In this document: positions 1 to 61,502 of the stretch, in pieces
Layout of the letters: every line of letters begins with the position of its first letter
How positions within the stretch are numbered: the stretch's first letter is position 1
Assembly: GCA_035574475.1 (NCBI GenBank)
Contig: DATLYR010000164.1
Span: 1-61,502, forward strand
Length of the DNA stretch: 61,502 nt
Direction of reading: 5' to 3'
Source of the DNA: Nevskiales bacterium
Lineage (GTDB): Bacteria; Pseudomonadota; Gammaproteobacteria; Nevskiales; DATLYR01
Position numbers and translations under genes: made by a program
Notes under the pieces: generated by a model
What the model was told of the DNA's origin: nothing
Databases searched by the model: none
Seen by the model: the letters and a program-made list of their open reading frames with translations, nothing else

Positions 1-1
1 G

Positions 2-148
<147 letters not shown>

Positions 149-164
149 CGGAAGGGAGGAAGCG

Positions 165-518
165 ATGGACGGTTACACCACTTCCAGGCTCGCCAGCGCG
201 GCCGGTGTCAGCGTCCATGTCGTGCGCGACTACGTGCTGCGCGGGCTGGTGCATCCGGTGCGTCACACGCCGGGCGGCTATGGTCTCTACGACGAGCAGG
301 CGCTGACGCGGCTGCGCCTGGTGCGGGCGCTGTTCGAGGCCGGGATCGGCCTCGACGAGTTGGCCCGCCTGTGCCATGCCCTGGATGCGGACGGCGATGC
401 CGCCGCGTGCCTGACCCGCTTGCGCACATGGCTCGCGGCACGGCGCGAGCGGCTGGAGTCCCTCGACCGGCAGCTTGCCGGCATGGTGGATGCCCATGCG
501 GAGTGCCGTCATGGATAA
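165..518 (+). CDS. merD: MerD, MerR-family co-regulator of the mer operon
   Basis: 117-aa ORF with an N-terminal HTH ([26 protein letters not shown]). It sits directly after merA. Confidence 0.9.
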
Positions 519-729
519 CGATCAAGCGCCGGGCTGGCGGGCTTACGCCTGGGGTGTGCTGGCCGCGCTGACCTGCCCGTGCCACTTGCCGATCCTGGCC
601 GCCGTCCTGGCAGGCACGACCGCCGGCGCGTTCCTCAGCGAGCATTTTGGAATCGCGGCGCTCGCCCTGGCGGCCCTGTTCCTGTTGGCCCTGACGCGTG
701 CGCTACGGGCCTTCCGGAGCCGGTCATGA
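511..729 (+). CDS. merE: MerE, small mercury transport membrane protein
   Basis: Internal ATG at 511 of ORF 475-729. It carries the [22 protein letters not shown] motif and two TM helices, and overlaps the merD stop. Confidence 0.85.
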
Positions 730-1505
730 TCGCGACGCCATCCGATGAACCGACCACCGCGCAATTGGCGCAAGCGGCGCAGCGGCAGGAACTGGTTCTT
801 CACTACCAACCGATCATCGCCGTAGACGGCGGCGCGCTCATCGGCGCGGAGGCGCTGTTGCGCTGGGTGCACCCCGACCTCGGTCTGCTGGCTCCTGTGC
901 GTTTCCTGCCGATGGCCGAGGCCGCCGGGCTGATGCCGTCGATCGGCGACTGGGTATTGCGGGAAGCCTGCCGGCAGATGCATGACTGGCAGGAACACGT
1001 TCCGGCGTCGTTCCGCCTGGCGGTTAACGTGGCCGCCAGTCAGGTGGGGCCGGACTTCGACACCGCTCTGCGGCACGTGCTGGCCGCCACGCCGTTGCCC
1101 GGCGAGCGGCTGGAGATCGAGCTGACCGAATCGGCTGCGTTCGGCGATCCGACGCTGTTCGCCCTGTTCGACGCACTGCGCACCAATGGCGTGCGCTTCG
1201 CCGCCGACGACTTCGGGACCGGCTATTCCTGCCTCCAACACCTGAAGTGCTGCCCCATCGGCACCCTCAAGATCGACCAATCGTTCGTCGCCGGCCTCGC
1301 CGCCGACGCCCGCGATCGGACCATCGTGGACACCGTGATCCGGCTCGCGCACGGGCTGGGCTTGGACGTGGTGGCTGAGGGCGTGGAGACCTCAACCAGC
1401 CTCGAATGGTTGCGCCAGGCCGGCTGCGACGCGGTACAGGGCTTCCTGTACGCCAAGCCGCTGCCGGCCGACGAGTTCATCCGCTTCGCCCATCAGAGGA
1501 GGTAG
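726..1505 (+). CDS. EAL-domain protein (cyclic-di-GMP phosphodiesterase-like, mer-transposon 'urf2'-like)
   Basis: ATG at 726 overlaps the merE stop. EAL-family motifs are present: [30 protein letters not shown] and QGFLYAKP. Confidence 0.85.
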
Positions 1506-1507
1506 AC

Positions 1508-1714
1508 ATGATGAACAACGAACCTGGGGCGGTCGCCTGCTGCGTCTGCTGCAGGGAAATCCCGCTCGACGCCGCCTTGACGCCGGAAGGCGCCGAGTAC
1601 GTCGAGCACTTCTGCGGGCTGGAGTGCTATCAGCGCTTCCAGGCGCGCGCCAAGGCCGGCGAGGGCGAGCCCGAGTCCGAGCAAGCGCCGGGCCGGCAGC
1701 CTGATCCGTTCTGA
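1508..1714 (+). CDS. small Cys-rich protein, DUF3330-like
   Basis: ATG at 1508, 2 nt after the EAL gene stop. Sequence [21 protein letters not shown]...[11 protein letters not shown] fits a zinc-ribbon-like Cys pattern. Confidence 0.65.
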
Positions 1715-1751
1715 GTCAGGTCACGCCGCGCCCCGTGGGTACGCCACTGCG

Positions 1752-2651
1752 TCAGAAATTGAGGCGAAAGCCGGTGGTCAGGATGAAATTGTTCCTGAGC
1801 GCGCTGCCGTTCAGGTGCTGCGAGACCGGTATCTGAGCGCCCGCTTCGAGCACCCATTTGCGGGTCACATACTGCACGGTCGGCGTCAGGAACAGCGTCG
1901 TGCCGCCCGAGTTCCGAGCGTCAGCCCCATCGACCCGATCCTTGGCTACATGGATCAGGTTGGCCTCCAGCCCGCCGTAGAGAAAGCTGGGGACGCCTTC
2001 GCCCAACGTGCCGGGCCACAGCCGGCGCTGGACCGACAGATCGAGGCGGCTGACCGCGCCGGCTCGGAATCCGTTGGCCTCGCCGTTGCGCTGATGGGCG
2101 AGTTGAACGTCCCATCCCCAATCCAGGGATTGGAAAGACGCCACCGCGCCGCCTTGCCAGTCCCAGGAGCCCGAACCCGGCTGGAGCATAGTCGGCAGCC
2201 GTCCCAGGCGATCGGAGGCGTGGTCATCGCCGGTCGGCGCCTTGACGCCGAGAAACGGCGCGATGCGGAAGGTATGCCCCGTCGCGTTGTCCTCGTAGAC
2301 CGTGTAGCGGCCCATGAACATCGCATCGCCAAAGCCCGACTGGCTGCGCGTCGCGTCCGCCCCACCCACGTTCATCGACAGCCGCTTGTCGGCATAAGGC
2401 AGCACCGCGAACACGGCAATGTCACGGGTGACGCCGTAGCCCAGCACGGACATCAGACCGGAAACCTCCATGCGGCGGTTCATCGATGATGGATCGTCGG
2501 CGCTCTTCACGTAGACGAGCTGCTCGCGCAGAATCCACTCGTCCTTGGAGATGGGCAGGGCCGTGTTGAAGGTCAACGGCGCGGCGTTGACGGCCCCCGC
2601 CCAGGCGCAAAGCACGGCCAGCGCCAGGATGTTTCCGGGCGGGACGTTCAT
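1752..2651 (-). CDS. outer-membrane beta-barrel protein (MetA-pathway/'transporter' OMP family-like)
   Basis: 299 aa with a signal peptide (LAVLCAWAGAVNA/AP), an alternating beta-strand pattern and a C-terminal ...TTGFRLNF. Its start overlaps the stop of the upstream HMA gene. Confidence 0.7.
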   Translation of the reverse strand: MNVPPGNILALAVLCAWAGAVNAAPLTFNTALPISKDEWILREQLVYVKSADDPSSMNRRMEVSGLMSVLGYGVTRDIAVFAVLPYADKRLSMNVGGADATRSQSGFGDAMFMGRYTVYEDNATGHTFRIAPFLGVKAPTGDDHASDRLGRLPTMLQPGSGSWDWQGGAVASFQSLDWGWDVQLAHQRNGEANGFRAGAVSRLDLSVQRRLWPGTLGEGVPSFLYGGLEANLIHVAKDRVDGADARNSGGTTLFLTPTVQYVTRKWVLEAGAQIPVSQHLNGSALRNNFILTTGFRLNF

Positions 2652-2965
2652 TTGGCTTCTTCCTTGGAAACCTTCGCGTCACCGGGCGTGAAGCCGGCGT
2701 CATGGATCAACTGCTTGTAGCGTTCGAGGTCGGGTTGCGCGCCGGGCTTGAGCACGATGTGGACGTTTTGCGACTTCAGGCTCGCGCTCGCACTATCGAC
2801 TTCGCTCGCCTTGCCGAGGCTCTTCTCCAGCCCATAGGCGCAGAACGGGCAGGTCATGCCCTTGACGGCAATGTCCACCACCTGGCGCTCCGCGCCGAAG
2901 GCCATGAGTGGCAGGCAAAGCGCCAAGGCGGCTGCCAGGTGTTTCAGATAGGGTCTTTTTTGCAT
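2648..2965 (-). CDS. periplasmic heavy-metal-associated (HMA) domain protein, MerP-like
   Basis: Only the last 105 codons of ORF 2648-3733 look real: MQKRPYLKHLAAALALCLPLMAFG signal peptide followed by GMTCPFCAYG (the GMTCxxC motif). Confidence 0.8.
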   Translation of the reverse strand: MQKRPYLKHLAAALALCLPLMAFGAERQVVDIAVKGMTCPFCAYGLEKSLGKASEVDSASASLKSQNVHIVLKPGAQPDLERYKQLIHDAGFTPGDAKVSKEEAK

Positions 2966-2994
2966 GACGATGATCTCCTGCGAGGATGGGAGGC

Positions 2995-3393
2995 TCAGAC
3001 CCCGAGCCAGATACGGATCGGCAGCGCCAGATAGGCGGCGAAGAAGCCGATGCCCCAGAGGGCGGCCGAGACACCATGAATCCGCCGGTTCCAGCGCTGG
3101 GCGCGCTCGCACAAGCGCCCCAGCTCGGGATCGCTCGGGCAGGTGCGACCCGGCCGGTAGAGCAGCCAGCCGGAGACCAGCAGCATCAGCCCGGAGCCGG
3201 CGAACACCCAAGCCTTGTGCAGGGCCAGCGTGCCCAGGAAGGGCACGGCACTGGTGACGGCCGCCACGGCGGCGCCCAGGCCCAGCGTGACGAACAGGAT
3301 CGGCAGCGCGCAGCAGATCAGCGTGCCGGTCGAGGTGAACAGCGTCAGCCAACTGACGACGCTTTGCGGAAGTGGTGAGGGATTGGTTTTCAT
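2995..3393 (-). CDS. MerT-like membrane protein with a vicinal Cys pair in TM1
   Basis: 132 aa. It has TGTLICCALPILF (CC..P in the first TM, as in MerT), a second Cys pair in a loop (RTCPSDPELGRLC) and 3-4 TM helices. Confidence 0.6.
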   Translation of the reverse strand: MKTNPSPLPQSVVSWLTLFTSTGTLICCALPILFVTLGLGAAVAAVTSAVPFLGTLALHKAWVFAGSGLMLLVSGWLLYRPGRTCPSDPELGRLCERAQRWNRRIHGVSAALWGIGFFAAYLALPIRIWLGV

Positions 3394-3402
3394 TGTGTGC
3401 TC

Positions 3403-3657
3403 CTACCAGGTCAGCCAGGGGAAAAAGGCGAACCAGCCATTGAGCAGATACAGGCCGGTGAGCATCAGCAGGATGCTGCCGGTCAACTCGAAAGCCCTTT
3501 GGTAGCGTCCGAGCGGTTTCATATGCTCGATCCGCTCCAGCGCGGCGGCCGCCAGAGCCAGGGGAATCGCGCGGCCGATGGCGAAACTGGTCAACATCGC
3601 CGCGCCGAACAGCGGCGAGCCGCCGGCTGCCGGCGTGTAGAACAGCTCGATCCTCAT
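3403..3657 (-). CDS. CcdA/DsbD-type transmembrane domain protein, short form or C-terminal stub
   Basis: 84 aa with 2 TM helices, resembling the C-terminal third of DsbD_2/CcdA proteins. ATGA overlap with the merR-like stop. The expected N-terminal ~140 aa are absent. Confidence 0.45.
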   Translation of the reverse strand: MRIELFYTPAAGGSPLFGAAMLTSFAIGRAIPLALAAAALERIEHMKPLGRYQRAFELTGSILLMLTGLYLLNGWFAFFPWLTW

Positions 3658-4076
3658 GGCGCGCGCTTGGCCTCAAAGCTGACCGCTTCCAGGGCCGCCA
3701 GGATCGGACAGTCATCGACAGGCAGCGCCCCACCCGAACACTCGGCGATCAGCACGTCGAGCGCGGCCGACATCGCCTGCATGGCGCGAATCTTGGCGGC
3801 GAGCTGGAGTTTCTTCTCGATGGCGCGGCTCTTTATGTCGTCGCAGCATGCGCCGTCGGCCTGGCGCAGGTGCAGCAGGTCACGAATCTCTGCGAGCGTG
3901 AAGCCGCAAGCCTGGGCGTGCTGGATGAAGCGCACCCGCCGCACCGCATCCTCGCCATAGAGGCGATAGCCGCTATCGGTCTTGCCTGCCGGGATGAGCA
4001 GCCCCTCGCGCTCGTAATAGCGCAGCGCGTCGGGGCTGATACCGGCAGCCTTTGCCAGCTTGCCGATGGTCAGCAT
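3654..4076 (-). CDS. MerR-family heavy-metal-responsive transcriptional regulator
   Basis: MLTIGKLAKAAGISPDALRYYEREGLL HTH domain. Cys77-Cys78 plus C113-x9-C123 (AECSGGALPVDDC) lie at the metal-binding positions of CadR/ZntR/MerR-type regulators. Confidence 0.9.
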   Translation of the reverse strand: MLTIGKLAKAAGISPDALRYYEREGLLIPAGKTDSGYRLYGEDAVRRVRFIQHAQACGFTLAEIRDLLHLRQADGACCDDIKSRAIEKKLQLAAKIRAMQAMSAALDVLIAECSGGALPVDDCPILAALEAVSFEAKRAP

Positions 4077-4345
4077 CAGGGCTGGCCGAGGCCGGCGGCG
4101 CGCAGGCTCGCCTCATCGACACCGCGATCAACGCAGCAGCCGGCGAGCCGGCCATCGATCGCCACGGCTGGCACCGAGCGCACGCCGAGCGCCTTCGCGC
4201 GCTGTGCGACGGCCAAGTCGCGCATGTCGAGCACATCGACTTCGCACGAGGAGCAGGCCAGGCTTTTTACAAGGGTTTCGACATCGGTGCAGGCCGGGCA
4301 GCCGGCGCTGAACACCTCGACTTTGCGCTTGGCAGTCATGTTCAA
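4076..4345 (-). CDS. small thioredoxin-fold protein (redox-active disulfide protein-like)
   Basis: 89 aa with GCPAC near the N-terminus plus CSSC and GCC. It is the first gene behind the MerR-type promoter. Confidence 0.7.
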   Translation of the reverse strand: MNMTAKRKVEVFSAGCPACTDVETLVKSLACSSCEVDVLDMRDLAVAQRAKALGVRSVPAVAIDGRLAGCCVDRGVDEASLRAAGLGQP

Positions 4346-4406
4346 ACTCCTTCCACACTCATGAAGAACACGCCTGCGTGGTCGCAGGCCACCTCTTCAC
4401 AACACC

Positions 4407-4438
4407 ACTCTAAACCTTTGAGTGCACTCCAAGGTCAA
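4407..4438 (-). promoter_or_regulatory. MerR-type promoter with a long spacer and an operator dyad
   Basis: Minus strand reads TTGACC (4438-4433), a 19-20 nt spacer, then TAGAGT (4412-4407). The spacer holds the dyad ACCTTGGAGTG/CACTCAAAGGT (4414-4435, 1 mismatch). Confidence 0.55.
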
Positions 4439-4581
4439 GCCGGATTTCAGCCTGCGGATGCCTTGCTGGCAACGAGAAGCCGTCATGGCCGGCTTTCTGC
4501 TGCGCCGCAGGCTGAGGCTGCAGCCTGGTTTGGGAAATCGCACAGCTGCCGCTCTACACGCTGTGTAACGAACCGAGCGTA

Positions 4582-4898
4582 GGACGCATGGCCTTCGCGG
4601 TCGCCCACTGCACGGCCGGCGACCTGCTCATCGGCATGACGGCAGTCGTGCTCGCCCTGCTGGCGCAGCGGGCGGGCACTTTCCGGGAGTGGCTGCGCAG
4701 GGCGGTACCCCTGACCGCAATCCTGCTCGCCATGCTCTACATGGCACCCGCGAGCGGCTCAGCCTGACGGCAGGCAACTGGGCCTATGCGCCCTGGATGC
4801 CCATCGTGCCCGGCATCGAGATCGGGCTGTCACCCTTGCTGCAATGGCCGGCTGTGATCGCCTGCGCCTGGTGGTGGGCGCACCGCGCCGTCCGTTAA
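4582..4898 (+). pseudogene. small membrane protein gene with an apparent 1-nt frameshift
   Basis: MAFAVAHCTAGDLLIGMTAVVLALLAQ...LAMLYMAPASGSA* (4582-4761) continues sensibly in ORF 4689-4898 (..RERLSLTAGNWAYAPWMPIVPGIEIGLSPLLQW..). The frame changes near 4745. Confidence 0.3.
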
Positions 4899-5971
4899 AG
4901 CAGCCGGCCGATCATCCAGGCGACTGCCATCGCCAGCGGCAAGGTCGCTACCCAGGACAGCAGGATGTTGCCCAGGGCTTTCCAGTCCAGGGTGCCCGCG
5001 TTCGCCCCGACACCGGCGATCGCGCCCACCGAGACGTGGGTAGTCGAAACCGGCAGCCCCAGCGGACTGGCGCACAGCACCAAGGCAGCGGTGATCAGGT
5101 TTGCGCTCATGCCTTGCGTGGGGTCCATGCGGCTGACGCGCTGGCTCATCGTTTGCGCGACGCGACGCGCGAACAGCCAGCCACCGGCCGCCATCACGGC
5201 CGCAATCATCAGGATCGACAGGGGCGCATCCACGAGCTGCGCGGCGAGCAGCAGCGCCGTCAGCTTGGGGGTGTCGTTGACGCCCCGGGCGAAGCAGATC
5301 GACATCGCGGACAGCACGTGCAGGCGGTCCATGCTCCGAGACACCGACCAGCGCACTGGCGCGTCCAGCCGCTCGCAGTCCGCAGCCCCCGCCACGATGA
5401 CCGCAGGGACCGCCAAACGCACCACTGCTGCCCGATCGCCCGGCGCAGACGTTGCCGGTTCCAACGGCACGACGCATAGGCAATCCCTGGCGCCGGTGAG
5501 CGGCCGCAACACACGATACGCCACCGCGCTCAACAGGGCTGCGAGCAAGGGGCTGAGCAGCAGCGGCAGCAAGAACATGACCACCAGCCGGTCGAGGTGC
5601 ACAGCGCTGTTCTGCGCCAGATTCGCCCCCACCAGCGCGCCGATCAAGGCATGCGTGGTGGAGACCGGAAGCCCGAGTCGGGTGGCCATCAGCACCGTCA
5701 TGGCCGCGCCGCTGGCCACCGCGGTCATCAGGCGAGGATCCCCAACGACCGCATCGGGCACCAGCCCTTTGCCGGTGAAGGATTGCGCCAGCGCGGCGGC
5801 CAGGCCCCAGGATGCGAGGCTGCCGGCCACCGTGGCCAGCGTGGCCCAGGCGAGCGCCCGGCGATAGTCCAGGATCTGCGCTCCCCAGACCGTGGCAAAG
5901 CCTTTGAAGTTGTCGTTGGCGCCGTTGCCAAGCGCCAACACCAGCACGGCCACGAGGGTGAGCAGTTCCAT
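4895..5971 (-). CDS. inorganic phosphate transporter, PiT (PHO4) family
   Basis: 358 aa. GANDNFKG at the N-terminus, duplicated GLPVSTTH motifs and GVNDTPK are all typical of PiT. Confidence 0.9.
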   Translation of the reverse strand: MELLTLVAVLVLALGNGANDNFKGFATVWGAQILDYRRALAWATLATVAGSLASWGLAAALAQSFTGKGLVPDAVVGDPRLMTAVASGAAMTVLMATRLGLPVSTTHALIGALVGANLAQNSAVHLDRLVVMFLLPLLLSPLLAALLSAVAYRVLRPLTGARDCLCVVPLEPATSAPGDRAAVVRLAVPAVIVAGAADCERLDAPVRWSVSRSMDRLHVLSAMSICFARGVNDTPKLTALLLAAQLVDAPLSILMIAAVMAAGGWLFARRVAQTMSQRVSRMDPTQGMSANLITAALVLCASPLGLPVSTTHVSVGAIAGVGANAGTLDWKALGNILLSWVATLPLAMAVAWMIGRLL

Positions 5972-5986
5972 GGCTGGCCTCGTGGT

Positions 5987-7027
5987 TTAGCAGCAGCTCG
6001 ATGCCGCCGCCCCCGTCGCCCCGACATCGAACGGCAAGCCGCCACCGCAGCCGGCAAACAGGCCATAGTGGCGGGAGAAGTCACCGATGAAATCGAAGTG
6101 CGGGGCAAAGCGCGTCTCGTGGAGCATGCGCCAAGTGTTGCCGCACACCGGAAAGACACGCCCGGTTTCGATGTCGTGGTGTTTGTCGAGCGTGAAGCGA
6201 TCCGGGCACTGCGGGATGCTGCCACGGTAGATCACGGCCTGACCGTAGTCTTCGCAGGCACTCTCCAGTGCGTCGAGCTTGAACAGCCGGTAAGTGGCCG
6301 AAAAAAAGCGCGCGCTGCCCAGCTTGGCCGCCAACGTCGGGTCCGTCACGGCCAGCGGCCGGTCGCTGACCAGGCGCGGGTCGGCAAACCCTGCCGCCTG
6401 CGCCAGTCGAAGGAAATCGTTCCAGTACAGCGCACCGCCCAGGCATTCACCGTAGAGCACCGGATCGTGGCGCACCGCCTGCGGCAAACGCCGGTCGGCA
6501 TAGACATCGGAGAAATAGAACTCGCCGCCCGGCTTGAGCAGCCGCTGCACGCCCGCCAGCACGGCCGGTTTGTCCGGTGAGAGGTTGACCACGCAGTTGG
6601 AGACGATGACATCGAAGCTGCCGGGGGGCAGATCGAGCGCGTCGAGCTGTTCGATATAGCCTTTGACGAAGCGCACATTGGCGTAGCCGAAGCGCTCGGC
6701 GTGCCAGTCGCGGTGTTGCTGCGCCACCGCGAGCTGCTCGTCGGTCATGTCCACACCCACCACCTCGCCATGGGGGCCGACCAGTTGCGCGAGCAAATAC
6801 ACATCGCGGCCGCTGCCGCAGCCCAGATCGAGCACGCGGCAGCCCTCCAGCAACGGCGGGCACACCAGTCCGCAGCCGTAGTAGCGCGCCTGCACCTCGG
6901 GGTGGATGTTGGCCAGCAGCGGTTTGAGCCACTCGGGCACCTGGCTGGGGTCACAGCAGGCGCTGGTCTTCAAGTCGTCTGAGTGCTGAAGCTGTTTGCC
7001 GTAATAATCTTGGACCAGGGCATGCAT
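5987..7027 (-). CDS. arsM: arsenite S-adenosylmethionine methyltransferase
   Basis: Real start is MHALVQDYYGK at 7027, inside ORF 5987-7927. It has N-terminal TSACCD, the SAM motif VLDLGCGSGRD, SNCVVNLSPDK, YGECLGGALY and a C-terminal SSCC. Confidence 0.85.
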   Translation of the reverse strand: MHALVQDYYGKQLQHSDDLKTSACCDPSQVPEWLKPLLANIHPEVQARYYGCGLVCPPLLEGCRVLDLGCGSGRDVYLLAQLVGPHGEVVGVDMTDEQLAVAQQHRDWHAERFGYANVRFVKGYIEQLDALDLPPGSFDVIVSNCVVNLSPDKPAVLAGVQRLLKPGGEFYFSDVYADRRLPQAVRHDPVLYGECLGGALYWNDFLRLAQAAGFADPRLVSDRPLAVTDPTLAAKLGSARFFSATYRLFKLDALESACEDYGQAVIYRGSIPQCPDRFTLDKHHDIETGRVFPVCGNTWRMLHETRFAPHFDFIGDFSRHYGLFAGCGGGLPFDVGATGAAASSCC

Positions 7028-7047
7028 GGGAAGTGGCCTCCACGGCG

Positions 7048-7392
7048 TCAGGGGAATTGACAGGGCGCTTCGCGCGCCACGAAATGCAGATCGACCTCCA
7101 GCGGCCGCGCAAGCAGAGCCATGCTGGCCATCGCCTCGGCTTCGACGGCGGCCACGCCGTCCCACTCGCGCACGCGGTAACGGGTGGGCGGCACCCTGTC
7201 CGACAAGCGCACCACACGCCACGGTGCCGGGGGCACGTCCGTTGTGACCCCGGCAAAGCGCCCCACCCAATGCACGGGGGCGGAGGTGGCGGCGGAGGGA
7301 TGGTTTGCTGGGATGGGGGGCGATGGGGTTTGCGCCTGGGCCGCCGAGAGGGTCAGGACGCCCAGCGCCAGGGTCCACAGACGTGCGTTCAT
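7048..7392 (-). pseudogene. DUF3047-like secreted protein, N-terminal half only
   Basis: MNARLWTLALGVLTLSAAQA signal peptide, then PWRVVRLSDRVPPTRYRVREWDGVAAVEAEAMASMALLARPLEVDL, which matches the start of DUF3047. The ORF stops 20 nt before arsM, at about half the usual length. Confidence 0.5.
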
Positions 7393-8015
7393 GCCGCCTC
7401 CTGCCACGCCGCGGGCAGCGCGGCCAGATGTTCGGGTTCGTCGATGTCAGTGAGGGCCGGCGCTTCGGCCCAGTGCCAGCCGAGCGCCGCCATGCGTGCG
7501 CGGGTGACCGCGGCCACCTCTGGTGTGCTCCAGGGCATGTCGGCAAACAAGCGGGGGTGCGGCTCGCGCACGCCCAAGGCCACATAGCCACCATCGGTGC
7601 TGGGCACGAGCACGGCATCGTGCGTGTGCAGCCCTTGCACCACGGCGTGCAGGGCTGCAGCGTCGAGCGCCGGGCAGTCCGTGCCGATGAACAGCAGCGC
7701 GTGCCCTGCTGCCGCATGGTGTTCGGCCATGCGCCACAGACGCTCGCCCAAATCGCCCGCGCCTTGATCCACCCAGCACAACTGTTGCGCCAGCGCAGCG
7801 GGCAGAGCGTCCTGCCAGGCCGGGTGGGTCGGCGCGGGGCTGGTGCACAGCACGACGTCGCCCACCGCGGACGCCAGCGCTTGCTGCACGGTGTGCGTGA
7901 GCATGCGCTGTGCCAGCCGCGCCGCACCCTCTGGCCCCAGGGCCGGGATCAGCCGCGTTTTGACCACACCGGGCTGCGGCGCTTTGGCGAACACGAGCAC
8001 GCGCACGGGCCTCAT
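7389..8015 (-). CDS. DUF2064 / TIGR04282-type glycosyltransferase (arsenosugar-cluster type)
   Basis: Start MRPVRVLVFAKAPQPGVVKTRL at 8015, in ATGA overlap with the upstream gene. FIGTDCP and DGGY motifs are present. Confidence 0.8.
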   Translation of the reverse strand: MRPVRVLVFAKAPQPGVVKTRLIPALGPEGAARLAQRMLTHTVQQALASAVGDVVLCTSPAPTHPAWQDALPAALAQQLCWVDQGAGDLGERLWRMAEHHAAAGHALLFIGTDCPALDAAALHAVVQGLHTHDAVLVPSTDGGYVALGVREPHPRLFADMPWSTPEVAAVTRARMAALGWHWAEAPALTDIDEPEHLAALPAAWQEAA

Positions 8016-8686
8016 CGGTACGCCCTCGCCAACACGTCGGGATCGGCCCCGAAAAAATAACGGGCGCGCAGCCACCACATCAGAACGATGGTGCGCCACA
8101 CACCGCGACTCTCCCAGCGGCGGCCCGAGGTGGTCACGCGCAGACGCAGGCAGGCCGGGCGCGACAGGCGCTTGAGCCGGCGCGAGAGTTCGATGTCTTC
8201 CATCAGCGCCTGGGCGGGATAGCCCCCCACCTGTGCAAAGGCTGCGCGGGAGACGAAGAGGGCCTGATCGCCGGTGGCGATGCCGCTCAACCGCGAACGC
8301 CCATTCATCAGCGCGGCCACCACTCCCAGCCAGTGGCTGCGGCCGTCGATGTGGACGTCGAAGCGCCCCCAGACATGGCGGCCGTCGCGCAGCGCCGCTT
8401 CGATGGCCACGGCGGCCCCCGCAGGCAGCCGTGTATCGGCATGCAGAAACAGCAGCGCATCGCCCTGTGCTGCCGCCGCACCGGCGTTCATTTGCGTGGC
8501 GCGGCCGCGCGTGGCGGTGAGCACCGTAAAGCCCGCGGCCTGCGCCAGCGCAGGCGAGCCATCGTGGCTGCCGCCATCGACCAGGAGCACCTCGTGCCCC
8601 TGTCGCCGCAGCACATCGAGCTGTGCCAGCAAGGCAGGCAACTGGGCTGCTTCATTGAGCATCGGCACGATGATCGACAGCTTCAT
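8012..8686 (-). CDS. family-2 glycosyltransferase, TIGR04283-type (arsenosugar-cluster type)
   Basis: Start MKLSIIVPMLNE at 8686 (ATGA overlap). It has LLVDGGSHDGS, FLHADT and MEDIELSRRL motifs. Confidence 0.8.
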   Translation of the reverse strand: MKLSIIVPMLNEAAQLPALLAQLDVLRRQGHEVLLVDGGSHDGSPALAQAAGFTVLTATRGRATQMNAGAAAAQGDALLFLHADTRLPAGAAVAIEAALRDGRHVWGRFDVHIDGRSHWLGVVAALMNGRSRLSGIATGDQALFVSRAAFAQVGGYPAQALMEDIELSRRLKRLSRPACLRLRVTTSGRRWESRGVWRTIVLMWWLRARYFFGADPDVLARAYR

Positions 8687-10842
8687 GCCGCTCCTCGCAT
8701 CCAGCGGTGGTAGCGCTCCACCCACGCCAGCAGCCGCTGGGGTGCATGGGCGCGCTTCCATTCGCCCGCGGCGTATTTATTGGCTTCCGCCCAGGTGGGG
8801 TAGGTATGGATGGTGGAGAGGATTTTGTTCAGCCCCAGCCCGTGCTTCATTGCCAGCACGAACTCGGCGAGCAGGTCGCCAGCATGTTCCCCGACGATGG
8901 TCACGCCCAGAATGCGATCGCGCCCCGGCTCGGTCAGCACCTTGACGAAGCCATGGGCCGCGCCATCGGCGATCGCGCGATCCAGATCATCCAGCCCATA
9001 GCGGGTCACCTCATAGGCGATGCCCTTGGCTTGCGCGTCTTGCTCGTTGAGACCGACACGGGCCACTTCCGGATCGATGAACGTCGTCCACGGGATCACC
9101 GAGTCATCCACCTTGAACTTCTTGAAGCGGCCAAACAGCGCATTGACGGCGGCATACCAGGCCTGGTGAGAGGCCGTGTGGGTGAACTGGTAGGGCCCGG
9201 CGACATCACCGGCGGCGTAGATATTCGGATACAGCGTTTCCAGATACGCGTTGGTGACGACGGTGCGCTGCGTTTCGATACCCAGCTCCTCCAGACCATA
9301 GCCTTTGAGCCGGGCCACCCGGCCCACGGCGCAGATGAGTTCATCGAATTCGATGCGCTGTTCACGGCCCGTGTGTTCGACGACGATGAGCTTGCGTTCG
9401 CCCTCACGTTCGCAACGCAGCGCCTGGTGGCCCGTGAGCACCTCGACGCCGTCGCGGGCCAGTGCCTCCTCGGCCAGCGCCGAGACATCCGCGTCTTCGC
9501 GGATCAGCAAGCGCGGCGCCATTTCGATCTGGGTGACCTTCACCCCCAGTCGCGCAAACGCCTGTGCCAGCTCGCAGCCGATCGGCCCGCCACCCAGCAC
9601 GACCATGCGGCCGGGCATCGCATCGCGCTGTGCCAAGGTCTCCCACAAGGTATCCGAGGTGAGGTAACCCACCGCGTCGAGACCGGGCAAGGGCGGGACG
9701 AAGGGTTGTGCCCCGGCAGCGATGACGATACTGCGAGCCGTCAGGCGTTGGCTGCCATCGTTGCGCTGGATCTCCACCGTCCACGGATCCACGATCTTCG
9801 CGTAACCCTGCACCACATCGACGCCCAGATTGGTGTAGCGCTCGATGCTGTCATGCGGTTCGACCGCGCGGATCACCGCGTGCACCCGCCGCATGACCGC
9901 TTGGAAGGAAAAGGCCGGCTCACTGGCGGTCAGCCCGTAATGGTCGGCATGGCGGATGAGATGCGCGGCCTTGGCGCTTTTGATCAAGGCCTTGCTGGGC
10001 ACGCAGCCGTAGTTGAGGCAATCGCCCCCCATCTTGTGCGCTTCCACCAGCGTCACCTTGGCCTTGACCGCAGCCGCGATATAGGCCGTGACCAGACCCG
10101 CTGCACCGCCACCGATCACGATCAGGTTGCGATCGAAACGGGCTGGTCGCTGCCAGCGTGCATACAGACGCCGCCGCTGCAGTGCGCGCACCAGTGCACG
10201 GGCCAGCCATGGAAACACGCCCAGCAGCGCAAACGCGCCGAGCAGCGTGGGCGAGACGATGTCCGAGAGGCTGCGCAACTGCGCGATCTGGGTGCCTGCA
10301 TTCACGTACACCAGCGTGCCGGCCAGCATGCCGAGCTGGCTCACCCAGTAGAACGTCCAGGCACGCATCGCGGTCAGGCCCATCAGCACATTGATGAGGA
10401 AGAAGGGCACCACCGGTACCAGGCGCAGCGTGAACAAATACAACGCGCCATCGCGCCGAATGCCCGCATCGATGGCCGAAAGGCGCTCACCGAAGCGACG
10501 CTGCACCCCGTCGCGCAGCAGGTAGCGCGAAACCGCAAACGCCAGCAGCGCCCCCACGCTGGAGGCAAAGGACGCGATCAGCGTGCCCTGCCACAGGCCG
10601 AACAAGGCCCCCGCGGCCAGCGTCAGCACTGCCGCGCCGGGCAGCGACAGCGCCGTGACCGCCACATACAGCATGAAAAACCCCAGCACCGCCGCGACCG
10701 GGTGGGCAGCGCGCCAGGCCTGCCAATCGGCCAAGCCAGCCTGCACGGCCGCCAGGTTCAGCCAGCGCGGCCCCCCAGCGGCAAAGAATGCGATCAGCGC
10801 CAGCGCGATCGCGGCCAGTACGAGCGCTTTACGCGCATTCAT
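8683..10842 (-). CDS. fusion protein: TVP38/TMEM64 (DedA-like) membrane domain plus flavoprotein disulfide reductase
   Basis: Start MNARKALVL at 10842. The N-terminal ~230 aa are multi-TM (VPVVPFFLINVLMG). The rest has GGGAAG, the redox centre GGDCLNYGCVPSK, a second GGGPIGCE fold and HTYPTWAE. Confidence 0.85.
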   Translation of the reverse strand: MNARKALVLAAIALALIAFFAAGGPRWLNLAAVQAGLADWQAWRAAHPVAAVLGFFMLYVAVTALSLPGAAVLTLAAGALFGLWQGTLIASFASSVGALLAFAVSRYLLRDGVQRRFGERLSAIDAGIRRDGALYLFTLRLVPVVPFFLINVLMGLTAMRAWTFYWVSQLGMLAGTLVYVNAGTQIAQLRSLSDIVSPTLLGAFALLGVFPWLARALVRALQRRRLYARWQRPARFDRNLIVIGGGAAGLVTAYIAAAVKAKVTLVEAHKMGGDCLNYGCVPSKALIKSAKAAHLIRHADHYGLTASEPAFSFQAVMRRVHAVIRAVEPHDSIERYTNLGVDVVQGYAKIVDPWTVEIQRNDGSQRLTARSIVIAAGAQPFVPPLPGLDAVGYLTSDTLWETLAQRDAMPGRMVVLGGGPIGCELAQAFARLGVKVTQIEMAPRLLIREDADVSALAEEALARDGVEVLTGHQALRCEREGERKLIVVEHTGREQRIEFDELICAVGRVARLKGYGLEELGIETQRTVVTNAYLETLYPNIYAAGDVAGPYQFTHTASHQAWYAAVNALFGRFKKFKVDDSVIPWTTFIDPEVARVGLNEQDAQAKGIAYEVTRYGLDDLDRAIADGAAHGFVKVLTEPGRDRILGVTIVGEHAGDLLAEFVLAMKHGLGLNKILSTIHTYPTWAEANKYAAGEWKRAHAPQRLLAWVERYHRWMRGAA

Positions 10843-11810
10843 CGGGCATCTCCTGCCAGGGCTCCGCCGCAACTGCTGCCCTGGCCCGCGGTGCAGCCGT
10901 AGCAGTGGTCGGCCACGCAGACCGGCCCACCGTCCACATCCTGCGCCAGCAGATCCCGCAGATGGGCGCGTCCAGGCCGCGCACCGAGCGGCAGGCCGAG
11001 CTGCTGGTTGAAGTCGCAGTCGTAGAGATACCCCTGCCAGTCCACACTGACGAGATCGCGGCACATCACGCCCTCGAGGTTGTCGGCGCGGAAGTTGGCC
11101 TTGAGCAAATCCATATAGCCCGCGAACTGCCCTTTGGAAATCAGCCACGAGCCAAAGCGGTTGATCGGCATGTTGGCCAGCGCATAGAGCCGGTTGAAGA
11201 CGATGCCGAAATGCTCGCCCAGCTCGCGCCGGTAGGCGGCTTCCAGTTTCGTCTGCTCCGGCGGCAGGCTGGGGCCTTGCGGGTTGTAGACGAGGTTGAG
11301 CACCAACCCCAAACCTTCCTGTCCGTAGCCCAAGGCATTGAGCCGCTGCAAGCCGGCGATGCTTTTGTCGAACACGCCATCACCACGTTGCCGATCCACA
11401 TTGTCGGCCGAATAACAGGGCAGCGAGGCCACCACCTCCACCTGCTGCGCGGCCAGGAACTCGGCCAAATCGTCCTGCCCCGGCTCGAACAGGATGGTGA
11501 GGTTGCAACGGTCGATCACGCGCACGCCCAACGCGCGCGCCTGCTGCACCAGTGTCCGAAAGCCCGGATGCAGCTCGGGTGCGCCGCCGGTAAGGTCCAG
11601 CACCTCGATGCGGCGCGCCACCAGCACCTTGGGGATCAGCGCCAGCGTGTCGGCCTCCATCATCTCTTTGCGATGCGGGCCGGCATTGACATGGCAATGC
11701 ACGCAGGACTGGTTGCAGCGGTAGCCCAGATTGACCTGCAAGGTGCTGGTACGACGGCGCGTGAGCGATGGAAAGTCGGTGGCCTCGAGCAAGGGCAAGG
11801 TGGCGTGCAT
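10839..11810 (-). CDS. arsS: radical SAM/Cys-rich protein, ArsS-type
   Basis: Start MHATLPLLE at 11810. It has the CNQSCVHC radical-SAM cluster motif and a C-terminal DHCYGCTAGQGSSCGG tail. Confidence 0.85.
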   Translation of the reverse strand: MHATLPLLEATDFPSLTRRRTSTLQVNLGYRCNQSCVHCHVNAGPHRKEMMEADTLALIPKVLVARRIEVLDLTGGAPELHPGFRTLVQQARALGVRVIDRCNLTILFEPGQDDLAEFLAAQQVEVVASLPCYSADNVDRQRGDGVFDKSIAGLQRLNALGYGQEGLGLVLNLVYNPQGPSLPPEQTKLEAAYRRELGEHFGIVFNRLYALANMPINRFGSWLISKGQFAGYMDLLKANFRADNLEGVMCRDLVSVDWQGYLYDCDFNQQLGLPLGARPGRAHLRDLLAQDVDGGPVCVADHCYGCTAGQGSSCGGALAGDAR

Positions 11811-11861
11811 GGAAAGCTCCTGGTGATGGGGCAGCGCGATGGAGACAGCGATGCATGCGGC

Positions 11862-11891
11862 TTGGTCGCAGGCTGTGGCGAGTTTCTTACA
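11862..11891 (-). promoter_or_regulatory. putative ECF-sigma promoter (copy 1) upstream of arsS
   Basis: Minus strand reads TGTAAGAAACTCGCCACAGCCTGCGACCAAG. It shares TGTAA-N18-CGACCAA with four other sites and lies 51 nt upstream of the arsS ATG. Confidence 0.55.
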
Positions 11892-11924
11892 CCCAATGCG
11901 CACCCGTCAGTCTGCTGGGTTCCC

Positions 11925-11954
11925 TGTAATGAAAGCGCCGCTCGTCACGACCAA
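11925..11954 (+). promoter_or_regulatory. putative ECF-sigma promoter (copy 2) upstream of the AhpD-like gene
   Basis: TGTAATGAAAGCGCCGCTCGTCACGACCAAT, 64 nt upstream of the ATG at 12019. Confidence 0.5.
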
Positions 11955-12018
11955 TCACCACCGTGCGCTTGGGCACGGCACTGGCCCACAAGCCCCCCAA
12001 TTCATCAGGAGACCTTCG

Positions 12019-12591
12019 ATGACCGCTGCCATTGCCAAACTCGACCTGCCTGCCCAGACCTTGGAGTCCACCTCCGGAAAGGCGCGTGAGATGCTCGAAA
12101 CCGCCCAGGCCAGGCTGGGTTTCGTGCCCAACATGTACGCCAACATGGTCAACTCACCCGGCTTGCTGGAAACCTATCTCATGGGGTACGAGCGCTTCCG
12201 GCAGGACAGTGGCTTCACCCCCGCCGAGCAGGAAGTCGTGTTCCTGACCATCAGCCGCTTTCATCGCTGCACCTACTGCATGGCGGCACACAGCATGATC
12301 GCCGACAAGGTGTCGAAGGTGCCCGCCCCGGTGCTGCAGGCGCTGCGTGACGGCACGGCCATTCCCGACGCCAAGCTCGCGGCTTTGTCCGCCTTCACCC
12401 ACGCGATGGTGGAAAGCCGCGGGGCGCCCACGCCCGAGCAGGTTCAGGCGTTTCGCGCCGCGGGCTACACCGACCGCCAGGTGCTCGAGATCATCCTCGC
12501 CATCGCGGTCAAGACGCTGAGCAACTACAGCAACCACGTGTTGCACACCCCCGTGGACGCAGCCTTCCAGGCCTATGCCTGGTCGGACTGA
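12019..12591 (+). CDS. carboxymuconolactone decarboxylase (AhpD-like) family protein
   Basis: RBS AGGAGA then ATG at 12019. It has the RCTYCMAAH (CxxC) motif and SNY..H typical of the CMD/AhpD fold. Confidence 0.8.
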   Translation: MTAAIAKLDLPAQTLESTSGKAREMLETAQARLGFVPNMYANMVNSPGLLETYLMGYERFRQDSGFTPAEQEVVFLTISRFHRCTYCMAAHSMIADKVSKVPAPVLQALRDGTAIPDAKLAALSAFTHAMVESRGAPTPEQVQAFRAAGYTDRQVLEIILAIAVKTLSNYSNHVLHTPVDAAFQAYAWSD

Positions 12592-12612
12592 TCCCGTGAC
12601 ATGCATCGGGTG

Positions 12613-12641
12613 TGTAAGAACCACGCCGCTCACACGACCAA
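12613..12641 (+). promoter_or_regulatory. putative ECF-sigma promoter (copy 3) upstream of bufA
   Basis: TGTAAGAACCACGCCGCTCACACGACCAAA, 76 nt upstream of the ATG at 12718. Confidence 0.55.
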
Positions 12642-12717
12642 ACACCCGTCACGTCGCCTTTGCGGCCCCAGCGACGCCGACGCCATCCAGGGGCCTCGAC
12701 CGCACAGGAGATTTGCC

Positions 12718-13023
12718 ATGAACCAGAAACTGTCCGCTGCCGCTCTCACGCTGGCGCTGGGTACCGTGTTGGCCACTGCCGCGACCACCGCCACGGCGCA
12801 GGACATGGGGATGGGGGGGAAGGAAAAATGCTATGGCGTCGCCCTGAAGGGCAAAAACGATTGTAAGGCTGGTCCAGGCACGACCTGTGCCGGAACCGCG
12901 GCAAAGGACTATCAAGGCAACGCCTGGAAGTTCGTCCCCGCCGGCACGTGCGAAAAGACCGCTTCACCGACCTCGCCCACGGGTTTCGGTCAGCTCAAGG
13001 AGTTCAAAGAAAAGAAGGCTTAA
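12718..13023 (+). CDS. bufA: DUF2282 / BufA1-type bufferin precursor peptide
   Basis: RBS AGGAG then ATG at 12718. Sec signal [29 protein letters not shown], followed by a core with four Cys: EKCYG, NDCKAG, TTCAG and GTCEK. Confidence 0.85.
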
Positions 13024-13089
13024 GGCATCGCTACTGCAATCGGGCCTATGGCATGCCGCCATAGGCCCGGCATTCGTCAGGAGAGTGCC

Positions 13090-13986
13090 ATGGCATGGCC
13101 ACCGCCCACGACATTCCAGACTTTGTCGGTATTGCCATTGCGTGCCGGTTTGGGACTCAAGTCCGAGCATTACCGCGTGATCCTCGATCAGGTGCCGGAT
13201 GTAGGTTTCTTCGAGATCCATGCGGAGAACTATTTCGTCGCAGGCGGCCCCATGCACCACTCTCTGGGCCGCATTCGGGAGCGCTACGCCCTCTCCATCC
13301 ACGGGGTGGGCTTGTCCATTGGCGGCGCGGGGCTGCTGGACCGCGCGCATCTGGCGGCGCTGAAAGCCTTGCTGGCGCGCTACCAACCGCAGGCGTTTTC
13401 GGAACATCTGGCCTGGTCCAGCCACGGCGGGCATTTCCTCAACGACTTGCTGCCGCTGCCCTATACCGACATCACCCTGCAGCGCGTGTGCGCCCACATC
13501 GACCAGGTGCAGGAGACGCTGGGCCGCCGCCTGCTGCTGGAAAACCCCGCGACCTATGTCGAATTCGCCGCTTCCACCTGGGACGAGGCGGACTTCATCG
13601 CCGAGGTGGTGCGCCGCACCGGCTGTGGCCTGCTGCTCGACGTCAATAACGCGTATGTGAGCTGCACCAACCACGGCCGTGACCCTGACGCCTATCTGAC
13701 GCGGCTGCCCCTGCACGCGGTGGGGGAAATCCACCTCGCTGGCTTTGCCGAGGACGTGGATGGTGCGGGCGCGCGACTGCTGATCGACAGCCACGGTGCG
13801 CCGGTGGACGATGCCGTGTGGGCCTTGTACCGGCGGGCGCTGTGCTACACCGGCCCGGTGCCGACCTTGATCGAGCGCGACCAGAACCTGCCGCCCTTCG
13901 AGGTGCTGTTGGCAGAAGCGCATGCCGCCGACGCGCTGCTGGCCGAGGCGGCAGCAACGATTCCGATGCTGCAGGAGGTGGTGTGA
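13090..13986 (+). CDS. bufB: DUF692 / MNIO (multinuclear non-haem iron oxidative) enzyme, BufB-type
   Basis: [45 protein letters not shown] and ERD motifs fit the DUF692 TIM-barrel family. I chose the ATG at 13090 because it follows an AGGAGAG RBS. Confidence 0.9.
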
Positions 13987-14753
13987 TGCACGCCTGGAGG
14001 CAAGCGCTGCTCGATCCTTCTCTGCCACCGCCGCCCGGTCTGGTCGCGTGGAACGGCTCGGAGGTGGCCACCCGCTTTGCGGTGTACCGCAACAACGTCG
14101 TCGTCTCGCTCATCGACGCCCTGGCCGATACCTATCCGGTGGTGGTGCAGTTGGTAGGCGAGGCGTTTTTCCGCGCGATGGCGCGTGAATACGTGCGCGC
14201 GCATCTGCCGACCTCGCCCGTGCTCGCGCAGTACGGCGGTGATTTCGCCACGTTCATCGACACCTTTGCCCCGGCGGCGTCGGTGCCGTATCTCTCGGAC
14301 GTGGCCCGGCTGGAGTGGGCCTACCTGCAGGCCTTGCACGCCCCGGATGCGCCGGTGCTGACCCCGGCGGCCCTGCAGGCGGCGCTCGCCGATCCCGAAC
14401 GCCTGCCCGCGCTGCGCCTCCATCTGCACCCCTCGCTGCACGGCTTGCGGCTGCGCCACGCCGCCGTGTCGATCTGGGCAGCGCACCACGGGGAGGGTGC
14501 GCTGGAGGCGATCGACCCTGGGCGCGCGGAAAACGCCGTGGTCGTGCGCACCGACCTCTCCGTGCAAGTGATTCCCGTGGCGGATGGCGCCGTCGCCGTG
14601 CTGGATGACCTGGCCGCGGGCTTGCCCCTGGGCGCCGTGTTCGAGCGCCTGGCCGCGCGCGATGCCCCGCTCGATCTGGGCGAATGGCTGGGCCTGCTGC
14701 TGCGGGTGCAAGGGCTGAGCGCACTGAGCTTGACACCCACCGATGATGCGTAA
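13986..14753 (+). CDS. bufC: DUF2063 protein, MNIO partner (BufC-type)
   Basis: ATG at 13986 overlaps the bufB TGA. FAVYRNNVVVSLIDALADTYPVV and ARLEWAY are typical of DUF2063. Confidence 0.85.
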   Translation: MHAWRQALLDPSLPPPPGLVAWNGSEVATRFAVYRNNVVVSLIDALADTYPVVVQLVGEAFFRAMAREYVRAHLPTSPVLAQYGGDFATFIDTFAPAASVPYLSDVARLEWAYLQALHAPDAPVLTPAALQAALADPERLPALRLHLHPSLHGLRLRHAAVSIWAAHHGEGALEAIDPGRAENAVVVRTDLSVQVIPVADGAVAVLDDLAAGLPLGAVFERLAARDAPLDLGEWLGLLLRVQGLSALSLTPTDDA

Positions 14754-14765
14754 GGAGACCCCATC

Positions 14766-15263
14766 ATGAACACCTGCACCCCTTGGACCCAATGGCCGCG
14801 CCGCATCATCGCCCTGTTCGAGCGCATTCCGCACAGCGCCATCGCGCTGCTCGCACGGTTTTCTATCGCAGCGGTGTTTTGGAAATCGGGCCAGACGAAG
14901 ATCGAAGGGCTGGCTATCGACCTCATTGACGGGCAGTGGCAGCTCGGCTGGCCGCATCTGTCCGACAGCGCCGTGGAGCTGTTTCGCAGCGAGTACCAAC
15001 TGCCCGTGCTGCCGCCGGAACTGGCGGCGCTGCTGGCGGCGTTTGCCGAACATCTGTTCCCGCTGCTGCTGCTCGTCGGACTGGCCACGCGCTTTTCCGC
15101 ATTGGCCCTGCTGGGCATGACCGCGGTGATCCAGTTTCTGGTCTACCCCGGCGCCTACCCGACCCACGGCACCTGGGCGGCGGTGCTGCTCTACCTGATG
15201 GTGTATGGGCCGGGGACGTTATCGATGGATCATGTCATCGCGCGTCGTTGCCGCCACGGCTGA
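14766..15263 (+). CDS. bufD: DoxX-family membrane protein (BufD-type)
   Basis: 165 aa with 4 TM helices. RFSIAAVFWKSGQTK and AEHLFPLLLLVGLATRFSAL fit the DoxX pattern. Confidence 0.8.
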   Translation: MNTCTPWTQWPRRIIALFERIPHSAIALLARFSIAAVFWKSGQTKIEGLAIDLIDGQWQLGWPHLSDSAVELFRSEYQLPVLPPELAALLAAFAEHLFPLLLLVGLATRFSALALLGMTAVIQFLVYPGAYPTHGTWAAVLLYLMVYGPGTLSMDHVIARRCRHG

Positions 15264-15275
15264 GTGGGGTGTGCC

Positions 15276-16070
15276 ATGAACGCAGGCCTGCACCGTGTCG
15301 GTCGCTGGCTCGCTCGGTATCTCGCACGGCCCGTGCATGTGCATGGCACGGCACCGCCGGTACCGCCCGAGCGCCTGTTGGCCTGTCTGCAACCGGGGGA
15401 CGTGCTGCTGGTGGAAGGCAACAGCCGCGTCAGCACGGCGATCAAGTACCTGACCCAGTCCACCTGGTCGCACGCCGCGCTCTTTGTGGGCTTTGCCCCG
15501 TTGACCGCGGTGGGGCGCGATCCCTCGCATTGCTTCGTCGAGGCCGACATCGTCGATGGCGTACGCAGCGTTGGGGTGGATGCGTTTGCGGGCTTGCACA
15601 CCCGCATCTGCCGTCCGGTGGGCTTGCGTGAGGCCGATCGTGAGCGGCTCATCGCCTACGTGATCGCCCGCCTGGGCCACCAGTACGATTTGCGCAATGT
15701 GATCGATCTGGCGCGTTACCTGCTGCCGACCCCACCCGTGCCAACCCGCTGGCGGCGACGCCTGCTGGCCCTGGGCAGCGGCGAGCCCACGCGCGCCATC
15801 TGCTCCACGCTGATCGCGCAGGCTTTCCAGTCCATCCGCTATCCCATTCTGCCCATCATTGAGCAACGACAAACGGAAGCGGCAGACTGCCCTGGATGCC
15901 TGGAAGAAATCCTGCACGTGCGCCACCACAGCCTGTTTACACCGCGCGACTTTGACGTGTCCCCCTATTTCGAGGTGGTCAAACCCACCTTGGCCGCTGG
16001 CTTCGATTACACCGCCTTGCATTGGGGCGAGTCACCGACCCCACCCGCCATGCAGCCACGTCAGTCCTGA
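15276..16070 (+). CDS. YiiX-like permuted papain-fold (NlpC/P60 superfamily) protein
   Basis: It starts 13 nt after the doxX stop. The order His (STWSHAALFVG) then Cys (RAICSTLIAQAF) is characteristic of permuted YiiX/YaeF-type enzymes. I saw no signal peptide. Confidence 0.65.
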   Translation: MNAGLHRVGRWLARYLARPVHVHGTAPPVPPERLLACLQPGDVLLVEGNSRVSTAIKYLTQSTWSHAALFVGFAPLTAVGRDPSHCFVEADIVDGVRSVGVDAFAGLHTRICRPVGLREADRERLIAYVIARLGHQYDLRNVIDLARYLLPTPPVPTRWRRRLLALGSGEPTRAICSTLIAQAFQSIRYPILPIIEQRQTEAADCPGCLEEILHVRHHSLFTPRDFDVSPYFEVVKPTLAAGFDYTALHWGESPTPPAMQPRQS

Positions 16071-16288
16071 CCGGCATCCTCATCCCCGGCAAACGGGCTC
16101 TCGGCACGCTCGTTCTCACCGCGGGCATAAGCGCGTGTAATGCGTCTGAGTGCGTGCATCTGCGCATGGAAGTTGCGGCAGCCCGAGCACATCATCACGT
16201 GCATCTTGAGCGGAAGCTTTTCCCTGAGCGTCAGCTTCCGCTCCTGCGCCTCGGACATCAAGCGGGTGGCCTCGACACAGTTCAACAT
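16061..16288 (-). CDS. short zf-HC2 (ZAS-type) anti-sigma factor without a TM segment
   Basis: Start MLNCVEATRLMSEAQE at 16288, overlapping the sigma gene stop (ATGTTGA). It has the HVMMCSGC (HxxxCxxC) motif. It is 75 aa with an acidic tail. Confidence 0.7.
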   Translation of the reverse strand: MLNCVEATRLMSEAQERKLTLREKLPLKMHVMMCSGCRNFHAQMHALRRITRAYARGENERAESPFAGDEDAGQD

Positions 16289-16911
16289 GGTTTGCCCTCC
16301 AGAAACCAACGGTTTTCCAGGCACTCGCGCAATCTCAGGCGGGCCCGGTGCAGCATGACGTTCAGATTGTTCACGGTGATGCCGACACTGGCGCAAATCT
16401 GCGGTGATTCCAGTTCGAGAAATTCCCGCATCATGAACACCTGCGCCTGTCGAGCCGGGAGCTGAGTCAGACAGGCTTCGAACACCCGCCAGAACTGCGC
16501 ATCGTGCAGCGCGCCTTCCGGGTCCGCCCAGCGCTGCGGCCGTTCATCGGCGTGCCAGAAGCCGCGCCGGTCGAACAATTCGGAAAAGTCCTCGTCATCC
16601 TGTGCCGCCTGCAGCAGGCTGCTGGCATCCACCAGGCGCTGTCTTTGGCGCAGCTCGTCGGCGATCTTGTTCTTGAGGATCGTAAACACCCAGGTCTTGA
16701 AGGCTGAGCGTCCGCCGAACGAAGCGGCGTTTTTCATCGCGCCAATCAGCGCCTCTTGCACGGCATCTTCGGCCGCGTGCGGATCCGATAGTTGCAGCGT
16801 GGCGAACTTGAGCATCTGCCGACGCAAGTCCTCCAGGAACGCGCCCTCCAAGGGAGATACGCCTGACTCGGCTGCGGGTGTCGTCACGCTGGGCGACGCC
16901 TCATGGTTCAT
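16282..16911 (-). CDS. ECF (sigma-70 family group 4) sigma factor
   Basis: 209 aa. Region 2 is DAVQEALIGAMKNAASFGGRSAFKTWVFTILKNKIADELR. Region 4 is LPARQAQVFMMREFLELESPQICASVGITVNNLNVMLHRARLRLRECL. Confidence 0.9.
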   Translation of the reverse strand: MNHEASPSVTTPAAESGVSPLEGAFLEDLRRQMLKFATLQLSDPHAAEDAVQEALIGAMKNAASFGGRSAFKTWVFTILKNKIADELRQRQRLVDASSLLQAAQDDEDFSELFDRRGFWHADERPQRWADPEGALHDAQFWRVFEACLTQLPARQAQVFMMREFLELESPQICASVGITVNNLNVMLHRARLRLRECLENRWFLEGKPC

Positions 16912-17410
16912 CGTCTTGTTCCCTCCTCAATCCACACCTCGGCCCCCGATGCCTGCCGTCTCAAGGCATGGCGTGCCACCAACGCCAGTTCCACTCCCGC
17001 CGCACCGGCGCCGACCACCACCAGCCGAAATCGCCGCGTGCACCGCGCCGCTTCGATCACCTCGGGCCAGGCGGCGAACAAGCGCTCCAGCGGCTTGACC
17101 GGCAGCAAGCGCACACCGGCCAGTTCCAGTCAAACGGTGTCGGTGTCACTGCCGACATCCAGTGACAGCAGATCGTATTCCAGATGCCGCTCGTCGGGCA
17201 GGAGCACACAGCGCCGATCAGCATCCATGGCGGCCACGCGGCCCTCGACGAGACGTACGCGGGCTTCGGCACACAAAGGGCGCAGCTCAATGCGGCATTG
17301 CTCCGCCCGGTGAAGACGTTTCATGATCTCGACTCGCTACCGCGACGGGCGAGTTGGCGGCGTGCCGGTGCGATGACCACGCGCTGGCATGGAATGAACC
17401 CCATCATACG
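16908..17410 (-). pseudogene. decayed FAD-dependent pyridine nucleotide-disulfide oxidoreductase gene
   Basis: ORFs 17324-17130 (..CRIELRPLCAEARVRLVEG..YDLLSLDVGS) and 17114-16908 (VRLLPVKPLERLF...RLVVVGAGAAGVELA) are in the same frame, split by an in-frame TGA at 17130-17132. The N-terminal GxGxxG region is missing apart from a 28-codon stub at 17407, and the 3' end is cut at the sigma start codon. Confidence 0.55.
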
Positions 17411-17440
17411 AGCGCTCCCGTTTGGGGTGACCAATGTCTA

Positions 17441-17470
17441 TTGGTCGATGCGACGGGCCCGTTTCTTACA
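17441..17470 (-). promoter_or_regulatory. putative ECF-sigma promoter (copy 4) heading the oxidoreductase'-sigma-anti-sigma unit
   Basis: Minus strand reads TGTAAGAAACGGGCCCGTCGCATCGACCAAT. Confidence 0.55.
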
Positions 17471-17487
17471 GGTCGGTATGGACGACC

Positions 17488-17517
17488 TGTAAGAACCTCG
17501 CCACGGCCCGCGACCAA
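17488..17517 (+). promoter_or_regulatory. putative ECF-sigma promoter (copy 5) upstream of the 17528 membrane protein gene
   Basis: TGTAAGAACCTCGCCACGGCCCGCGACCAAG, 28/31 identical to copy 1. The -10-like element ends 10 nt before the ATG at 17528. Confidence 0.55.
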
Positions 17518-17527
17518 GGTTGACATC

Positions 17528-17974
17528 ATGAACATCATGAACTGGAAACGTCTTTCCCTCACCGCGGCGACGATCTTCGTGATCGGTTTGGCGTGGAACG
17601 GCCTCATTCATGGCCTCGTGCTGCGCGATGCGAACGAGGCTCTGGACGGCGTGGCGCGCCCGCTGGCGCAGCGCCCGTTGGCGCTCGGCCTCGCGCTCAC
17701 CGTAGGCATCGCCGTTTTGTTCGCTTACTCGTACGCAGCCTTCGTGCGCACGCCCGGGGTCAAACGCGCGCTCGGCCACGGCGTCTTCTTCGCGCTGCTG
17801 ACGGGACTTCTCGTCGATCTGAACCAGTACGTTCTCTATCCGATCCCGGCGTCGCTGGCCGCGGCCTGGTTCGTCTTCGGGCTGATCGAGTTCTGCCTTT
17901 ACGGCGTGGTTGCGTGCTGGCTCTACCCGTTTCCCGCGACGATCGATGGGACACGAGGTTCTGGTGCGTCGTGA
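17528..17974 (+). CDS. hypothetical integral membrane protein (about 4 TM)
   Basis: MNIMNWKRLSLTAATIFVIGLAWNGLIHG... with hydrophobic helices throughout. I recognised no family. Alternative start at 17537. Confidence 0.55.
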   Translation: MNIMNWKRLSLTAATIFVIGLAWNGLIHGLVLRDANEALDGVARPLAQRPLALGLALTVGIAVLFAYSYAAFVRTPGVKRALGHGVFFALLTGLLVDLNQYVLYPIPASLAAAWFVFGLIEFCLYGVVACWLYPFPATIDGTRGSGAS

Positions 17975-18131
17975 GCGCCAACTCGCTCCGACACGGAAGC
18001 GTGTCGAACAGGGCTATCCGTGTCGTGACTGAGCACCGCAACGCGCTGCCTGCGACCGCGCGGCGTTTGCACGATAGCGTGCTCCGCGGCACCAGCTGTC
18101 CTGGAATAGCCAACCATTCACCGTAGGATTC

Positions 18132-18691
<560 letters not shown>

Positions 18692-18695
<4 letters not shown>

Positions 18696-19135
18696 GAGGG
18701 AATCTCCGCCTCCACCAGGCGGGTGAGCAGATCGAAGGACTGCTGCCAGCCCAAGCGGCAGGCCTCGGCCGGGATGGCATCGGGCAGCCCGGCCTGCTCC
18801 ACCGTCAACTCGGTGCCGACGGACACGGCGCGCAGGGTGTAGGTGGTGAGCATTTCACCGGGCAGCTGGTCATCCTCAAAGCGGTCGGTGGCGACGAGCC
18901 TCTCGTTCGGCACGATCTCGCGATAGCTGCCCCCGAAGCTGTGGCGCTGGCCGTTACCCAGGTTGATGAAGCTCATGCGGTAGTGGCCGCCCACGCGCAG
19001 GTCGCACTCGTGCACCTCGGCCACGAAGCCGTCGGGCGGGTTCCATTTGACGATGGCGGCCGGTTCGGTCAGCGCGCGCCAGAGGCGCTCGGCCGGGGCG
19101 CGAAACACGCGAACTTGGGTCAGGGTGTAGGGCAT
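18692..19135 (-). CDS. SRPBCC-family protein (AHSA1/START-like)
   Basis: Real start MPYTLTQVRVFRAPAERLWRALTEP at 19135, 147 aa. ATGA overlap with the VOC gene. Confidence 0.8.
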
Positions 19136-19140
19136 GGCGC

Positions 19141-19779
19141 TCATCTCCTCTTGCGCTGGGTGGATGGAAGGGGAAGCAGCGCCTGCACGTAGCGCTTCAG
19201 ATGCGCGATCGCGTCGAGCGCGGCCTGCGGGTTGTTCATGGCTTTTGCGAGCACGAAGCCGCCTTGCAGCACGGCCTGGGTGTGGCGCGCCAGGCTCTCG
19301 GCGCTCCACTCGGCATCCGGGGCGTACTTCGCCTTGGCCGCTTCGATCGTCGGCACGAGGGTTTGCGCATGCGCCTCGATGCCGGCGCCGCAGGCGGCTT
19401 GCAGCGCTGGGTGGCTGGCGAAGGTCTCCTGCACCAAGGTGCCGAGCAGGCAGGTGAACTCGGGCATCGCCCCGCGCACCAGCTCGGCGCGGAAGTCGAG
19501 ATAGGCGAGCAGGCGCTCGCGCGGATCCTCGACCCGCCAGTACGGGGCGGTGGCGAACAGCGTGCCGGTGGTGTCGTTCCAGTGCGCGATCGCGGCCAGC
19601 GCGGCCGCTTCCTTGCTGTCGAAGTGGTGGAAGAAGCTGCCCTTGGTGACGCCGGCGGCCGCGCACAGATCGTCCACCGTCGTCGCGGTGTAGCCCTTGG
19701 TGCGGAACACGCCGAGCGCAGCCTCCAAGATACGCTGACGCGACTCCTGCCCGCGGGCGGTGGGGGCGGCCTGGCTCAT
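19141..19779 (-). CDS. TetR-family transcriptional regulator
   Basis: Start MSQAAPTARGQESRQRILEAALGVFRTKGYTATTVDDLCAAAGVTKGSFFHHF at 19779, giving the TetR HTH. Confidence 0.85.
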   Translation of the reverse strand: MSQAAPTARGQESRQRILEAALGVFRTKGYTATTVDDLCAAAGVTKGSFFHHFDSKEAAALAAIAHWNDTTGTLFATAPYWRVEDPRERLLAYLDFRAELVRGAMPEFTCLLGTLVQETFASHPALQAACGAGIEAHAQTLVPTIEAAKAKYAPDAEWSAESLARHTQAVLQGGFVLAKAMNNPQAALDAIAHLKRYVQALLPLPSTQRKRR

Positions 19780-20171
19780 AGGTGGGCCGTCACCGCAGGT
19801 GCCGCGTCCCAGCGGTCGTGCGCGCCGTCCACGTAGGTCACCGGCAGCGCGGCCAGGCGCTCGGGCGCCAGCCCCTCGAGGCAGGCGACGTTGATCGCCA
19901 CACCCTGCCCATCGGTGGTCTGACCGAAGGGCTTGACGCCGCAACGGGTGCAGAAGCGGTGTCGGATGCGGCCCGCACCGAAGCGGTAGTCGGCGAGATG
20001 CTCTTCGCCCTGCAGCAAACGGAACTGCGCTGTCGGCACGAAAGCCAGCCAGAAGCGGGTCTTGGCGCAGATAGAGCAGTTGCAGCGCACCGTGCCGGCC
20101 TCGAGATCGGCCTCGACTTCGAAACGCACGGCGCCGCAGTGGCAGCTGCCGGTGTAGGCATCCAGGGCCAT
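19776..20171 (-). CDS. GFA-family (glutathione-dependent formaldehyde-activating / CENP-V-like) protein
   Basis: GSCHCGAVRF, CNCSIC and FCTRCG Cys clusters in a 131-aa protein. Confidence 0.85.
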   Translation of the reverse strand: MALDAYTGSCHCGAVRFEVEADLEAGTVRCNCSICAKTRFWLAFVPTAQFRLLQGEEHLADYRFGAGRIRHRFCTRCGVKPFGQTTDGQGVAINVACLEGLAPERLAALPVTYVDGAHDRWDAAPAVTAHL

Positions 20172-20179
20172 GGTGGTTG

Positions 20180-20227
20180 CATACCGATTGGTTGGTTTTT
20201 TTGATGCTAAACCGACTAATAGGTATG
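20180..20227. promoter_or_regulatory. imperfect 19-bp inverted repeat, candidate TetR operator
   Basis: CATACCGATTGGTTGGTTT (20180-20198), 10 nt, then AAACCGACTAATAGGTATG (20209-20227). 16 of 19 positions are complementary. It lies immediately upstream of the GFA-TetR operon. Confidence 0.4.
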
Positions 20228-20446
20228 GTCAAGACGGCCGACTGATGTTCGGGATCGCAACGGCACCTTGGCGCGCAGTGAGACCGGCCTCACCGGCAAC
20301 ACCTGGACCTGGACGGTGGCCGAGGCCGCCGCGGACGCCGGTGCCGCGGGCGATCGCGTGACCCTCGAGATCAGCGCCGTGCGCGATGGGCTGGAGAGCT
20401 GGCAGGCGCAGGCGCGCAGCGTCGACCGTGCCGGCTGATCGCTTGA

Positions 20447-20870
20447 CTCTTGGCCTTCAAGGTCGAGTTGGCGCTCCTGGAGAGCACGGGGATTTACTAG
20501 AAGAGTGTCTTTGCACATCTGGAAGCGGCGGGCATCTTGGCCTGGGTGGTCAATGCCCACCTCGTCAAGCACGTGCCGGGGCGCAAGACCGACATCGCTG
20601 ATTCCGAATGGCTGGCCCAGTTGGGGCGCTTCGGCCTGGTGCGCGGCAGCTTCATCCCGCCCAAGGATTTGCGGGAGTTGCGCCTGGTATCGCGCTACCG
20701 GAAGAAACTGTCCGGGGTGCTGGCTGGGGAGAAGAACCGGATGCACAAGCTCCTCGATGATGCCGGCATCAAGCGGTGGGGTCGTTTCGGATATCAACGG
20801 CGTCTCGGCCAAGCGGATGATCGAAGGTCTCATTGCCGGGCAATCCCCGGCAGAATTGGCCACCCCACAG
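20447..20870 (+). pseudogene. IS110-family transposase fragment (internal part, stop codon plus frameshift)
   Basis: ..LLESTGIY*KSVFAHLEAAGILAWVVNAHLVKHVPGRKTDIADSEWLAQLGRFGLVRGSFIPPKDLRELRLVSRYRKKL..GIK, then a shifted frame GGVVSDINGVSAKRMIEGLIAGQSPAEL. There is a TAG at 20498. Both the N- and C-terminal parts are missing. Confidence 0.7.
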
Positions 20871-21027
20871 CCCTGGCAACAAATCCTTGCCTACGCTAAC
20901 CTCATATCCAGCCATCGCTTCTCTCCTTCGGTTGATCAACGTCTCGATAACGTCATCGTACCGAACCGAAGCGGTGGCTACTCGCCATCCGATTTACAGC
21001 AGTTTATAGACTCAATCCTGCGTTCAG

Positions 21028-21108
21028 GCCGGCGCTCAGCAGACGACCGTTCGTCCGAAAGACGGCGAGGATGATTTCGGTCAGCAACTCAGCTGCCTGT
21101 GTTCGCAT
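21028..21108 (-). pseudogene. MarR-family regulator, N-terminal 27-codon stub
   Basis: MRTQAAELLTEIILAVFRTNGRLLSAG matches the usual MarR N-terminus (..FRLNGRLLAAG..). Similarity is lost after 21028. Confidence 0.4.
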
Positions 21109-21160
21109 GGGTCGACCGAGAAGAAGAAATTGACAACCAGTTTCCATTGGCAGCAACTAG

Positions 21161-21268
21161 TTGCCAATATCGGCATCCAAGGCCGAGACGCTGATCCCCT
21201 ACGCCCGCAACCCGCGCACGCACTCCGACGCCCAGGTGACCAAAATCGCAGCCAGCATTGTCGAGTTC
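21161..21268 (+). pseudogene. ParB-like nuclease / DNA methylase N-terminal fragment
   Basis: ..KAETLIPYARNPRTHSDAQVTKIAASIVEF fits the ParB/Srx-domain motif (NxRxHS..Q...ia.SI.efG) of phage/plasmid ParB-methyltransferases. It breaks off at about 21268. Confidence 0.45.
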
Positions 21269-21461
21269 GACTGGACCCGCATCCGCCAGACCAACGGCTT
21301 CCTGGAGGCCTTCAACGCCTCTTCTAGGCCACCAAGCGCAAGGCCCGCGGCTATGCGGGCTTCTCCACCATCCGCGCCGTCGTCTTCCTCCTTGCCGGCA
21401 AGCTGGACTTCGGAAAAGTCAATCAGCATGACGCTTGACCCACTCGCCTTTCAAAAGAGCC
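21268..21461 (+). mobile_element. ISL3-family IS element, 3' remnant (transposase C-terminus plus terminal inverted repeat)
   Basis: ..IRQTNGFLEAFN then, frameshifted with a TAG, LF*ATKRKARGYAGFSTIRAVVFLLAGKLDFGKVNQHDA*. The outer end reads GGCTCTTTTGAAAGG inward from 21461, which starts like an ISL3 IR. Confidence 0.55.
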
Positions 21462-21462
21462 C

Positions 21463-21570
21463 CTCGGAGACATCGACCAGCATCACATCCAGCCCGGTCA
21501 GCGCGCACGCTTGCGCGATGCCGCAGCCCATCGTCCCGGCGCCGATCACGCCGATCTTCTGCATGCTCAT
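21463..21570 (-). pseudogene. hbd: 3-hydroxybutyryl-CoA dehydrogenase, N-terminal 36 codons, truncated by the ISL3 end
   Basis: MSMQKIGVIGAGTMGCGIAQACALTGLDVMLVDVSE gives a Rossmann GxGxxG fold. The reading frame then runs into the IS terminal repeat. Confidence 0.7.
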
Positions 21571-21593
21571 CGCCTCCACCCGCGCAATCGCGA

Positions 21594-22778
21594 TCAGACT
21601 CGCTCGAAGACTGCAGCGATGCCCTGCCCGCCGCCGATGCACATGGTTACCAACGCGTAGCGCTCCCCAGTGCGCAGCAGCTCATGAATCGCCTTGACGG
21701 TATTGATGGCGCCGGTGGCGCCCAAAGGATGGCCGAGGGAGATGCCGGAGCCGTTCGGGTTCACCTTCGCCGGATCCAGCCCCAGCTCGCGCGTCACAGC
21801 GCAAGCCTGGGCGGCGAAGGCCTCGTTGGACTCGATGACGTCCAGATCGTCCACGCTGAGCCCCGCGCGCTGCAAGGCCAAGCGCGTGGCCGGCACCGGG
21901 CCGATGCCCATGTACGCCGGCTCGACGCCGGCGTGGCCCCAGGACACCAGGCGCGCCAGCGGCCGCAGCCCCAGCGCGCTAGCGCGCCGTGCCTCCATCA
22001 GCACCACGGCGGCCGCACCGTCGTTGATGCCGGAGGCGTTGCCCGCCGTCACCCGACCGTCCTTCTTGAATACCGGATTCATCTTCGCCAGCTGTTCGGC
22101 CGTCACGTCCGCGCGGACGTGCTCATCGGTATCGAACAGAACCGGCCCCTTGCGCGTGGGAACCTCCACCGGCACGATCTGCTCCCTGAAGCGCCCTTCG
22201 GCGATCGCCCGGGCGGCCCGGCGCTGGCTTTCCAGTGCCAGTTCGTCCTGCATGGCGCGCGTGATGCCATGGCGTTCCGCGACATTCTCCGCGGTGATGC
22301 CCATGTGAATCTTGTGCCACGGATCATGGAGGGCGCTCGCCATGTAGTCGACCATCTCGGCCGTGCCCATGCGTGCGCCCCAGCGTGCGGCGGGCAGCAG
22401 ATAGGGACTGCGGCTCATGGACTCGGCGCCGCCGCCGACGGCGACATCAGTCTCCCCCAGAAGGATCGCCTGGGCGGCGCAGAGGATCGCCTGCAGGCCC
22501 GATCCGCAAAGGCGATTGACGTTGTAGGCGGATACCGGGTTGGGTATGCCGGCGTCGAGGGCCGCGACGCGGCTCAGGTAGGCATCGTTCGGCTCGGTGG
22601 GGATGACGTTGCCGAGGACGACCTGGCCCACCTCGGCCGCATCGATGCCGGAACGTTCGAGCGCCGCCCGCACCACGGTAGTGGCGAGGCCGGTCAGCGG
22701 CACGTCCTTGAGTGATCCGCCGAAGCTGCCGATCGCCGTGCGGGCGGCGCCCACCAGCAGGACTTCCCGTTGCGACAT
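21594..22778 (-). CDS. acetyl-CoA C-acetyltransferase (thiolase II)
   Basis: Start [21 protein letters not shown] at 22778. Motifs [11 protein letters not shown] (active-site Cys), [28 protein letters not shown] and CIGGGQG are present. Confidence 0.9.
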
Positions 22779-22807
22779 TTTCCTTGCTCCTGTCTTGTTG
22801 GAAACGG

Positions 22808-24838
22808 TTACCGGCGCCCGGGCGCTTCGTAGTCCGGGCACTCCCGCGCGAAGCGGACGAAATACTCCAGGGCCTGCGGATTGCGCATGGCATCCCGGTT
22901 GGCCGCCTTCTCCGCCGGCCAGCCCATGAGGATCTTGCGCACCGGGACTTCCATCTTCTTGCCGGTCAGCGTGTAGGGAATGGCGTCCACCGCATAGAAG
23001 CTGTCGGGCACGTGGCGCGGCGAGCAGTCGCTGCGCAAGCGTGACTCGATCCGTCTTCGCAACGCCTCGTCCATCACCACGCCGTCCCTGAGGACGAGGA
23101 ACATGGGCATGAAGAACTTTCCGTCCTCCAGGTCGCAGCAGACGATCAGGCTGTCCACGACACCCTCGACCTGCTCCACGACGCGATAGATCTCCGCGGT
23201 GCCGATGCGCACGCCGTAGCGGTTGAGGGTCGAATCCGAGCGGCCGTAGATGTGGCAGCCGCCGCGCGCGTTGATCTTGAGAAAGTCGCCGTGGCGCCAG
23301 ACGCCGGGGAAGTGGTCGAAGTAGGACTCGCGGTAGCGGGCGTTTTCCGCATCACCCCAGAAGTACACCGGCATGGAGGGAATCGGATTGGTGCAGACCA
23401 GCTCGCCGATCTCGTCGATGAGCGGTTTGCCGGCATCGTTCCAGGCTTGGATGTCCTTGCCCAGCATGCGGCACTGGATCTCGCCGGCGTAGACCGGAAG
23501 CGTCGGCGAGGAGCCGACGAAGCCGCCGGCAATGTCGGTGCCGCCGCTGACGGAAGCGATCCACAGGTCATCCTTCACGTCGCGATAGAACCAGGCGAAG
23601 GTTTCAGGCGTGGCGGGCGATCCGGTCAGCATCACGGTGTCGAGCCTGGTCAGGTCGAAAGTCTCTTTGGGTCGGAGTCCAGCTTTCTGCATCATCTGCA
23701 CATAGGTCGGGCTGGCGCCGAACAGGGTGACTTCCTGCTCGGCGGCCATCTTCCACAGCAGGTCCGGTTGCGGCTGGGAGGGATGGCCGTCGTAGAGCAC
23801 GATGGAGGCGCCGGTCACCAGCGCCGCCACGGTGATGTTCCACATGATCCAGCCGGTGGTGGTGTAGAAGAACATGCGCTTGCCGGGCCCCAGGTCGGAA
23901 TGCAGGCGCAGCAGCACGCAGGCCTCCAGCAGCGCGCCCACGTGGCCATGGACGATGGGCTTGGGCAGCCCGGTGGTGCCGGACGAGTAGACGATCCACA
24001 GCGGATGATCGGGGGGCACGCGAGCGAAGGAAAATTCCTCCGGCCCGGGATCCGTCCCCGCCATCACCTCGGACCAGCGCTGCGCCCCCGCGATCGGCGC
24101 CGCGGCCGTGGGATTCAGGTAGGGCAGCCAAATGACGTGCTCCACGCCGGGCAGCGAGGCGACAATGCGGCGCACCTCGTCGCTGCGGTCGAAGTCCTTG
24201 CCGCCGAAGCGGTAACCGTCCGCCGCAAACACCAGCTTCGGCTCGATCTGGGCGAAGCGGTCCAGCACCGTCTGCACGCCGAACTCGGGCGCCGCCGACG
24301 ACCATACCGCACCCACGGCAGCCGTCGCCAGAAAGGCGATGACGGTCTCGATGACATTGGGCATGTAGGACACCACCCGATCGCCGGGACCGATGCCGAG
24401 TTCGCGCAGCCGGCTCGCCATGATTCGGACCGCGGCGCGCAGCGCCTCCCGCGAAGTGCCTGCCGCCTCGCGCAGCTCCGAGAGATGGACGATCGCCGTC
24501 TCGTCCGCGGCGCCCGGCCGCAGCAGGTGCTCCGCATAGTTGATCGTGGCGCCTTCGAACCACGTCGCACCGGGCATCGCGGACGACGACAGCACGCTGC
24601 AAAAGGGCGTGTCAGACATGACGTCGAAGTACCGCCAGCAATCGCCCCAGAATTCCTCCAGATGGTCCACCGACCAGCGGCGCAGGGTTTCGTAGTCGCC
24701 GTCGAAGCGGAGCCCGCGCTCGCGCTCGACCCAGCGCATGAAGTGCATCATGGCGGAGCCTGCCACCCGCTCCGGCGAGGGTGTCCACAGCAAATCCCCT
24801 TCCTTGACCGGCGGCAACTCGTTCACTCGCGTCGGCAT
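22808..24838 (-). CDS. acetoacetate-CoA ligase (acetoacetyl-CoA synthetase)
   Basis: 676 aa. It has the LLWTPS..F..W N-terminus typical of acetoacetyl-CoA synthetases, the AMP-binding motif [14 protein letters not shown], and SGGTDI. Confidence 0.9.
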
Positions 24839-25684
24839 TCAGGCCATCTCCGTAAGGCGTTGCAGCACCGTTTCCGGCACCGCAGCGGCGGGCACCACCG
24901 CGTAATGGAAGCAGCCGGCGCCGGGCGCCGGGGGGCGCGTCCCCATCCAGAAGTCGGGGCCGAGCATGATGCCGCCCGCCATGCCCTCCGGCAGGGTCGG
25001 CGCGATGTGGAAATCTACGCCGCCCGCGCTCACCGGCTCCTGCGGGCTGGCATCGAGCAGCCCCACTTCCCAACGGTAGTGGTGCGCCTTGTTGATGACC
25101 GGGTCGTACCAGGAAAGCTCCTGCGCGCTGGCGGGCGCCTGGCCGGGCGATTCGACGAGCACCACTGCATCGAGGCCGCAGTCTGCAAATGCCCGCAGGA
25201 AGTCGGCGACATACACCGCCGCCGCGCCGATCTCGTCGCCGTTGCCGGCGACCTCCGCCGCCAGGGCCTGGCCGCGGGCCGCCCGGTAGGCGAGCGCAAG
25301 CCAGCGCCGCGGCGACGGCACCATCAGCGCCAGCGGCCGATCGGCATTGGCCGCGCGCAGCGGTTCCAGCAGCCGGGCGACCGCCTCGCGCAGGGCCGGC
25401 TCCTCCAGCAGGCGCCGCAACGGATAGCCCGTCCTGGATTTGGCCCTCATCGCGTCCACCAGGGCGGGATTCGCGGCGAGCAGTGCGTCGGCAATGGGCT
25501 CCACCGGCAGGTGAACCACACCGGATTTCAGCAGCGCCTGGGCCCTGCCGTGGAAAGCCGAGAAGCGCGCCTGATCGAGCCACGGAACGCTGCCGTTCTC
25601 CAGCAGCGTCGCCGCGTAGTCGTAGAAGTCCAGCCACAGCGCAGGCCGGGCGTTCATTGTGAAATCCTGAATCGTGGTTCCCAT
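24839..25684 (-). CDS. hypothetical protein, abutting the acetoacetyl-CoA synthetase start
   Basis: 281 aa from MGTTIQDF (alternative start MNARPALW at 25657). Its stop codon abuts the downstream ATG at 24838. I recognised no family. Confidence 0.5.
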   Translation of the reverse strand: MGTTIQDFTMNARPALWLDFYDYAATLLENGSVPWLDQARFSAFHGRAQALLKSGVVHLPVEPIADALLAANPALVDAMRAKSRTGYPLRRLLEEPALREAVARLLEPLRAANADRPLALMVPSPRRWLALAYRAARGQALAAEVAGNGDEIGAAAVYVADFLRAFADCGLDAVVLVESPGQAPASAQELSWYDPVINKAHHYRWEVGLLDASPQEPVSAGGVDFHIAPTLPEGMAGGIMLGPDFWMGTRPPAPGAGCFHYAVVPAAAVPETVLQRLTEMA

Positions 25685-26052
25685 GTTCTCTTTCACTCCT
25701 TCAACTCCCCAGCCGCTGCAGTGCCGACGGCGTGAGGTAGTCCTCATACACGCCCGGGTCATTGACCTTCATGGCGTGCCCGCCCGCCACTTCCCAAACC
25801 TGCTCGATACGCGTCATGCGCTTGGTCTGCCGTTGAAGGCATGCACCGTGGTCCATGACCAATAGGCGTTTCGTCCATCACGAACCCGACCGCGGCCGTC
25901 GTCATAGACGGCATAGGCGCTGGCGACCGATTCCGTTCGCATGAAGGCGGCCCAGGGGGAGGACAGCAGTCCGGCGCCGGCGATCCGGCGTAGCGATCGC
26001 CGCAGGAATGCGCGACGGCTGCGCGAGAGGACGCTTTCCATCTCGCCTCTCG

Positions 26053-26391
26053 TCACGCAGCAGCGACGCATTCCGCGCTGACCTGCCGTGCCGCCTCCTC
26101 CCGGGTATAAAAGCGTCCGTCGCGCACGAAGCCCGAGGTGACGGAAGCCTTGATCGCCGCCACGCGACCGGCGGCGTCGCGCGCCACCACGAGCTCGTCG
26201 GGCAGGCCATCCAGCAGATGACAGGGCGCCTGTCGCCCGTCCGCGAAGCGGGAGAGGTAGACGATGTCGGTCTGGGTGTCGTGGAACGCGGGTTGGAAAC
26301 CATGGCTGCGGTTCTCGGCGCTGACGCCGCCGCTGCCGCGGAAGGTTCGGGTTTCCTGTTCCAGCACCTGCCCGGTCATGACTCGATTCAT
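26053..26391 (-). CDS. conserved-looking hypothetical protein (112 aa)
   Basis: MNRVMTGQVLEQETRTFRGSGGVSAENRSHGFQPAFHDTQTDIVYLSRFADGRQAPCHLLDGLPDELV... The composition looks coding, but I recognised no family. Confidence 0.45.
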   Translation of the reverse strand: MNRVMTGQVLEQETRTFRGSGGVSAENRSHGFQPAFHDTQTDIVYLSRFADGRQAPCHLLDGLPDELVVARDAAGRVAAIKASVTSGFVRDGRFYTREEAARQVSAECVAAA

Positions 26392-26728
26392 CTGCTTGCT
26401 CCGCTCACTGCCATCCTACGTTGCTTCTGTCTGAACTCTACTTTTCCTTGGGAAGGGGTTTCACCACTCGCGCGGGTAGAAGGGGCGCAACCGATGGGGG
26501 GACAGTCGGGTAGTGGCGCCGGGCGGCAGGACTTTGGAAACATTTGGGCATAAACTACAAACGTGATCCGCGCCACGGTGCTGCAACGCAGCAGCATCGA
26601 TCCCCCGATGTGTGGCGAGGATGCTCCGGCCTTCAGGCCGGAGTGACTCACAAGACAAACGATATTGGAGACAGACAAGCCAATGCTGCGCCGCTTTTCC
26701 CAAAACGGGCAGCGCTCGGGGACCCGCC

Positions 26729-29575
26729 ATGACCAAATCCGTACCCAAGCAACTGCGCCCGGTGCCCGCGACAGATAATCCACCCACCCAGAGCGCCACC
26801 CCAGTCCGCCAGAAGCTCTTCGTCACCACCAAACTGCGCCCGCCCACCAACAAGGCGAACCTGATCGAGCGCCCGCGGCTGATGGAGATCCTCGGCCACA
26901 CCCTGTCGCGCAAGCTGGCGTTGATCCACGCGCCTGCCGGCTTCGGCAAGACGACGCTAGCCGCGCAGTGGCACGACCGGCTTCACGCCACGGGCATCAC
27001 GGTCGCCTGGCTGGCCATCGATGCCGCCGATAACGACCTGGAGCGTTTCCTCGCCTACGTCGTCGAGGCGATCCGCGCCGCCGAGCCGGACATCGGCGCG
27101 GGCCTCACGGAGGTGATCGAGTCCAATCCCGGCAACGCCGCCGAGTTCGTGCTGGGGGACCTCATCAACGAGTTCGAGCTCTATGACAAGGAGTTCGTAC
27201 TGTTCCTCGACGACTGGCACCTGATCCATGAGCCCAAGATCCACCAGGCCCTGGAGCTGTTCCTCTCGCGCGTGCCGCCCAATTTCCACTTGGTGGTGAC
27301 CAGCCGCAGCCGGGCCGGCATTCCTCTGGCGCGCCTGCGGGTGCAGAACGAGTTGGTGGAGATCAATGCCGCGGACCTGCGCTTCGACTACACGGAATCG
27401 AGCACCTTCCTCTCGGACGCGAAGGCGCTGCAGCTGGGCGCCGAGGACCTGGAGGTCCTGTGGCGCAGCACCGAGGGCTGGGTCGCCGCGCTGCAGCTCG
27501 CCTCGATCTCCCTGCGCAGCGCCGGCGACCGGGATCGCATCCTGCGCTGGGTGGCGGGCACGCCCCACGATATCGGCGAATATCTCGCCGAGAACGTGCT
27601 GGACAGCCTGCCGAAGGACCTCGTCGACTTCATGCTCAAGACGAGCATCCTCGGACGGCTCTCCGGCGAGCTCTGCCGCGCCGTCACCGGCGAGGCGGCC
27701 AGCGCCCAGTTCCTGGATGCGCTGGAGCGGCAGGAGCTGTTCCTGCTGCCGCTCGATGAGGAGCGGCAGTGGTTCCGCTACCACCACCTGTTCGCCCGCT
27801 TCCTGCAGCGCCGGCTGGAAAGGGAGCACCCCGGCCTGATGCCCAAGCTGCATCTCGCCGCCTCCGACTGGTTCGCCGCCCACGGCCAGACGGCGGAGGC
27901 GCTGGCCCACGCCCTGGCGGCAGATGAGGTGGAGCGGGCCATCGCCCTGGTGGAGAAGGACGCCATGGCACTGATGCAGAACAGCTACATGTCCACCCTG
28001 CTCGGCCTGGTGGCGCAGCTGCCCCAGGCCCGGCTGTTCGACCGGCCCATCCTGCAGACCGCCGTCGCCTGGGCCCACTGCCTCACCCACCACCCGCACG
28101 AATCCGAGGAGGCGCTGGCCCACGTGATCCGCGTGGCGTCGACGCAACCCCCGCAGACGCAGAAGCTGCTCCTCGGCGAGGCCAACGTCATCCGCGCCTG
28201 CAACGGCGTCTATGCTGACCGCATCGACGACGTGGAGACCATGGTGAGGCCCTGCCTCAACGAAAGCGCCATCTATTCGCCCTGGGTCGTCGGCGTGGCG
28301 GCCAACATCCTGACCTACCGCCACATCCACACCTACCAGTTCGACAAGGTGGCACCGCTGCAGACCTGGGCACGCGACTACCAGGACCGCGCCCAGGGGC
28401 TGTTCAGCGGCGTCTATGGCCGCTGCTTCTCCGGCATCGCCGCCTGCTGGGCCGGCGACCTGGCGCTGGGCAAGAAGCACTTTCTCGACGCGCTGGTGCT
28501 GGCCCGGGACACCGCCGGCCGGCAATCCCACGCCGCCCGGCTCGCCGGCGCCCTGCTCGGGCAACTGAAGTACGAAGCCAACGAGCTGGAGGAGACAGAG
28601 CAGCTCCTGCAGGAAAGCCGCATCCTGGGATTCGAGGGCGGCGTGGTGGACTTCTATCTGGCGACCTTCATCTCCACCTGCCGGCTTATGGTGCAGAAGG
28701 GCGACTACGCCGAGGCCAGCGCTATCCTGCAGGAGGGCGAGGATACGGCCCGGCATCTGCGCCTCGACCGCCTGGCCATGGCGGTGGCCGGCGAGCGCGT
28801 GCGGCTCAGCCTACTGGTCGGAGACATCCGTGGGGCGGAACGTACCCTAGCCGACTTCGACGGGCGTTTCGCCGGCGCGGAGCCCCCCGTCGCCGGCATC
28901 GCTGCCCAGATCTGGGACTACCGGGAGATGGCCCGGGCGCGGCTGCTGTGCGAACAGGGATATCCGGAACAGGCGGTGACCATCCTGCGCACCCAGTCGC
29001 GCCGCGCCCAGGACAGCGGGCGCAAGTACCATGAGGTCGCCATCAATGTCCTGCTGGCCATTGCCCTGGATGTGGCCGGCCAGGGGGCGGACGCGGAGGA
29101 GACGCTGGCGCGCACCGTCGCCGACGCGGTCCCGCGCGGCATCATCCGCACCTTCCTCGACGAGGGACCGCGCGTGGTGGTGATCCTGGAACGCCTGCGC
29201 GAGAAGGCGCGCCGCCATCAGGCGGCCGCCGGCGGGCTGCCGGAGTTCGGCGCCTCGGCCAATCTGCTGGTCACCACCAGCCGCCACCCGGACCGCGGAC
29301 TGCCCTTGCTCGTCGCCTCGCGAGCACCCGCAACTTCAACGGAATACGGCGCCCGCACCCGCGCCCCGTTCGACGACAGCCTGAAACGGCGCGAGATCGA
29401 CATCATCCGCTTCCTCGACCAGGGCCGTTCCAACAAGGAAATCGCCCGCGCGCTGGGCATCAGCGTCGATACGGTGAAGTGGTACCTGAAGGCGATCTTC
29501 TGCAAGCTGGGCGTGGCCCGTCGCGGCCAGGCCATCGCCGAGGCGCGGCGGTTGCGGTTGCTGGATGAGCCGTGA
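26729..29575 (+). CDS. large ATP-binding LuxR-family (MalT/LAL-type) transcriptional activator
   Basis: Start MTKSVPKQ at 26729. Walker A HAPAGFGKTTLAAQW, a Walker B-like FVLFLDDWH, a long helical/TPR-like middle, and a C-terminal LuxR HTH (REIDIIRFLDQGRSNKEIARALGISVDTVKWYLKAIFCKLGV). Confidence 0.85.
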   Translation: MTKSVPKQLRPVPATDNPPTQSATPVRQKLFVTTKLRPPTNKANLIERPRLMEILGHTLSRKLALIHAPAGFGKTTLAAQWHDRLHATGITVAWLAIDAADNDLERFLAYVVEAIRAAEPDIGAGLTEVIESNPGNAAEFVLGDLINEFELYDKEFVLFLDDWHLIHEPKIHQALELFLSRVPPNFHLVVTSRSRAGIPLARLRVQNELVEINAADLRFDYTESSTFLSDAKALQLGAEDLEVLWRSTEGWVAALQLASISLRSAGDRDRILRWVAGTPHDIGEYLAENVLDSLPKDLVDFMLKTSILGRLSGELCRAVTGEAASAQFLDALERQELFLLPLDEERQWFRYHHLFARFLQRRLEREHPGLMPKLHLAASDWFAAHGQTAEALAHALAADEVERAIALVEKDAMALMQNSYMSTLLGLVAQLPQARLFDRPILQTAVAWAHCLTHHPHESEEALAHVIRVASTQPPQTQKLLLGEANVIRACNGVYADRIDDVETMVRPCLNESAIYSPWVVGVAANILTYRHIHTYQFDKVAPLQTWARDYQDRAQGLFSGVYGRCFSGIAACWAGDLALGKKHFLDALVLARDTAGRQSHAARLAGALLGQLKYEANELEETEQLLQESRILGFEGGVVDFYLATFISTCRLMVQKGDYAEASAILQEGEDTARHLRLDRLAMAVAGERVRLSLLVGDIRGAERTLADFDGRFAGAEPPVAGIAAQIWDYREMARARLLCEQGYPEQAVTILRTQSRRAQDSGRKYHEVAINVLLAIALDVAGQGADAEETLARTVADAVPRGIIRTFLDEGPRVVVILERLREKARRHQAAAGGLPEFGASANLLVTTSRHPDRGLPLLVASRAPATSTEYGARTRAPFDDSLKRREIDIIRFLDQGRSNKEIARALGISVDTVKWYLKAIFCKLGVARRGQAIAEARRLRLLDEP

Positions 29576-29755
29576 GGCAGGGGCGGATCGGGTTCCCGAG
29601 AAGGCCTCTCCTTGCATTTTGAGCGGCGTCCTGCGCCGCAGCCGCCTACCCGCCAACGTCAATCGACCGGATGATCCTCGCCACGTCCTCCAGGTGTTTC
29701 CCATAATAGTGCTCGCGCGTGCCCAGGTACATGATCAGCTGCAGCCGCTGCGCGA

Positions 29756-30220
29756 TCACTGCGCCCGCAACGAGCCCCGCCCTTCGAGCCCGTCGCGGTA
29801 CAGGAAATCGGGTTCGAAGCGAAAACCGGGCAGCCGGCCGAAGTCGGCGGGCCGCAGGTTGTGCGCCTGCAGCTGCGTGTATCCGGCGTGTGCCAGGCTG
29901 TCGAGCGTGAACTCCATGATTTCGTGCGGGGTCATTTCCGGGCTGAACAGCGGCCGCTGCCTCTGGTCCCTCGCGGCCGCCTCCAGCGGCGCGCCCTTGC
30001 GGATCCCTTTGATGAAGTAAAGCGCTTGCAACGCGGGACCGTCAGCGGTCCAGGTCTCGATGTTGCCGCGCCGGAACCGGCTCCACGCAATTTGCGGATC
30101 CACGGTGTATGGATCGCCCAGTCCGACGCGCCCGGGTTTCGTCCCGTTCGGGGCGGCGCACCCCGCCGACAAAGCGAGAACCATGAGCGCTGCGGCATGC
30201 CGAGGCATCGCGGTCGTCAT
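29756..30220 (-). CDS. lipoprotein of unknown function, probably frameshifted near its 3' end
   Basis: Lipobox LALSAGC. After ..DGLEGRG the +1 frame continues plausibly (AGLVAGAVIAQRLQLIMYLGTREHYYGKHLEDVARIIRSIDVGG*) down to 29646. The likely slip site is a G-run at about 29775-29790. Confidence 0.5.
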   Translation of the reverse strand: MTTAMPRHAAALMVLALSAGCAAPNGTKPGRVGLGDPYTVDPQIAWSRFRRGNIETWTADGPALQALYFIKGIRKGAPLEAAARDQRQRPLFSPEMTPHEIMEFTLDSLAHAGYTQLQAHNLRPADFGRLPGFRFEPDFLYRDGLEGRGSLRAQ

Positions 30221-30905
30221 GGGGAGCGCTCCAGATAGCTGCGCACCATCGCCCGGTCCTCGGCATCGGGCTCGAGCTCCAGGTAGCGCCCCAGGAGCCG
30301 CCGCGCCTCCTGCCTTTCACCGGATTTCAAGGCCAGCAGGCCGAGGGCGCGGTAGGCTTCGGCAGAAACGTCGGCGTACGGCAGCGCTTTGCGGTATGCC
30401 GCCTTGGCCTGCTCGTCGTCCCCCGGCTTGCCGCGAAGGCGGTAGAGCTCTTCCTGATCCCTTTCCCGCAGCAGCGCCTGCCAGAGCTTGGCCGCCTCGC
30501 GCGCGTCGTAGCCCGCCGCGGTGGCAAGATCGAAACCAATCTCGTCCGCCTCCCGCTCGGCATCCCGAGAGAACTTAAGATGCTGCCAAGGGTGGCGAGC
30601 TGCGCGACGTCCTGGACATAGCCCGGCGCGCCGGCCATGCCACTCAACAGGCCGAAGTACGTGGACAGATCGGATTTGCGCCGTACGTCGCGCCACGCCT
30701 GGAGGGTGTGCCGGCGCAGGTAGTCGCCCAGCTCGTGTCCGAGCACGTAGGCCAGCTGCGCCTCGTTCTCGGCGCGGCAGCAAACCGCTCCAGACCTGCA
30801 TGACCCCGTTGGGCGCCATGGAGGCGTTGAACTCGGAAACGCGCATGAGGTAGACGGGCACGTCGCTGCAGCGCGGCCCGGCGAGATGGCCGTCTTCCGG
30901 AATTC
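30217..30905 (-). pseudogene. M48-family metallopeptidase with TPR tail: N-terminally truncated, two frameshifts, mutated HExxH
   Basis: Frame A gives ..VYLMRVSEFNASMAPNGVMQVWSGLL. Frame B gives LGHELGDYLRRHTLQAW..., so HExxH has become HELGD. Frame A resumes with FSRDAEREADEIGFDL... plus TPR-like repeats. Confidence 0.65.
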
Positions 30906-30958
30906 GGATTAAGGAATGCTCACCTTAACCATGGGATATTCATTTCCAATATAGCCGC

Positions 30959-32041
30959 TCAAGGCAAGATGGCGACCTTGATGACGCCATCGCGCTGGTT
31001 GCCGAACACCTCATACGCCTTTTCAATATCGTCCAGTCTGAAGCGATGGGTGATCAGTGGCGTCATGTCGACCCGCCCCGACTGCACAACATTGATCATG
31101 CGGCGCATGCGCTCCTTTCCGCCCGGGCACAGCGTCGTGATGATCTTGTGGTCGCCGACACCGGCCGCGAAGGCGTCCACCGGAATCACGAGGTTGCCGG
31201 AATAAACACCGAGGCTGGACAATGTGCCGCCCGGACGCAGCACCCGCAGAGCGTTCTCAAAGGTGACCTGGGTGCCCAGCGCCTCGATGGCAACATCGAC
31301 CCCTCGACCATCGGTCAGGCTTGCGATTTCCGCGACCGGATCGACCTCCTTGTAATTCACCACGATGTCGGCCCCCATGCGCTTTGCCATTTCCATGCGG
31401 GACGGCACCGAATCTACCGCGATGATGGTCGTAGCCCCTTTCAGCTTGGCCCCTGCAATGGCGCACAGGCCGACCGGACCGCAGGCGAAGACGGCCACCG
31501 TGTCGCCGATGCCGACCTTCGCCCGCTCGGAGGCTGAGAAGCCGGTCGACATGATGTCCGGGCACATGAGCACCTGCTCGTCGGTCAGGCCGTCCGGAAT
31601 CGGCGCCAGGTTGACCATGGCGTTGGGCACCAGGAGATATTCAGCCTGTGAGCCATCCATGCTGTTGCCGAACTGCCAGCCGCCCGCCACCTTCAAGCCA
31701 TGCTTCGCATGGCCGCCGTCCTGCGCACCGCAACCACAAAGCGAGCCATAACCGTAGCCGCTGGGCGTGAGTGCCGGCACGACTACCCGCTGCCCTTCCG
31801 TGTAGTCTTTGACACAGGAGCCGAGTTTTTCGATGACACCGATGGGCTCATGGCCAAAGACCACGCCTTCCTTTTCCACCGGCAGCTCACCCTTGAGGAT
31901 ATGGACGTCGGTGCCGCAGATCGTCGTCATGGTGATGCGGACGAGAGCGTCCAGCGGCCCCACCTCGGGGATGGGAATCTCGTCGAGAACCAGGCGACCC
32001 TTTCCAACAAAGCGTGCTGCTTTCATTCTCTTCGGAAACAT
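30959..32041 (-). CDS. Zn-dependent medium-chain alcohol dehydrogenase (secondary-alcohol dehydrogenase-like)
   Basis: 360 aa. Motifs CGTDVH, GHEPIGVIE, FACGPVGL and AVDSVPSRMEMAKRMGA are present. A GGGGGAGA RBS precedes the ATG at 32041. Confidence 0.9.
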   Translation of the reverse strand: MFPKRMKAARFVGKGRLVLDEIPIPEVGPLDALVRITMTTICGTDVHILKGELPVEKEGVVFGHEPIGVIEKLGSCVKDYTEGQRVVVPALTPSGYGYGSLCGCGAQDGGHAKHGLKVAGGWQFGNSMDGSQAEYLLVPNAMVNLAPIPDGLTDEQVLMCPDIMSTGFSASERAKVGIGDTVAVFACGPVGLCAIAGAKLKGATTIIAVDSVPSRMEMAKRMGADIVVNYKEVDPVAEIASLTDGRGVDVAIEALGTQVTFENALRVLRPGGTLSSLGVYSGNLVIPVDAFAAGVGDHKIITTLCPGGKERMRRMINVVQSGRVDMTPLITHRFRLDDIEKAYEVFGNQRDGVIKVAILP

Positions 32042-32093
32042 CTGTTCTCCCCCGATGCATTAGCGAAAGCAAGCCGGCCGGAAAGCCGGCCGT

Positions 32094-32522
32094 TCATGCC
32101 GGCCGGGCCTCACAGGCACGGCCGGTACTGCATTCCGGACAACGTAGGCAAAAGCTCCGATTGAGGAGATGGCCGATGACCAAGCACAGGCTGCCGGCCA
32201 CCGTCACCGGCATCTCCCACTCCTCGCCGAACATCGCATGAGCGACGAAGGCGGCGAACCCGATCTGCGCCACGCCGCCGACGATCAGCAGCAGCGGCGC
32301 CAATCGGCGATGCAGGCAATAGCCCGGCAAGGCGGCCAGTGCAGCAGGGATGACCAGCCCGATGGCCAGAATCTGGTGAGTCGCCTCGCTGCCCGGCAGT
32401 ACGGATGCGAAGGCCGGCAGCGCCGCAATCAGGAAAGGCAGGCCGAGGCAGTGGAGCAGACAGACCAACGATGCGGAAATGCCTATGGCATCCCATTCGA
32501 CACGTACAGTGTTGGCGTTCAT
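32094..32522 (-). CDS. MerC-domain membrane protein with a Cys-rich C-terminal tail
   Basis: 142 aa with 4 TM helices. SASLVCLLHCLGLPFL fits the MerC-family Cys motif. The tail is NRSFCLRCPECSTGRAC. Confidence 0.65.
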   Translation of the reverse strand: MNANTVRVEWDAIGISASLVCLLHCLGLPFLIAALPAFASVLPGSEATHQILAIGLVIPAALAALPGYCLHRRLAPLLLIVGGVAQIGFAAFVAHAMFGEEWEMPVTVAGSLCLVIGHLLNRSFCLRCPECSTGRACEARPA

Positions 32523-32593
32523 GGTGTTTTCTCAGCCGACAAAGGGATCAATACCGGCCATGGGCAGCGCCCCATGGCCGGGCATGCACGGCC

Positions 32594-34870
32594 TCAGGCC
32601 CCCGCCATTTCCTTCCTGAGCGCTTCCAGCTGCGCTTCCAGGGCGGCGATACGACGATCCTTGGGATTGGAGATCCTCACCCCGCGCAGCTCGCTGGCCT
32701 TCATGACCACCCGTTCGCCCCCGGGCGGCGTCGCATAGATCTCGCTGTCGTTGCCCCAACTGCCGAAGTAGGGCAATTCCTTCGGCGGCTCGTCCTTCAC
32801 CCACTGGGCGACAAAAGTGTCGTAGGGAATACCGCGGGCCTTGCGCGCCTGGCGTTCGGCATCGCGGGCGGCGCGGGTGGCATCCTCGTCCACCGCCAGG
32901 GTCTGGGGATCGAACACCACCTTGTAGATGCGGCTCGCCAGCTCGGGCGAGACCAGCTTCTCCTCCACATCCTTCATGACCAAGGCGGGCGAGCGCTCCA
33001 GCACGTCGCCGTAGCCGCCGCCAGCGCCCTGGCAGATCATGTAAATCTCGCCCTCGTGGCATTGCTCGAAGTTCATGCCGGCGTCCTGCATGATGTATTT
33101 GGCGCCGGGGATGGCCTGCTCGTTCATCAGCTCCACCATGCTGAACTTGAACAGTTCCGGCTGGCTCTTCAGGATGTCGAAGATGTTGATGCCCTTGATC
33201 TTGGCCAGCGGGTAGGCGGGGCAGCCGTAGCCACCGAACAGCCCGTAGGCCGACGGATGCTTGCCGCCGCACTGGCCGGTCATGAAGCCGAAGTTGTCGG
33301 TGCCCTTGACGGTGGAGACCTGCTCGTAGCCCATGCCGCCGCGGTACTTGCCCCAGCCCACCCGGTCCTTCGCCAGCTCCTGCGCCACCAGGCGCACGTA
33401 GGGCAGCTCCTCCTCCGCCACCTCGAACTCGCCGGTGTCGGACATGTAGCCGAATACCGGCGACAGCGAATGCTCGCCGTCCATGTTCTCGCGCGCCCCA
33501 CCGCCGTTGCCATTGATGTCGGCGCAGAAGTTGCCAGTCACCTCCAGGTGCTGGGTCAGGCCACCATAGACGAAAGTCGCCGGCTGGTTGTAGTGGTTGG
33601 CGTTGATGGCGGTGTAGCGCTTGGGCAGGCAGTAGGCGAACTTCGCCAGCACCATGCCGGGCGTGGACAGCGCGCGGAAGATGGGGATCAGGCTCATGGC
33701 GTTGGGCGCATCGACGGATGCGTCGATGAGCGAGTTGCGGTCGGTGAGCACCTCGATGGGGCTCAGCACGCCCTGGTTGGCCGGCAGATCGGGCCACACG
33801 TAGAGCACCAGGTTGGTCAGCAGGCAGGCCTTGACCGAGGCCAGCGCCGAGTTGATGGAGCGGTTCGACAGCTCGGGGCTGGCGCCGCGCAGATCCCAAA
33901 TCATCCGGTCGCCCTTGACGGTGATGGCCAGCGGGAACTTCGCCAGGATGTGCTCGCGCAGGTCGCCGTCGATCCAGGTGTTGATGCGGCAGGTGCCGTC
34001 CGGCAGCTCGGCGACACGGCGCCGCACTTCCGCCTCCGTATCCTCGAGAGTCTTGCGCAGGGTGGCGATGAGGTAGTCCTTGCCGAACTCCTCGATGATG
34101 GCCAGCACCCGCTCGCGCAGGCGCAGCACGGCGTGCAGCTTCACCTTCATGTCGGCCAGCTGCAGCTTGGGATCGCGCACCGAGTTCTGCAGGAAGTTGA
34201 CCAGGTCGCGCTTGAGCTCGAAGTTCTCCACCACCTTGAAGGGGCACATCTTCAGCCCCTCGTCGAACTTCGACTCGGCGATGGACGGCATACCGCCGGG
34301 TTCGATGGCGCCGTTCTCGCCCTCGTGGATGGTGGATCCCAGCCAGCACACCAGCTCCCCCTTGTAGAACAGCGGGATGAGCATGCTCTGGTCGGTGTTG
34401 TGGATGTTGCCGTAGCGGGAGTCGTTGTGGATGAAGCCGTCGCCCTCGCGCACGCCCACCGTCGGATCGTTCTTCCAGTACTTGAGGATGAACTTCACCG
34501 GATAGTGGCAGACAGCGGCGAAGGGCACGATGCCGTGGGGTCCCACCTGGGAAAGATCGCCCGAGGCGGTGAATACGGCGGACACCAGATCACCCCATTT
34601 GGCGCCGGGAGCCACGCCCATCTGCTCCACCATGTTGAAGGTCTCCTGCAGGGCGGAGCTCAAGCGATCGCGCACCAGGCTGATGCGATGGAGATCGAGC
34701 TCGCCGCTGCTCAGCAGCCGTTCCTCGGCCGGCGAGCGGGGCGAGATGCTGTGGTTGCGCATGATTTCGTCGTCGGGCGCGTAGAACAGCTGGTTCTCGA
34801 TGAGGAATTGATTGACCAGCTCCTGGTCGGCGACGGAGAGTTTGCCGGCATTTCCGTTTGAGAGATCCAT
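32594..34870 (-). CDS. ATP-dependent ketone carboxylase, hydantoinase-B/oxoprolinase-type subunit (AcxB-like)
   Basis: Start MDLSNGNAGK at 34870, 758 aa. It shows the HyuB-family pattern (DPKLQLADMKVKLHA, GGGARENMDGEHS, GGGYGD) and has a long C-terminal coiled tail. Confidence 0.9.
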   Translation of the reverse strand: MDLSNGNAGKLSVADQELVNQFLIENQLFYAPDDEIMRNHSISPRSPAEERLLSSGELDLHRISLVRDRLSSALQETFNMVEQMGVAPGAKWGDLVSAVFTASGDLSQVGPHGIVPFAAVCHYPVKFILKYWKNDPTVGVREGDGFIHNDSRYGNIHNTDQSMLIPLFYKGELVCWLGSTIHEGENGAIEPGGMPSIAESKFDEGLKMCPFKVVENFELKRDLVNFLQNSVRDPKLQLADMKVKLHAVLRLRERVLAIIEEFGKDYLIATLRKTLEDTEAEVRRRVAELPDGTCRINTWIDGDLREHILAKFPLAITVKGDRMIWDLRGASPELSNRSINSALASVKACLLTNLVLYVWPDLPANQGVLSPIEVLTDRNSLIDASVDAPNAMSLIPIFRALSTPGMVLAKFAYCLPKRYTAINANHYNQPATFVYGGLTQHLEVTGNFCADINGNGGGARENMDGEHSLSPVFGYMSDTGEFEVAEEELPYVRLVAQELAKDRVGWGKYRGGMGYEQVSTVKGTDNFGFMTGQCGGKHPSAYGLFGGYGCPAYPLAKIKGINIFDILKSQPELFKFSMVELMNEQAIPGAKYIMQDAGMNFEQCHEGEIYMICQGAGGGYGDVLERSPALVMKDVEEKLVSPELASRIYKVVFDPQTLAVDEDATRAARDAERQARKARGIPYDTFVAQWVKDEPPKELPYFGSWGNDSEIYATPPGGERVVMKASELRGVRISNPKDRRIAALEAQLEALRKEMAGA

Positions 34871-34906
34871 TGTCTTGCTCCTTGAGATTCTTCGTGTCCC
34901 GCGATT

Positions 34907-34978
34907 CCGTCGTTCCCGCGGAAGCGGGAACCCAGGGTTCTGCGTACGCTTCTGGATTCCCGCTTCCGCGGGAATGAC
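34907..34978. repeat. two inverted copies of a 28-nt REP element in the carboxylase intergenic spacer
   Basis: CGTCGTTCCCGCGGAAGCGGGAACCCAG (34907-34934) and the reverse complement of CGTCATTCCCGCGGAAGCGGGAATCCAG (34951-34978). They are 26/28 identical, and each copy is itself a hairpin. Confidence 0.7.
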
Positions 34979-34980
34979 GG

Positions 34981-37125
34981 TCACTCAGCGCTTCGTCCCT
35001 GACTGCGCTCGAACCACACCGCCCCGTAGTTAGAGGCATGGAAGGTCCATCCCGGCTCCACCAGGTAGGTCGTCGCCCGCGTCGTCACCACCGCCGGCCC
35101 TTCGATGAACGATCCGGGCTCGAGCGCCGCCTCGTCGTATACCCGCGTCATCAGCGGCCCGTCGTGGCCGACGTAGTGGCAGAGGCGCTCGCCGACGCTG
35201 TCCGCCGTCACCTTCCGCTCCAGCGGCTTGATGTTCTTGAAGTCCACCTTGTCCAGCGGCACATAGCTCGTCACCCGGATGGTGTTGATGCGCACGCCCG
35301 ACTCCGTGGCCTGGCTGCCCTCGCCGAAGCGCTCGCCGTAACGCTGGTGAAACTGCCGGATCAGCGTCAGCACGTCGTGGGCCGAGTTGATGCGCCTGAG
35401 GTCGGTGGCGACCGCCGTTTCCACGCGCTGATTGCCGTAGCGCATGTCGAACTCGAGCCGGTGGGCGACGTTCTTCGGATCGACGCCCTGCCGCACCAGG
35501 TCCTCCCTGCCCCGCCGCTCCAGGTCCTCGATGGTGGAGTTGAGGCGTTCGTAGTCGTTGAGCAGCGCCTTCAGACCGGTGTGGAACAGCACCGTGTAGG
35601 TGGATTTCTCGTGGATGTGCAGCTGGTCCACGTTGCCGGCGCCCAGCGCGGAGAAGACCGAGCTGAAGGGCGGCGCCAGCACCTTGGAGACGCCCAGGGC
35701 GTTGGCGATGCCGCAGCAGTGCAGTGGGCCGTTGCCGCCGTAGGCGAGGATGGTGAAGTCCTCGGGCGCATAGCCGCGGGAGCGCAGCTCGGTGGCGATG
35801 CCGTTGGCCATGTTGTGGTCCACCGTCTCCTTGATGATCTTGGCGATGCCGATGACATCCATGTCGAGATCGTCGCCGAGGGTCTCCTCGATGGCGAAGC
35901 GGGAACGCGCGGGATTGAGCCTGATGCGGCCGTTGGCGTAGTTTTCCGGGTCCAGGTAGCCGAGCAGCAGGTCCGCGTCGGTGACGGTGGCGCGCATGCC
36001 GCCCTGGTCGTAGCAGGCCGGGCCGGGGTCCGAGCCGGCGCTCTCGGGCCCGATCTTCACCGCGCCGTAGAGACGATCGTAGCTGGCGATGGAGCCGCCG
36101 CCCGCACCCAGGGTGACCAGATGCACCATGGGCACGCTCACCAGCCAGCGGTCGATCACCGGGTGGAAGTCGTAGTGCTTCTCCCCGCCGGCGGTGACGA
36201 TGCCGATGTCGAAGCTGGTGCCGCCCATGTCGGTGGCCACCACGTTGCCCAGCTCCCCCTCCTCGGCCAGCAGCTCCGAGGCGGCGATGCCGGCCACCGG
36301 GCCCGAATGCACGGTCTGCAGGGCGTCGGTGGAGTTGAGCTGGGCCAGCCCGCCGGAGTTGTGGTTGATCAGCATCGGCCGGGTGTAGCCGTTGGCGCGC
36401 AGGTTCAGCTCCAGCGAGGAGAGGCCGTGGTACATGACGTTGTGCAGGAAGCCGTCCACGATGGTGGAGGTGGCACGGGTGTACTCCCCCTTGCGTCCGG
36501 CCACCTGGTGGGACAGCAGCATGGGGATGGCGCCCAGCAGATAGTCGGGATACTCCTCGCGGAAGATGGACTGGACGGCCAGCTCGTGCTCGGGATTGAC
36601 GACGCTGTTGGCCAGCATCACCACGATCGTCTCCGCCCCTTGGTCCACCAATTCCCACAGCGCCTCCCTCACCCCCGCCTGATCGAGGGCCAGCAGCACC
36701 TCGCCGTTGTAGCCGATGCGCTCACGCACCGTGCGGATCATGGGGATGGGCACCAGCGGCTCGGGACGCCGGGCGCGCGGCAGATCGCGCTGCAGGGAGA
36801 AAGGCAGCCCTTCGCCGTAGCCGCGCCCGCGCGAGATGGGCACGATGCTGCCGTAGCCCGCGGTGCATAGCAGGCCGATGCGCGGTCCCTTGCGCTCGAT
36901 CAGGGCATTGGTGCCCAGCGTCGTCGAGTAGCGCACCGATTCGGCATTGGCGAGCAGCTCCGGCACATCGATGCCCAGCTCGCCGCAGGCCACGTCCAGG
37001 GCGTCGTTGAAGCCCAGGGCCAGATTGTGATGGGTCGTCAGCGCCTTCGCCTGCACATATTTGCCGTTGTGGGAGACGAAGCAGTCGGTGAAGGTGCCGC
37101 CGATGTCTACCGAGATCCTGTTCAT
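34981..37125 (-). CDS. ATP-dependent ketone carboxylase, hydantoinase-A-type subunit (AcxA-like)
   Basis: 714 aa. MNRISVDIGGTFTDCF, DMGGTSFD and GAGGGS are ASKHA/HyuA nucleotide-binding motifs. Confidence 0.9.
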   Translation of the reverse strand: MNRISVDIGGTFTDCFVSHNGKYVQAKALTTHHNLALGFNDALDVACGELGIDVPELLANAESVRYSTTLGTNALIERKGPRIGLLCTAGYGSIVPISRGRGYGEGLPFSLQRDLPRARRPEPLVPIPMIRTVRERIGYNGEVLLALDQAGVREALWELVDQGAETIVVMLANSVVNPEHELAVQSIFREEYPDYLLGAIPMLLSHQVAGRKGEYTRATSTIVDGFLHNVMYHGLSSLELNLRANGYTRPMLINHNSGGLAQLNSTDALQTVHSGPVAGIAASELLAEEGELGNVVATDMGGTSFDIGIVTAGGEKHYDFHPVIDRWLVSVPMVHLVTLGAGGGSIASYDRLYGAVKIGPESAGSDPGPACYDQGGMRATVTDADLLLGYLDPENYANGRIRLNPARSRFAIEETLGDDLDMDVIGIAKIIKETVDHNMANGIATELRSRGYAPEDFTILAYGGNGPLHCCGIANALGVSKVLAPPFSSVFSALGAGNVDQLHIHEKSTYTVLFHTGLKALLNDYERLNSTIEDLERRGREDLVRQGVDPKNVAHRLEFDMRYGNQRVETAVATDLRRINSAHDVLTLIRQFHQRYGERFGEGSQATESGVRINTIRVTSYVPLDKVDFKNIKPLERKVTADSVGERLCHYVGHDGPLMTRVYDEAALEPGSFIEGPAVVTTRATTYLVEPGWTFHASNYGAVWFERSQGRSAE

Positions 37126-37146
37126 TTGCGCGCCTCGTGTATCTGC

Positions 37147-37554
37147 TCAGTGCCCATGGCAGTGCTTGGGCCGGGCATGCACCGGAATCTCGGCCGGCGA
37201 AGTTGCGCCGCCCCAGCTCTGCGCCTTCTCGCGCAGGGATTCCAGATCCAGCTCGATGTCGCGGGCCGGCGGATGGCCCGGCACCAGGTATTCCGTCTCG
37301 ATCATGGTGCCGCAGTGGGGGCAGTAGTACTCCAGCAGCGCGGTATAGGCGGGATCCGGCGCGAAGGTGTATTCGTATTTCTCCGGATCGATCAAGGGCG
37401 GATGAATCTCCTGCGGGTCGCGGTCATGGACCAGCAGCCCGCGCTTGTAGTTGTCCCGCGCCGGGATCAGCTCGTGCTGGCAGGCACGGCAGAACCACAT
37501 CTCGGTCTCGAGATCGATGCCCAGGTATTCCGTGATGTTGACCTTCATGTTCAA
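37147..37554 (-). CDS. small Zn-ribbon subunit of acetone/acetophenone carboxylase type (gamma-like)
   Basis: 135 aa with a Cys4 arrangement: CRAC (22-25) and CPHCG (79-82). It sits between the two HyuA-like genes. Confidence 0.75.
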   Translation of the reverse strand: MNMKVNITEYLGIDLETEMWFCRACQHELIPARDNYKRGLLVHDRDPQEIHPPLIDPEKYEYTFAPDPAYTALLEYYCPHCGTMIETEYLVPGHPPARDIELDLESLREKAQSWGGATSPAEIPVHARPKHCHGH

Positions 37555-37560
37555 TCTTCC

Positions 37561-39492
37561 TCAGTTGCCCTTCGTCAGCAGGATGTCGCTGCTCGCCGTG
37601 ATTTCGAACATCCACCCCTTGCCCACCTTGCCGGTGAAATAGGCCTCCTCCACCAGCGCCGGCCCGCAGGCGGTGGCGCCGGGCGCCAGCTCCTCGACGC
37701 GATACAGCGGCACGGTGATGCGCTCGCCGTCGTGGCCGAGGATCTTGCGGCTTGCGGACGCCTTCGCATCGTGCCGCTCCGCCAGCGGCACGCTGGGGAT
37801 GCGCGCCTTGCGCACCGGCTTGACGGCGCGCAGGTAGAGCGTCGCCCGATCCGAGGCCACGAGCTCGCACGGCAGCATGGCGGCATCGCCGACATCGAAG
37901 ACCGCTTCCTCGTCGCCGCGCTCGCGCAGCAACGACGCCCGTATCGTGCAGTCGGAAAGCTTGGCGCCCTCGGCGAACATGTCCCGTCGCGCCCGCTCCA
38001 CGAGGTGGAAGTAGGCGTGCCGCAACTCCTCGGCGGTGTTGGCGCCGAGCGTCATCTGGTACTCCTGCGACACGTCGGAGAAGTTGATGCCGTAGGCGCT
38101 GAAGACGGCCGCCAGGCGCGGGATGAGCACCCTTCTCACATCCAGCCGGTCGGCCACGGCCGTGGCCGCCAGCGCCCCCGCGCCGCCGAAGCCGGCGAGC
38201 ACCGCGCCGTCCAGTGGCCCGGCAGCATAGGTGATCGCTTGCGCGATCTTCTCCACCCAGGCGTTCTCCATTTCCAGGAGCGCCTGACTCAAGTGCCAGC
38301 CGGCATGGGCGGCCACGTTCTGCTCGATGCTCGCCCGGGCCCGCTCCTCGTCCAGGACCAGGTCGCCGCCGAAATAGCTCGCCTTGTCCAGCACGCCCTG
38401 GAGCAGATACACGTCGGTGATGGTGGCGTCCTTGCCGCCGCGGCCGAAGCAGGCCGGCCCGGGCACCGCGCCGACGGACCGGGGCCCCACCTCGATGCCC
38501 TTGCCGTTGGCCCGGATGATGGAGCTGCCCCCGACGCCGGCGCTATGGACGTCCGCCAGCGGGAAGGCGATCTCCACCTCCTCGCATCGGCCGCGCCGGG
38601 AGCAGCGGATCTCGCCGTTCTCGACGACGCCGATGTCGGTGGTCGTGCCGCCCACGTCATAGGAGACCACCTTGCGATAGCCGTAGTGGTCCGCCAGGGC
38701 GCGGATGCCTTCCATTCCGCCCCGCGGACCGGAGCTGTAGGTCTTCACCGCCGTGGTCTTGGCCACCCGCGCCGAGCCGCCGTCGTTGCGGAAGACAAGC
38801 AGCGGGTTGGTGGTCTTCTGGGACTTGAGGCGGTAGTCCGCCGAGTAGAGGAAGCGCTCCATGGCGGGATGGAGAAAGGCGTTGAGCAGCGCCGTCCAGC
38901 TGCGGCGCACGAAGCGCGCATCGTCGGTGAGGTCGGCGGCGCACAGCAGCGGCATCGCGCCCAGCAGATGGGACGGAAAGCGCTTCTGGATGATCGCCTT
39001 GATGCGCGCCTCCACGCTCTTGAAGTCGCTCGAGCCGACGCTCACCACCACCCGGCTGGCACCGGCGGCGGTGAGCTCATTCACCGCCCTGATGACCTCC
39101 GCATCGAAGGCCGCGGCGTCGAGGGCCGCATCGACCGTGCGCACCCGGTCCCCGACCAGCTCGGCGAAGAGCGGCGCGTGGTGCTCGCCGGCGGACAGCG
39201 CATTCACGTCGCTGTCCGGCGTGCTGATCACCCCCAGCCGCGGCCCCTTGCGCTCCACCAACGCGTTGGTGCCGACCGTGGTCGAGTAGCGGATGTGCTC
39301 CGCCTCCCGCAGCAACCGGCCCACGTCCTCCTTGCCATAGACGCGACCGGAGACCTTCTGCAGCCCCTCGAAGAAGCACTTGCTCAAGTCATACGGCGTG
39401 GTGAGCGTCTTGGCATGATGCACCGCCGTATCGGTGACCACGCAGAAATCCGTCAGCGTGCCGCCGTTGTCGATACTGATTAGCATCCCCAT
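37561..39492 (-). CDS. second hydantoinase-A/oxoprolinase-family paralogue (extra carboxylase subunit, Apc-like architecture)
   Basis: 643 aa. MGMLISIDNGGTLTDFC, YDVGGTTTD and AGVGGSS motifs are present. It is the first gene of the four-gene unit. Confidence 0.85.
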   Translation of the reverse strand: MGMLISIDNGGTLTDFCVVTDTAVHHAKTLTTPYDLSKCFFEGLQKVSGRVYGKEDVGRLLREAEHIRYSTTVGTNALVERKGPRLGVISTPDSDVNALSAGEHHAPLFAELVGDRVRTVDAALDAAAFDAEVIRAVNELTAAGASRVVVSVGSSDFKSVEARIKAIIQKRFPSHLLGAMPLLCAADLTDDARFVRRSWTALLNAFLHPAMERFLYSADYRLKSQKTTNPLLVFRNDGGSARVAKTTAVKTYSSGPRGGMEGIRALADHYGYRKVVSYDVGGTTTDIGVVENGEIRCSRRGRCEEVEIAFPLADVHSAGVGGSSIIRANGKGIEVGPRSVGAVPGPACFGRGGKDATITDVYLLQGVLDKASYFGGDLVLDEERARASIEQNVAAHAGWHLSQALLEMENAWVEKIAQAITYAAGPLDGAVLAGFGGAGALAATAVADRLDVRRVLIPRLAAVFSAYGINFSDVSQEYQMTLGANTAEELRHAYFHLVERARRDMFAEGAKLSDCTIRASLLRERGDEEAVFDVGDAAMLPCELVASDRATLYLRAVKPVRKARIPSVPLAERHDAKASASRKILGHDGERITVPLYRVEELAPGATACGPALVEEAYFTGKVGKGWMFEITASSDILLTKGN

Positions 39493-40280
39493 CGTTGATT
39501 CTCCTGCATCCCATGCGAGGTGATTGGCATTGCTGCGGGATATGGAGTGTGCATGCGCACCCCGCCGCGCATGTCCCGCATTGGCTGCGACAGTTGATAG
39601 GTTAGGGGCAGGCTTGGGGTTGAATCACCGCCTAAAGGAGTGGAGAGGGGGGTGGCGTTCGGGTAGTGATGGGCGTGGTGCCCTGTCCAGCGACGTTGTT
39701 CGCGAGGGATTCGTCACGGGCACGAAACAGTCGTCGTCTTTGGTAACCACCGCCGCTCCACGCACGCCGAGCGCCACGACCTGACTGAGCCGGGCACCAT
39801 GGGCGATCTTCCCTTGCGCATCACGTGGCGCAACATCACCCGAGTGTCGAACCAGGCTTTCTTGAGTCAAAAAACATAAATCCATTAAGGGTCCTAGATG
39901 GAACCACCATTTACACCTAGCCCCGACCACTCTCGGTTGGACTTTTTTCTTGCCCACAGCGCCAGTCCTAGCGCGGCTTCGCGCCTTGGGTTCGCGAGCG
40001 GCAGCCCAGCCGATAGGCCGGTTCTCCCCTTCCGGGCCTCTCTGTTCTCTGTTTTTCTCTGGTGATCTCGCGAGCGTTCGCGAGGTCACTTCCTTGGCTA
40101 GTGCGGGGTTGGAGACGGCTGGTTGTGTTTGGAGAAAGGTTACCGCTGGCGACCGAGATATAAACTGCACCGAGATACCTTCAGCTTTCGGACAGAAGCA
40201 GCCGTCGTTGTCCTAACCGAGAAGCGACGTTGGAAATAGGCGCGACAACCATAAGTGAGAAGCTCGTTGCAATGGCCATC

Positions 40281-41771
40281 TCACTTGGAGCCCATCTCCC
40301 CAATCACCGACGCCAAGGTGAATATTCCCTGCTGAATCTGCTCGATCGTCAGACTGGCATATCCCAAGATCAACCCAGCTGGCCGAGATTGCAAATGCAA
40401 CTCTGGCTTGGCAAACAGCGGCGACACCGGGTAGACGCCCACGTCCTGGTCGCGGGCAGCGGCCACCAGTGCGGACTCGTCCTGCGGTAGCAGGAAAGGC
40501 AGCCACAGCACCACATGCAGCCCAGCCGCCGTACCGCTGATTTGAACGTTAGCCGGCAGGTGGCGCGCGATAGCGTCCAGCAATGCCGCACGGCGTCGCT
40601 CGTTTTCTCGACGCATGCGCCGCACATGGCGTTCATAGGCGCCGCTGTCGATCAATGAGGCCAGCGCGCGCTGCTCCAGCACGGGCGCGTGGCGGTCGAC
40701 CAGCCGCTTGGCCTGCTGGAACACCGGCACCAGCTCAGGCGGCAGCACCAGGTAGCCGAGTCGCAGCTGCGGTGACAGCGCTTTGGAAAAGGTGCCGATA
40801 TAGATCACGCGGCCATCGGTGTCGATCGATTGCAGTGCGTCGATCGGGCGCTGGCCGTAGCGGAACTCCCCATCGTAGTCGTCCTCGATGATCCAAGCGT
40901 CGTGGCGTTGCGCCCACTGCAGCAATTCCAGACGACGGCTGATCGGTAGCACGCCACCCAGCGGGAACTGATGCGACGGTGTCACGTACGCCAGGCGGGC
41001 ACGCTCATCTTCGGGAAGATGACGTGTGTCCAAGCCGTGCCCGTCCACAGGGTTGGCCAGGAGACGGGCACCAGTGGCTTCAAAACAGCGCCGTGCCATC
41101 AGATAGCCGGGGTCCTCGAAGACAAATCCGTCACCTGCATTCAGCAGCAGCCGTGCACACAGGTCGATGGCTTGTTGCGAGCCGTGCACTACAAGGATTT
41201 GCTCGACCTCGCAGGCAATTCCCCGAGCGCGCCGCAGATAGCCCTGTAAGGCACGTCGCAGTGCCCCGTCACCTTCGGGTGGACCGTAGTACAGGCGATG
41301 CTGCTGGCGCAGCAACTCAGCCTGGTAGGCGCGCCGCCAAGCCAAAGCAGGGAAGTCCCGCGAAGCCACCGCGCCATACAGGAAGTCGAAGCGTGCGGGT
41401 TCAGCGGGAGGCAGTGCGACCATGCCCATCCCCGCAACGCGGCGCCCAAAGTCGGACAGGGTTGGCGCGGACTGGGCGCGCCTGCCTGCAACCGCCTCTT
41501 GTGGTGCAGATGGCGCCACCGGGCGGCCGGCGACCCGCGCTACCCGCCCTGGAGACGTAATGAGAAAACCCTCGGCTGCGAGTTGCTCGTAGGCGGCGGT
41601 GACGGTGGTGCGCGACACCCCCAGTTCGGCCGCCAGGGCGCGCGTGGATGGCACCCGAGCACCCGGTGGCAGCGTGCCGTCGGCGATCTGCGCGCGTAGC
41701 AGATCGTAGATGCGGCGTCCAGCGCCGGTGGCACCAGGGCGGTTGCCGGTTGGTCTGTGAAACTGGCACAT
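40281..41771 (-). CDS. MocR/PdxR-type regulator (GntR HTH fused to a PLP aminotransferase-like domain)
   Basis: 496 aa. The N-terminus has LPPGARVPSTRALAAELGVSRTTVTAAYEQL. The C-terminal fold-type-I domain has the FSKALSPQLRLGY lysine motif. Confidence 0.9.
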   Translation of the reverse strand: MCQFHRPTGNRPGATGAGRRIYDLLRAQIADGTLPPGARVPSTRALAAELGVSRTTVTAAYEQLAAEGFLITSPGRVARVAGRPVAPSAPQEAVAGRRAQSAPTLSDFGRRVAGMGMVALPPAEPARFDFLYGAVASRDFPALAWRRAYQAELLRQQHRLYYGPPEGDGALRRALQGYLRRARGIACEVEQILVVHGSQQAIDLCARLLLNAGDGFVFEDPGYLMARRCFEATGARLLANPVDGHGLDTRHLPEDERARLAYVTPSHQFPLGGVLPISRRLELLQWAQRHDAWIIEDDYDGEFRYGQRPIDALQSIDTDGRVIYIGTFSKALSPQLRLGYLVLPPELVPVFQQAKRLVDRHAPVLEQRALASLIDSGAYERHVRRMRRENERRRAALLDAIARHLPANVQISGTAAGLHVVLWLPFLLPQDESALVAAARDQDVGVYPVSPLFAKPELHLQSRPAGLILGYASLTIEQIQQGIFTLASVIGEMGSK

Positions 41772-41860
41772 AAAAAATCATCAAAACTGGACCTTATCAT
41801 TGTGCCGGTTATGAGTGAGAGTAGCGAGGATTCTGTACTTCTCTCATTCGCCTGCCGACG

Positions 41861-42484
41861 ATGTACATCCCTGCTCACTTTGCTGAAAATCGACCCGAGG
41901 AACTCGGCCGCATCATCCGTGCGCACCCGCTGGGCATGCTGGTCACACACGGCAGTGATGGACTGGACGCCGACCACATTCCGTTCGAGTTCGATGCCGA
42001 CGAGGGACCGCACGGCGTGCTCACGGCCCATGTGGCGCGAGGCAACCCGCTGTGGCAGCGCTGTCCGACGGGCACGCCGGTGATGGTCGTGTTTCGCGGC
42101 GCCGAGGCTTACATCTCGCCCAACTGGTATCCGAGCAAGCACGAGGCACACCGCCAGGTGCCGACCTGGAACTACGAAGTGGTGCACGCGCACGGCACCC
42201 TCACCGTGCACGATGACGAGCGTTTCGTTCGCCGCATCGTTGCGCGCCTGACGCGGCGGCATGAGGCGGCCGAACCCAAGCCCTGGAAGATGGGCGACGC
42301 CGCGCCCGAGTACATCGACAGTCTGCTGCGCAACATCGTGGGCATCGAGATCGCCATCACTTCGCTGGTGGGCAAGGTCAAGCTCAGCCAGAACAAGGAA
42401 GCGCGCGATCGCCTCAGCGCCGCCGACACGCTGGAGGCGCGGGGGCGAGGTGAAATGGCGCAGGCCATGCGCCAGGCCCGGTGA
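41861..42484 (+). CDS. FMN-binding PaiB-family protein
   Basis: MYIPAHFAE..., ISPNWYPSK, VPTWNY and KLSQNK motifs are typical of PaiB. Confidence 0.85.
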   Translation: MYIPAHFAENRPEELGRIIRAHPLGMLVTHGSDGLDADHIPFEFDADEGPHGVLTAHVARGNPLWQRCPTGTPVMVVFRGAEAYISPNWYPSKHEAHRQVPTWNYEVVHAHGTLTVHDDERFVRRIVARLTRRHEAAEPKPWKMGDAAPEYIDSLLRNIVGIEIAITSLVGKVKLSQNKEARDRLSAADTLEARGRGEMAQAMRQAR

Positions 42485-42600
42485 GCGATCAATGCACTGT
42501 GCTGGGAGCCCCTGGACGGTACTCACGAGGCGAGTCAAGCACCCGCACGTCGGAACAGTTCCGGCTTGCCAACGTCACCCTACTAAAGAACAGCAACACT

Positions 42601-43218
42601 ATGTCATTCATTCCCTTCCTAATTGCCGCCGTCGTTCTTGCCATCACGCCCGGTCCGGGGATCGCCTACGTTGTCGCTCGCACGATTGCCGGCGGCCGTT
42701 CGGAAGGCTTGGCCTCGTGCTTCGGCACCGGTATCGGTGGGCTGCTCCACGTGTTCGCGGCGGCGTTGGGCATATCGCTGGTCATTGCGCAGTCCGCTGT
42801 GGCATTTAACCTGCTCAAGTACCTCGGTGCGGCCTATCTGATGTACCTGGGCCTTCGCATGCTGCTGCGTAAGGACAAGCCGCTCACGGTCGACGCCGTG
42901 ACGGCTCAAGGTGCGCGCCGCGCCTTGGTCGAGGGCATCGTGGTTGAAGCCTTGAACGTCAAGACGGCCTTGTTCTTCCTGGCGTTCCTACCGCAGTTCG
43001 TTTCGCCGGCTGAGCACCTGGTGCCGCAATTGGTGCTCCTTGGATGCATCTGCGTGGCGCTCAATACGCTCGTCGACGTCATGGCGGTTCTTGCGGCTCA
43101 TCGCTTGCTTCAGTCAAGTGCTGCCCGTGCTGCGCGAGCCAAACTGATGACCCGTGTGTCGGGCATCACCATGTTAGGTTTGGGCGCCTTCCTTGCGCTG
43201 GCACGGCGTCCAGCGTAG
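42601..43218 (+). CDS. LysE/RhtB-family amino-acid exporter
   Basis: ATG at 42601. AITPGPG, GAAYLMYLG and NVKTALFFLAFLPQF motifs are present. Confidence 0.85.
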   Translation: MSFIPFLIAAVVLAITPGPGIAYVVARTIAGGRSEGLASCFGTGIGGLLHVFAAALGISLVIAQSAVAFNLLKYLGAAYLMYLGLRMLLRKDKPLTVDAVTAQGARRALVEGIVVEALNVKTALFFLAFLPQFVSPAEHLVPQLVLLGCICVALNTLVDVMAVLAAHRLLQSSAARAARAKLMTRVSGITMLGLGAFLALARRPA

Positions 43219-43304
43219 CAACCGATGATCTTGAGTATTTTTGGAAAAATTCCAAAACAAGAAAAGCCATTGATCACGTATTTTGTCGATCTTCCTCGCT
43301 GTAT

Positions 43305-43737
43305 GTCGGTGTCGGCTGGGTTGTCCCAGACTCCCACGACCACCGGGGCGAAGCGCTTGTCTCGGTGTCCGAAGGCGGTCTCGTCGGCGCCGACCCGATG
43401 CGCCGCGCCGTTGATCGGATGCAGATGCATGCTCGAGCTGATGTTTGATGTCTTCCTGCCGTACGCGACGTGAGCCGCGATCGCCTCGTCGCTGAGCTCG
43501 GTGATCCAGCAGGCTGTCGATGGAGAGCCCGAAACCGCGGGTCAGATAACCGATGCCGCCGCCCAGCGTCAGGCCCCCCACCCCGGTCGTCGAGATGATC
43601 CCGCCGGGCGCGGCCAGGCCGAACGGGTAGGTCGCATGGTCGACATTGCGACTGGACCGAGCGAGGTCGACGTGCTGAGGTTCCACGATGCCATGGCCGC
43701 CGGTGATTTCGAGCTCGCTGCGCGCCTCTATGCGGGC
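43305..43737 (-). pseudogene. FAD-linked oxidase (PCMH/BBE-type), middle and C-terminal pieces with an internal deletion
   Basis: ..NVDHATYPFGLAAPGGIISTTGVGGLTLGGGIGYLTRGFGLSIDSLLD, then a frame change near 43504, then ITELSDEAIAAHV...MHLHPINGAAHRVGADETAFGHRDKRFAPVVVGVWDNPADTD. Confidence 0.6.
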
Positions 43738-43784
43738 GATCTCCTTCTTTGCCCATCCTTTGAAACGGTGCAGAGGAGCACCCC

Positions 43785-43979
43785 ATGAGCGACACAATCA
43801 AGGCATTGACCGAAGCGGTGCGCGATCGCGTCATCACCCCCTCGGATTCCGACTACGACGACGCTCGCGCCGTCTACAACGCCATGCACGACCGCAGACC
43901 TCGCGCTGTCATCCAGTGCGTGGATGCAGCCGACGTCATGGCCGCAGTCGCTGCCGCCCGCGATGGCGGCCTCGACCTG
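43785..43979 (+). pseudogene. FAD-linked oxidase, N-terminal 65 codons, opposite strand to the rest of the gene
   Basis: MSDTIKALTEAVRDRVITPSDSDYDDARAVYNAMHDRRPRAVIQCVDAADVMAAVAAARDGGLDL. Similarity ends where GGGHN should follow. Confidence 0.6.
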
Positions 43980-43983
43980 GAGC

Positions 43984-44298
43984 AATCCAGCGCACAATCT
44001 CGCTGTCGATCTCGACGAACCGACCGATGTCGGGAAGGGAATGGCGGAAGTCGTGGAGCAGCTTTCTGAGGTCGGTGAGCGCCTGCGGTTCGTCGGAGTC
44101 GGGCCAGAGCTCGAAGGCGAGTCGTGAGCGGTGCTGCGAGTCTCTGCGCAACACGATCAACGCCAGAAACCGTTGCAAGCGAAGCGAGTCGAAGGCGCGA
44201 AGACGCCGGCCGTCCAGGATGATCTCGACTGCACCGAGAAGTCGGACCTGTAACCGTGTCGGCCGTTCGCCACCGAGCCCGCTCGTGTCACTCGGCAT
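43984..44298 (-). pseudogene. SARP/BTAD-type regulator, N-terminal winged-helix fragment
   Basis: MPSDTSGLGGERPTRLQVRLLGAVEIILDGRRLRAFDSLRLQRFLALIVLRRDSQHRSRLAFELWPDSDEPQALTDLRKLLHDFRHSL. It is truncated at the junction with the oxidase fragment. Confidence 0.5.
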
Positions 44299-44668
44299 AG
44301 GGCTCCTCTGGTCGCTGCCCACCCCCGCCTTTATCGATAACAAGCCAATCAGCCGCTTGATGAGAGTCGACCCCGAGTTTCCGGGCCAGAACCGCGGGAA
44401 TGTGTTGTGGTGTTCACATCCCATCTGCCTCAATATCGTTGTAGGGTCGTTCCTGCGACCGTTACCAAGTCGGGCCAAGGGTTCAGCCGGTTGCGCTGGC
44501 GGTGGCAATCCACCGATCGACAGAGCGCCGGACAGGGCGAAATCCGCCTCGGCGTGCCGGGAGGACTTTGTTGCTGCACGCACGCTGCCCCCCACCCTCG
44601 CTGCCTTTGCCGATGCCTAATCCCGGCGTGCGCCGGGAAGTGACCAGCGGCCTGAGCCACGAGCTAGC

Positions 44669-44812
44669 GAAGACGAAGCCGACCGGCTGTTCGCGGCGCT
44701 CGCCGACGGCGGACAGGTGCAGATGCCGCTCGGTAAGACCTTCTAGTCCCCGCGCTTTGGTATGGTGGCCGATCGCTTCGGCATCTGGTGGATGATCAAC
44801 GTAGCGGCTTGA
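44669..44812 (+). pseudogene. PhnB/VOC-like protein, C-terminal fragment with an in-frame TAG
   Basis: EDEADRLFAALADGGQVQMPLGKTF*SPRFGMVADRFGISWMINVAA*. The TAG at 44744 replaces the conserved Trp codon. Confidence 0.55.
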
Positions 44813-44930
44813 GCGCCGCCGCTGCGGGAGATCGGGGAGCTTCAAGCAATCGCGCTACAATGCCCTACTCCTCTCGCTCTGGCCCTCTCGATGCACGCAC
44901 CCTCTCCCGGCGAGGGGGATGGTATGAGGG

Positions 44931-45599
44931 ATGCATCCATTGGAGATGACCCTGGACTTGTTCGAAAACCTGGATGCTATCGAAGCGCGGCAGACCTCCC
45001 TGGGCCCCGGTGCGGTGCTGCTGCGCGGTTTCGCCCGGGCCAACACCGCGGCGCTCCTGGCCGCGCTGCAGGAGATCGTCGCACAAGCGCCGTTTCGTCA
45101 CATGGTCACCCCTGGCGGTTTCCGCATGTCGGTGGCGATGACCAACTGCGGTGCATGGGGCTGGGTCTCGGATCGAACGGGGTATCGCTACGCGGCCATG
45201 GATCCAGCGAGTGGCCGCCCCTGGCCGGCGCTGCCGGAGGCCTTTCTCCGGCTGGCGCAGGACGCCGCCGCGCAGGCCGGCTTCGGCGGCTTCATGCCCG
45301 ATGCCTGTCTGATCAATCGCTATGTGCCCGGCGCGAGGATGTCGCTGCATCAGGACAAGGACGAGCGCGACCTCGCTCAGCCCATCGTCTCCGTCTCGCT
45401 CGGCCTCCCCGCCATGTTCCTGTTCGGCGGCTGGAACAGGGCCGACCCGGTGACGCGCGTGCCGCTGGCGCATGGCGACGTGGTGGTGTGGGGCGGGCCG
45501 GCGCGGCTGCGCTACCACGGCGTGATGCCGGTGAAAGCGGGATATCATGAACAGTTTGGCGCCTGCCGCATCAACCTGACCTTGCGCAAGGCGACATGA
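44931..45599 (+). CDS. alkB: alpha-ketoglutarate/Fe(II)-dependent DNA/RNA demethylase AlkB
   Basis: 222 aa. INRYVPGARMSLHQDKDE, VSVSLG and VVWGGPARLRYHGV match the AlkB HxD...H and RxxxxxR pattern. Confidence 0.85.
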   Translation: MHPLEMTLDLFENLDAIEARQTSLGPGAVLLRGFARANTAALLAALQEIVAQAPFRHMVTPGGFRMSVAMTNCGAWGWVSDRTGYRYAAMDPASGRPWPALPEAFLRLAQDAAAQAGFGGFMPDACLINRYVPGARMSLHQDKDERDLAQPIVSVSLGLPAMFLFGGWNRADPVTRVPLAHGDVVVWGGPARLRYHGVMPVKAGYHEQFGACRINLTLRKAT

Positions 45600-45659
45600 G
45601 GATTCGTGTCAGCTCTGCCCGAGCCGCAGCGGGCCGTCAATCTTAGTAAGGAGCGAGCA

Positions 45660-46010
45660 ATGACTGCCGTCATCCTGGAATCGCTTTTGACCTGCCCGGC
45701 GGGCGATCACGTCAAGAACGAGACCCTGCCCACCGACGTCTGCCAGTGGTTCTACGAGTGCAAGCGCTGTCACGCAGTGCTCAGACCCAAGCCGGGTGAC
45801 TGCTGTGTGTACTGCTCCTACGGCACGGTGCCCTGCCCGCCCGTACAAACCCACGGCCGGCAAGGGCGGTTGCTGCGGCTGATCGGGGGTACAGCACATC
45901 GTCGTCTCCTATGCCAGGACCTTGCAGTAACACAGCAGAGGAGCGTGCCGAGGGCGTACCCTCGGCACGCCGGCGGTCGCCTCACGAGACCTCGATGGTG
46001 CGTACCTTGA
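45660..46010 (+). CDS. GDCCVxC-domain small metal-binding-type protein, with a probably frameshift-extended C-terminus
   Basis: AAGGAG RBS. MTAVILESLLTCPAGDHVKNETLPTDVCQWFYECKRCHAVLRPKPGDCCVYCSYGTVPCPPVQ. After this point the shifted frame gives PTAGKGGCCG* ending at 45882. Confidence 0.6.
   Translation: MTAVILESLLTCPAGDHVKNETLPTDVCQWFYECKRCHAVLRPKPGDCCVYCSYGTVPCPPVQTHGRQGRLLRLIGGTAHRRLLCQDLAVTQQRSVPRAYPRHAGGRLTRPRWCVP
45946..45969. terminator. perfect 10-bp/4-nt-loop hairpin between convergent genes
   Basis: GTGCCGAGGG-CGTA-CCCTCGGCAC, 12 nt beyond the hsp20 stop at 45982 and inside the extended GDCCVxC ORF. There is no clear U-tract. Confidence 0.4.
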
Positions 46011-46488
46011 TCTCACCCGGAGTGCGTTTTGGCAGCTCGATGCGCAACACCCCATTTTTGTACGTTGCGCTGCCGCCTTCGGCATTCACTGGCGCCGGCA
46101 GTGGCACGACCCGGCGGAAGTGGCCATAGGCGCATTGCATGACGCGCCAGCGACCTGCCGTGCTTTCCCGCGCGAAGCGTTTCTCGCCACTGACCACCAG
46201 GGCATCGTCGCACACTTCGATGGCGATGTCCTCTTTGGCCATACCAGGCAGTTCCAGACGCACCACCAGCCGCCGCTCGTCCTCGAAGACATCGCCACCC
46301 AGCATCGCCCAGCGGCGCGTCGGCAGATAAGACTCGTCGTCGACTTCGTCGCTGCTCGGCAAATTGGTATTTTCGCTCGGTTTGAAACGCGTCAACGCGC
46401 CAGAGGCCGATTGCATCAAATGTCGCCAGCCTTCGGTCACATTATCCCAAAACGAGCTGACGCTTTCTTTCAGCGTTTCGAGTTTCAT
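45982..46488 (-). CDS. small heat-shock protein, Hsp20/alpha-crystallin family (copy 3)
   Basis: Start MKLETLKE at 46488 behind GAGGAGG. ACD core RLELPGMAKEDIAIEV..DALVVSGEKR...ATYKNGVLRIELPK. Confidence 0.85.
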   Translation of the reverse strand: MKLETLKESVSSFWDNVTEGWRHLMQSASGALTRFKPSENTNLPSSDEVDDESYLPTRRWAMLGGDVFEDERRLVVRLELPGMAKEDIAIEVCDDALVVSGEKRFARESTAGRWRVMQCAYGHFRRVVPLPAPVNAEGGSATYKNGVLRIELPKRTPGEIKVRTIEVS

Positions 46489-46545
46489 GAGATTCCTCCT
46501 CGCCACGATGCCGATATACGACCTTGCGCTAGCGCCGCGGGTGAA

Positions 46546-46926
46546 TCAAGCGACCTTGACCTCGATACGGCGCCGCTGTGTGTGCGCAGCTTTGGGAATG
46601 CGCAATTTGAGCACGCCATGCTCGAACTCGGCATTGATCTGGTTGACATCCAACTCTTTTGACAAGTTGAATACGCGCCGGTAGCGTAGAAGATTCACAT
46701 CGGCATGACCGGCTTCCAGACCGTCCGGGATATCTAGGTTCATTTCACCTTCGATCAGCAGCGTGCCATCTTCGATTTGCAGCAGCAGCTTGTCTTTTGG
46801 CACGCCCGGCAGATCGGCATAGAGGGTGATGCCGGCGGCATCCTCGATGACATCGACCGACGGTAACAAAAAAGCTTCATGCCGCGGACTATCGGCATTT
46901 GGTTTCACAGTCGTATTCGTATTCAT
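46546..46926 (-). CDS. small heat-shock protein, Hsp20 family (copy 2)
   Basis: Start MNTNTTVK at 46926. PSVDVIEDAAGITLYADLPGVPKDKLLLQIEDGTLLIEGE...AEFEHGVLKLRIPK. Confidence 0.85.
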   Translation of the reverse strand: MNTNTTVKPNADSPRHEAFLLPSVDVIEDAAGITLYADLPGVPKDKLLLQIEDGTLLIEGEMNLDIPDGLEAGHADVNLLRYRRVFNLSKELDVNQINAEFEHGVLKLRIPKAAHTQRRRIEVKVA

Positions 46927-46946
46927 GGCATTCGTCTCCTCCAGCC

Positions 46947-47384
46947 TCATTGAATAGCGATACGCCGCGGCTGCGCCGCGCTCTTGCGTTTGATACTGAT
47001 GTGCAGGACCCCATCGCGGTATTTGGCCTCGACGGCGTTGGGATCGATATCGTCGGGCAGGCTGATCACTCGACGGAAACGACCGGAAAAACGCTCATTG
47101 ATGTGAATGATGGCTTTTTCCTCTTTGCTGGGCAGATCGGCTTTGCGCTCACCGGCGATGGTCAGCACACCGCGCTCCAGATTCACTTCCAGAGTTGCCG
47201 GATCGAGGCCCGGTGCAAAGGCATAGATTTCTACTGATTGCGCTGTGCTGCCGACGTTCAATGCCGGGAAACCACCGCGCGTAAGCCCACGGATATTGGG
47301 CGAAATATCGAACGCCTGCTGCATGCTCCGCTGCAACCGTTCCAGCTCGGCTAGTACATCTTGAGGAAATATGGATCGATACAT
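46947..47384 (-). CDS. small heat-shock protein, Hsp20 family (copy 1)
   Basis: Start MYRSIFPQD at 47384 behind AAGGAG. PALNVGSTAQSVEIYAFAPGLDPATLEVNLERGVLTIAGER...AKYRDGVLHISIKR. Confidence 0.85.
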   Translation of the reverse strand: MYRSIFPQDVLAELERLQRSMQQAFDISPNIRGLTRGGFPALNVGSTAQSVEIYAFAPGLDPATLEVNLERGVLTIAGERKADLPSKEEKAIIHINERFSGRFRRVISLPDDIDPNAVEAKYRDGVLHISIKRKSAAQPRRIAIQ

Positions 47385-47482
47385 GATGACGATCTCCTTG
47401 GTAACCCAATCCGACATCCCCTGGGATGCCCGAGTCCCTGATTTGAGGATGGGGGGCGAGAATTTCAAGAGAGCACCCAGGG

Positions 47483-47509
47483 CTTGCATTCTTTGCCTGG
47501 TGACCCTAT
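47483..47509 (+). promoter_or_regulatory. possible sigma-32-type heat-shock promoter for cbpA
   Basis: CTTGCA (47483-47488), 15 nt, CCCTAT (47504-47509), compared with the consensus CTTGAA-N13-15-CCCCAT. It lies 47 nt upstream of the ATG. Confidence 0.3.
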
Positions 47510-47555
47510 GTCAAAAAGGTGGTATGGCGCGATAAGCACGGCTAGAGGAGGACAC

Positions 47556-48503
47556 ATGCAGTTCAAGGATTATTACGCCACTTTGGGCGTGGCACGCGAT
47601 GCCACGGCCGAGGACATCAAAAAGGCTTTCCGTAAACTGGCGCGCAAATACCACCCGGATATCAGCAAAGAGCCGGATGCCGAAGCCCGCATGAAAGAGA
47701 TCAACGAAGCCTATGCGGTGCTGTCGGACCCGGAGAAGCGCGCCGCCTACGATCAGCTCGGGCGGAACTACCAGCCTGGTCAGGACTTTCATCCTCCGCC
47801 GGACTGGGATGCCGGGTTCGAGTTCTCCACTCACGGCTTTGCGCCTTACGAAGCGGCCGATTTCAGCGACTTCTTCGCCGAGCTGTTCGGCCACCTCGGC
47901 GCCGCCCGTGCGGCGCGCGGCGGCAGGGCTGGGCCGGGACGCGGCCAGGATCATCACGCCAAGATCCTGCTCGATCTGGAGGATGCCTTCCTCGGCAGTA
48001 CGCGACAGATCACCCTGCGCGTCCCCAGGCTGGACAGCCAGGGGCGCGTGGTCCTCGCCACCCGGACGTTGAACGTGAAAATTCCCCAGGGTGTCAAAGA
48101 GGGGCAGATCATCCGTCTGGCCGGACAAGGCGCACCGGCACTGGGCGCGGGCCAGCCTGGCGACTTGCTGCTGGAGGTGCATTTCAAGCCGCATCCCCGG
48201 TTTCGCGTCGAGGGTCGTGACCTGCACCTGCGGCTGCCGGTTACGCCCTGGGAGGCGGCACTGGGCGCCGTCGTGCCGGTCGAAACCCCAACCGGCACGC
48301 TCAAGGTGCGCATTCCCGCCGGCGCCCAGAGCGGGCAGCAGTTACGCGTGCGCGGCAAGGGTATCCCCGGCGAGCCGCCCGGAGATCTGCTGCTGGAGGT
48401 GCAAGTCGTGTTGCCGCCGGCCGATTCGCCCAAGGCGCGTGAGATCTATCAAACCATGGCGCGGGAGCTGGCCTTCGATCCGCGCCTTGCCGAGAGGACG
48501 TAA
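47556..48503 (+). CDS. cbpA: curved-DNA-binding DnaJ-class co-chaperone CbpA
   Basis: GAGGAGG RBS. J-domain [12 protein letters not shown]...[14 protein letters not shown]. There is no Zn-finger region. DnaJ C-terminal domains follow. Confidence 0.9.
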
Positions 48504-48506
48504 GCC

Positions 48507-48815
48507 ATGGCTGAACACGACATCCTGACAGCCAGCCTGATCGAGCAAGACGCGCTGACGCTCGAAGAACTCGCGGCAGCAATCGCCGTCGAACCCGACT
48601 GGATCATTCGCCACATCGAGCAGGGCTGTTTTTCTGTGCAACCCGCGGGCAGCCGTGAATGGCGCTTCTCCAGCACGACCCTGGTGCGGGCGCGCCGCAT
48701 CCGGGAGATCGAGCGCAACTTCGAGGCCGATCCGCAACTGGCGGCCCTGGTCGCTGATCTGCTGGAAGAAATCGATGCGCTGCGCGCACGCCTGCGTCGC
48801 GCCGGTTTGATGTGA
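48507..48815 (+). CDS. cbpM: chaperone modulator CbpM (MerR-like fold)
   Basis: 102 aa, starting 3 nt after the cbpA stop. [24 protein letters not shown]... matches the expected position and size of cbpM. Confidence 0.8.
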
Positions 48816-48858
48816 CGCTCATACGGTCCGACCCAGCGCCCGAAGGGGGATCCAGCCT

Positions 48859-50775
48859 ATGGAACAGAAAACGCAATGGCACGTCGGTTATTGGTTGCTG
48901 GCCGTGCTGGTCGTGCTGATGCTGCAAAACTGGCTGCACAGCGTCCAGCGCATCGAATTGGTACCCTATAGCGAATTCGAAAAAGCGCTGGCCGACGGCC
49001 GCGTGGCCGAGGTCGTGGTCACCGACCAGACGCTGACCGGCAAGCTCAAAAGTCCGGACGCTAGCGGCAAGACGGTTATCGTCGCCACGCGCGTCGAGCC
49101 GGCGCTGGCCGAGCGCCTCTCTCAGTACGGCGTGCCCTATACGCGGGTGATCGAAAGCACCTTGCTGCGCGATCTGTTGTCGTGGATCGTGCCGGCGCTG
49201 GTCTTTTTCGCGGTATGGTTTTTCCTCTTCCGCCGCTTTGCCGAAAAACAGGGCCTGGGCAGCTTCATGGGCATCGGCAAGAGCCGCGCCAAGATCTATG
49301 TGGAAAAAGACACTGGCGTGACCTTCGCCGATGTCGCCGGGGTCGACGAAGCCAAGGAAGAGTTGCAGGAAATCGTGCAGTTCCTCAAAGCGCCTCAGGA
49401 TTACGGGCGGCTCGGCGCCCGCATTCCCAAAGGCGTGCTGCTGGTCGGTCCGCCCGGCACCGGCAAGACGTTGCTGGCCAAAGCCGTGGCCGGTGAGGCC
49501 GGCGTGCCGTTTTTCTCCATCTCCGGCTCCGAGTTCGTGGAAATGTTCGTCGGCGTGGGCGCAGCCAGAGTGCGCGACTTGTTCGAGCAGGCGCGGCAGA
49601 AGGCGCCTGCCATCATCTTCATCGATGAGCTGGATGCCCTGGGTCGCGCCCGTAGCGCGCTGACCGGCGTCGGCGGGCACGATGAGCGTGAGCAGACGCT
49701 CAACCAATTGCTGGTAGAACTCGACGGCTTCGACAGCACCTCGGGCCTGGTGCTGCTGGCGGCCACCAACCGCCCCGAGATTCTCGATCCGGCGCTGCTG
49801 CGGGCCGGGCGCTTCGACCGCCAGGTGCTGGTCGACCGTCCCGACAAAGCCGGCCGCGTGCAAATCCTCAAGGTGCACGCGCGCAAGGTCAAACTCGCGG
49901 CGGATGTCGATCTGGAGCAGATCGCAGCGCTCACCACCGGCTTTTCCGGCGCCGATCTGGCCAACCTGGTCAATGAAGCGGCGTTGATGGCTACGCGGCG
50001 CCGCGCCGCGGCCATCACGCTGGAGGATTTCACCCGCGCCATCGAACGCATCGTAGCCGGCCTGGAAAAGAAAAACCGCGTGCTCAATGCCAAGGAACGC
50101 GAGATCGTCGCCTATCACGAGATGGGTCATGCTCTGGTGGCGCTGGCCTTACCCGGCACCGATCCGGTGCACAAGGTTTCGATCATCCCGCGCGGCATCG
50201 GCGCCCTGGGCTACACCATCCAGCGGCCCACCGAAGACCGCTTTCTGATGGACCGCGAGGAGTTGGAAAACAAGATCGCCGTACTGCTCGGTGGCCGCGC
50301 CGCGGAGAAGCTGGTGTTCGGCAAGCTCTCCACCGGGGCTGCCGACGACATGGCCAAAGCCACCGACATCGCCCGCGACATGGTCACCCGCTACGGCATG
50401 GACGAGCGACTCGGCTATGTCGCCTATGAGGCCCAGCCGCCGCGCTTTCTCGGCGCGCCGGCCGGTCTGACCCAGGGTGGCAGCCGGATGAGCGAAGCCA
50501 CCGCGCGCCAGATCGACGAAGCAGTACGCGAGCTGATCATGCGTATTTTCGAACGTGCCTACCGCCTCCTCGAGCACAACCGCGACATTCTCGACAGTTG
50601 CGCAGCCGAGCTGCTGAGACACGAGACCTTGGACGAAGCCACCCTCAGCGAGCTGACCCGGGGCTTACACCGCCACACCGGCAGCGACAGCCCCCGAATA
50701 CCGGCCGTAGCTGCTGTGGCACGGACCTATACTGAAGACGGGGTCATCCCCGACCATGCGAGGAAGCAACCATGA
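48859..50775 (+). CDS. ftsH: ATP-dependent zinc metalloprotease FtsH (accessory paralogue by context)
   Basis: 638 aa. Two N-terminal TM helices, Walker A GPPGTGKT, Walker [12 protein letters not shown] motif [19 protein letters not shown], and HEMGHA. Confidence 0.9.
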
Positions 50776-51017
50776 AACGGTCCGGAATCTGGCTGTGGGC
50801 ACTGCTCGCTCTGAGCACGCCGGCCTGGGCGTTCCACTGCCCGGCGGACATGAAGAAGATCGACGCCGCCCTGCAGAGCAATCCCCCCAAGGACGCACAG
50901 CAACTCGCCGAGGTAACGAAGCTGCGCGCCGAGGGCGAGACCCTACACAACGCTGGCAAGCATCAAGAATCGGTCGACACCCTGGCGAAGGCGATGAAGA
51001 TTCTCGGCATCCAATAG
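50772..51017 (+). CDS. small secreted helical protein of unknown function, overlapping the ftsH stop
   Basis: ATGA overlap with the ftsH stop. Signal peptide [22 protein letters not shown]. 81 aa, Lys/Ala/Glu-rich. Confidence 0.6.
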
Positions 51018-51039
51018 CCCTTACCGTCTACCTTCCTTG

Positions 51040-51065
51040 AGCCGCGCTCGCGCGGCTTTTTTTTG
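51040..51065 (+). terminator. Rho-independent terminator
   Basis: AGCCGCG-CTCG-CGCGGCT followed by TTTTTTTT. Confidence 0.8.
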
Positions 51066-51136
51066 CGCCGCCGCGCCATTGGGATCAACTGGCTGATAGC
51101 ATGATTTTCCCGCCCGCTCTGGATGGAAATGCGACG

Positions 51137-51775
51137 ATGATCCTGGATACCTGGTTACTCTTCGTTCCGGCGGCCTTCGCCCTGAACATGGCGCCCGGCC
51201 CCAACAACCTGCTCTCGGTGGCCAACGCCGCCCGCTTCGGCTTCGCCGCCTCGGTACTGGGCGGCCTGGGACGGCTGCTGGCCTTCGCCCTCATGATCGC
51301 CCTGACCGCGGTCGGCCTGGGCACGCTGCTGGCGGCCTCGGAACTCGCCTTCCAGATCGTCAAGTGGCTGGGTGCGGCCTATCTGCTCTACCTGGGCATC
51401 AAGCTGTGGCGCGCCCCGGCCATGACCCTGCCGGGGGCGTCGGCGGCGCAGACGGGCACCAGCGTGCTCGCGCTGGCGCAGCAGGAGTTCCTGGTGGCGG
51501 TGGGCAATCCCAAAGCCATCCTGATCTTCACCGCCTTCTTCCCACAGTTCCTGTCGCGGGACGGCTCGCCGCTGGTGGAGTTCGCGCTGATGGGCGTGAC
51601 CTTCCTGGCGCTGGAACTCATTGCCATCGCCCTCTACGCCCTGTCGGGGCGGCAGTTGGCGGCCGTCACCCGCTCGGCCCGCGGCCTGCGCCTGTTCAAC
51701 CGGATGAGCGGCTCGGCCCTATGCGGCGCCGGCGTACTGCTCCTGCTCTCCAGCCGCGCCAACGCCGCTACCTAG
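51137..51775 (+). CDS. LysE/RhtB-family exporter
   Basis: MILDTWLLFVPAAFALNMAPGPNN..., GAAYLLYLG and NPKAILIFTAFFPQF motifs. Alternative start at 51101. Confidence 0.85.
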   Translation: MILDTWLLFVPAAFALNMAPGPNNLLSVANAARFGFAASVLGGLGRLLAFALMIALTAVGLGTLLAASELAFQIVKWLGAAYLLYLGIKLWRAPAMTLPGASAAQTGTSVLALAQQEFLVAVGNPKAILIFTAFFPQFLSRDGSPLVEFALMGVTFLALELIAIALYALSGRQLAAVTRSARGLRLFNRMSGSALCGAGVLLLLSSRANAAT

Positions 51776-51816
51776 ACAATCACTCCTACCCGCGGTCCAT
51801 CTGCTCAGCCGCTGCT

Positions 51817-51911
51817 CCCTCACCCCGCCCCTCTGCCGGAGGGTGAGGCAGTCCGCGTCCCCGGCTTCCTCGCTTCGCTCTTCCCCTGGGAGAGGGCCAG
51901 GGCGAGGGGGG
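51817..51911. repeat. GC-rich REP-like palindromic units ('..PLPxGEGxGEG..' type)
   Basis: CCTCACCC-N15-GGGTGAGG (51818-51848) and CTCTTCCCCTGGGAGAGGGCCAGGGCGAGGG (51889-51911). Both are related to the hairpin at 56396. Confidence 0.5.
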
Positions 51912-51949
51912 GTGGGGATTGTAGAGCGACTGATTACAGTTATCCGATA

Positions 51950-55495
<3,546 letters not shown>

Positions 55496-55535
55496 GGGAA
55501 TCCCGTGGCGGAAACGCCCGCCTTCCATGTTTTTT

Positions 55536-56333
55536 TTACAGCTTATCCGCTTCCAGCATGGCACGAACCAGCAACTGCCGCTGGTGATACACCCAACTGC
55601 GATCGGCGCTGGGATCGGCGCTGGGCAGCATGTAGACCGTGCCGCTGTCCAGTTCCAGCAGGCTCAGGGCGGCGCCGCTGTAGTGCGGCTCGAGCAGACC
55701 GTAGACGGCGCCGGTATCGAGGCCGTAGACGTTACCCACCCGGCATACGCCATCGAAGCTCGGGGTGTGGCCGACCAGGATGCGCTCGATGCCGGCTACG
55801 CCGGTGCGCACTTGACCCATCATGCGCGCCCGCCCCCACAGGGCGGTGTGTGCCACTTCGGCTTCGCCGGCGCGCAGGGCCGCCACGAAGCCGGGCCAGT
55901 CCAGGGTCGCCGGCACATCGGCGTGGACGATGCCGGTCAGCCCCTGCACGCTCTCCACCTCGATGACCAGCGGCAACTGCGCCAGCGCCTGGCGAAAGCG
56001 CGCCCGGGTGGCCTCGTCCTGCTCCAGCCACCACACGCCACCGCAGGCCACCCACCAGTGCAGGCGGCTCTCCCGGGTGCGGGCGCTGAGCACGAAGTCG
56101 TCGTGGTTGCCGCGCACCGTATGGAACCAGGGCAGTGCCAGGAATTCCAGGGCGCGGGGCGACTCGGGGCCGCGGTCCACCAGGTCGCCGACGCTGAACA
56201 GCCGGTCGCGCCCGGCATCGAACTCCACCGCCGCCAGCAGCCGCTCCAGCAGCGAGAAGCAACCGTGAATGTCCCCCACCACGAAGTCGCGGCCGTGGGT
56301 GTTGCGGGTGTACCGGCGGATCGGGTCGGTCAT
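55536..56333 (-). CDS. metallophosphoesterase, PPP-family Ser/Thr phosphatase-like (PrpA/PrpB / lambda-phosphatase type)
   Basis: 265 aa with GDIHGC, GDLVDRGP, RGNHD and VGHTP motifs. Confidence 0.8.
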   Translation of the reverse strand: MTDPIRRYTRNTHGRDFVVGDIHGCFSLLERLLAAVEFDAGRDRLFSVGDLVDRGPESPRALEFLALPWFHTVRGNHDDFVLSARTRESRLHWWVACGGVWWLEQDEATRARFRQALAQLPLVIEVESVQGLTGIVHADVPATLDWPGFVAALRAGEAEVAHTALWGRARMMGQVRTGVAGIERILVGHTPSFDGVCRVGNVYGLDTGAVYGLLEPHYSGAALSLLELDSGTVYMLPSADPSADRSWVYHQRQLLVRAMLEADKL

Positions 56334-56395
56334 GGGCGCTGTCTATGCAGAGGAGATATTGTCACTGACAGCGCGCACTGCAGGGTGTTCGCCCG

Positions 56396-56428
56396 CCCCG
56401 CCCCTCTCCCTCTGGGAGAGGGGCGGGG
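56396..56428. repeat. perfect 15-bp-stem REP hairpin
   Basis: CCCCGCCCCTCTCCC-TCT-GGGAGAGGGGCGGGG, between the recC stop (56447) and the phosphatase start (56333). Confidence 0.75.
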
Positions 56429-56446
56429 TGAGGGCACTGCTGCGCA

Positions 56447-59400
56447 TCACTTCTCCACCACCCGCGCCGCCAGGATCGGCCCCAGCACGGCCTGCGCCTC
56501 GGCGGCGAAGTCGTCGGGGGAGTCCAGGGGATCGCGGTCGCGCCACAGCACCTGGTGGTAGGGATCGTCACGCTCGCCGGCGGCGAACTCCGAGCCCTCC
56601 CAGATCCGGCGCGCCGCCTCCAGGCCGTCCTGGCCCTTGGCCTCAGCCGCCACATAGGCCAGGGCGGAACGCGGCAGGAAGCGGCTGGGCCGGCAGGAAT
56701 GCGCCCAGTAACGCTCCAGCAGCGCCCGCAGATGGCCCGCGCTGTCGGCCACCGGCCCCAGGGTCAAGTGGCCGTCCTCGGTCAGCCACTGGCTTTGCGG
56801 CGCCACGCCCGCAGGCGCCAGGTGCAGCAGCAGCAGATGGCGCAGCCACAGGTTGAGGTAATCCCGTACTCCCAGGCTGCCCAGGCGGTAGCCAATCAGA
56901 CCGTGCTCGCCGAGGCCGCGCAGCTGGCCGCGCAGGCGCAACTTGCCCGCGGCGGTGGCGAATTCCAGCTCGAACGGCAGCGGCTCCCGCTCCTGCTGCG
57001 GCGGCGCCAGACGTGCCAGGCGGCGGGCGAACTCGGCGGCTGCGGCGCGCTCGTGGCGATACTGGGTCGCCCCCACCTCGCCGTGGGGCAGTCCGCCGTA
57101 GGCGCGCAGCAGCTCCAGGCTGGGCCGCTCGCCCTGGCGCTGCAGCTCCAGCACGGTGCGGCGCAGAGCGCGGCTGGCCGGCTCATCCAGCACGAAGGGC
57201 TCGCGCGTCTCGATCAGGCCGGCGCTGCGCTCCAGGCGTATCCCCAGGCGCCGGCGCAGCAGATGGCGGGCCGGATGCCCGAGGGCCTCGAGCAGCATCT
57301 CCAGCTCGATGTCGCGCCAGTGCTGTTCGGGCTCGGGCAAGGGCGCGGCCAGAAACGGCGCGGGGACTAGCCCGCCGCCTCCGGCCAGGCGGGCGGCGCG
57401 GCATAGCTCCTCGGAATAGCTCACCAGCCCCGGCTCGCCGCGGAAATAGCGGCGGCTGAAGGCCTGCAGCGGGTGACGCACCAGAATCTGCTGCACCGGA
57501 TCGCCGGCGGGATCAGCAGCCGGATGGAAGCCTTGGCGCAGGTAGTCCAGCAGTTCGCTGACCAGCACCGAGGGCGGGATTTCGCCGTTGTCGCGCAGAC
57601 TCGCCCCGACGTAGCTCAGGTACAGCACCTCGCGGGCCGAGAGCAGCGCCTCGAGGAACAGGTAGCGGTCGTCGTCGCGGCGCGAGCGGTCGCCGGGGCG
57701 CGGGTGATGGGCCATGAGGTCGAAGCCGAGGCGCGCCGGCTGGCGCGGATAGACGCCGTCGTTGAGGCCGATCAGGCAGACCACGCGAAACGGCAGGCTG
57801 CGCATCGGCACCATGGCGCAGAAGGTGACGCCACCGGCGAGGAAGCGCCCGCCGCGGCCCGGCACCGCGTTCAGGCGCCGGCCCAGGGCGGCGCGCAGCA
57901 GGGGCAGGCCGAGCGGCCGATCGAAGCCGGCGAGCTGCCAGTCCTGGCCCAGGGCCTCGATGGCTTCGTGCAGGGCGACGGCGGCCGTCTCGTCCTCTTC
58001 CTCGGGGGCGAAGAAGGCATCCGGCAGGCCGCGCAGCAGCTCCAGCCATTCGCCCGGCGGGCGCGGCGCCGCCAGCCGCCGCTCCAGCGCCGCCAGGGCC
58101 TCCAGCAGCGCCTGCAGCCGGCCCATGAGCTGGGCCTCGCTGCCTTCTATACCGTCGTAGGCCAGGATGCCGCCGAACAGCCGCCGCCCCTCGGCGGGCA
58201 GGGCGTAGCCCAGCAGCAGCCGATCCAGGCCGGCGCGCCAGCTATGCTCACCGGTCGCCGGCAGGCCCAGGGCGGCGCGGCTGTCGGCGTCTAGCCCCCA
58301 GCGGATGCCGGTGTCGCGCACCCACTGGTGCAGCCGCGGCAATTCCTCCTCGGCGATGCCGAAGCGGCGTCGCAGCGCCGGCAGTTCCAGCAGCCCCAGC
58401 ACGCGGTTGGCGTCATAGCGTCCGCCGGGCAGTTCCAGCAAGGTGAAGAAGGCATCGATCAGCGGGCTCTCGCTGCGCGGGCCGCGATCGGCCATGCTGT
58501 AGGGAATGCGCCGGCGGCCCTCGGCGGTGGCGAACACGGCCTCGATGTAGGGGGCGTAGGCGTCGATGTCCGGCGTCATCACCACTACGTCCGCCGGGGT
58601 CAGCTCGGGACGGGTGTGGAACAGATGCAGCAACTGCTCGTGCAGGACCTCCACCTCGCGCATCGGACCATGGCAGGCGTGCACCTGCAGCGAGTCGTCG
58701 TGCGCGGCGATGGGGCTACGCCTGCCCTCCTCGCCGCGGCTGCGCAGCTCGAGGATATCGCCCTGCAGGCAGGCCAACAGGCGATCCTCGCCGGGCGCGA
58801 CGAAGGCCTCCAGCTCCTGCGGCGGCGCGATGTCGCGGTACAGCAGGCGCAGGAAATCCTGCCCCTGTTTGCCCCAGGAGGCCAGCAGCGGGTTGCCCAC
58901 CTCCAGGTACAGGGTGTCGGCGTCCACTTCGCCCTTGCGGCGGGTGGCGCGGGCGATATCGCGGGCAGCGCGGATCTCGTTCCAGTATTCGCGGCAGGGG
59001 TTGAGGAAAAAGAGCTGCACCTCCACCCCGGCCTCGGCCAGTTGCTGCAGCAGCGCCAGGTAGGGCGGCGGCAGAGCGTTGAGGCCGATGACGTAGAGCG
59101 GCCCGCGCAGCGCCGGCGGCAGTCCGCCCTCCTCGAGCCGTGCGGCGCAGCGTACCGCCAGCTCGGCGCGGTGTGGCGAGGGCTCGCGCGCCCGCAGCCG
59201 CCGCCACAGCGCCGACTGCCAGGGCTGCGCTGCCTCATCCCCGGCTTCCCAGGCGGCGATCCAGTCCGGACGGTAGACCAGGTACTGATCGAAGACGTCG
59301 GCGATGCGCGCCGCCAGGTCGTAGGCGCGGCGCTGGTCGTCGCCGCCGTCGGCGAGGTAATGGCGCAGCGGCTCGTAGAGGGCCTCGTCCGGCAGCGTCT

Positions 59401-59698
59401 GCAGCTCCTCCAGCACCCGCCAGCGCAACGGCTCCGGGTCCCAGGGCGAGACCTCCGGCAGCTCCTGTCCCAGCACCGCTCGGTAGGTCTGCCAGGCGAA
59501 GGCCGCCGGCATGGGGAAGCGCACATTGGCGCAGATGCCGCGCTGGGCGGCGATGCGCAGGCTGAGCCAGCGCGCCATGCCGGTGCTCTGTACCAGCACG
59601 GTGAGCGGCGCGAAGGGGTCGGCGTCCGAAGCGGCAAGGCGCTCGATCAGCCGGTCGGCGAGGACTTCCAGGCGGTTGCTGTGATGCAGGGTGAGCAT
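56447..59698 (-). CDS. recC: exodeoxyribonuclease V gamma subunit RecC
   Basis: 1083 aa. MLTLHHSNRLEVLADRL...DPFAPLTVLVQSTGMARWLSLRIA matches the canonical RecC N-terminus. Confidence 0.9.
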   Translation of the reverse strand: MLTLHHSNRLEVLADRLIERLAASDADPFAPLTVLVQSTGMARWLSLRIAAQRGICANVRFPMPAAFAWQTYRAVLGQELPEVSPWDPEPLRWRVLEELQTLPDEALYEPLRHYLADGGDDQRRAYDLAARIADVFDQYLVYRPDWIAAWEAGDEAAQPWQSALWRRLRAREPSPHRAELAVRCAARLEEGGLPPALRGPLYVIGLNALPPPYLALLQQLAEAGVEVQLFFLNPCREYWNEIRAARDIARATRRKGEVDADTLYLEVGNPLLASWGKQGQDFLRLLYRDIAPPQELEAFVAPGEDRLLACLQGDILELRSRGEEGRRSPIAAHDDSLQVHACHGPMREVEVLHEQLLHLFHTRPELTPADVVVMTPDIDAYAPYIEAVFATAEGRRRIPYSMADRGPRSESPLIDAFFTLLELPGGRYDANRVLGLLELPALRRRFGIAEEELPRLHQWVRDTGIRWGLDADSRAALGLPATGEHSWRAGLDRLLLGYALPAEGRRLFGGILAYDGIEGSEAQLMGRLQALLEALAALERRLAAPRPPGEWLELLRGLPDAFFAPEEEDETAAVALHEAIEALGQDWQLAGFDRPLGLPLLRAALGRRLNAVPGRGGRFLAGGVTFCAMVPMRSLPFRVVCLIGLNDGVYPRQPARLGFDLMAHHPRPGDRSRRDDDRYLFLEALLSAREVLYLSYVGASLRDNGEIPPSVLVSELLDYLRQGFHPAADPAGDPVQQILVRHPLQAFSRRYFRGEPGLVSYSEELCRAARLAGGGGLVPAPFLAAPLPEPEQHWRDIELEMLLEALGHPARHLLRRRLGIRLERSAGLIETREPFVLDEPASRALRRTVLELQRQGERPSLELLRAYGGLPHGEVGATQYRHERAAAAEFARRLARLAPPQQEREPLPFELEFATAAGKLRLRGQLRGLGEHGLIGYRLGSLGVRDYLNLWLRHLLLLHLAPAGVAPQSQWLTEDGHLTLGPVADSAGHLRALLERYWAHSCRPSRFLPRSALAYVAAEAKGQDGLEAARRIWEGSEFAAGERDDPYHQVLWRDRDPLDSPDDFAAEAQAVLGPILAARVVEK

Positions 59699-59782
59699 GA
59701 CGTGTCAGAGCTGCCCATCGTCCGGGACCCGACGGGTAGTTTTATCACGAGCCCGCCGCCTGCACGAACTTCTCCGGCCGCA

Positions 59783-59910
59783 GCCGACGAAGATCGCCTG
59801 CCGCCGGGCATGGCGCCAGGTGCCGTTGCGCTCGCCGTAGCCCATCGCCTCGAGCAGCGCCTTGAGCGCCTTGGCCTGCCCGTGATGTCACCGATGATGT
59901 CGTAGGCCAT
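59783..59910 (-). pseudogene. second metallophosphoesterase (ApaH/PrpE-like), N-terminal remnant with a 1-nt frameshift in the GDIHG motif
   Basis: MAYDIIGDI, frameshift, then GQAKALKALLEAMGYGERNGTWRHARRQAIFVG. The expected DLIDRGP motif does not follow. Confidence 0.55.
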
Positions 59911-60019
59911 GTCCTTACCCCGGACCAGAGGCGTTCGAAGAGCTCTCCGCGGATCCCAATCAGTGGCGACTGCTTGCCGGCGAGACCGAGGAAGAAGCCG
60001 GCCGCAGTCACCGATCGTA

Positions 60020-60793
60020 TCAGTCCCCGCTCAGCAGGTCCGAGCGGATCGCCGCATCCAGCCGCCGCATGAAGCATTCCGCGCTGTGCATATGCTCGGC
60101 CATGATGCGGCGCACGGCGTCCCGGTCAGCGGTGCGGAAGGCGGCCAGCAGCGCGCGATGGCTGTCGATGTTGTGCTGACCGAAGGCTCCGTGCTCGGCG
60201 TAGCGGTCGCTGCGGAACTCGACCAGGTCGCGCAGCAGGCCGTTGAGAAAGCGGCAGATGAAGGCGAGCAGGGGGTTGTCGCAGGCCTCGCAGAGGATGT
60301 CGTGGAACTCGAGTTCGCTCTGGCGGCCGAGCGAATGGTCGCCGCGCTCGCGGGCGCGGTCGCAGGTCTCGATATTGGCCTCGAGCCGCGCCAGTTGCTC
60401 GTCGCTGAGACGGCCGACTACGCTTTCGGCCAGGGTCACTTCCAAGCTGTGGCGCAGCGCATAGACCTGTTCGAAGTCGAGCGCATGGAAGTGCAGATAG
60501 CTGCGCAACTGTTGCGTCACCGCCTCCAATGACACCGGCTGGATCTCGGCGCCACCGTTGGGGCCGGTCTGCATCTTCACCAGACCCTGCACCTCGAGCA
60601 CCTTCAGCGCTTCGCGGATGGTGCCCTTGGCGCAGCCGTAGTGCTCCATCAGTGTCTTCTCGTTGGGCAGCCGGGCGCCCGGGCGCAGGCGCTCGCGCGC
60701 GATCCAGCGGCGCAGGTCCTCGGCGATCAGGTCCGAGAGCTTGCGCCGCTGCAGCCGCTCACGGCCCGGCAGCGGGCTCGGTCTGGCGCTCAT
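60020..60793 (-). CDS. GntR-family (FadR/FCD subfamily) transcriptional regulator
   Basis: LPNEKTLMEHYGCAKGTIREALKVLEVQGLV HTH plus a helical FCD-like C-terminal domain. Confidence 0.85.
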   Translation of the reverse strand: MSARPSPLPGRERLQRRKLSDLIAEDLRRWIARERLRPGARLPNEKTLMEHYGCAKGTIREALKVLEVQGLVKMQTGPNGGAEIQPVSLEAVTQQLRSYLHFHALDFEQVYALRHSLEVTLAESVVGRLSDEQLARLEANIETCDRARERGDHSLGRQSELEFHDILCEACDNPLLAFICRFLNGLLRDLVEFRSDRYAEHGAFGQHNIDSHRALLAAFRTADRDAVRRIMAEHMHSAECFMRRLDAAIRSDLLSGD

Positions 60794-61502
60794 GGCAGAC
60801 GTACCTCCGATATCCAGGCGACGTCGGGATCAAGAGGATAGATCGGACGGGCGAGCTTCTCAAAGCGGAACAGGCCATAGTCGGAGCTGGTCACGCCTAG
60901 GCTCGCGCACTCGACCACGGCCCTGGCGATCGGCTCGAACACCGGCCGGCAATACATGCGCGACTTGAGGATCAGGTAGCGGCAGGCGCGCGGATCGATG
61001 CCGACGCTGGTGAACACGCCAAGATCCCAGGGCTCGTGTGGACGCTCGCTGACAAGCACCCGCGCAGTGCCGGCATCGAGCAGCGCGGCACGGCCCATGG
61101 AGCAGCGCATGCCGGTATAGGTGGGGCCGCTGATCACGTATTCACCATCGGTCAGCGCGCGCACGGTGCCGGTGAGCATGAGCGGCGGTTTGGCGACGCC
61201 GATGCGCGGCATCGGCACGCGGTTGCCGACGCCGAGCGTGAGGCGCGCGCCGACGCCGGCGGCGACCAGCTCGGCGACTGCCGGCGGATCGCAGATCGGC
61301 CCGGCGACGATGCCGTCCAGCCCCTGCCGCAGCGCCTCGGCCAGCACGTCCATGGTGTCGCAGGTACCGCCGGACATGCAGTTGTCGCCGTGGTCGAGCA
61401 GCAGCACCGGTCCCTCACCCGCGCCTTGGCCTGCTACCCGCGCGGCGGCGACCGACTCGGCGAGCGGCGCCTCGTGGTAGACGAACTCGGCGCGGCGCGC
61501 CC
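60790..61502 (-). CDS. M81-family (MlrC-like) protein, C-terminal part (gene runs off the right edge)
   Basis: The frame is open to the window edge (..ARRAEFVYHEAPLAESVAAARVAG..LLLDHGDNCMSGG...). Its stop overlaps the gntR-like start. Confidence 0.6.
   Translation of the reverse strand, partial: ARRAEFVYHEAPLAESVAAARVAGQGAGEGPVLLLDHGDNCMSGGTCDTMDVLAEALRQGLDGIVAGPICDPPAVAELVAAGVGARLTLGVGNRVPMPRIGVAKPPLMLTGTVRALTDGEYVISGPTYTGMRCSMGRAALLDAGTARVLVSERPHEPWDLGVFTSVGIDPRACRYLILKSRMYCRPVFEPIARAVVECASLGVTSSDYGLFRFEKLARPIYPLDPDVAWISEVRLP

Follow-up and report, generated by a model that had tools for sequence, protein, structure and literature searches.

The window, a 61,502-nt stretch of DNA from a Nevskiales bacterium whose sequence is present only in metagenomic DNA runs, appears to encode a five-subunit, biotin-independent and ATP-dependent ketone carboxylase of the acetophenone carboxylase (Apc) build. 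Its genes would lie in two operons flanking a MalT-type regulator, forming a route from short secondary alcohols to acetyl-CoA. This reading, in which the Apc-type carboxylase, its five subunits, the two operons and an acetone or butanone pathway are taken together, is given a probability of about 0.58. The features concerned are as follows.

37561–39492, minus strand: alpha' subunit, ApcA-like HyuA paralogue, 643 aa; putative bicarbonate kinase
37147–37554, minus strand: gamma subunit, ApcB-like Zn-ribbon protein, 135 aa from TTG or 133 aa from an ATG two codons in
34981–37125, minus strand: alpha subunit, ApcC-like HyuA paralogue, 714 aa; putative ketone kinase
34913–34974, no strand: two 18-nt palindromic hairpins (TTCCCGCGGAAGCGGGAA) in inverted orientation, within the 110-nt alpha–beta spacer
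32594–34870, minus strand: beta subunit, ApcD-like HyuB, 758 aa from the ATG at 34870
32094–32522, minus strand: MerC-like membrane protein, 142 aa (Pfam MerC, 4.9e-22), 71 nt after the beta gene
30959–32041, minus strand: Zn-dependent secondary-alcohol (isopropanol-type) dehydrogenase (ADH), 360 aa, from PDB matches
26612–29575, plus strand: MalT/LuxR-type STAND regulator, 987 aa (Pfam TPR_MalT, GerE, AAA_16), between the two operons
24839–25762, minus strand: epsilon candidate, predicted ApcE-like TIM barrel of URO-D type; 307-aa ORF, or 272 aa from Met36 (25657), the probable start
22808–24838, minus strand: acetoacetate-CoA ligase, 676 aa, abutting the epsilon gene
21594–22841, minus strand: BktB-type beta-ketothiolase, about 393–415 aa, with Thiolase_N and Thiolase_C domains

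The four minus-strand core genes of 643, 135, 714 and 758 aa described in the earlier note are all present, and their Pfam domains agree with its assignments (the two large HyuA-like proteins each carry Hydantoinase_A with Hydant_A_N, at 4e-61 and 5e-72; gamma has Acetone_carb_G, 3.5e-35, and beta Hydantoinase_B, 7e-79). With GC3 values of 0.85–0.92, all four reading frames look like genuine genes. They are separated by 6–12 nt (A–B), 21 nt (B–C) and 110 nt (C–D), and the A-B-C-D order is seen in essentially all of 80 related loci, so the arrangement is not due to chance. Read from a GTG, the beta frame (32594–34984) would give 796 aa; the ATG at 34870 is judged to be the start, since the 38 extra N-terminal codons of the GTG form translate the hairpin-containing spacer. 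Beta orthologues are annotated at 757 aa. The TTCCCGCGGAAGCGGGAA hairpins are two exact copies on opposite strands, where 0.22 would be expected by chance, and possibly serve as an RNA stabiliser or attenuator.

That the architecture is Apc-like rather than that of acxABC, as had been proposed, is borne out subunit by subunit. Compared with NCBIfam and the PDB, the four core proteins have ApcA, ApcB, ApcC and ApcD, respectively, as their top matches. Thus alpha' finds ApcA (316 bits, against a cut-off of 1250 that is not reached) and PDB 5L9W_b (2.5e-81), whilst gamma matches 5L9W_C at 3.2e-33 and the 168-aa gamma of acetone carboxylase (Acx) at 1e-10; the corresponding values are 5.6e-153 (5L9W_B) and 3e-80 (Acx) for alpha, and 2.4e-84 (5L9W_A) and 1e-39 (Acx) for beta. 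All four NCBIfam scores lie far under the Apc equivalog cut-offs, and secondary matches go to caprolactamase. The sequence features by which Weidenweber et al. (2017, PMC5214803) defined apcABCD(E) clusters, many of them without an adjacent fifth gene, are all found here: the gene order, four cysteines in gamma (two CxxC pairs, C22/C25 in CRAC and C78/C81 in CPHC), ATP motifs in both HyuA paralogues (in alpha', the ASKHA motifs DNGGTLTD, DVGGT and GAVPGP), and a fingerprint confined to alpha, where RERIGYNG stands at residue 134. Alpha' lacks this R/KERiDsxG-type fingerprint. The Apc-like architecture itself is not new, having been described in that same paper.

Beta keeps the Asp/His/Asp/His metal tetrad and is extended at both ends in a clade-specific manner, by ~28 aa N-terminally and ~45 aa C-terminally; the C-terminal extension closes with a coiled-coil-like motif. 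Alpha shares 37.6% identity with Apc-alpha of Aromatoleum aromaticum EbN1, and alpha' 30–32% with true ApcA. Two of the three proposed bicarbonate-site residues are altered in alpha' (E248 to S/G and K281 to D), so the mechanism may differ from that of Apc; these changes were counted against the overall reading. In the alpha-subunit tree the window clade and the true Apc clade each have 100% support, and the two group together against Acx, CapA and NMH at 76%. The window enzyme belongs to an extensive clade, sister to true Apc, with at least 575 genomic loci; the large subunits of the two clades are 30–38% identical. The clade is marked by its own ketone-pocket signature, a longer beta subunit and the lack of the aryl-type ligase Bal.

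The statement in the earlier note that no ApcE-like fifth gene is present is contradicted by the gene at 24839–25762 (minus strand), which is a distant homologue of ApcE. It lies ~7 kb from the core, beyond the MalT-type regulator and outside the interval then considered, and has no match in Pfam or NCBIfam. Of 56 loci, 42 have a homologue on the strand of D and no more than 2.5 kb downstream from it, the median gap being 80 nt. In two close relatives (L087 and L089) a convergent MalT gene follows ABCD, and L087 shares the full layout of ABCD, convergent MalT and then epsilon. Profile–profile comparison (hhalign) of the epsilon family with five genuine ApcE sequences gave a score of 41.8 (E 3.8e-5), with shuffled controls scoring at most 20.1. 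Furthermore, when the AF2 model of epsilon (pLDDT 94.5) was searched with Foldseek, the top three matches were ApcE chains of PDB 9FOU (E 1e-7), the next fold following at 1e-3. Pairwise similarity between epsilon and ApcE is not significant, and in 14 of the 56 loci no epsilon was found near the core; both observations were weighed on the negative side.

Operon 1 would run on the minus strand from 39492 to ~30959 (alpha', gamma, alpha, beta, MerC-like protein, ADH) and operon 2, also on the minus strand, from 25762 to 21594 (epsilon, ligase, thiolase). A GC-rich terminator-like hairpin (32092–32075) lies just past the merC stop codon, between merC and the ADH gene. None of the 80 related loci has a MerC-like gene beside the core, nor is the ADH a conserved neighbour in the window clade; these points, too, were set against the reading. 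The top PDB matches of the ADH are the secondary-alcohol/isopropanol dehydrogenases of T. brockii and C. beijerinckii (1.9e-69), with threonine dehydrogenases at ~1e-35. It keeps the Zn ligands and the pocket residues Trp110 and Leu294-Cys295, and Asp-Ser-Val stands in place of the NADP-specifying Gly-Ser-Arg. The regulator scores 391 bits against NCBIfam MalT, under the cut-off; 19 of the 80 loci have a MalT-like gene, that of L001, the nearest relative, being 57% identical, and the window protein may co-regulate both operons. The ligase exceeds the cut-offs of the equivalog TIGR01217 (797.7 bits; cut-off 520.9) and of NF002937 (926 bits; 639), and the thiolase that of the BktB subfamily model NF006552 (688 bits; 565), falling slightly short of the BktB equivalog (676.5 bits; 725). 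Among the 45 loci with sufficient flanking sequence, a ligase homologue (>=50% identity) follows epsilon in 13 (~29%); that the linkage recurs counts for the reading of the substrate, and that it is found in so few loci counts against it.

The substrate is most likely acetone or butanone, derived from secondary-alcohol catabolism, with acetone as the leading candidate. Apc is the top family for every subunit and the gene order is identical, as would be expected of a true orthologue of Aromatoleum Apc that carboxylates acetophenone or other aryl ketones, but such an enzyme is very unlikely here, given the low equivalog scores, the 30–38% identity of the large subunits and the separate, fully supported clade. 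The alpha pocket reads T/V/H/P/I/H/L as against L/F/N/P/I/Q/T in true Apc, five of seven residues differing, and Phe281 of Apc-alpha is Val in the window, Val or Ile across its clade and Ile in Acx. PaaK-type Bal is found in none of 80 window-clade loci and only in true-Apc loci; the window locus also lacks a PAS-kinase/LuxR two-component system, CobW, and ethylbenzene or phenylethanol dehydrogenase genes. The absence of Bal and the non-aromatic pocket thus speak against the aryl ketones that had been listed as candidates and, with the isopropanol-type ADH, the acetoacetate-CoA ligase and the BktB-type thiolase, favour acetone or butanone. The caution that acetone could not be assumed was reasonable, but acetone, played down at the time, now leads. 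Less probable, though the strongest competitor, is that the physiological substrates of the same five-subunit enzyme are larger, hydrophobic methyl ketones of C5 or more, for instance isoprenoid ketones or those formed by subterminal oxidation of alkanes, in which case acetoacetate would be an indirect product only. The relatives are mostly Nevskiales, a group that includes hydrocarbon degraders, and in some of them a 546-aa acyl-CoA ligase, BKACE, acyl-CoA dehydrogenases or a DUF1302/DUF1329/MMPL uptake trio stand beside ABCD, which suggests larger hydrophobic substrates. The Apc pocket opens on a wide solvent-exposed hollow that could tolerate a tail of variable length, and the pocket signature is invariant among clade loci of differing gene context. 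The window, however, has none of those genes, carrying instead the ADH and an equivalog-level acetoacetate-CoA ligase, and BKACE occurs in just one window-clade locus.

Doubt may also be directed at the enzyme itself. The four-gene core might act without epsilon, with epsilon, ligase and thiolase forming an unrelated ketone-body or PHB-type operon merely nearby; many Apc-like operons have no fifth gene (PMC5214803), 14 of 56 loci have none close by, and that of the window sits 7 kb off behind a regulator. This is nevertheless improbable in view of the position of the homologue directly after D in most loci, its likeness to ApcE in fold and profile, and the inactivity of the Apc core without epsilon. 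By analogy, epsilon would be required by the window enzyme. Highly improbable is an ATP-dependent hydrolase of the hydantoinase, lactamase or oxoprolinase type, or another ATP-dependent transformation without carboxylation: HyuA and HyuB domains are common to such hydrolases and caprolactamase is among the secondary matches, but the hydrolases of the family have two subunits only, without gamma, alpha' or epsilon (PMC5214803), and the partner genes serve 3-oxoacid activation and thiolysis, not amino-acid or lactam metabolism.

In the favoured pathway, the ADH would oxidise isopropanol or 2-butanol to acetone or butanone. As in Apc, alpha would phosphorylate the ketone enolate and alpha' bicarbonate, at the cost of one ATP each, this division of labour being drawn by analogy. 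Epsilon, essential in Apc, would be needed for productive C–C bond formation. The product, acetoacetate or 3-oxopentanoate, would then be activated by the CoA ligase, and its cleavage by the thiolase would yield acetyl-CoA, together with propionyl-CoA if butanone is the ketone.

The closest known system is ApcABCDE of A. aromaticum EbN1 (core, PDB 5L9W; ApcE, PDB 9FOU), to which the window clade is sister in the alpha-subunit tree. In both, the genes run alpha', gamma, alpha, beta; the ATP motifs of the additional HyuA paralogue are intact; gamma is short (~130 aa) and has four cysteines; the RERIxxxG fingerprint occurs in alpha only; beta bears the same metal tetrad; and the fifth subunit folds, as modelled, into a URO-D-like TIM barrel. 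Identity is 30–38% for the large subunits, 46–52% for gamma and ~14% for epsilon (structure-based alignment). The window enzyme differs at five of seven proposed ketone-pocket and two of three proposed bicarbonate-site residues, its beta is ~70 aa longer and its epsilon gene is displaced by 7 kb. Its partner ligase is an acetoacetate-CoA ligase in place of PaaK-type Bal, and a MalT-type regulator, without CobW, replaces the PAS-kinase/LuxR two-component system. AcxABC of Xanthobacter autotrophicus (5SVB/5SVC, 5M45) belongs to the same superfamily (HyuA, HyuB, Zn-ribbon gamma) and would share with the window enzyme ATP-dependent, biotin-independent methyl-ketone carboxylation and probably substrates (acetone, butanone); both have an aliphatic residue where Apc has Phe281. 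By contrast, Acx has three subunits with a single HyuA, neither alpha' nor epsilon, and gamma encoded last (168 aa) in the order acxABC, and uses a single ATP site to activate its two substrates one after the other, converting ATP to AMP; its scores for the window are far weaker than those of Apc (alpha, 274 vs 514 bits; gamma, 45 vs 118 bits). The two-subunit ATP-dependent hydrolases (CapAB, 6YRA; 5-oxoprolinase; N-methylhydantoinase, 7HK5) have homologous HyuA and HyuB modules and a similar carbonyl phosphorylation via an ASKHA-type ATP site, but they lack gamma, alpha' and epsilon, are hydrolytic rather than carboxylating, and fall outside the Apc branch of the tree.

The carboxylase locus, named here by its ApcA/B/C/D/E-like subunits alpha', gamma, alpha, beta and epsilon, comprises the following genes and neighbours.

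37561-39492, minus strand: alpha' (HyuA-like), 643 aa; Pfam Hydantoinase_A and Hydant_A_N
37147-37554, minus strand: gamma (Zn-ribbon), 135 aa from TTG or 133 aa from ATG; Pfam Acetone_carb_G
34981-37125, minus strand: alpha (HyuA-like), 714 aa; Pfam Hydantoinase_A and Hydant_A_N
32594-34870, minus strand: beta (HyuB-like), 758 aa from ATG; Pfam Hydantoinase_B
32094-32522, same strand, right after the beta gene: MerC-like membrane protein
downstream of the four core genes, same strand: Zn-dependent alcohol dehydrogenase (ADH), secondary-alcohol/isopropanol dehydrogenase-like
24839-25762, minus strand, beyond a MalT-type regulator gene: epsilon candidate, 307-aa ORF with probable start at Met36 (272 aa)
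abutting the epsilon gene: acetoacetate-CoA ligase, 676 aa; TIGR01217 equivalog, 798 bits against a cut-off of 521
after the ligase gene: BktB-type thiolase, 688 bits against a subfamily cut-off of 565

An earlier note on this DNA had placed four core ORFs at these minus-strand positions, and they hold up: judged by a GC3 of 0.85-0.92, all four are real genes, and the Pfam E-values of their products range from 1e-35 to 1e-79. The PHOSPHATE 1, PHOSPHATE 2 and ADENOSINE (ASKHA) motifs are present in both HyuA paralogues. The sequence RERIGYNG, an R/KERiDsxG fingerprint, occurs in the 714-aa protein but not in its 643-aa paralogue, thus identifying the former as alpha and the latter as alpha'. 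The gamma subunit has cysteines at positions 22, 25, 78 and 81 and aligns over its full length with 5L9W_C, from the core structure of acetophenone carboxylase (Apc), whilst the gamma subunit of acetone carboxylase (Acx) carries some 50 more N-terminal residues. Beta retains the Asp/His/Asp/His metal tetrad of Apc-beta. A 796-aa form of beta beginning at GTG (ORF to 34984) was discarded in favour of the 758-aa ATG form, since the extra codons are hairpin spacer and annotated orthologues measure 757 aa. Within the 110-nt alpha-beta spacer, an 18-nt palindromic hairpin occurs in two exact, mutually inverted copies (34913-34974), which translate as 'IPAEAGIQ...' and lengthen the beta ORF artificially; the 18-nt hairpin has no further copies elsewhere within the window.

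The Apc branch has been defined by the gene order apcABCD(E), an alpha-only R/KERiDsxG fingerprint, ASKHA motifs in both HyuA proteins, a short gamma subunit (~130 aa, without an N-terminal extension) with four conserved cysteines, and a phylogenetic position beside Apc, apart from Acx and Hyd (Weidenweber et al. 2017, PMC5214803). Apc beta, at ~685 aa, is shorter than the Acx HyuB subunit, although this length criterion is approximate only; the epsilon subunit is ~34 kDa, and Apc-like clusters consist of four or five genes, the fifth often lying outside the operon (PMC5214803). The window has the gene order, the short four-Cys gamma, two ASKHA-bearing HyuA proteins, the alpha-only fingerprint, the expected placement in the tree and an epsilon homologue. 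Its beta, by contrast, is 758 aa long (clade median 749) as against 685-686 aa in true Apc, the acetophenone carboxylase proper of the Aromatoleum aromaticum EbN1 type, and the ~70 aa of additional length in the clade are accounted for by clade-specific N- and C-terminal extensions. The C-terminal extension of ~45 aa ('...NPKDxRIAxLEaxL...', coiled-coil-like; 32594-32740 in the window) is present in every beta of the clade and missing from true ApcD; it may serve as an oligomerisation or docking element.

Database comparisons point to the same branch. The best NCBIfam models for the four proteins in gene order are ApcA, ApcB, ApcC and ApcD, albeit with scores far below the equivalog cut-offs in each case (316 against 1250, 141 against 250, 549 against 1500 and 309 against 1500 bits). 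The best PDB match of each protein is the corresponding chain of 5L9W (2.5e-81, 3.2e-33, 5.6e-153 and 2.4e-84 for A-D; 277, 118, 514 and 287 bits), whereas Acx chains score much more weakly (3e-33, 1e-10, 3e-80 and 1e-39; 118, 45, 274 and 140 bits), and the window's alpha is 28% identical to Acx. Gene order, motifs and best matches together thus bear out the suggestion that the architecture is Apc-like rather than acxABC; that reading was correct, yet such an architecture had already been described (PMC5214803).

The earlier note is wrong in denying the locus an ApcE-like gene: a displaced homologue lies at 24839-25762 on the minus strand, as indicated by profile-profile comparison, predicted fold and synteny. 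Searches of Pfam and NCBIfam with this protein gave no match, and pairwise BLASTP aligned it with genuine ApcE only at non-significant E-values of 0.26 and 0.58. A jackhmmer search over all ORFs of the related loci collected for comparison converged at 50 clade members without reaching ApcE, and a narrow 19-sequence epsilon profile produced only chance matches among PDB sequences. An HMM of the epsilon family does align collinearly with ApcE, with weak scores. Kinship becomes visible only in profile-profile and fold comparisons. Alignment of the epsilon family with five ApcE sequences by hhalign scored 41.8 (E 3.8e-5, 101 columns), as against control scores of no more than 20.1 (30 column shuffles), 12.6 (reversed alignment) and 11-15 (unrelated families). 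The AlphaFold2 model of epsilon (pLDDT 94.5, pTM 0.92) has as its top three Foldseek matches in the PDB the ApcE chains of 9FOU (E 1e-7 to 4e-7, TM 0.58-0.67), followed by uroporphyrinogen decarboxylase (URO-D) at 1e-3. Of the 56 related loci with enough flank, 42 have an epsilon homologue on the strand of D and no more than 2.5 kb downstream of it, at a median gap of 80 nt, a position equal to that of apcE; true Apc loci have there a Pfam-less gene of 290-308 aa. In the close relative L087 the layout is that of the window, with ABCD, a convergent MalT gene and then epsilon. The locus has five subunits, not four, and confidence in the Apc-type architecture and in the epsilon assignment is roughly 0.9.

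Relatives of this enzyme are abundant. More than 3000 relatives of alpha' are found at E <= 1e-10, almost always with generic annotation, and at least 575 loci occur in species-representative genomes. The clade has members in Nevskiales (Solimonas, Nevskia, Panacagrimonas, Hydrocarboniphaga), Rudaea, Rhodocyclaceae, Sterolibacteriaceae, Zoogloea, Zavarzinia, Celeribacter, Porticoccus and others, with Panacagrimonas perspica DSM 26377, Solimonas spp., Zavarzinia marina and Celeribacter ethanolicus among the cultured members; the closest named relative among the matches listed is a Rudaea MAG (67%, 70%, 85% and 78% identity for A, B, C and D). The A-B-C-D order is kept in essentially all of the 80 loci fetched. 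True Apc loci, collected by a search with the ApcB text from 5L9W, comprised Georgfuchsia toluolica and five metagenomic loci (74-90% identity to EbN1 ApcB), and the window is 30-32%, 46-52%, 36-38% and 29-31% identical to true Apc in A, B, C and D, respectively. One of the metagenomic loci of true-Apc type (L085:9400-14900) has a split or frameshifted apcC and no apcE called, through either decay of the locus or faulty assembly.

A subunit phylogeny was calculated for alpha by neighbour joining, a distance method only, with 200 vectorised bootstraps, 27 taxa of the window's clade and true Apc represented by EbN1 and five others; the alpha' sequence was left out as it gave a long-branch artefact. 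The window's clade and the true Apc clade each have 100% support, and their grouping away from Acx, caprolactamase (CapA) and N-methylhydantoinase (NMH) has 76%. The two clades differ in the proposed acetophenone pocket of Apc-alpha. Residues L81, F281, N282, P285, I333, Q344 and T345 (LFNPIQT) are present in all six true Apc sequences, whilst the window has T, V, H, P, I, H and L. At five of these positions (81, 281, 282, 344 and 345) each of the two groups has its own fixed residues; those of the window's clade, shared by 72 of its 73 members, are T, V/I, H, H and L. At the proposed bicarbonate site of alpha', two of three residues differ from Apc (E248 to S/G and K281 to D), so that the Apc mechanism, judged from these residues, may not be transferable unchanged. 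The locus belongs to the known Apc branch, but to a sister clade of its own that is very widespread and uncharacterised; the annotation of its members is either generic or reads acetophenone carboxylase, which is probably wrong. A literature search found neither a functionally characterised clade member nor the paper behind 9FOU; a 2026 bioRxiv preprint on marine acetone carboxylation covers canonical acxABC only. Several genomes contain a second Apc-like cluster or additional subunit genes, at distances from a few kb up to 15 kb, with full ABCD in the Rudaea MAG (L001/L040) and B-C-D or a lone A in Solimonas marina (L071), S. terrae (L026) and Sinimarinibacterium (L029); the copies are ~50-60% identical, which suggests paralogues with different substrates.

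The genes around the carboxylase bear on its substrate. Among solved structures, the ADH best matches NADP-dependent secondary-alcohol/isopropanol dehydrogenases from Thermoanaerobacter and Clostridium (2e-69, as against 1e-35 for threonine dehydrogenases). It retains the Zn ligands, Trp110 and Leu294-Cys295, and has Asp-Ser-Val in place of Gly-Ser-Arg. In TbSADH, Trp110 and Leu294-Cys295 are pocket residues and Gly-Ser-Arg specifies NADP; the replacement suggests that the ADH depends on NAD+. Neither the MerC-like protein nor the ADH is a conserved neighbour in the related loci; both are peculiar to this window. Between merC and the ADH gene lies a terminator-like hairpin, and promoter and terminator scans of the window gave results at chance level. 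The sequencing runs in which this DNA was detected were all metagenomic, none being RNA-seq. Among 45 clade loci, 13 have a homologue of the acetoacetate-CoA ligase after epsilon. Homologues of Bal, the PaaK-type benzoylacetate-CoA ligase, occur only in true Apc loci and in none of 80 clade loci; the window has no Bal-type ligase, BKACE (PF05853, beta-keto-acid cleavage enzyme) or CobW gene, and its regulator is of MalT type, not the acetophenone-responsive two-component system. The scores below the equivalog cut-offs, the exchanged pocket residues and the missing Bal and two-component system all set the locus apart from acetophenone carboxylase itself, which turns acetophenone into benzoylacetate at the cost of two ATP, converted to two ADP.

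On the simplest interpretation, the genes of the locus would form a regulon under the control of MalT, in which a secondary alcohol would be oxidised to a methyl ketone, carboxylated to a 3-oxoacid, activated to the 3-oxoacyl-CoA and thiolysed. The carboxylase would convert acetone to acetoacetate, or butanone to 3-oxopentanoate, the latter option fitting the BktB-type thiolase. The isopropanol-type ADH, acetoacetate-CoA ligase and thiolase make carboxylation of acetone to acetoacetate plausible, and a short aliphatic ketone, with acetone or butanone likely, is somewhat favoured as the substrate. Growth of Rhodococcus ruber Chol-4, which carries apc1-4, on isopropanol and not on ethylbenzene is anecdotal (PMC6498646). 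Larger methyl ketones are a serious rival, since other clade members lie beside a 546-aa ligase, BKACE, acyl-CoA dehydrogenases or a DUF1302/DUF1329/MMPL trio, and the invariant pocket may read only the methyl-ketone head group; against them stand the isopropanol-type ADH and acetoacetate-CoA ligase of the window. The trio is typical of hydrophobic-substrate uptake, and sigma54/GAF activators are also found among the clade's neighbours. Extending the preference for acetone or a similarly small ketone to the whole sister clade, as a third, widespread carboxylation route for acetone and short methyl ketones employing a five-subunit enzyme with two kinase sites and a URO-D-like epsilon, is more tentative, at slightly under even odds; its scope would be the at least 575 loci, in Gamma-, Beta- and Alphaproteobacteria.

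Further observations concern the surroundings of such loci. In Georgfuchsia toluolica (L081:14714-18701) apcABCDE is followed by genes for an SDR, BKACE and CobW, with no Bal-type ligase, and BKACE directly follows D in the clade locus L087 (16927-17850). BKACE converts a beta-ketoacid and acetyl-CoA to acyl-CoA and acetoacetate, and may therefore stand in for the CoA ligase in some Apc-type pathways. A CobW-type metallochaperone GTPase is encoded beside four of six true Apc loci (L081-L084) and in 14 clade loci (e.g. L027, L044, L050 and L072); either this GTPase or the MerC-like protein of the window might be dedicated to metal supply. Two small genes lie downstream of the ADH gene on its strand (29756-30861); one encodes a 214-aa M48/TPR protein that resembles a BepA-type protease fragment, the other a 154-aa protein without family match. 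Upstream of the carboxylase genes (40281-43218), a MocR-type (GntR plus aminotransferase) regulator gene is oriented divergently to genes for a PaiB-like FMN-binding protein and a LysE exporter; a connection of this regulator with the carboxylase is improbable. Farther away, a DUF692 gene (MbnB/TglH/ChrH family) and a DUF2063 gene form an overlapping pair (13048-14753), a combination typical of RiPP modification systems of bufferin or methanobactin-like type, and a radical-SAM protein with a C-terminal DUF3641 domain (ArsS-like) is encoded at 10839-11903.

A single enzyme of the Apc branch has been characterised (PMC5214803), leaving the function of hundreds of related clusters to guesswork. 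The context of this locus is unusually complete, with secondary-alcohol dehydrogenase, carboxylase, acetoacetate-CoA ligase and thiolase around one regulator, and a clade-wide pocket signature separates its clade from true Apc. If the predicted substrate is correct, the locus would provide a second enzyme type, with a mechanism of its own, for the use of acetone, butanone and isopropanol by bacteria, a sequence rule to tell aliphatic from aromatic Apc-type carboxylases, and a second, independent system for studying the poorly understood epsilon subunit. Should the clade-wide route also exist, labels such as 'hydantoinase/oxoprolinase' or 'acetophenone carboxylase' would be masking a common acetone and isopropanol sink, and Apc-type and Acx-type enzymes would have converged on the same substrate by different mechanisms. 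Their organisation differs: AcxABC is encoded by three genes, acxA-acxB-acxC, with gamma last (~168 aa) and one HyuA protein, whilst the window has four core genes, with gamma second (133-135 aa) and two HyuA proteins.
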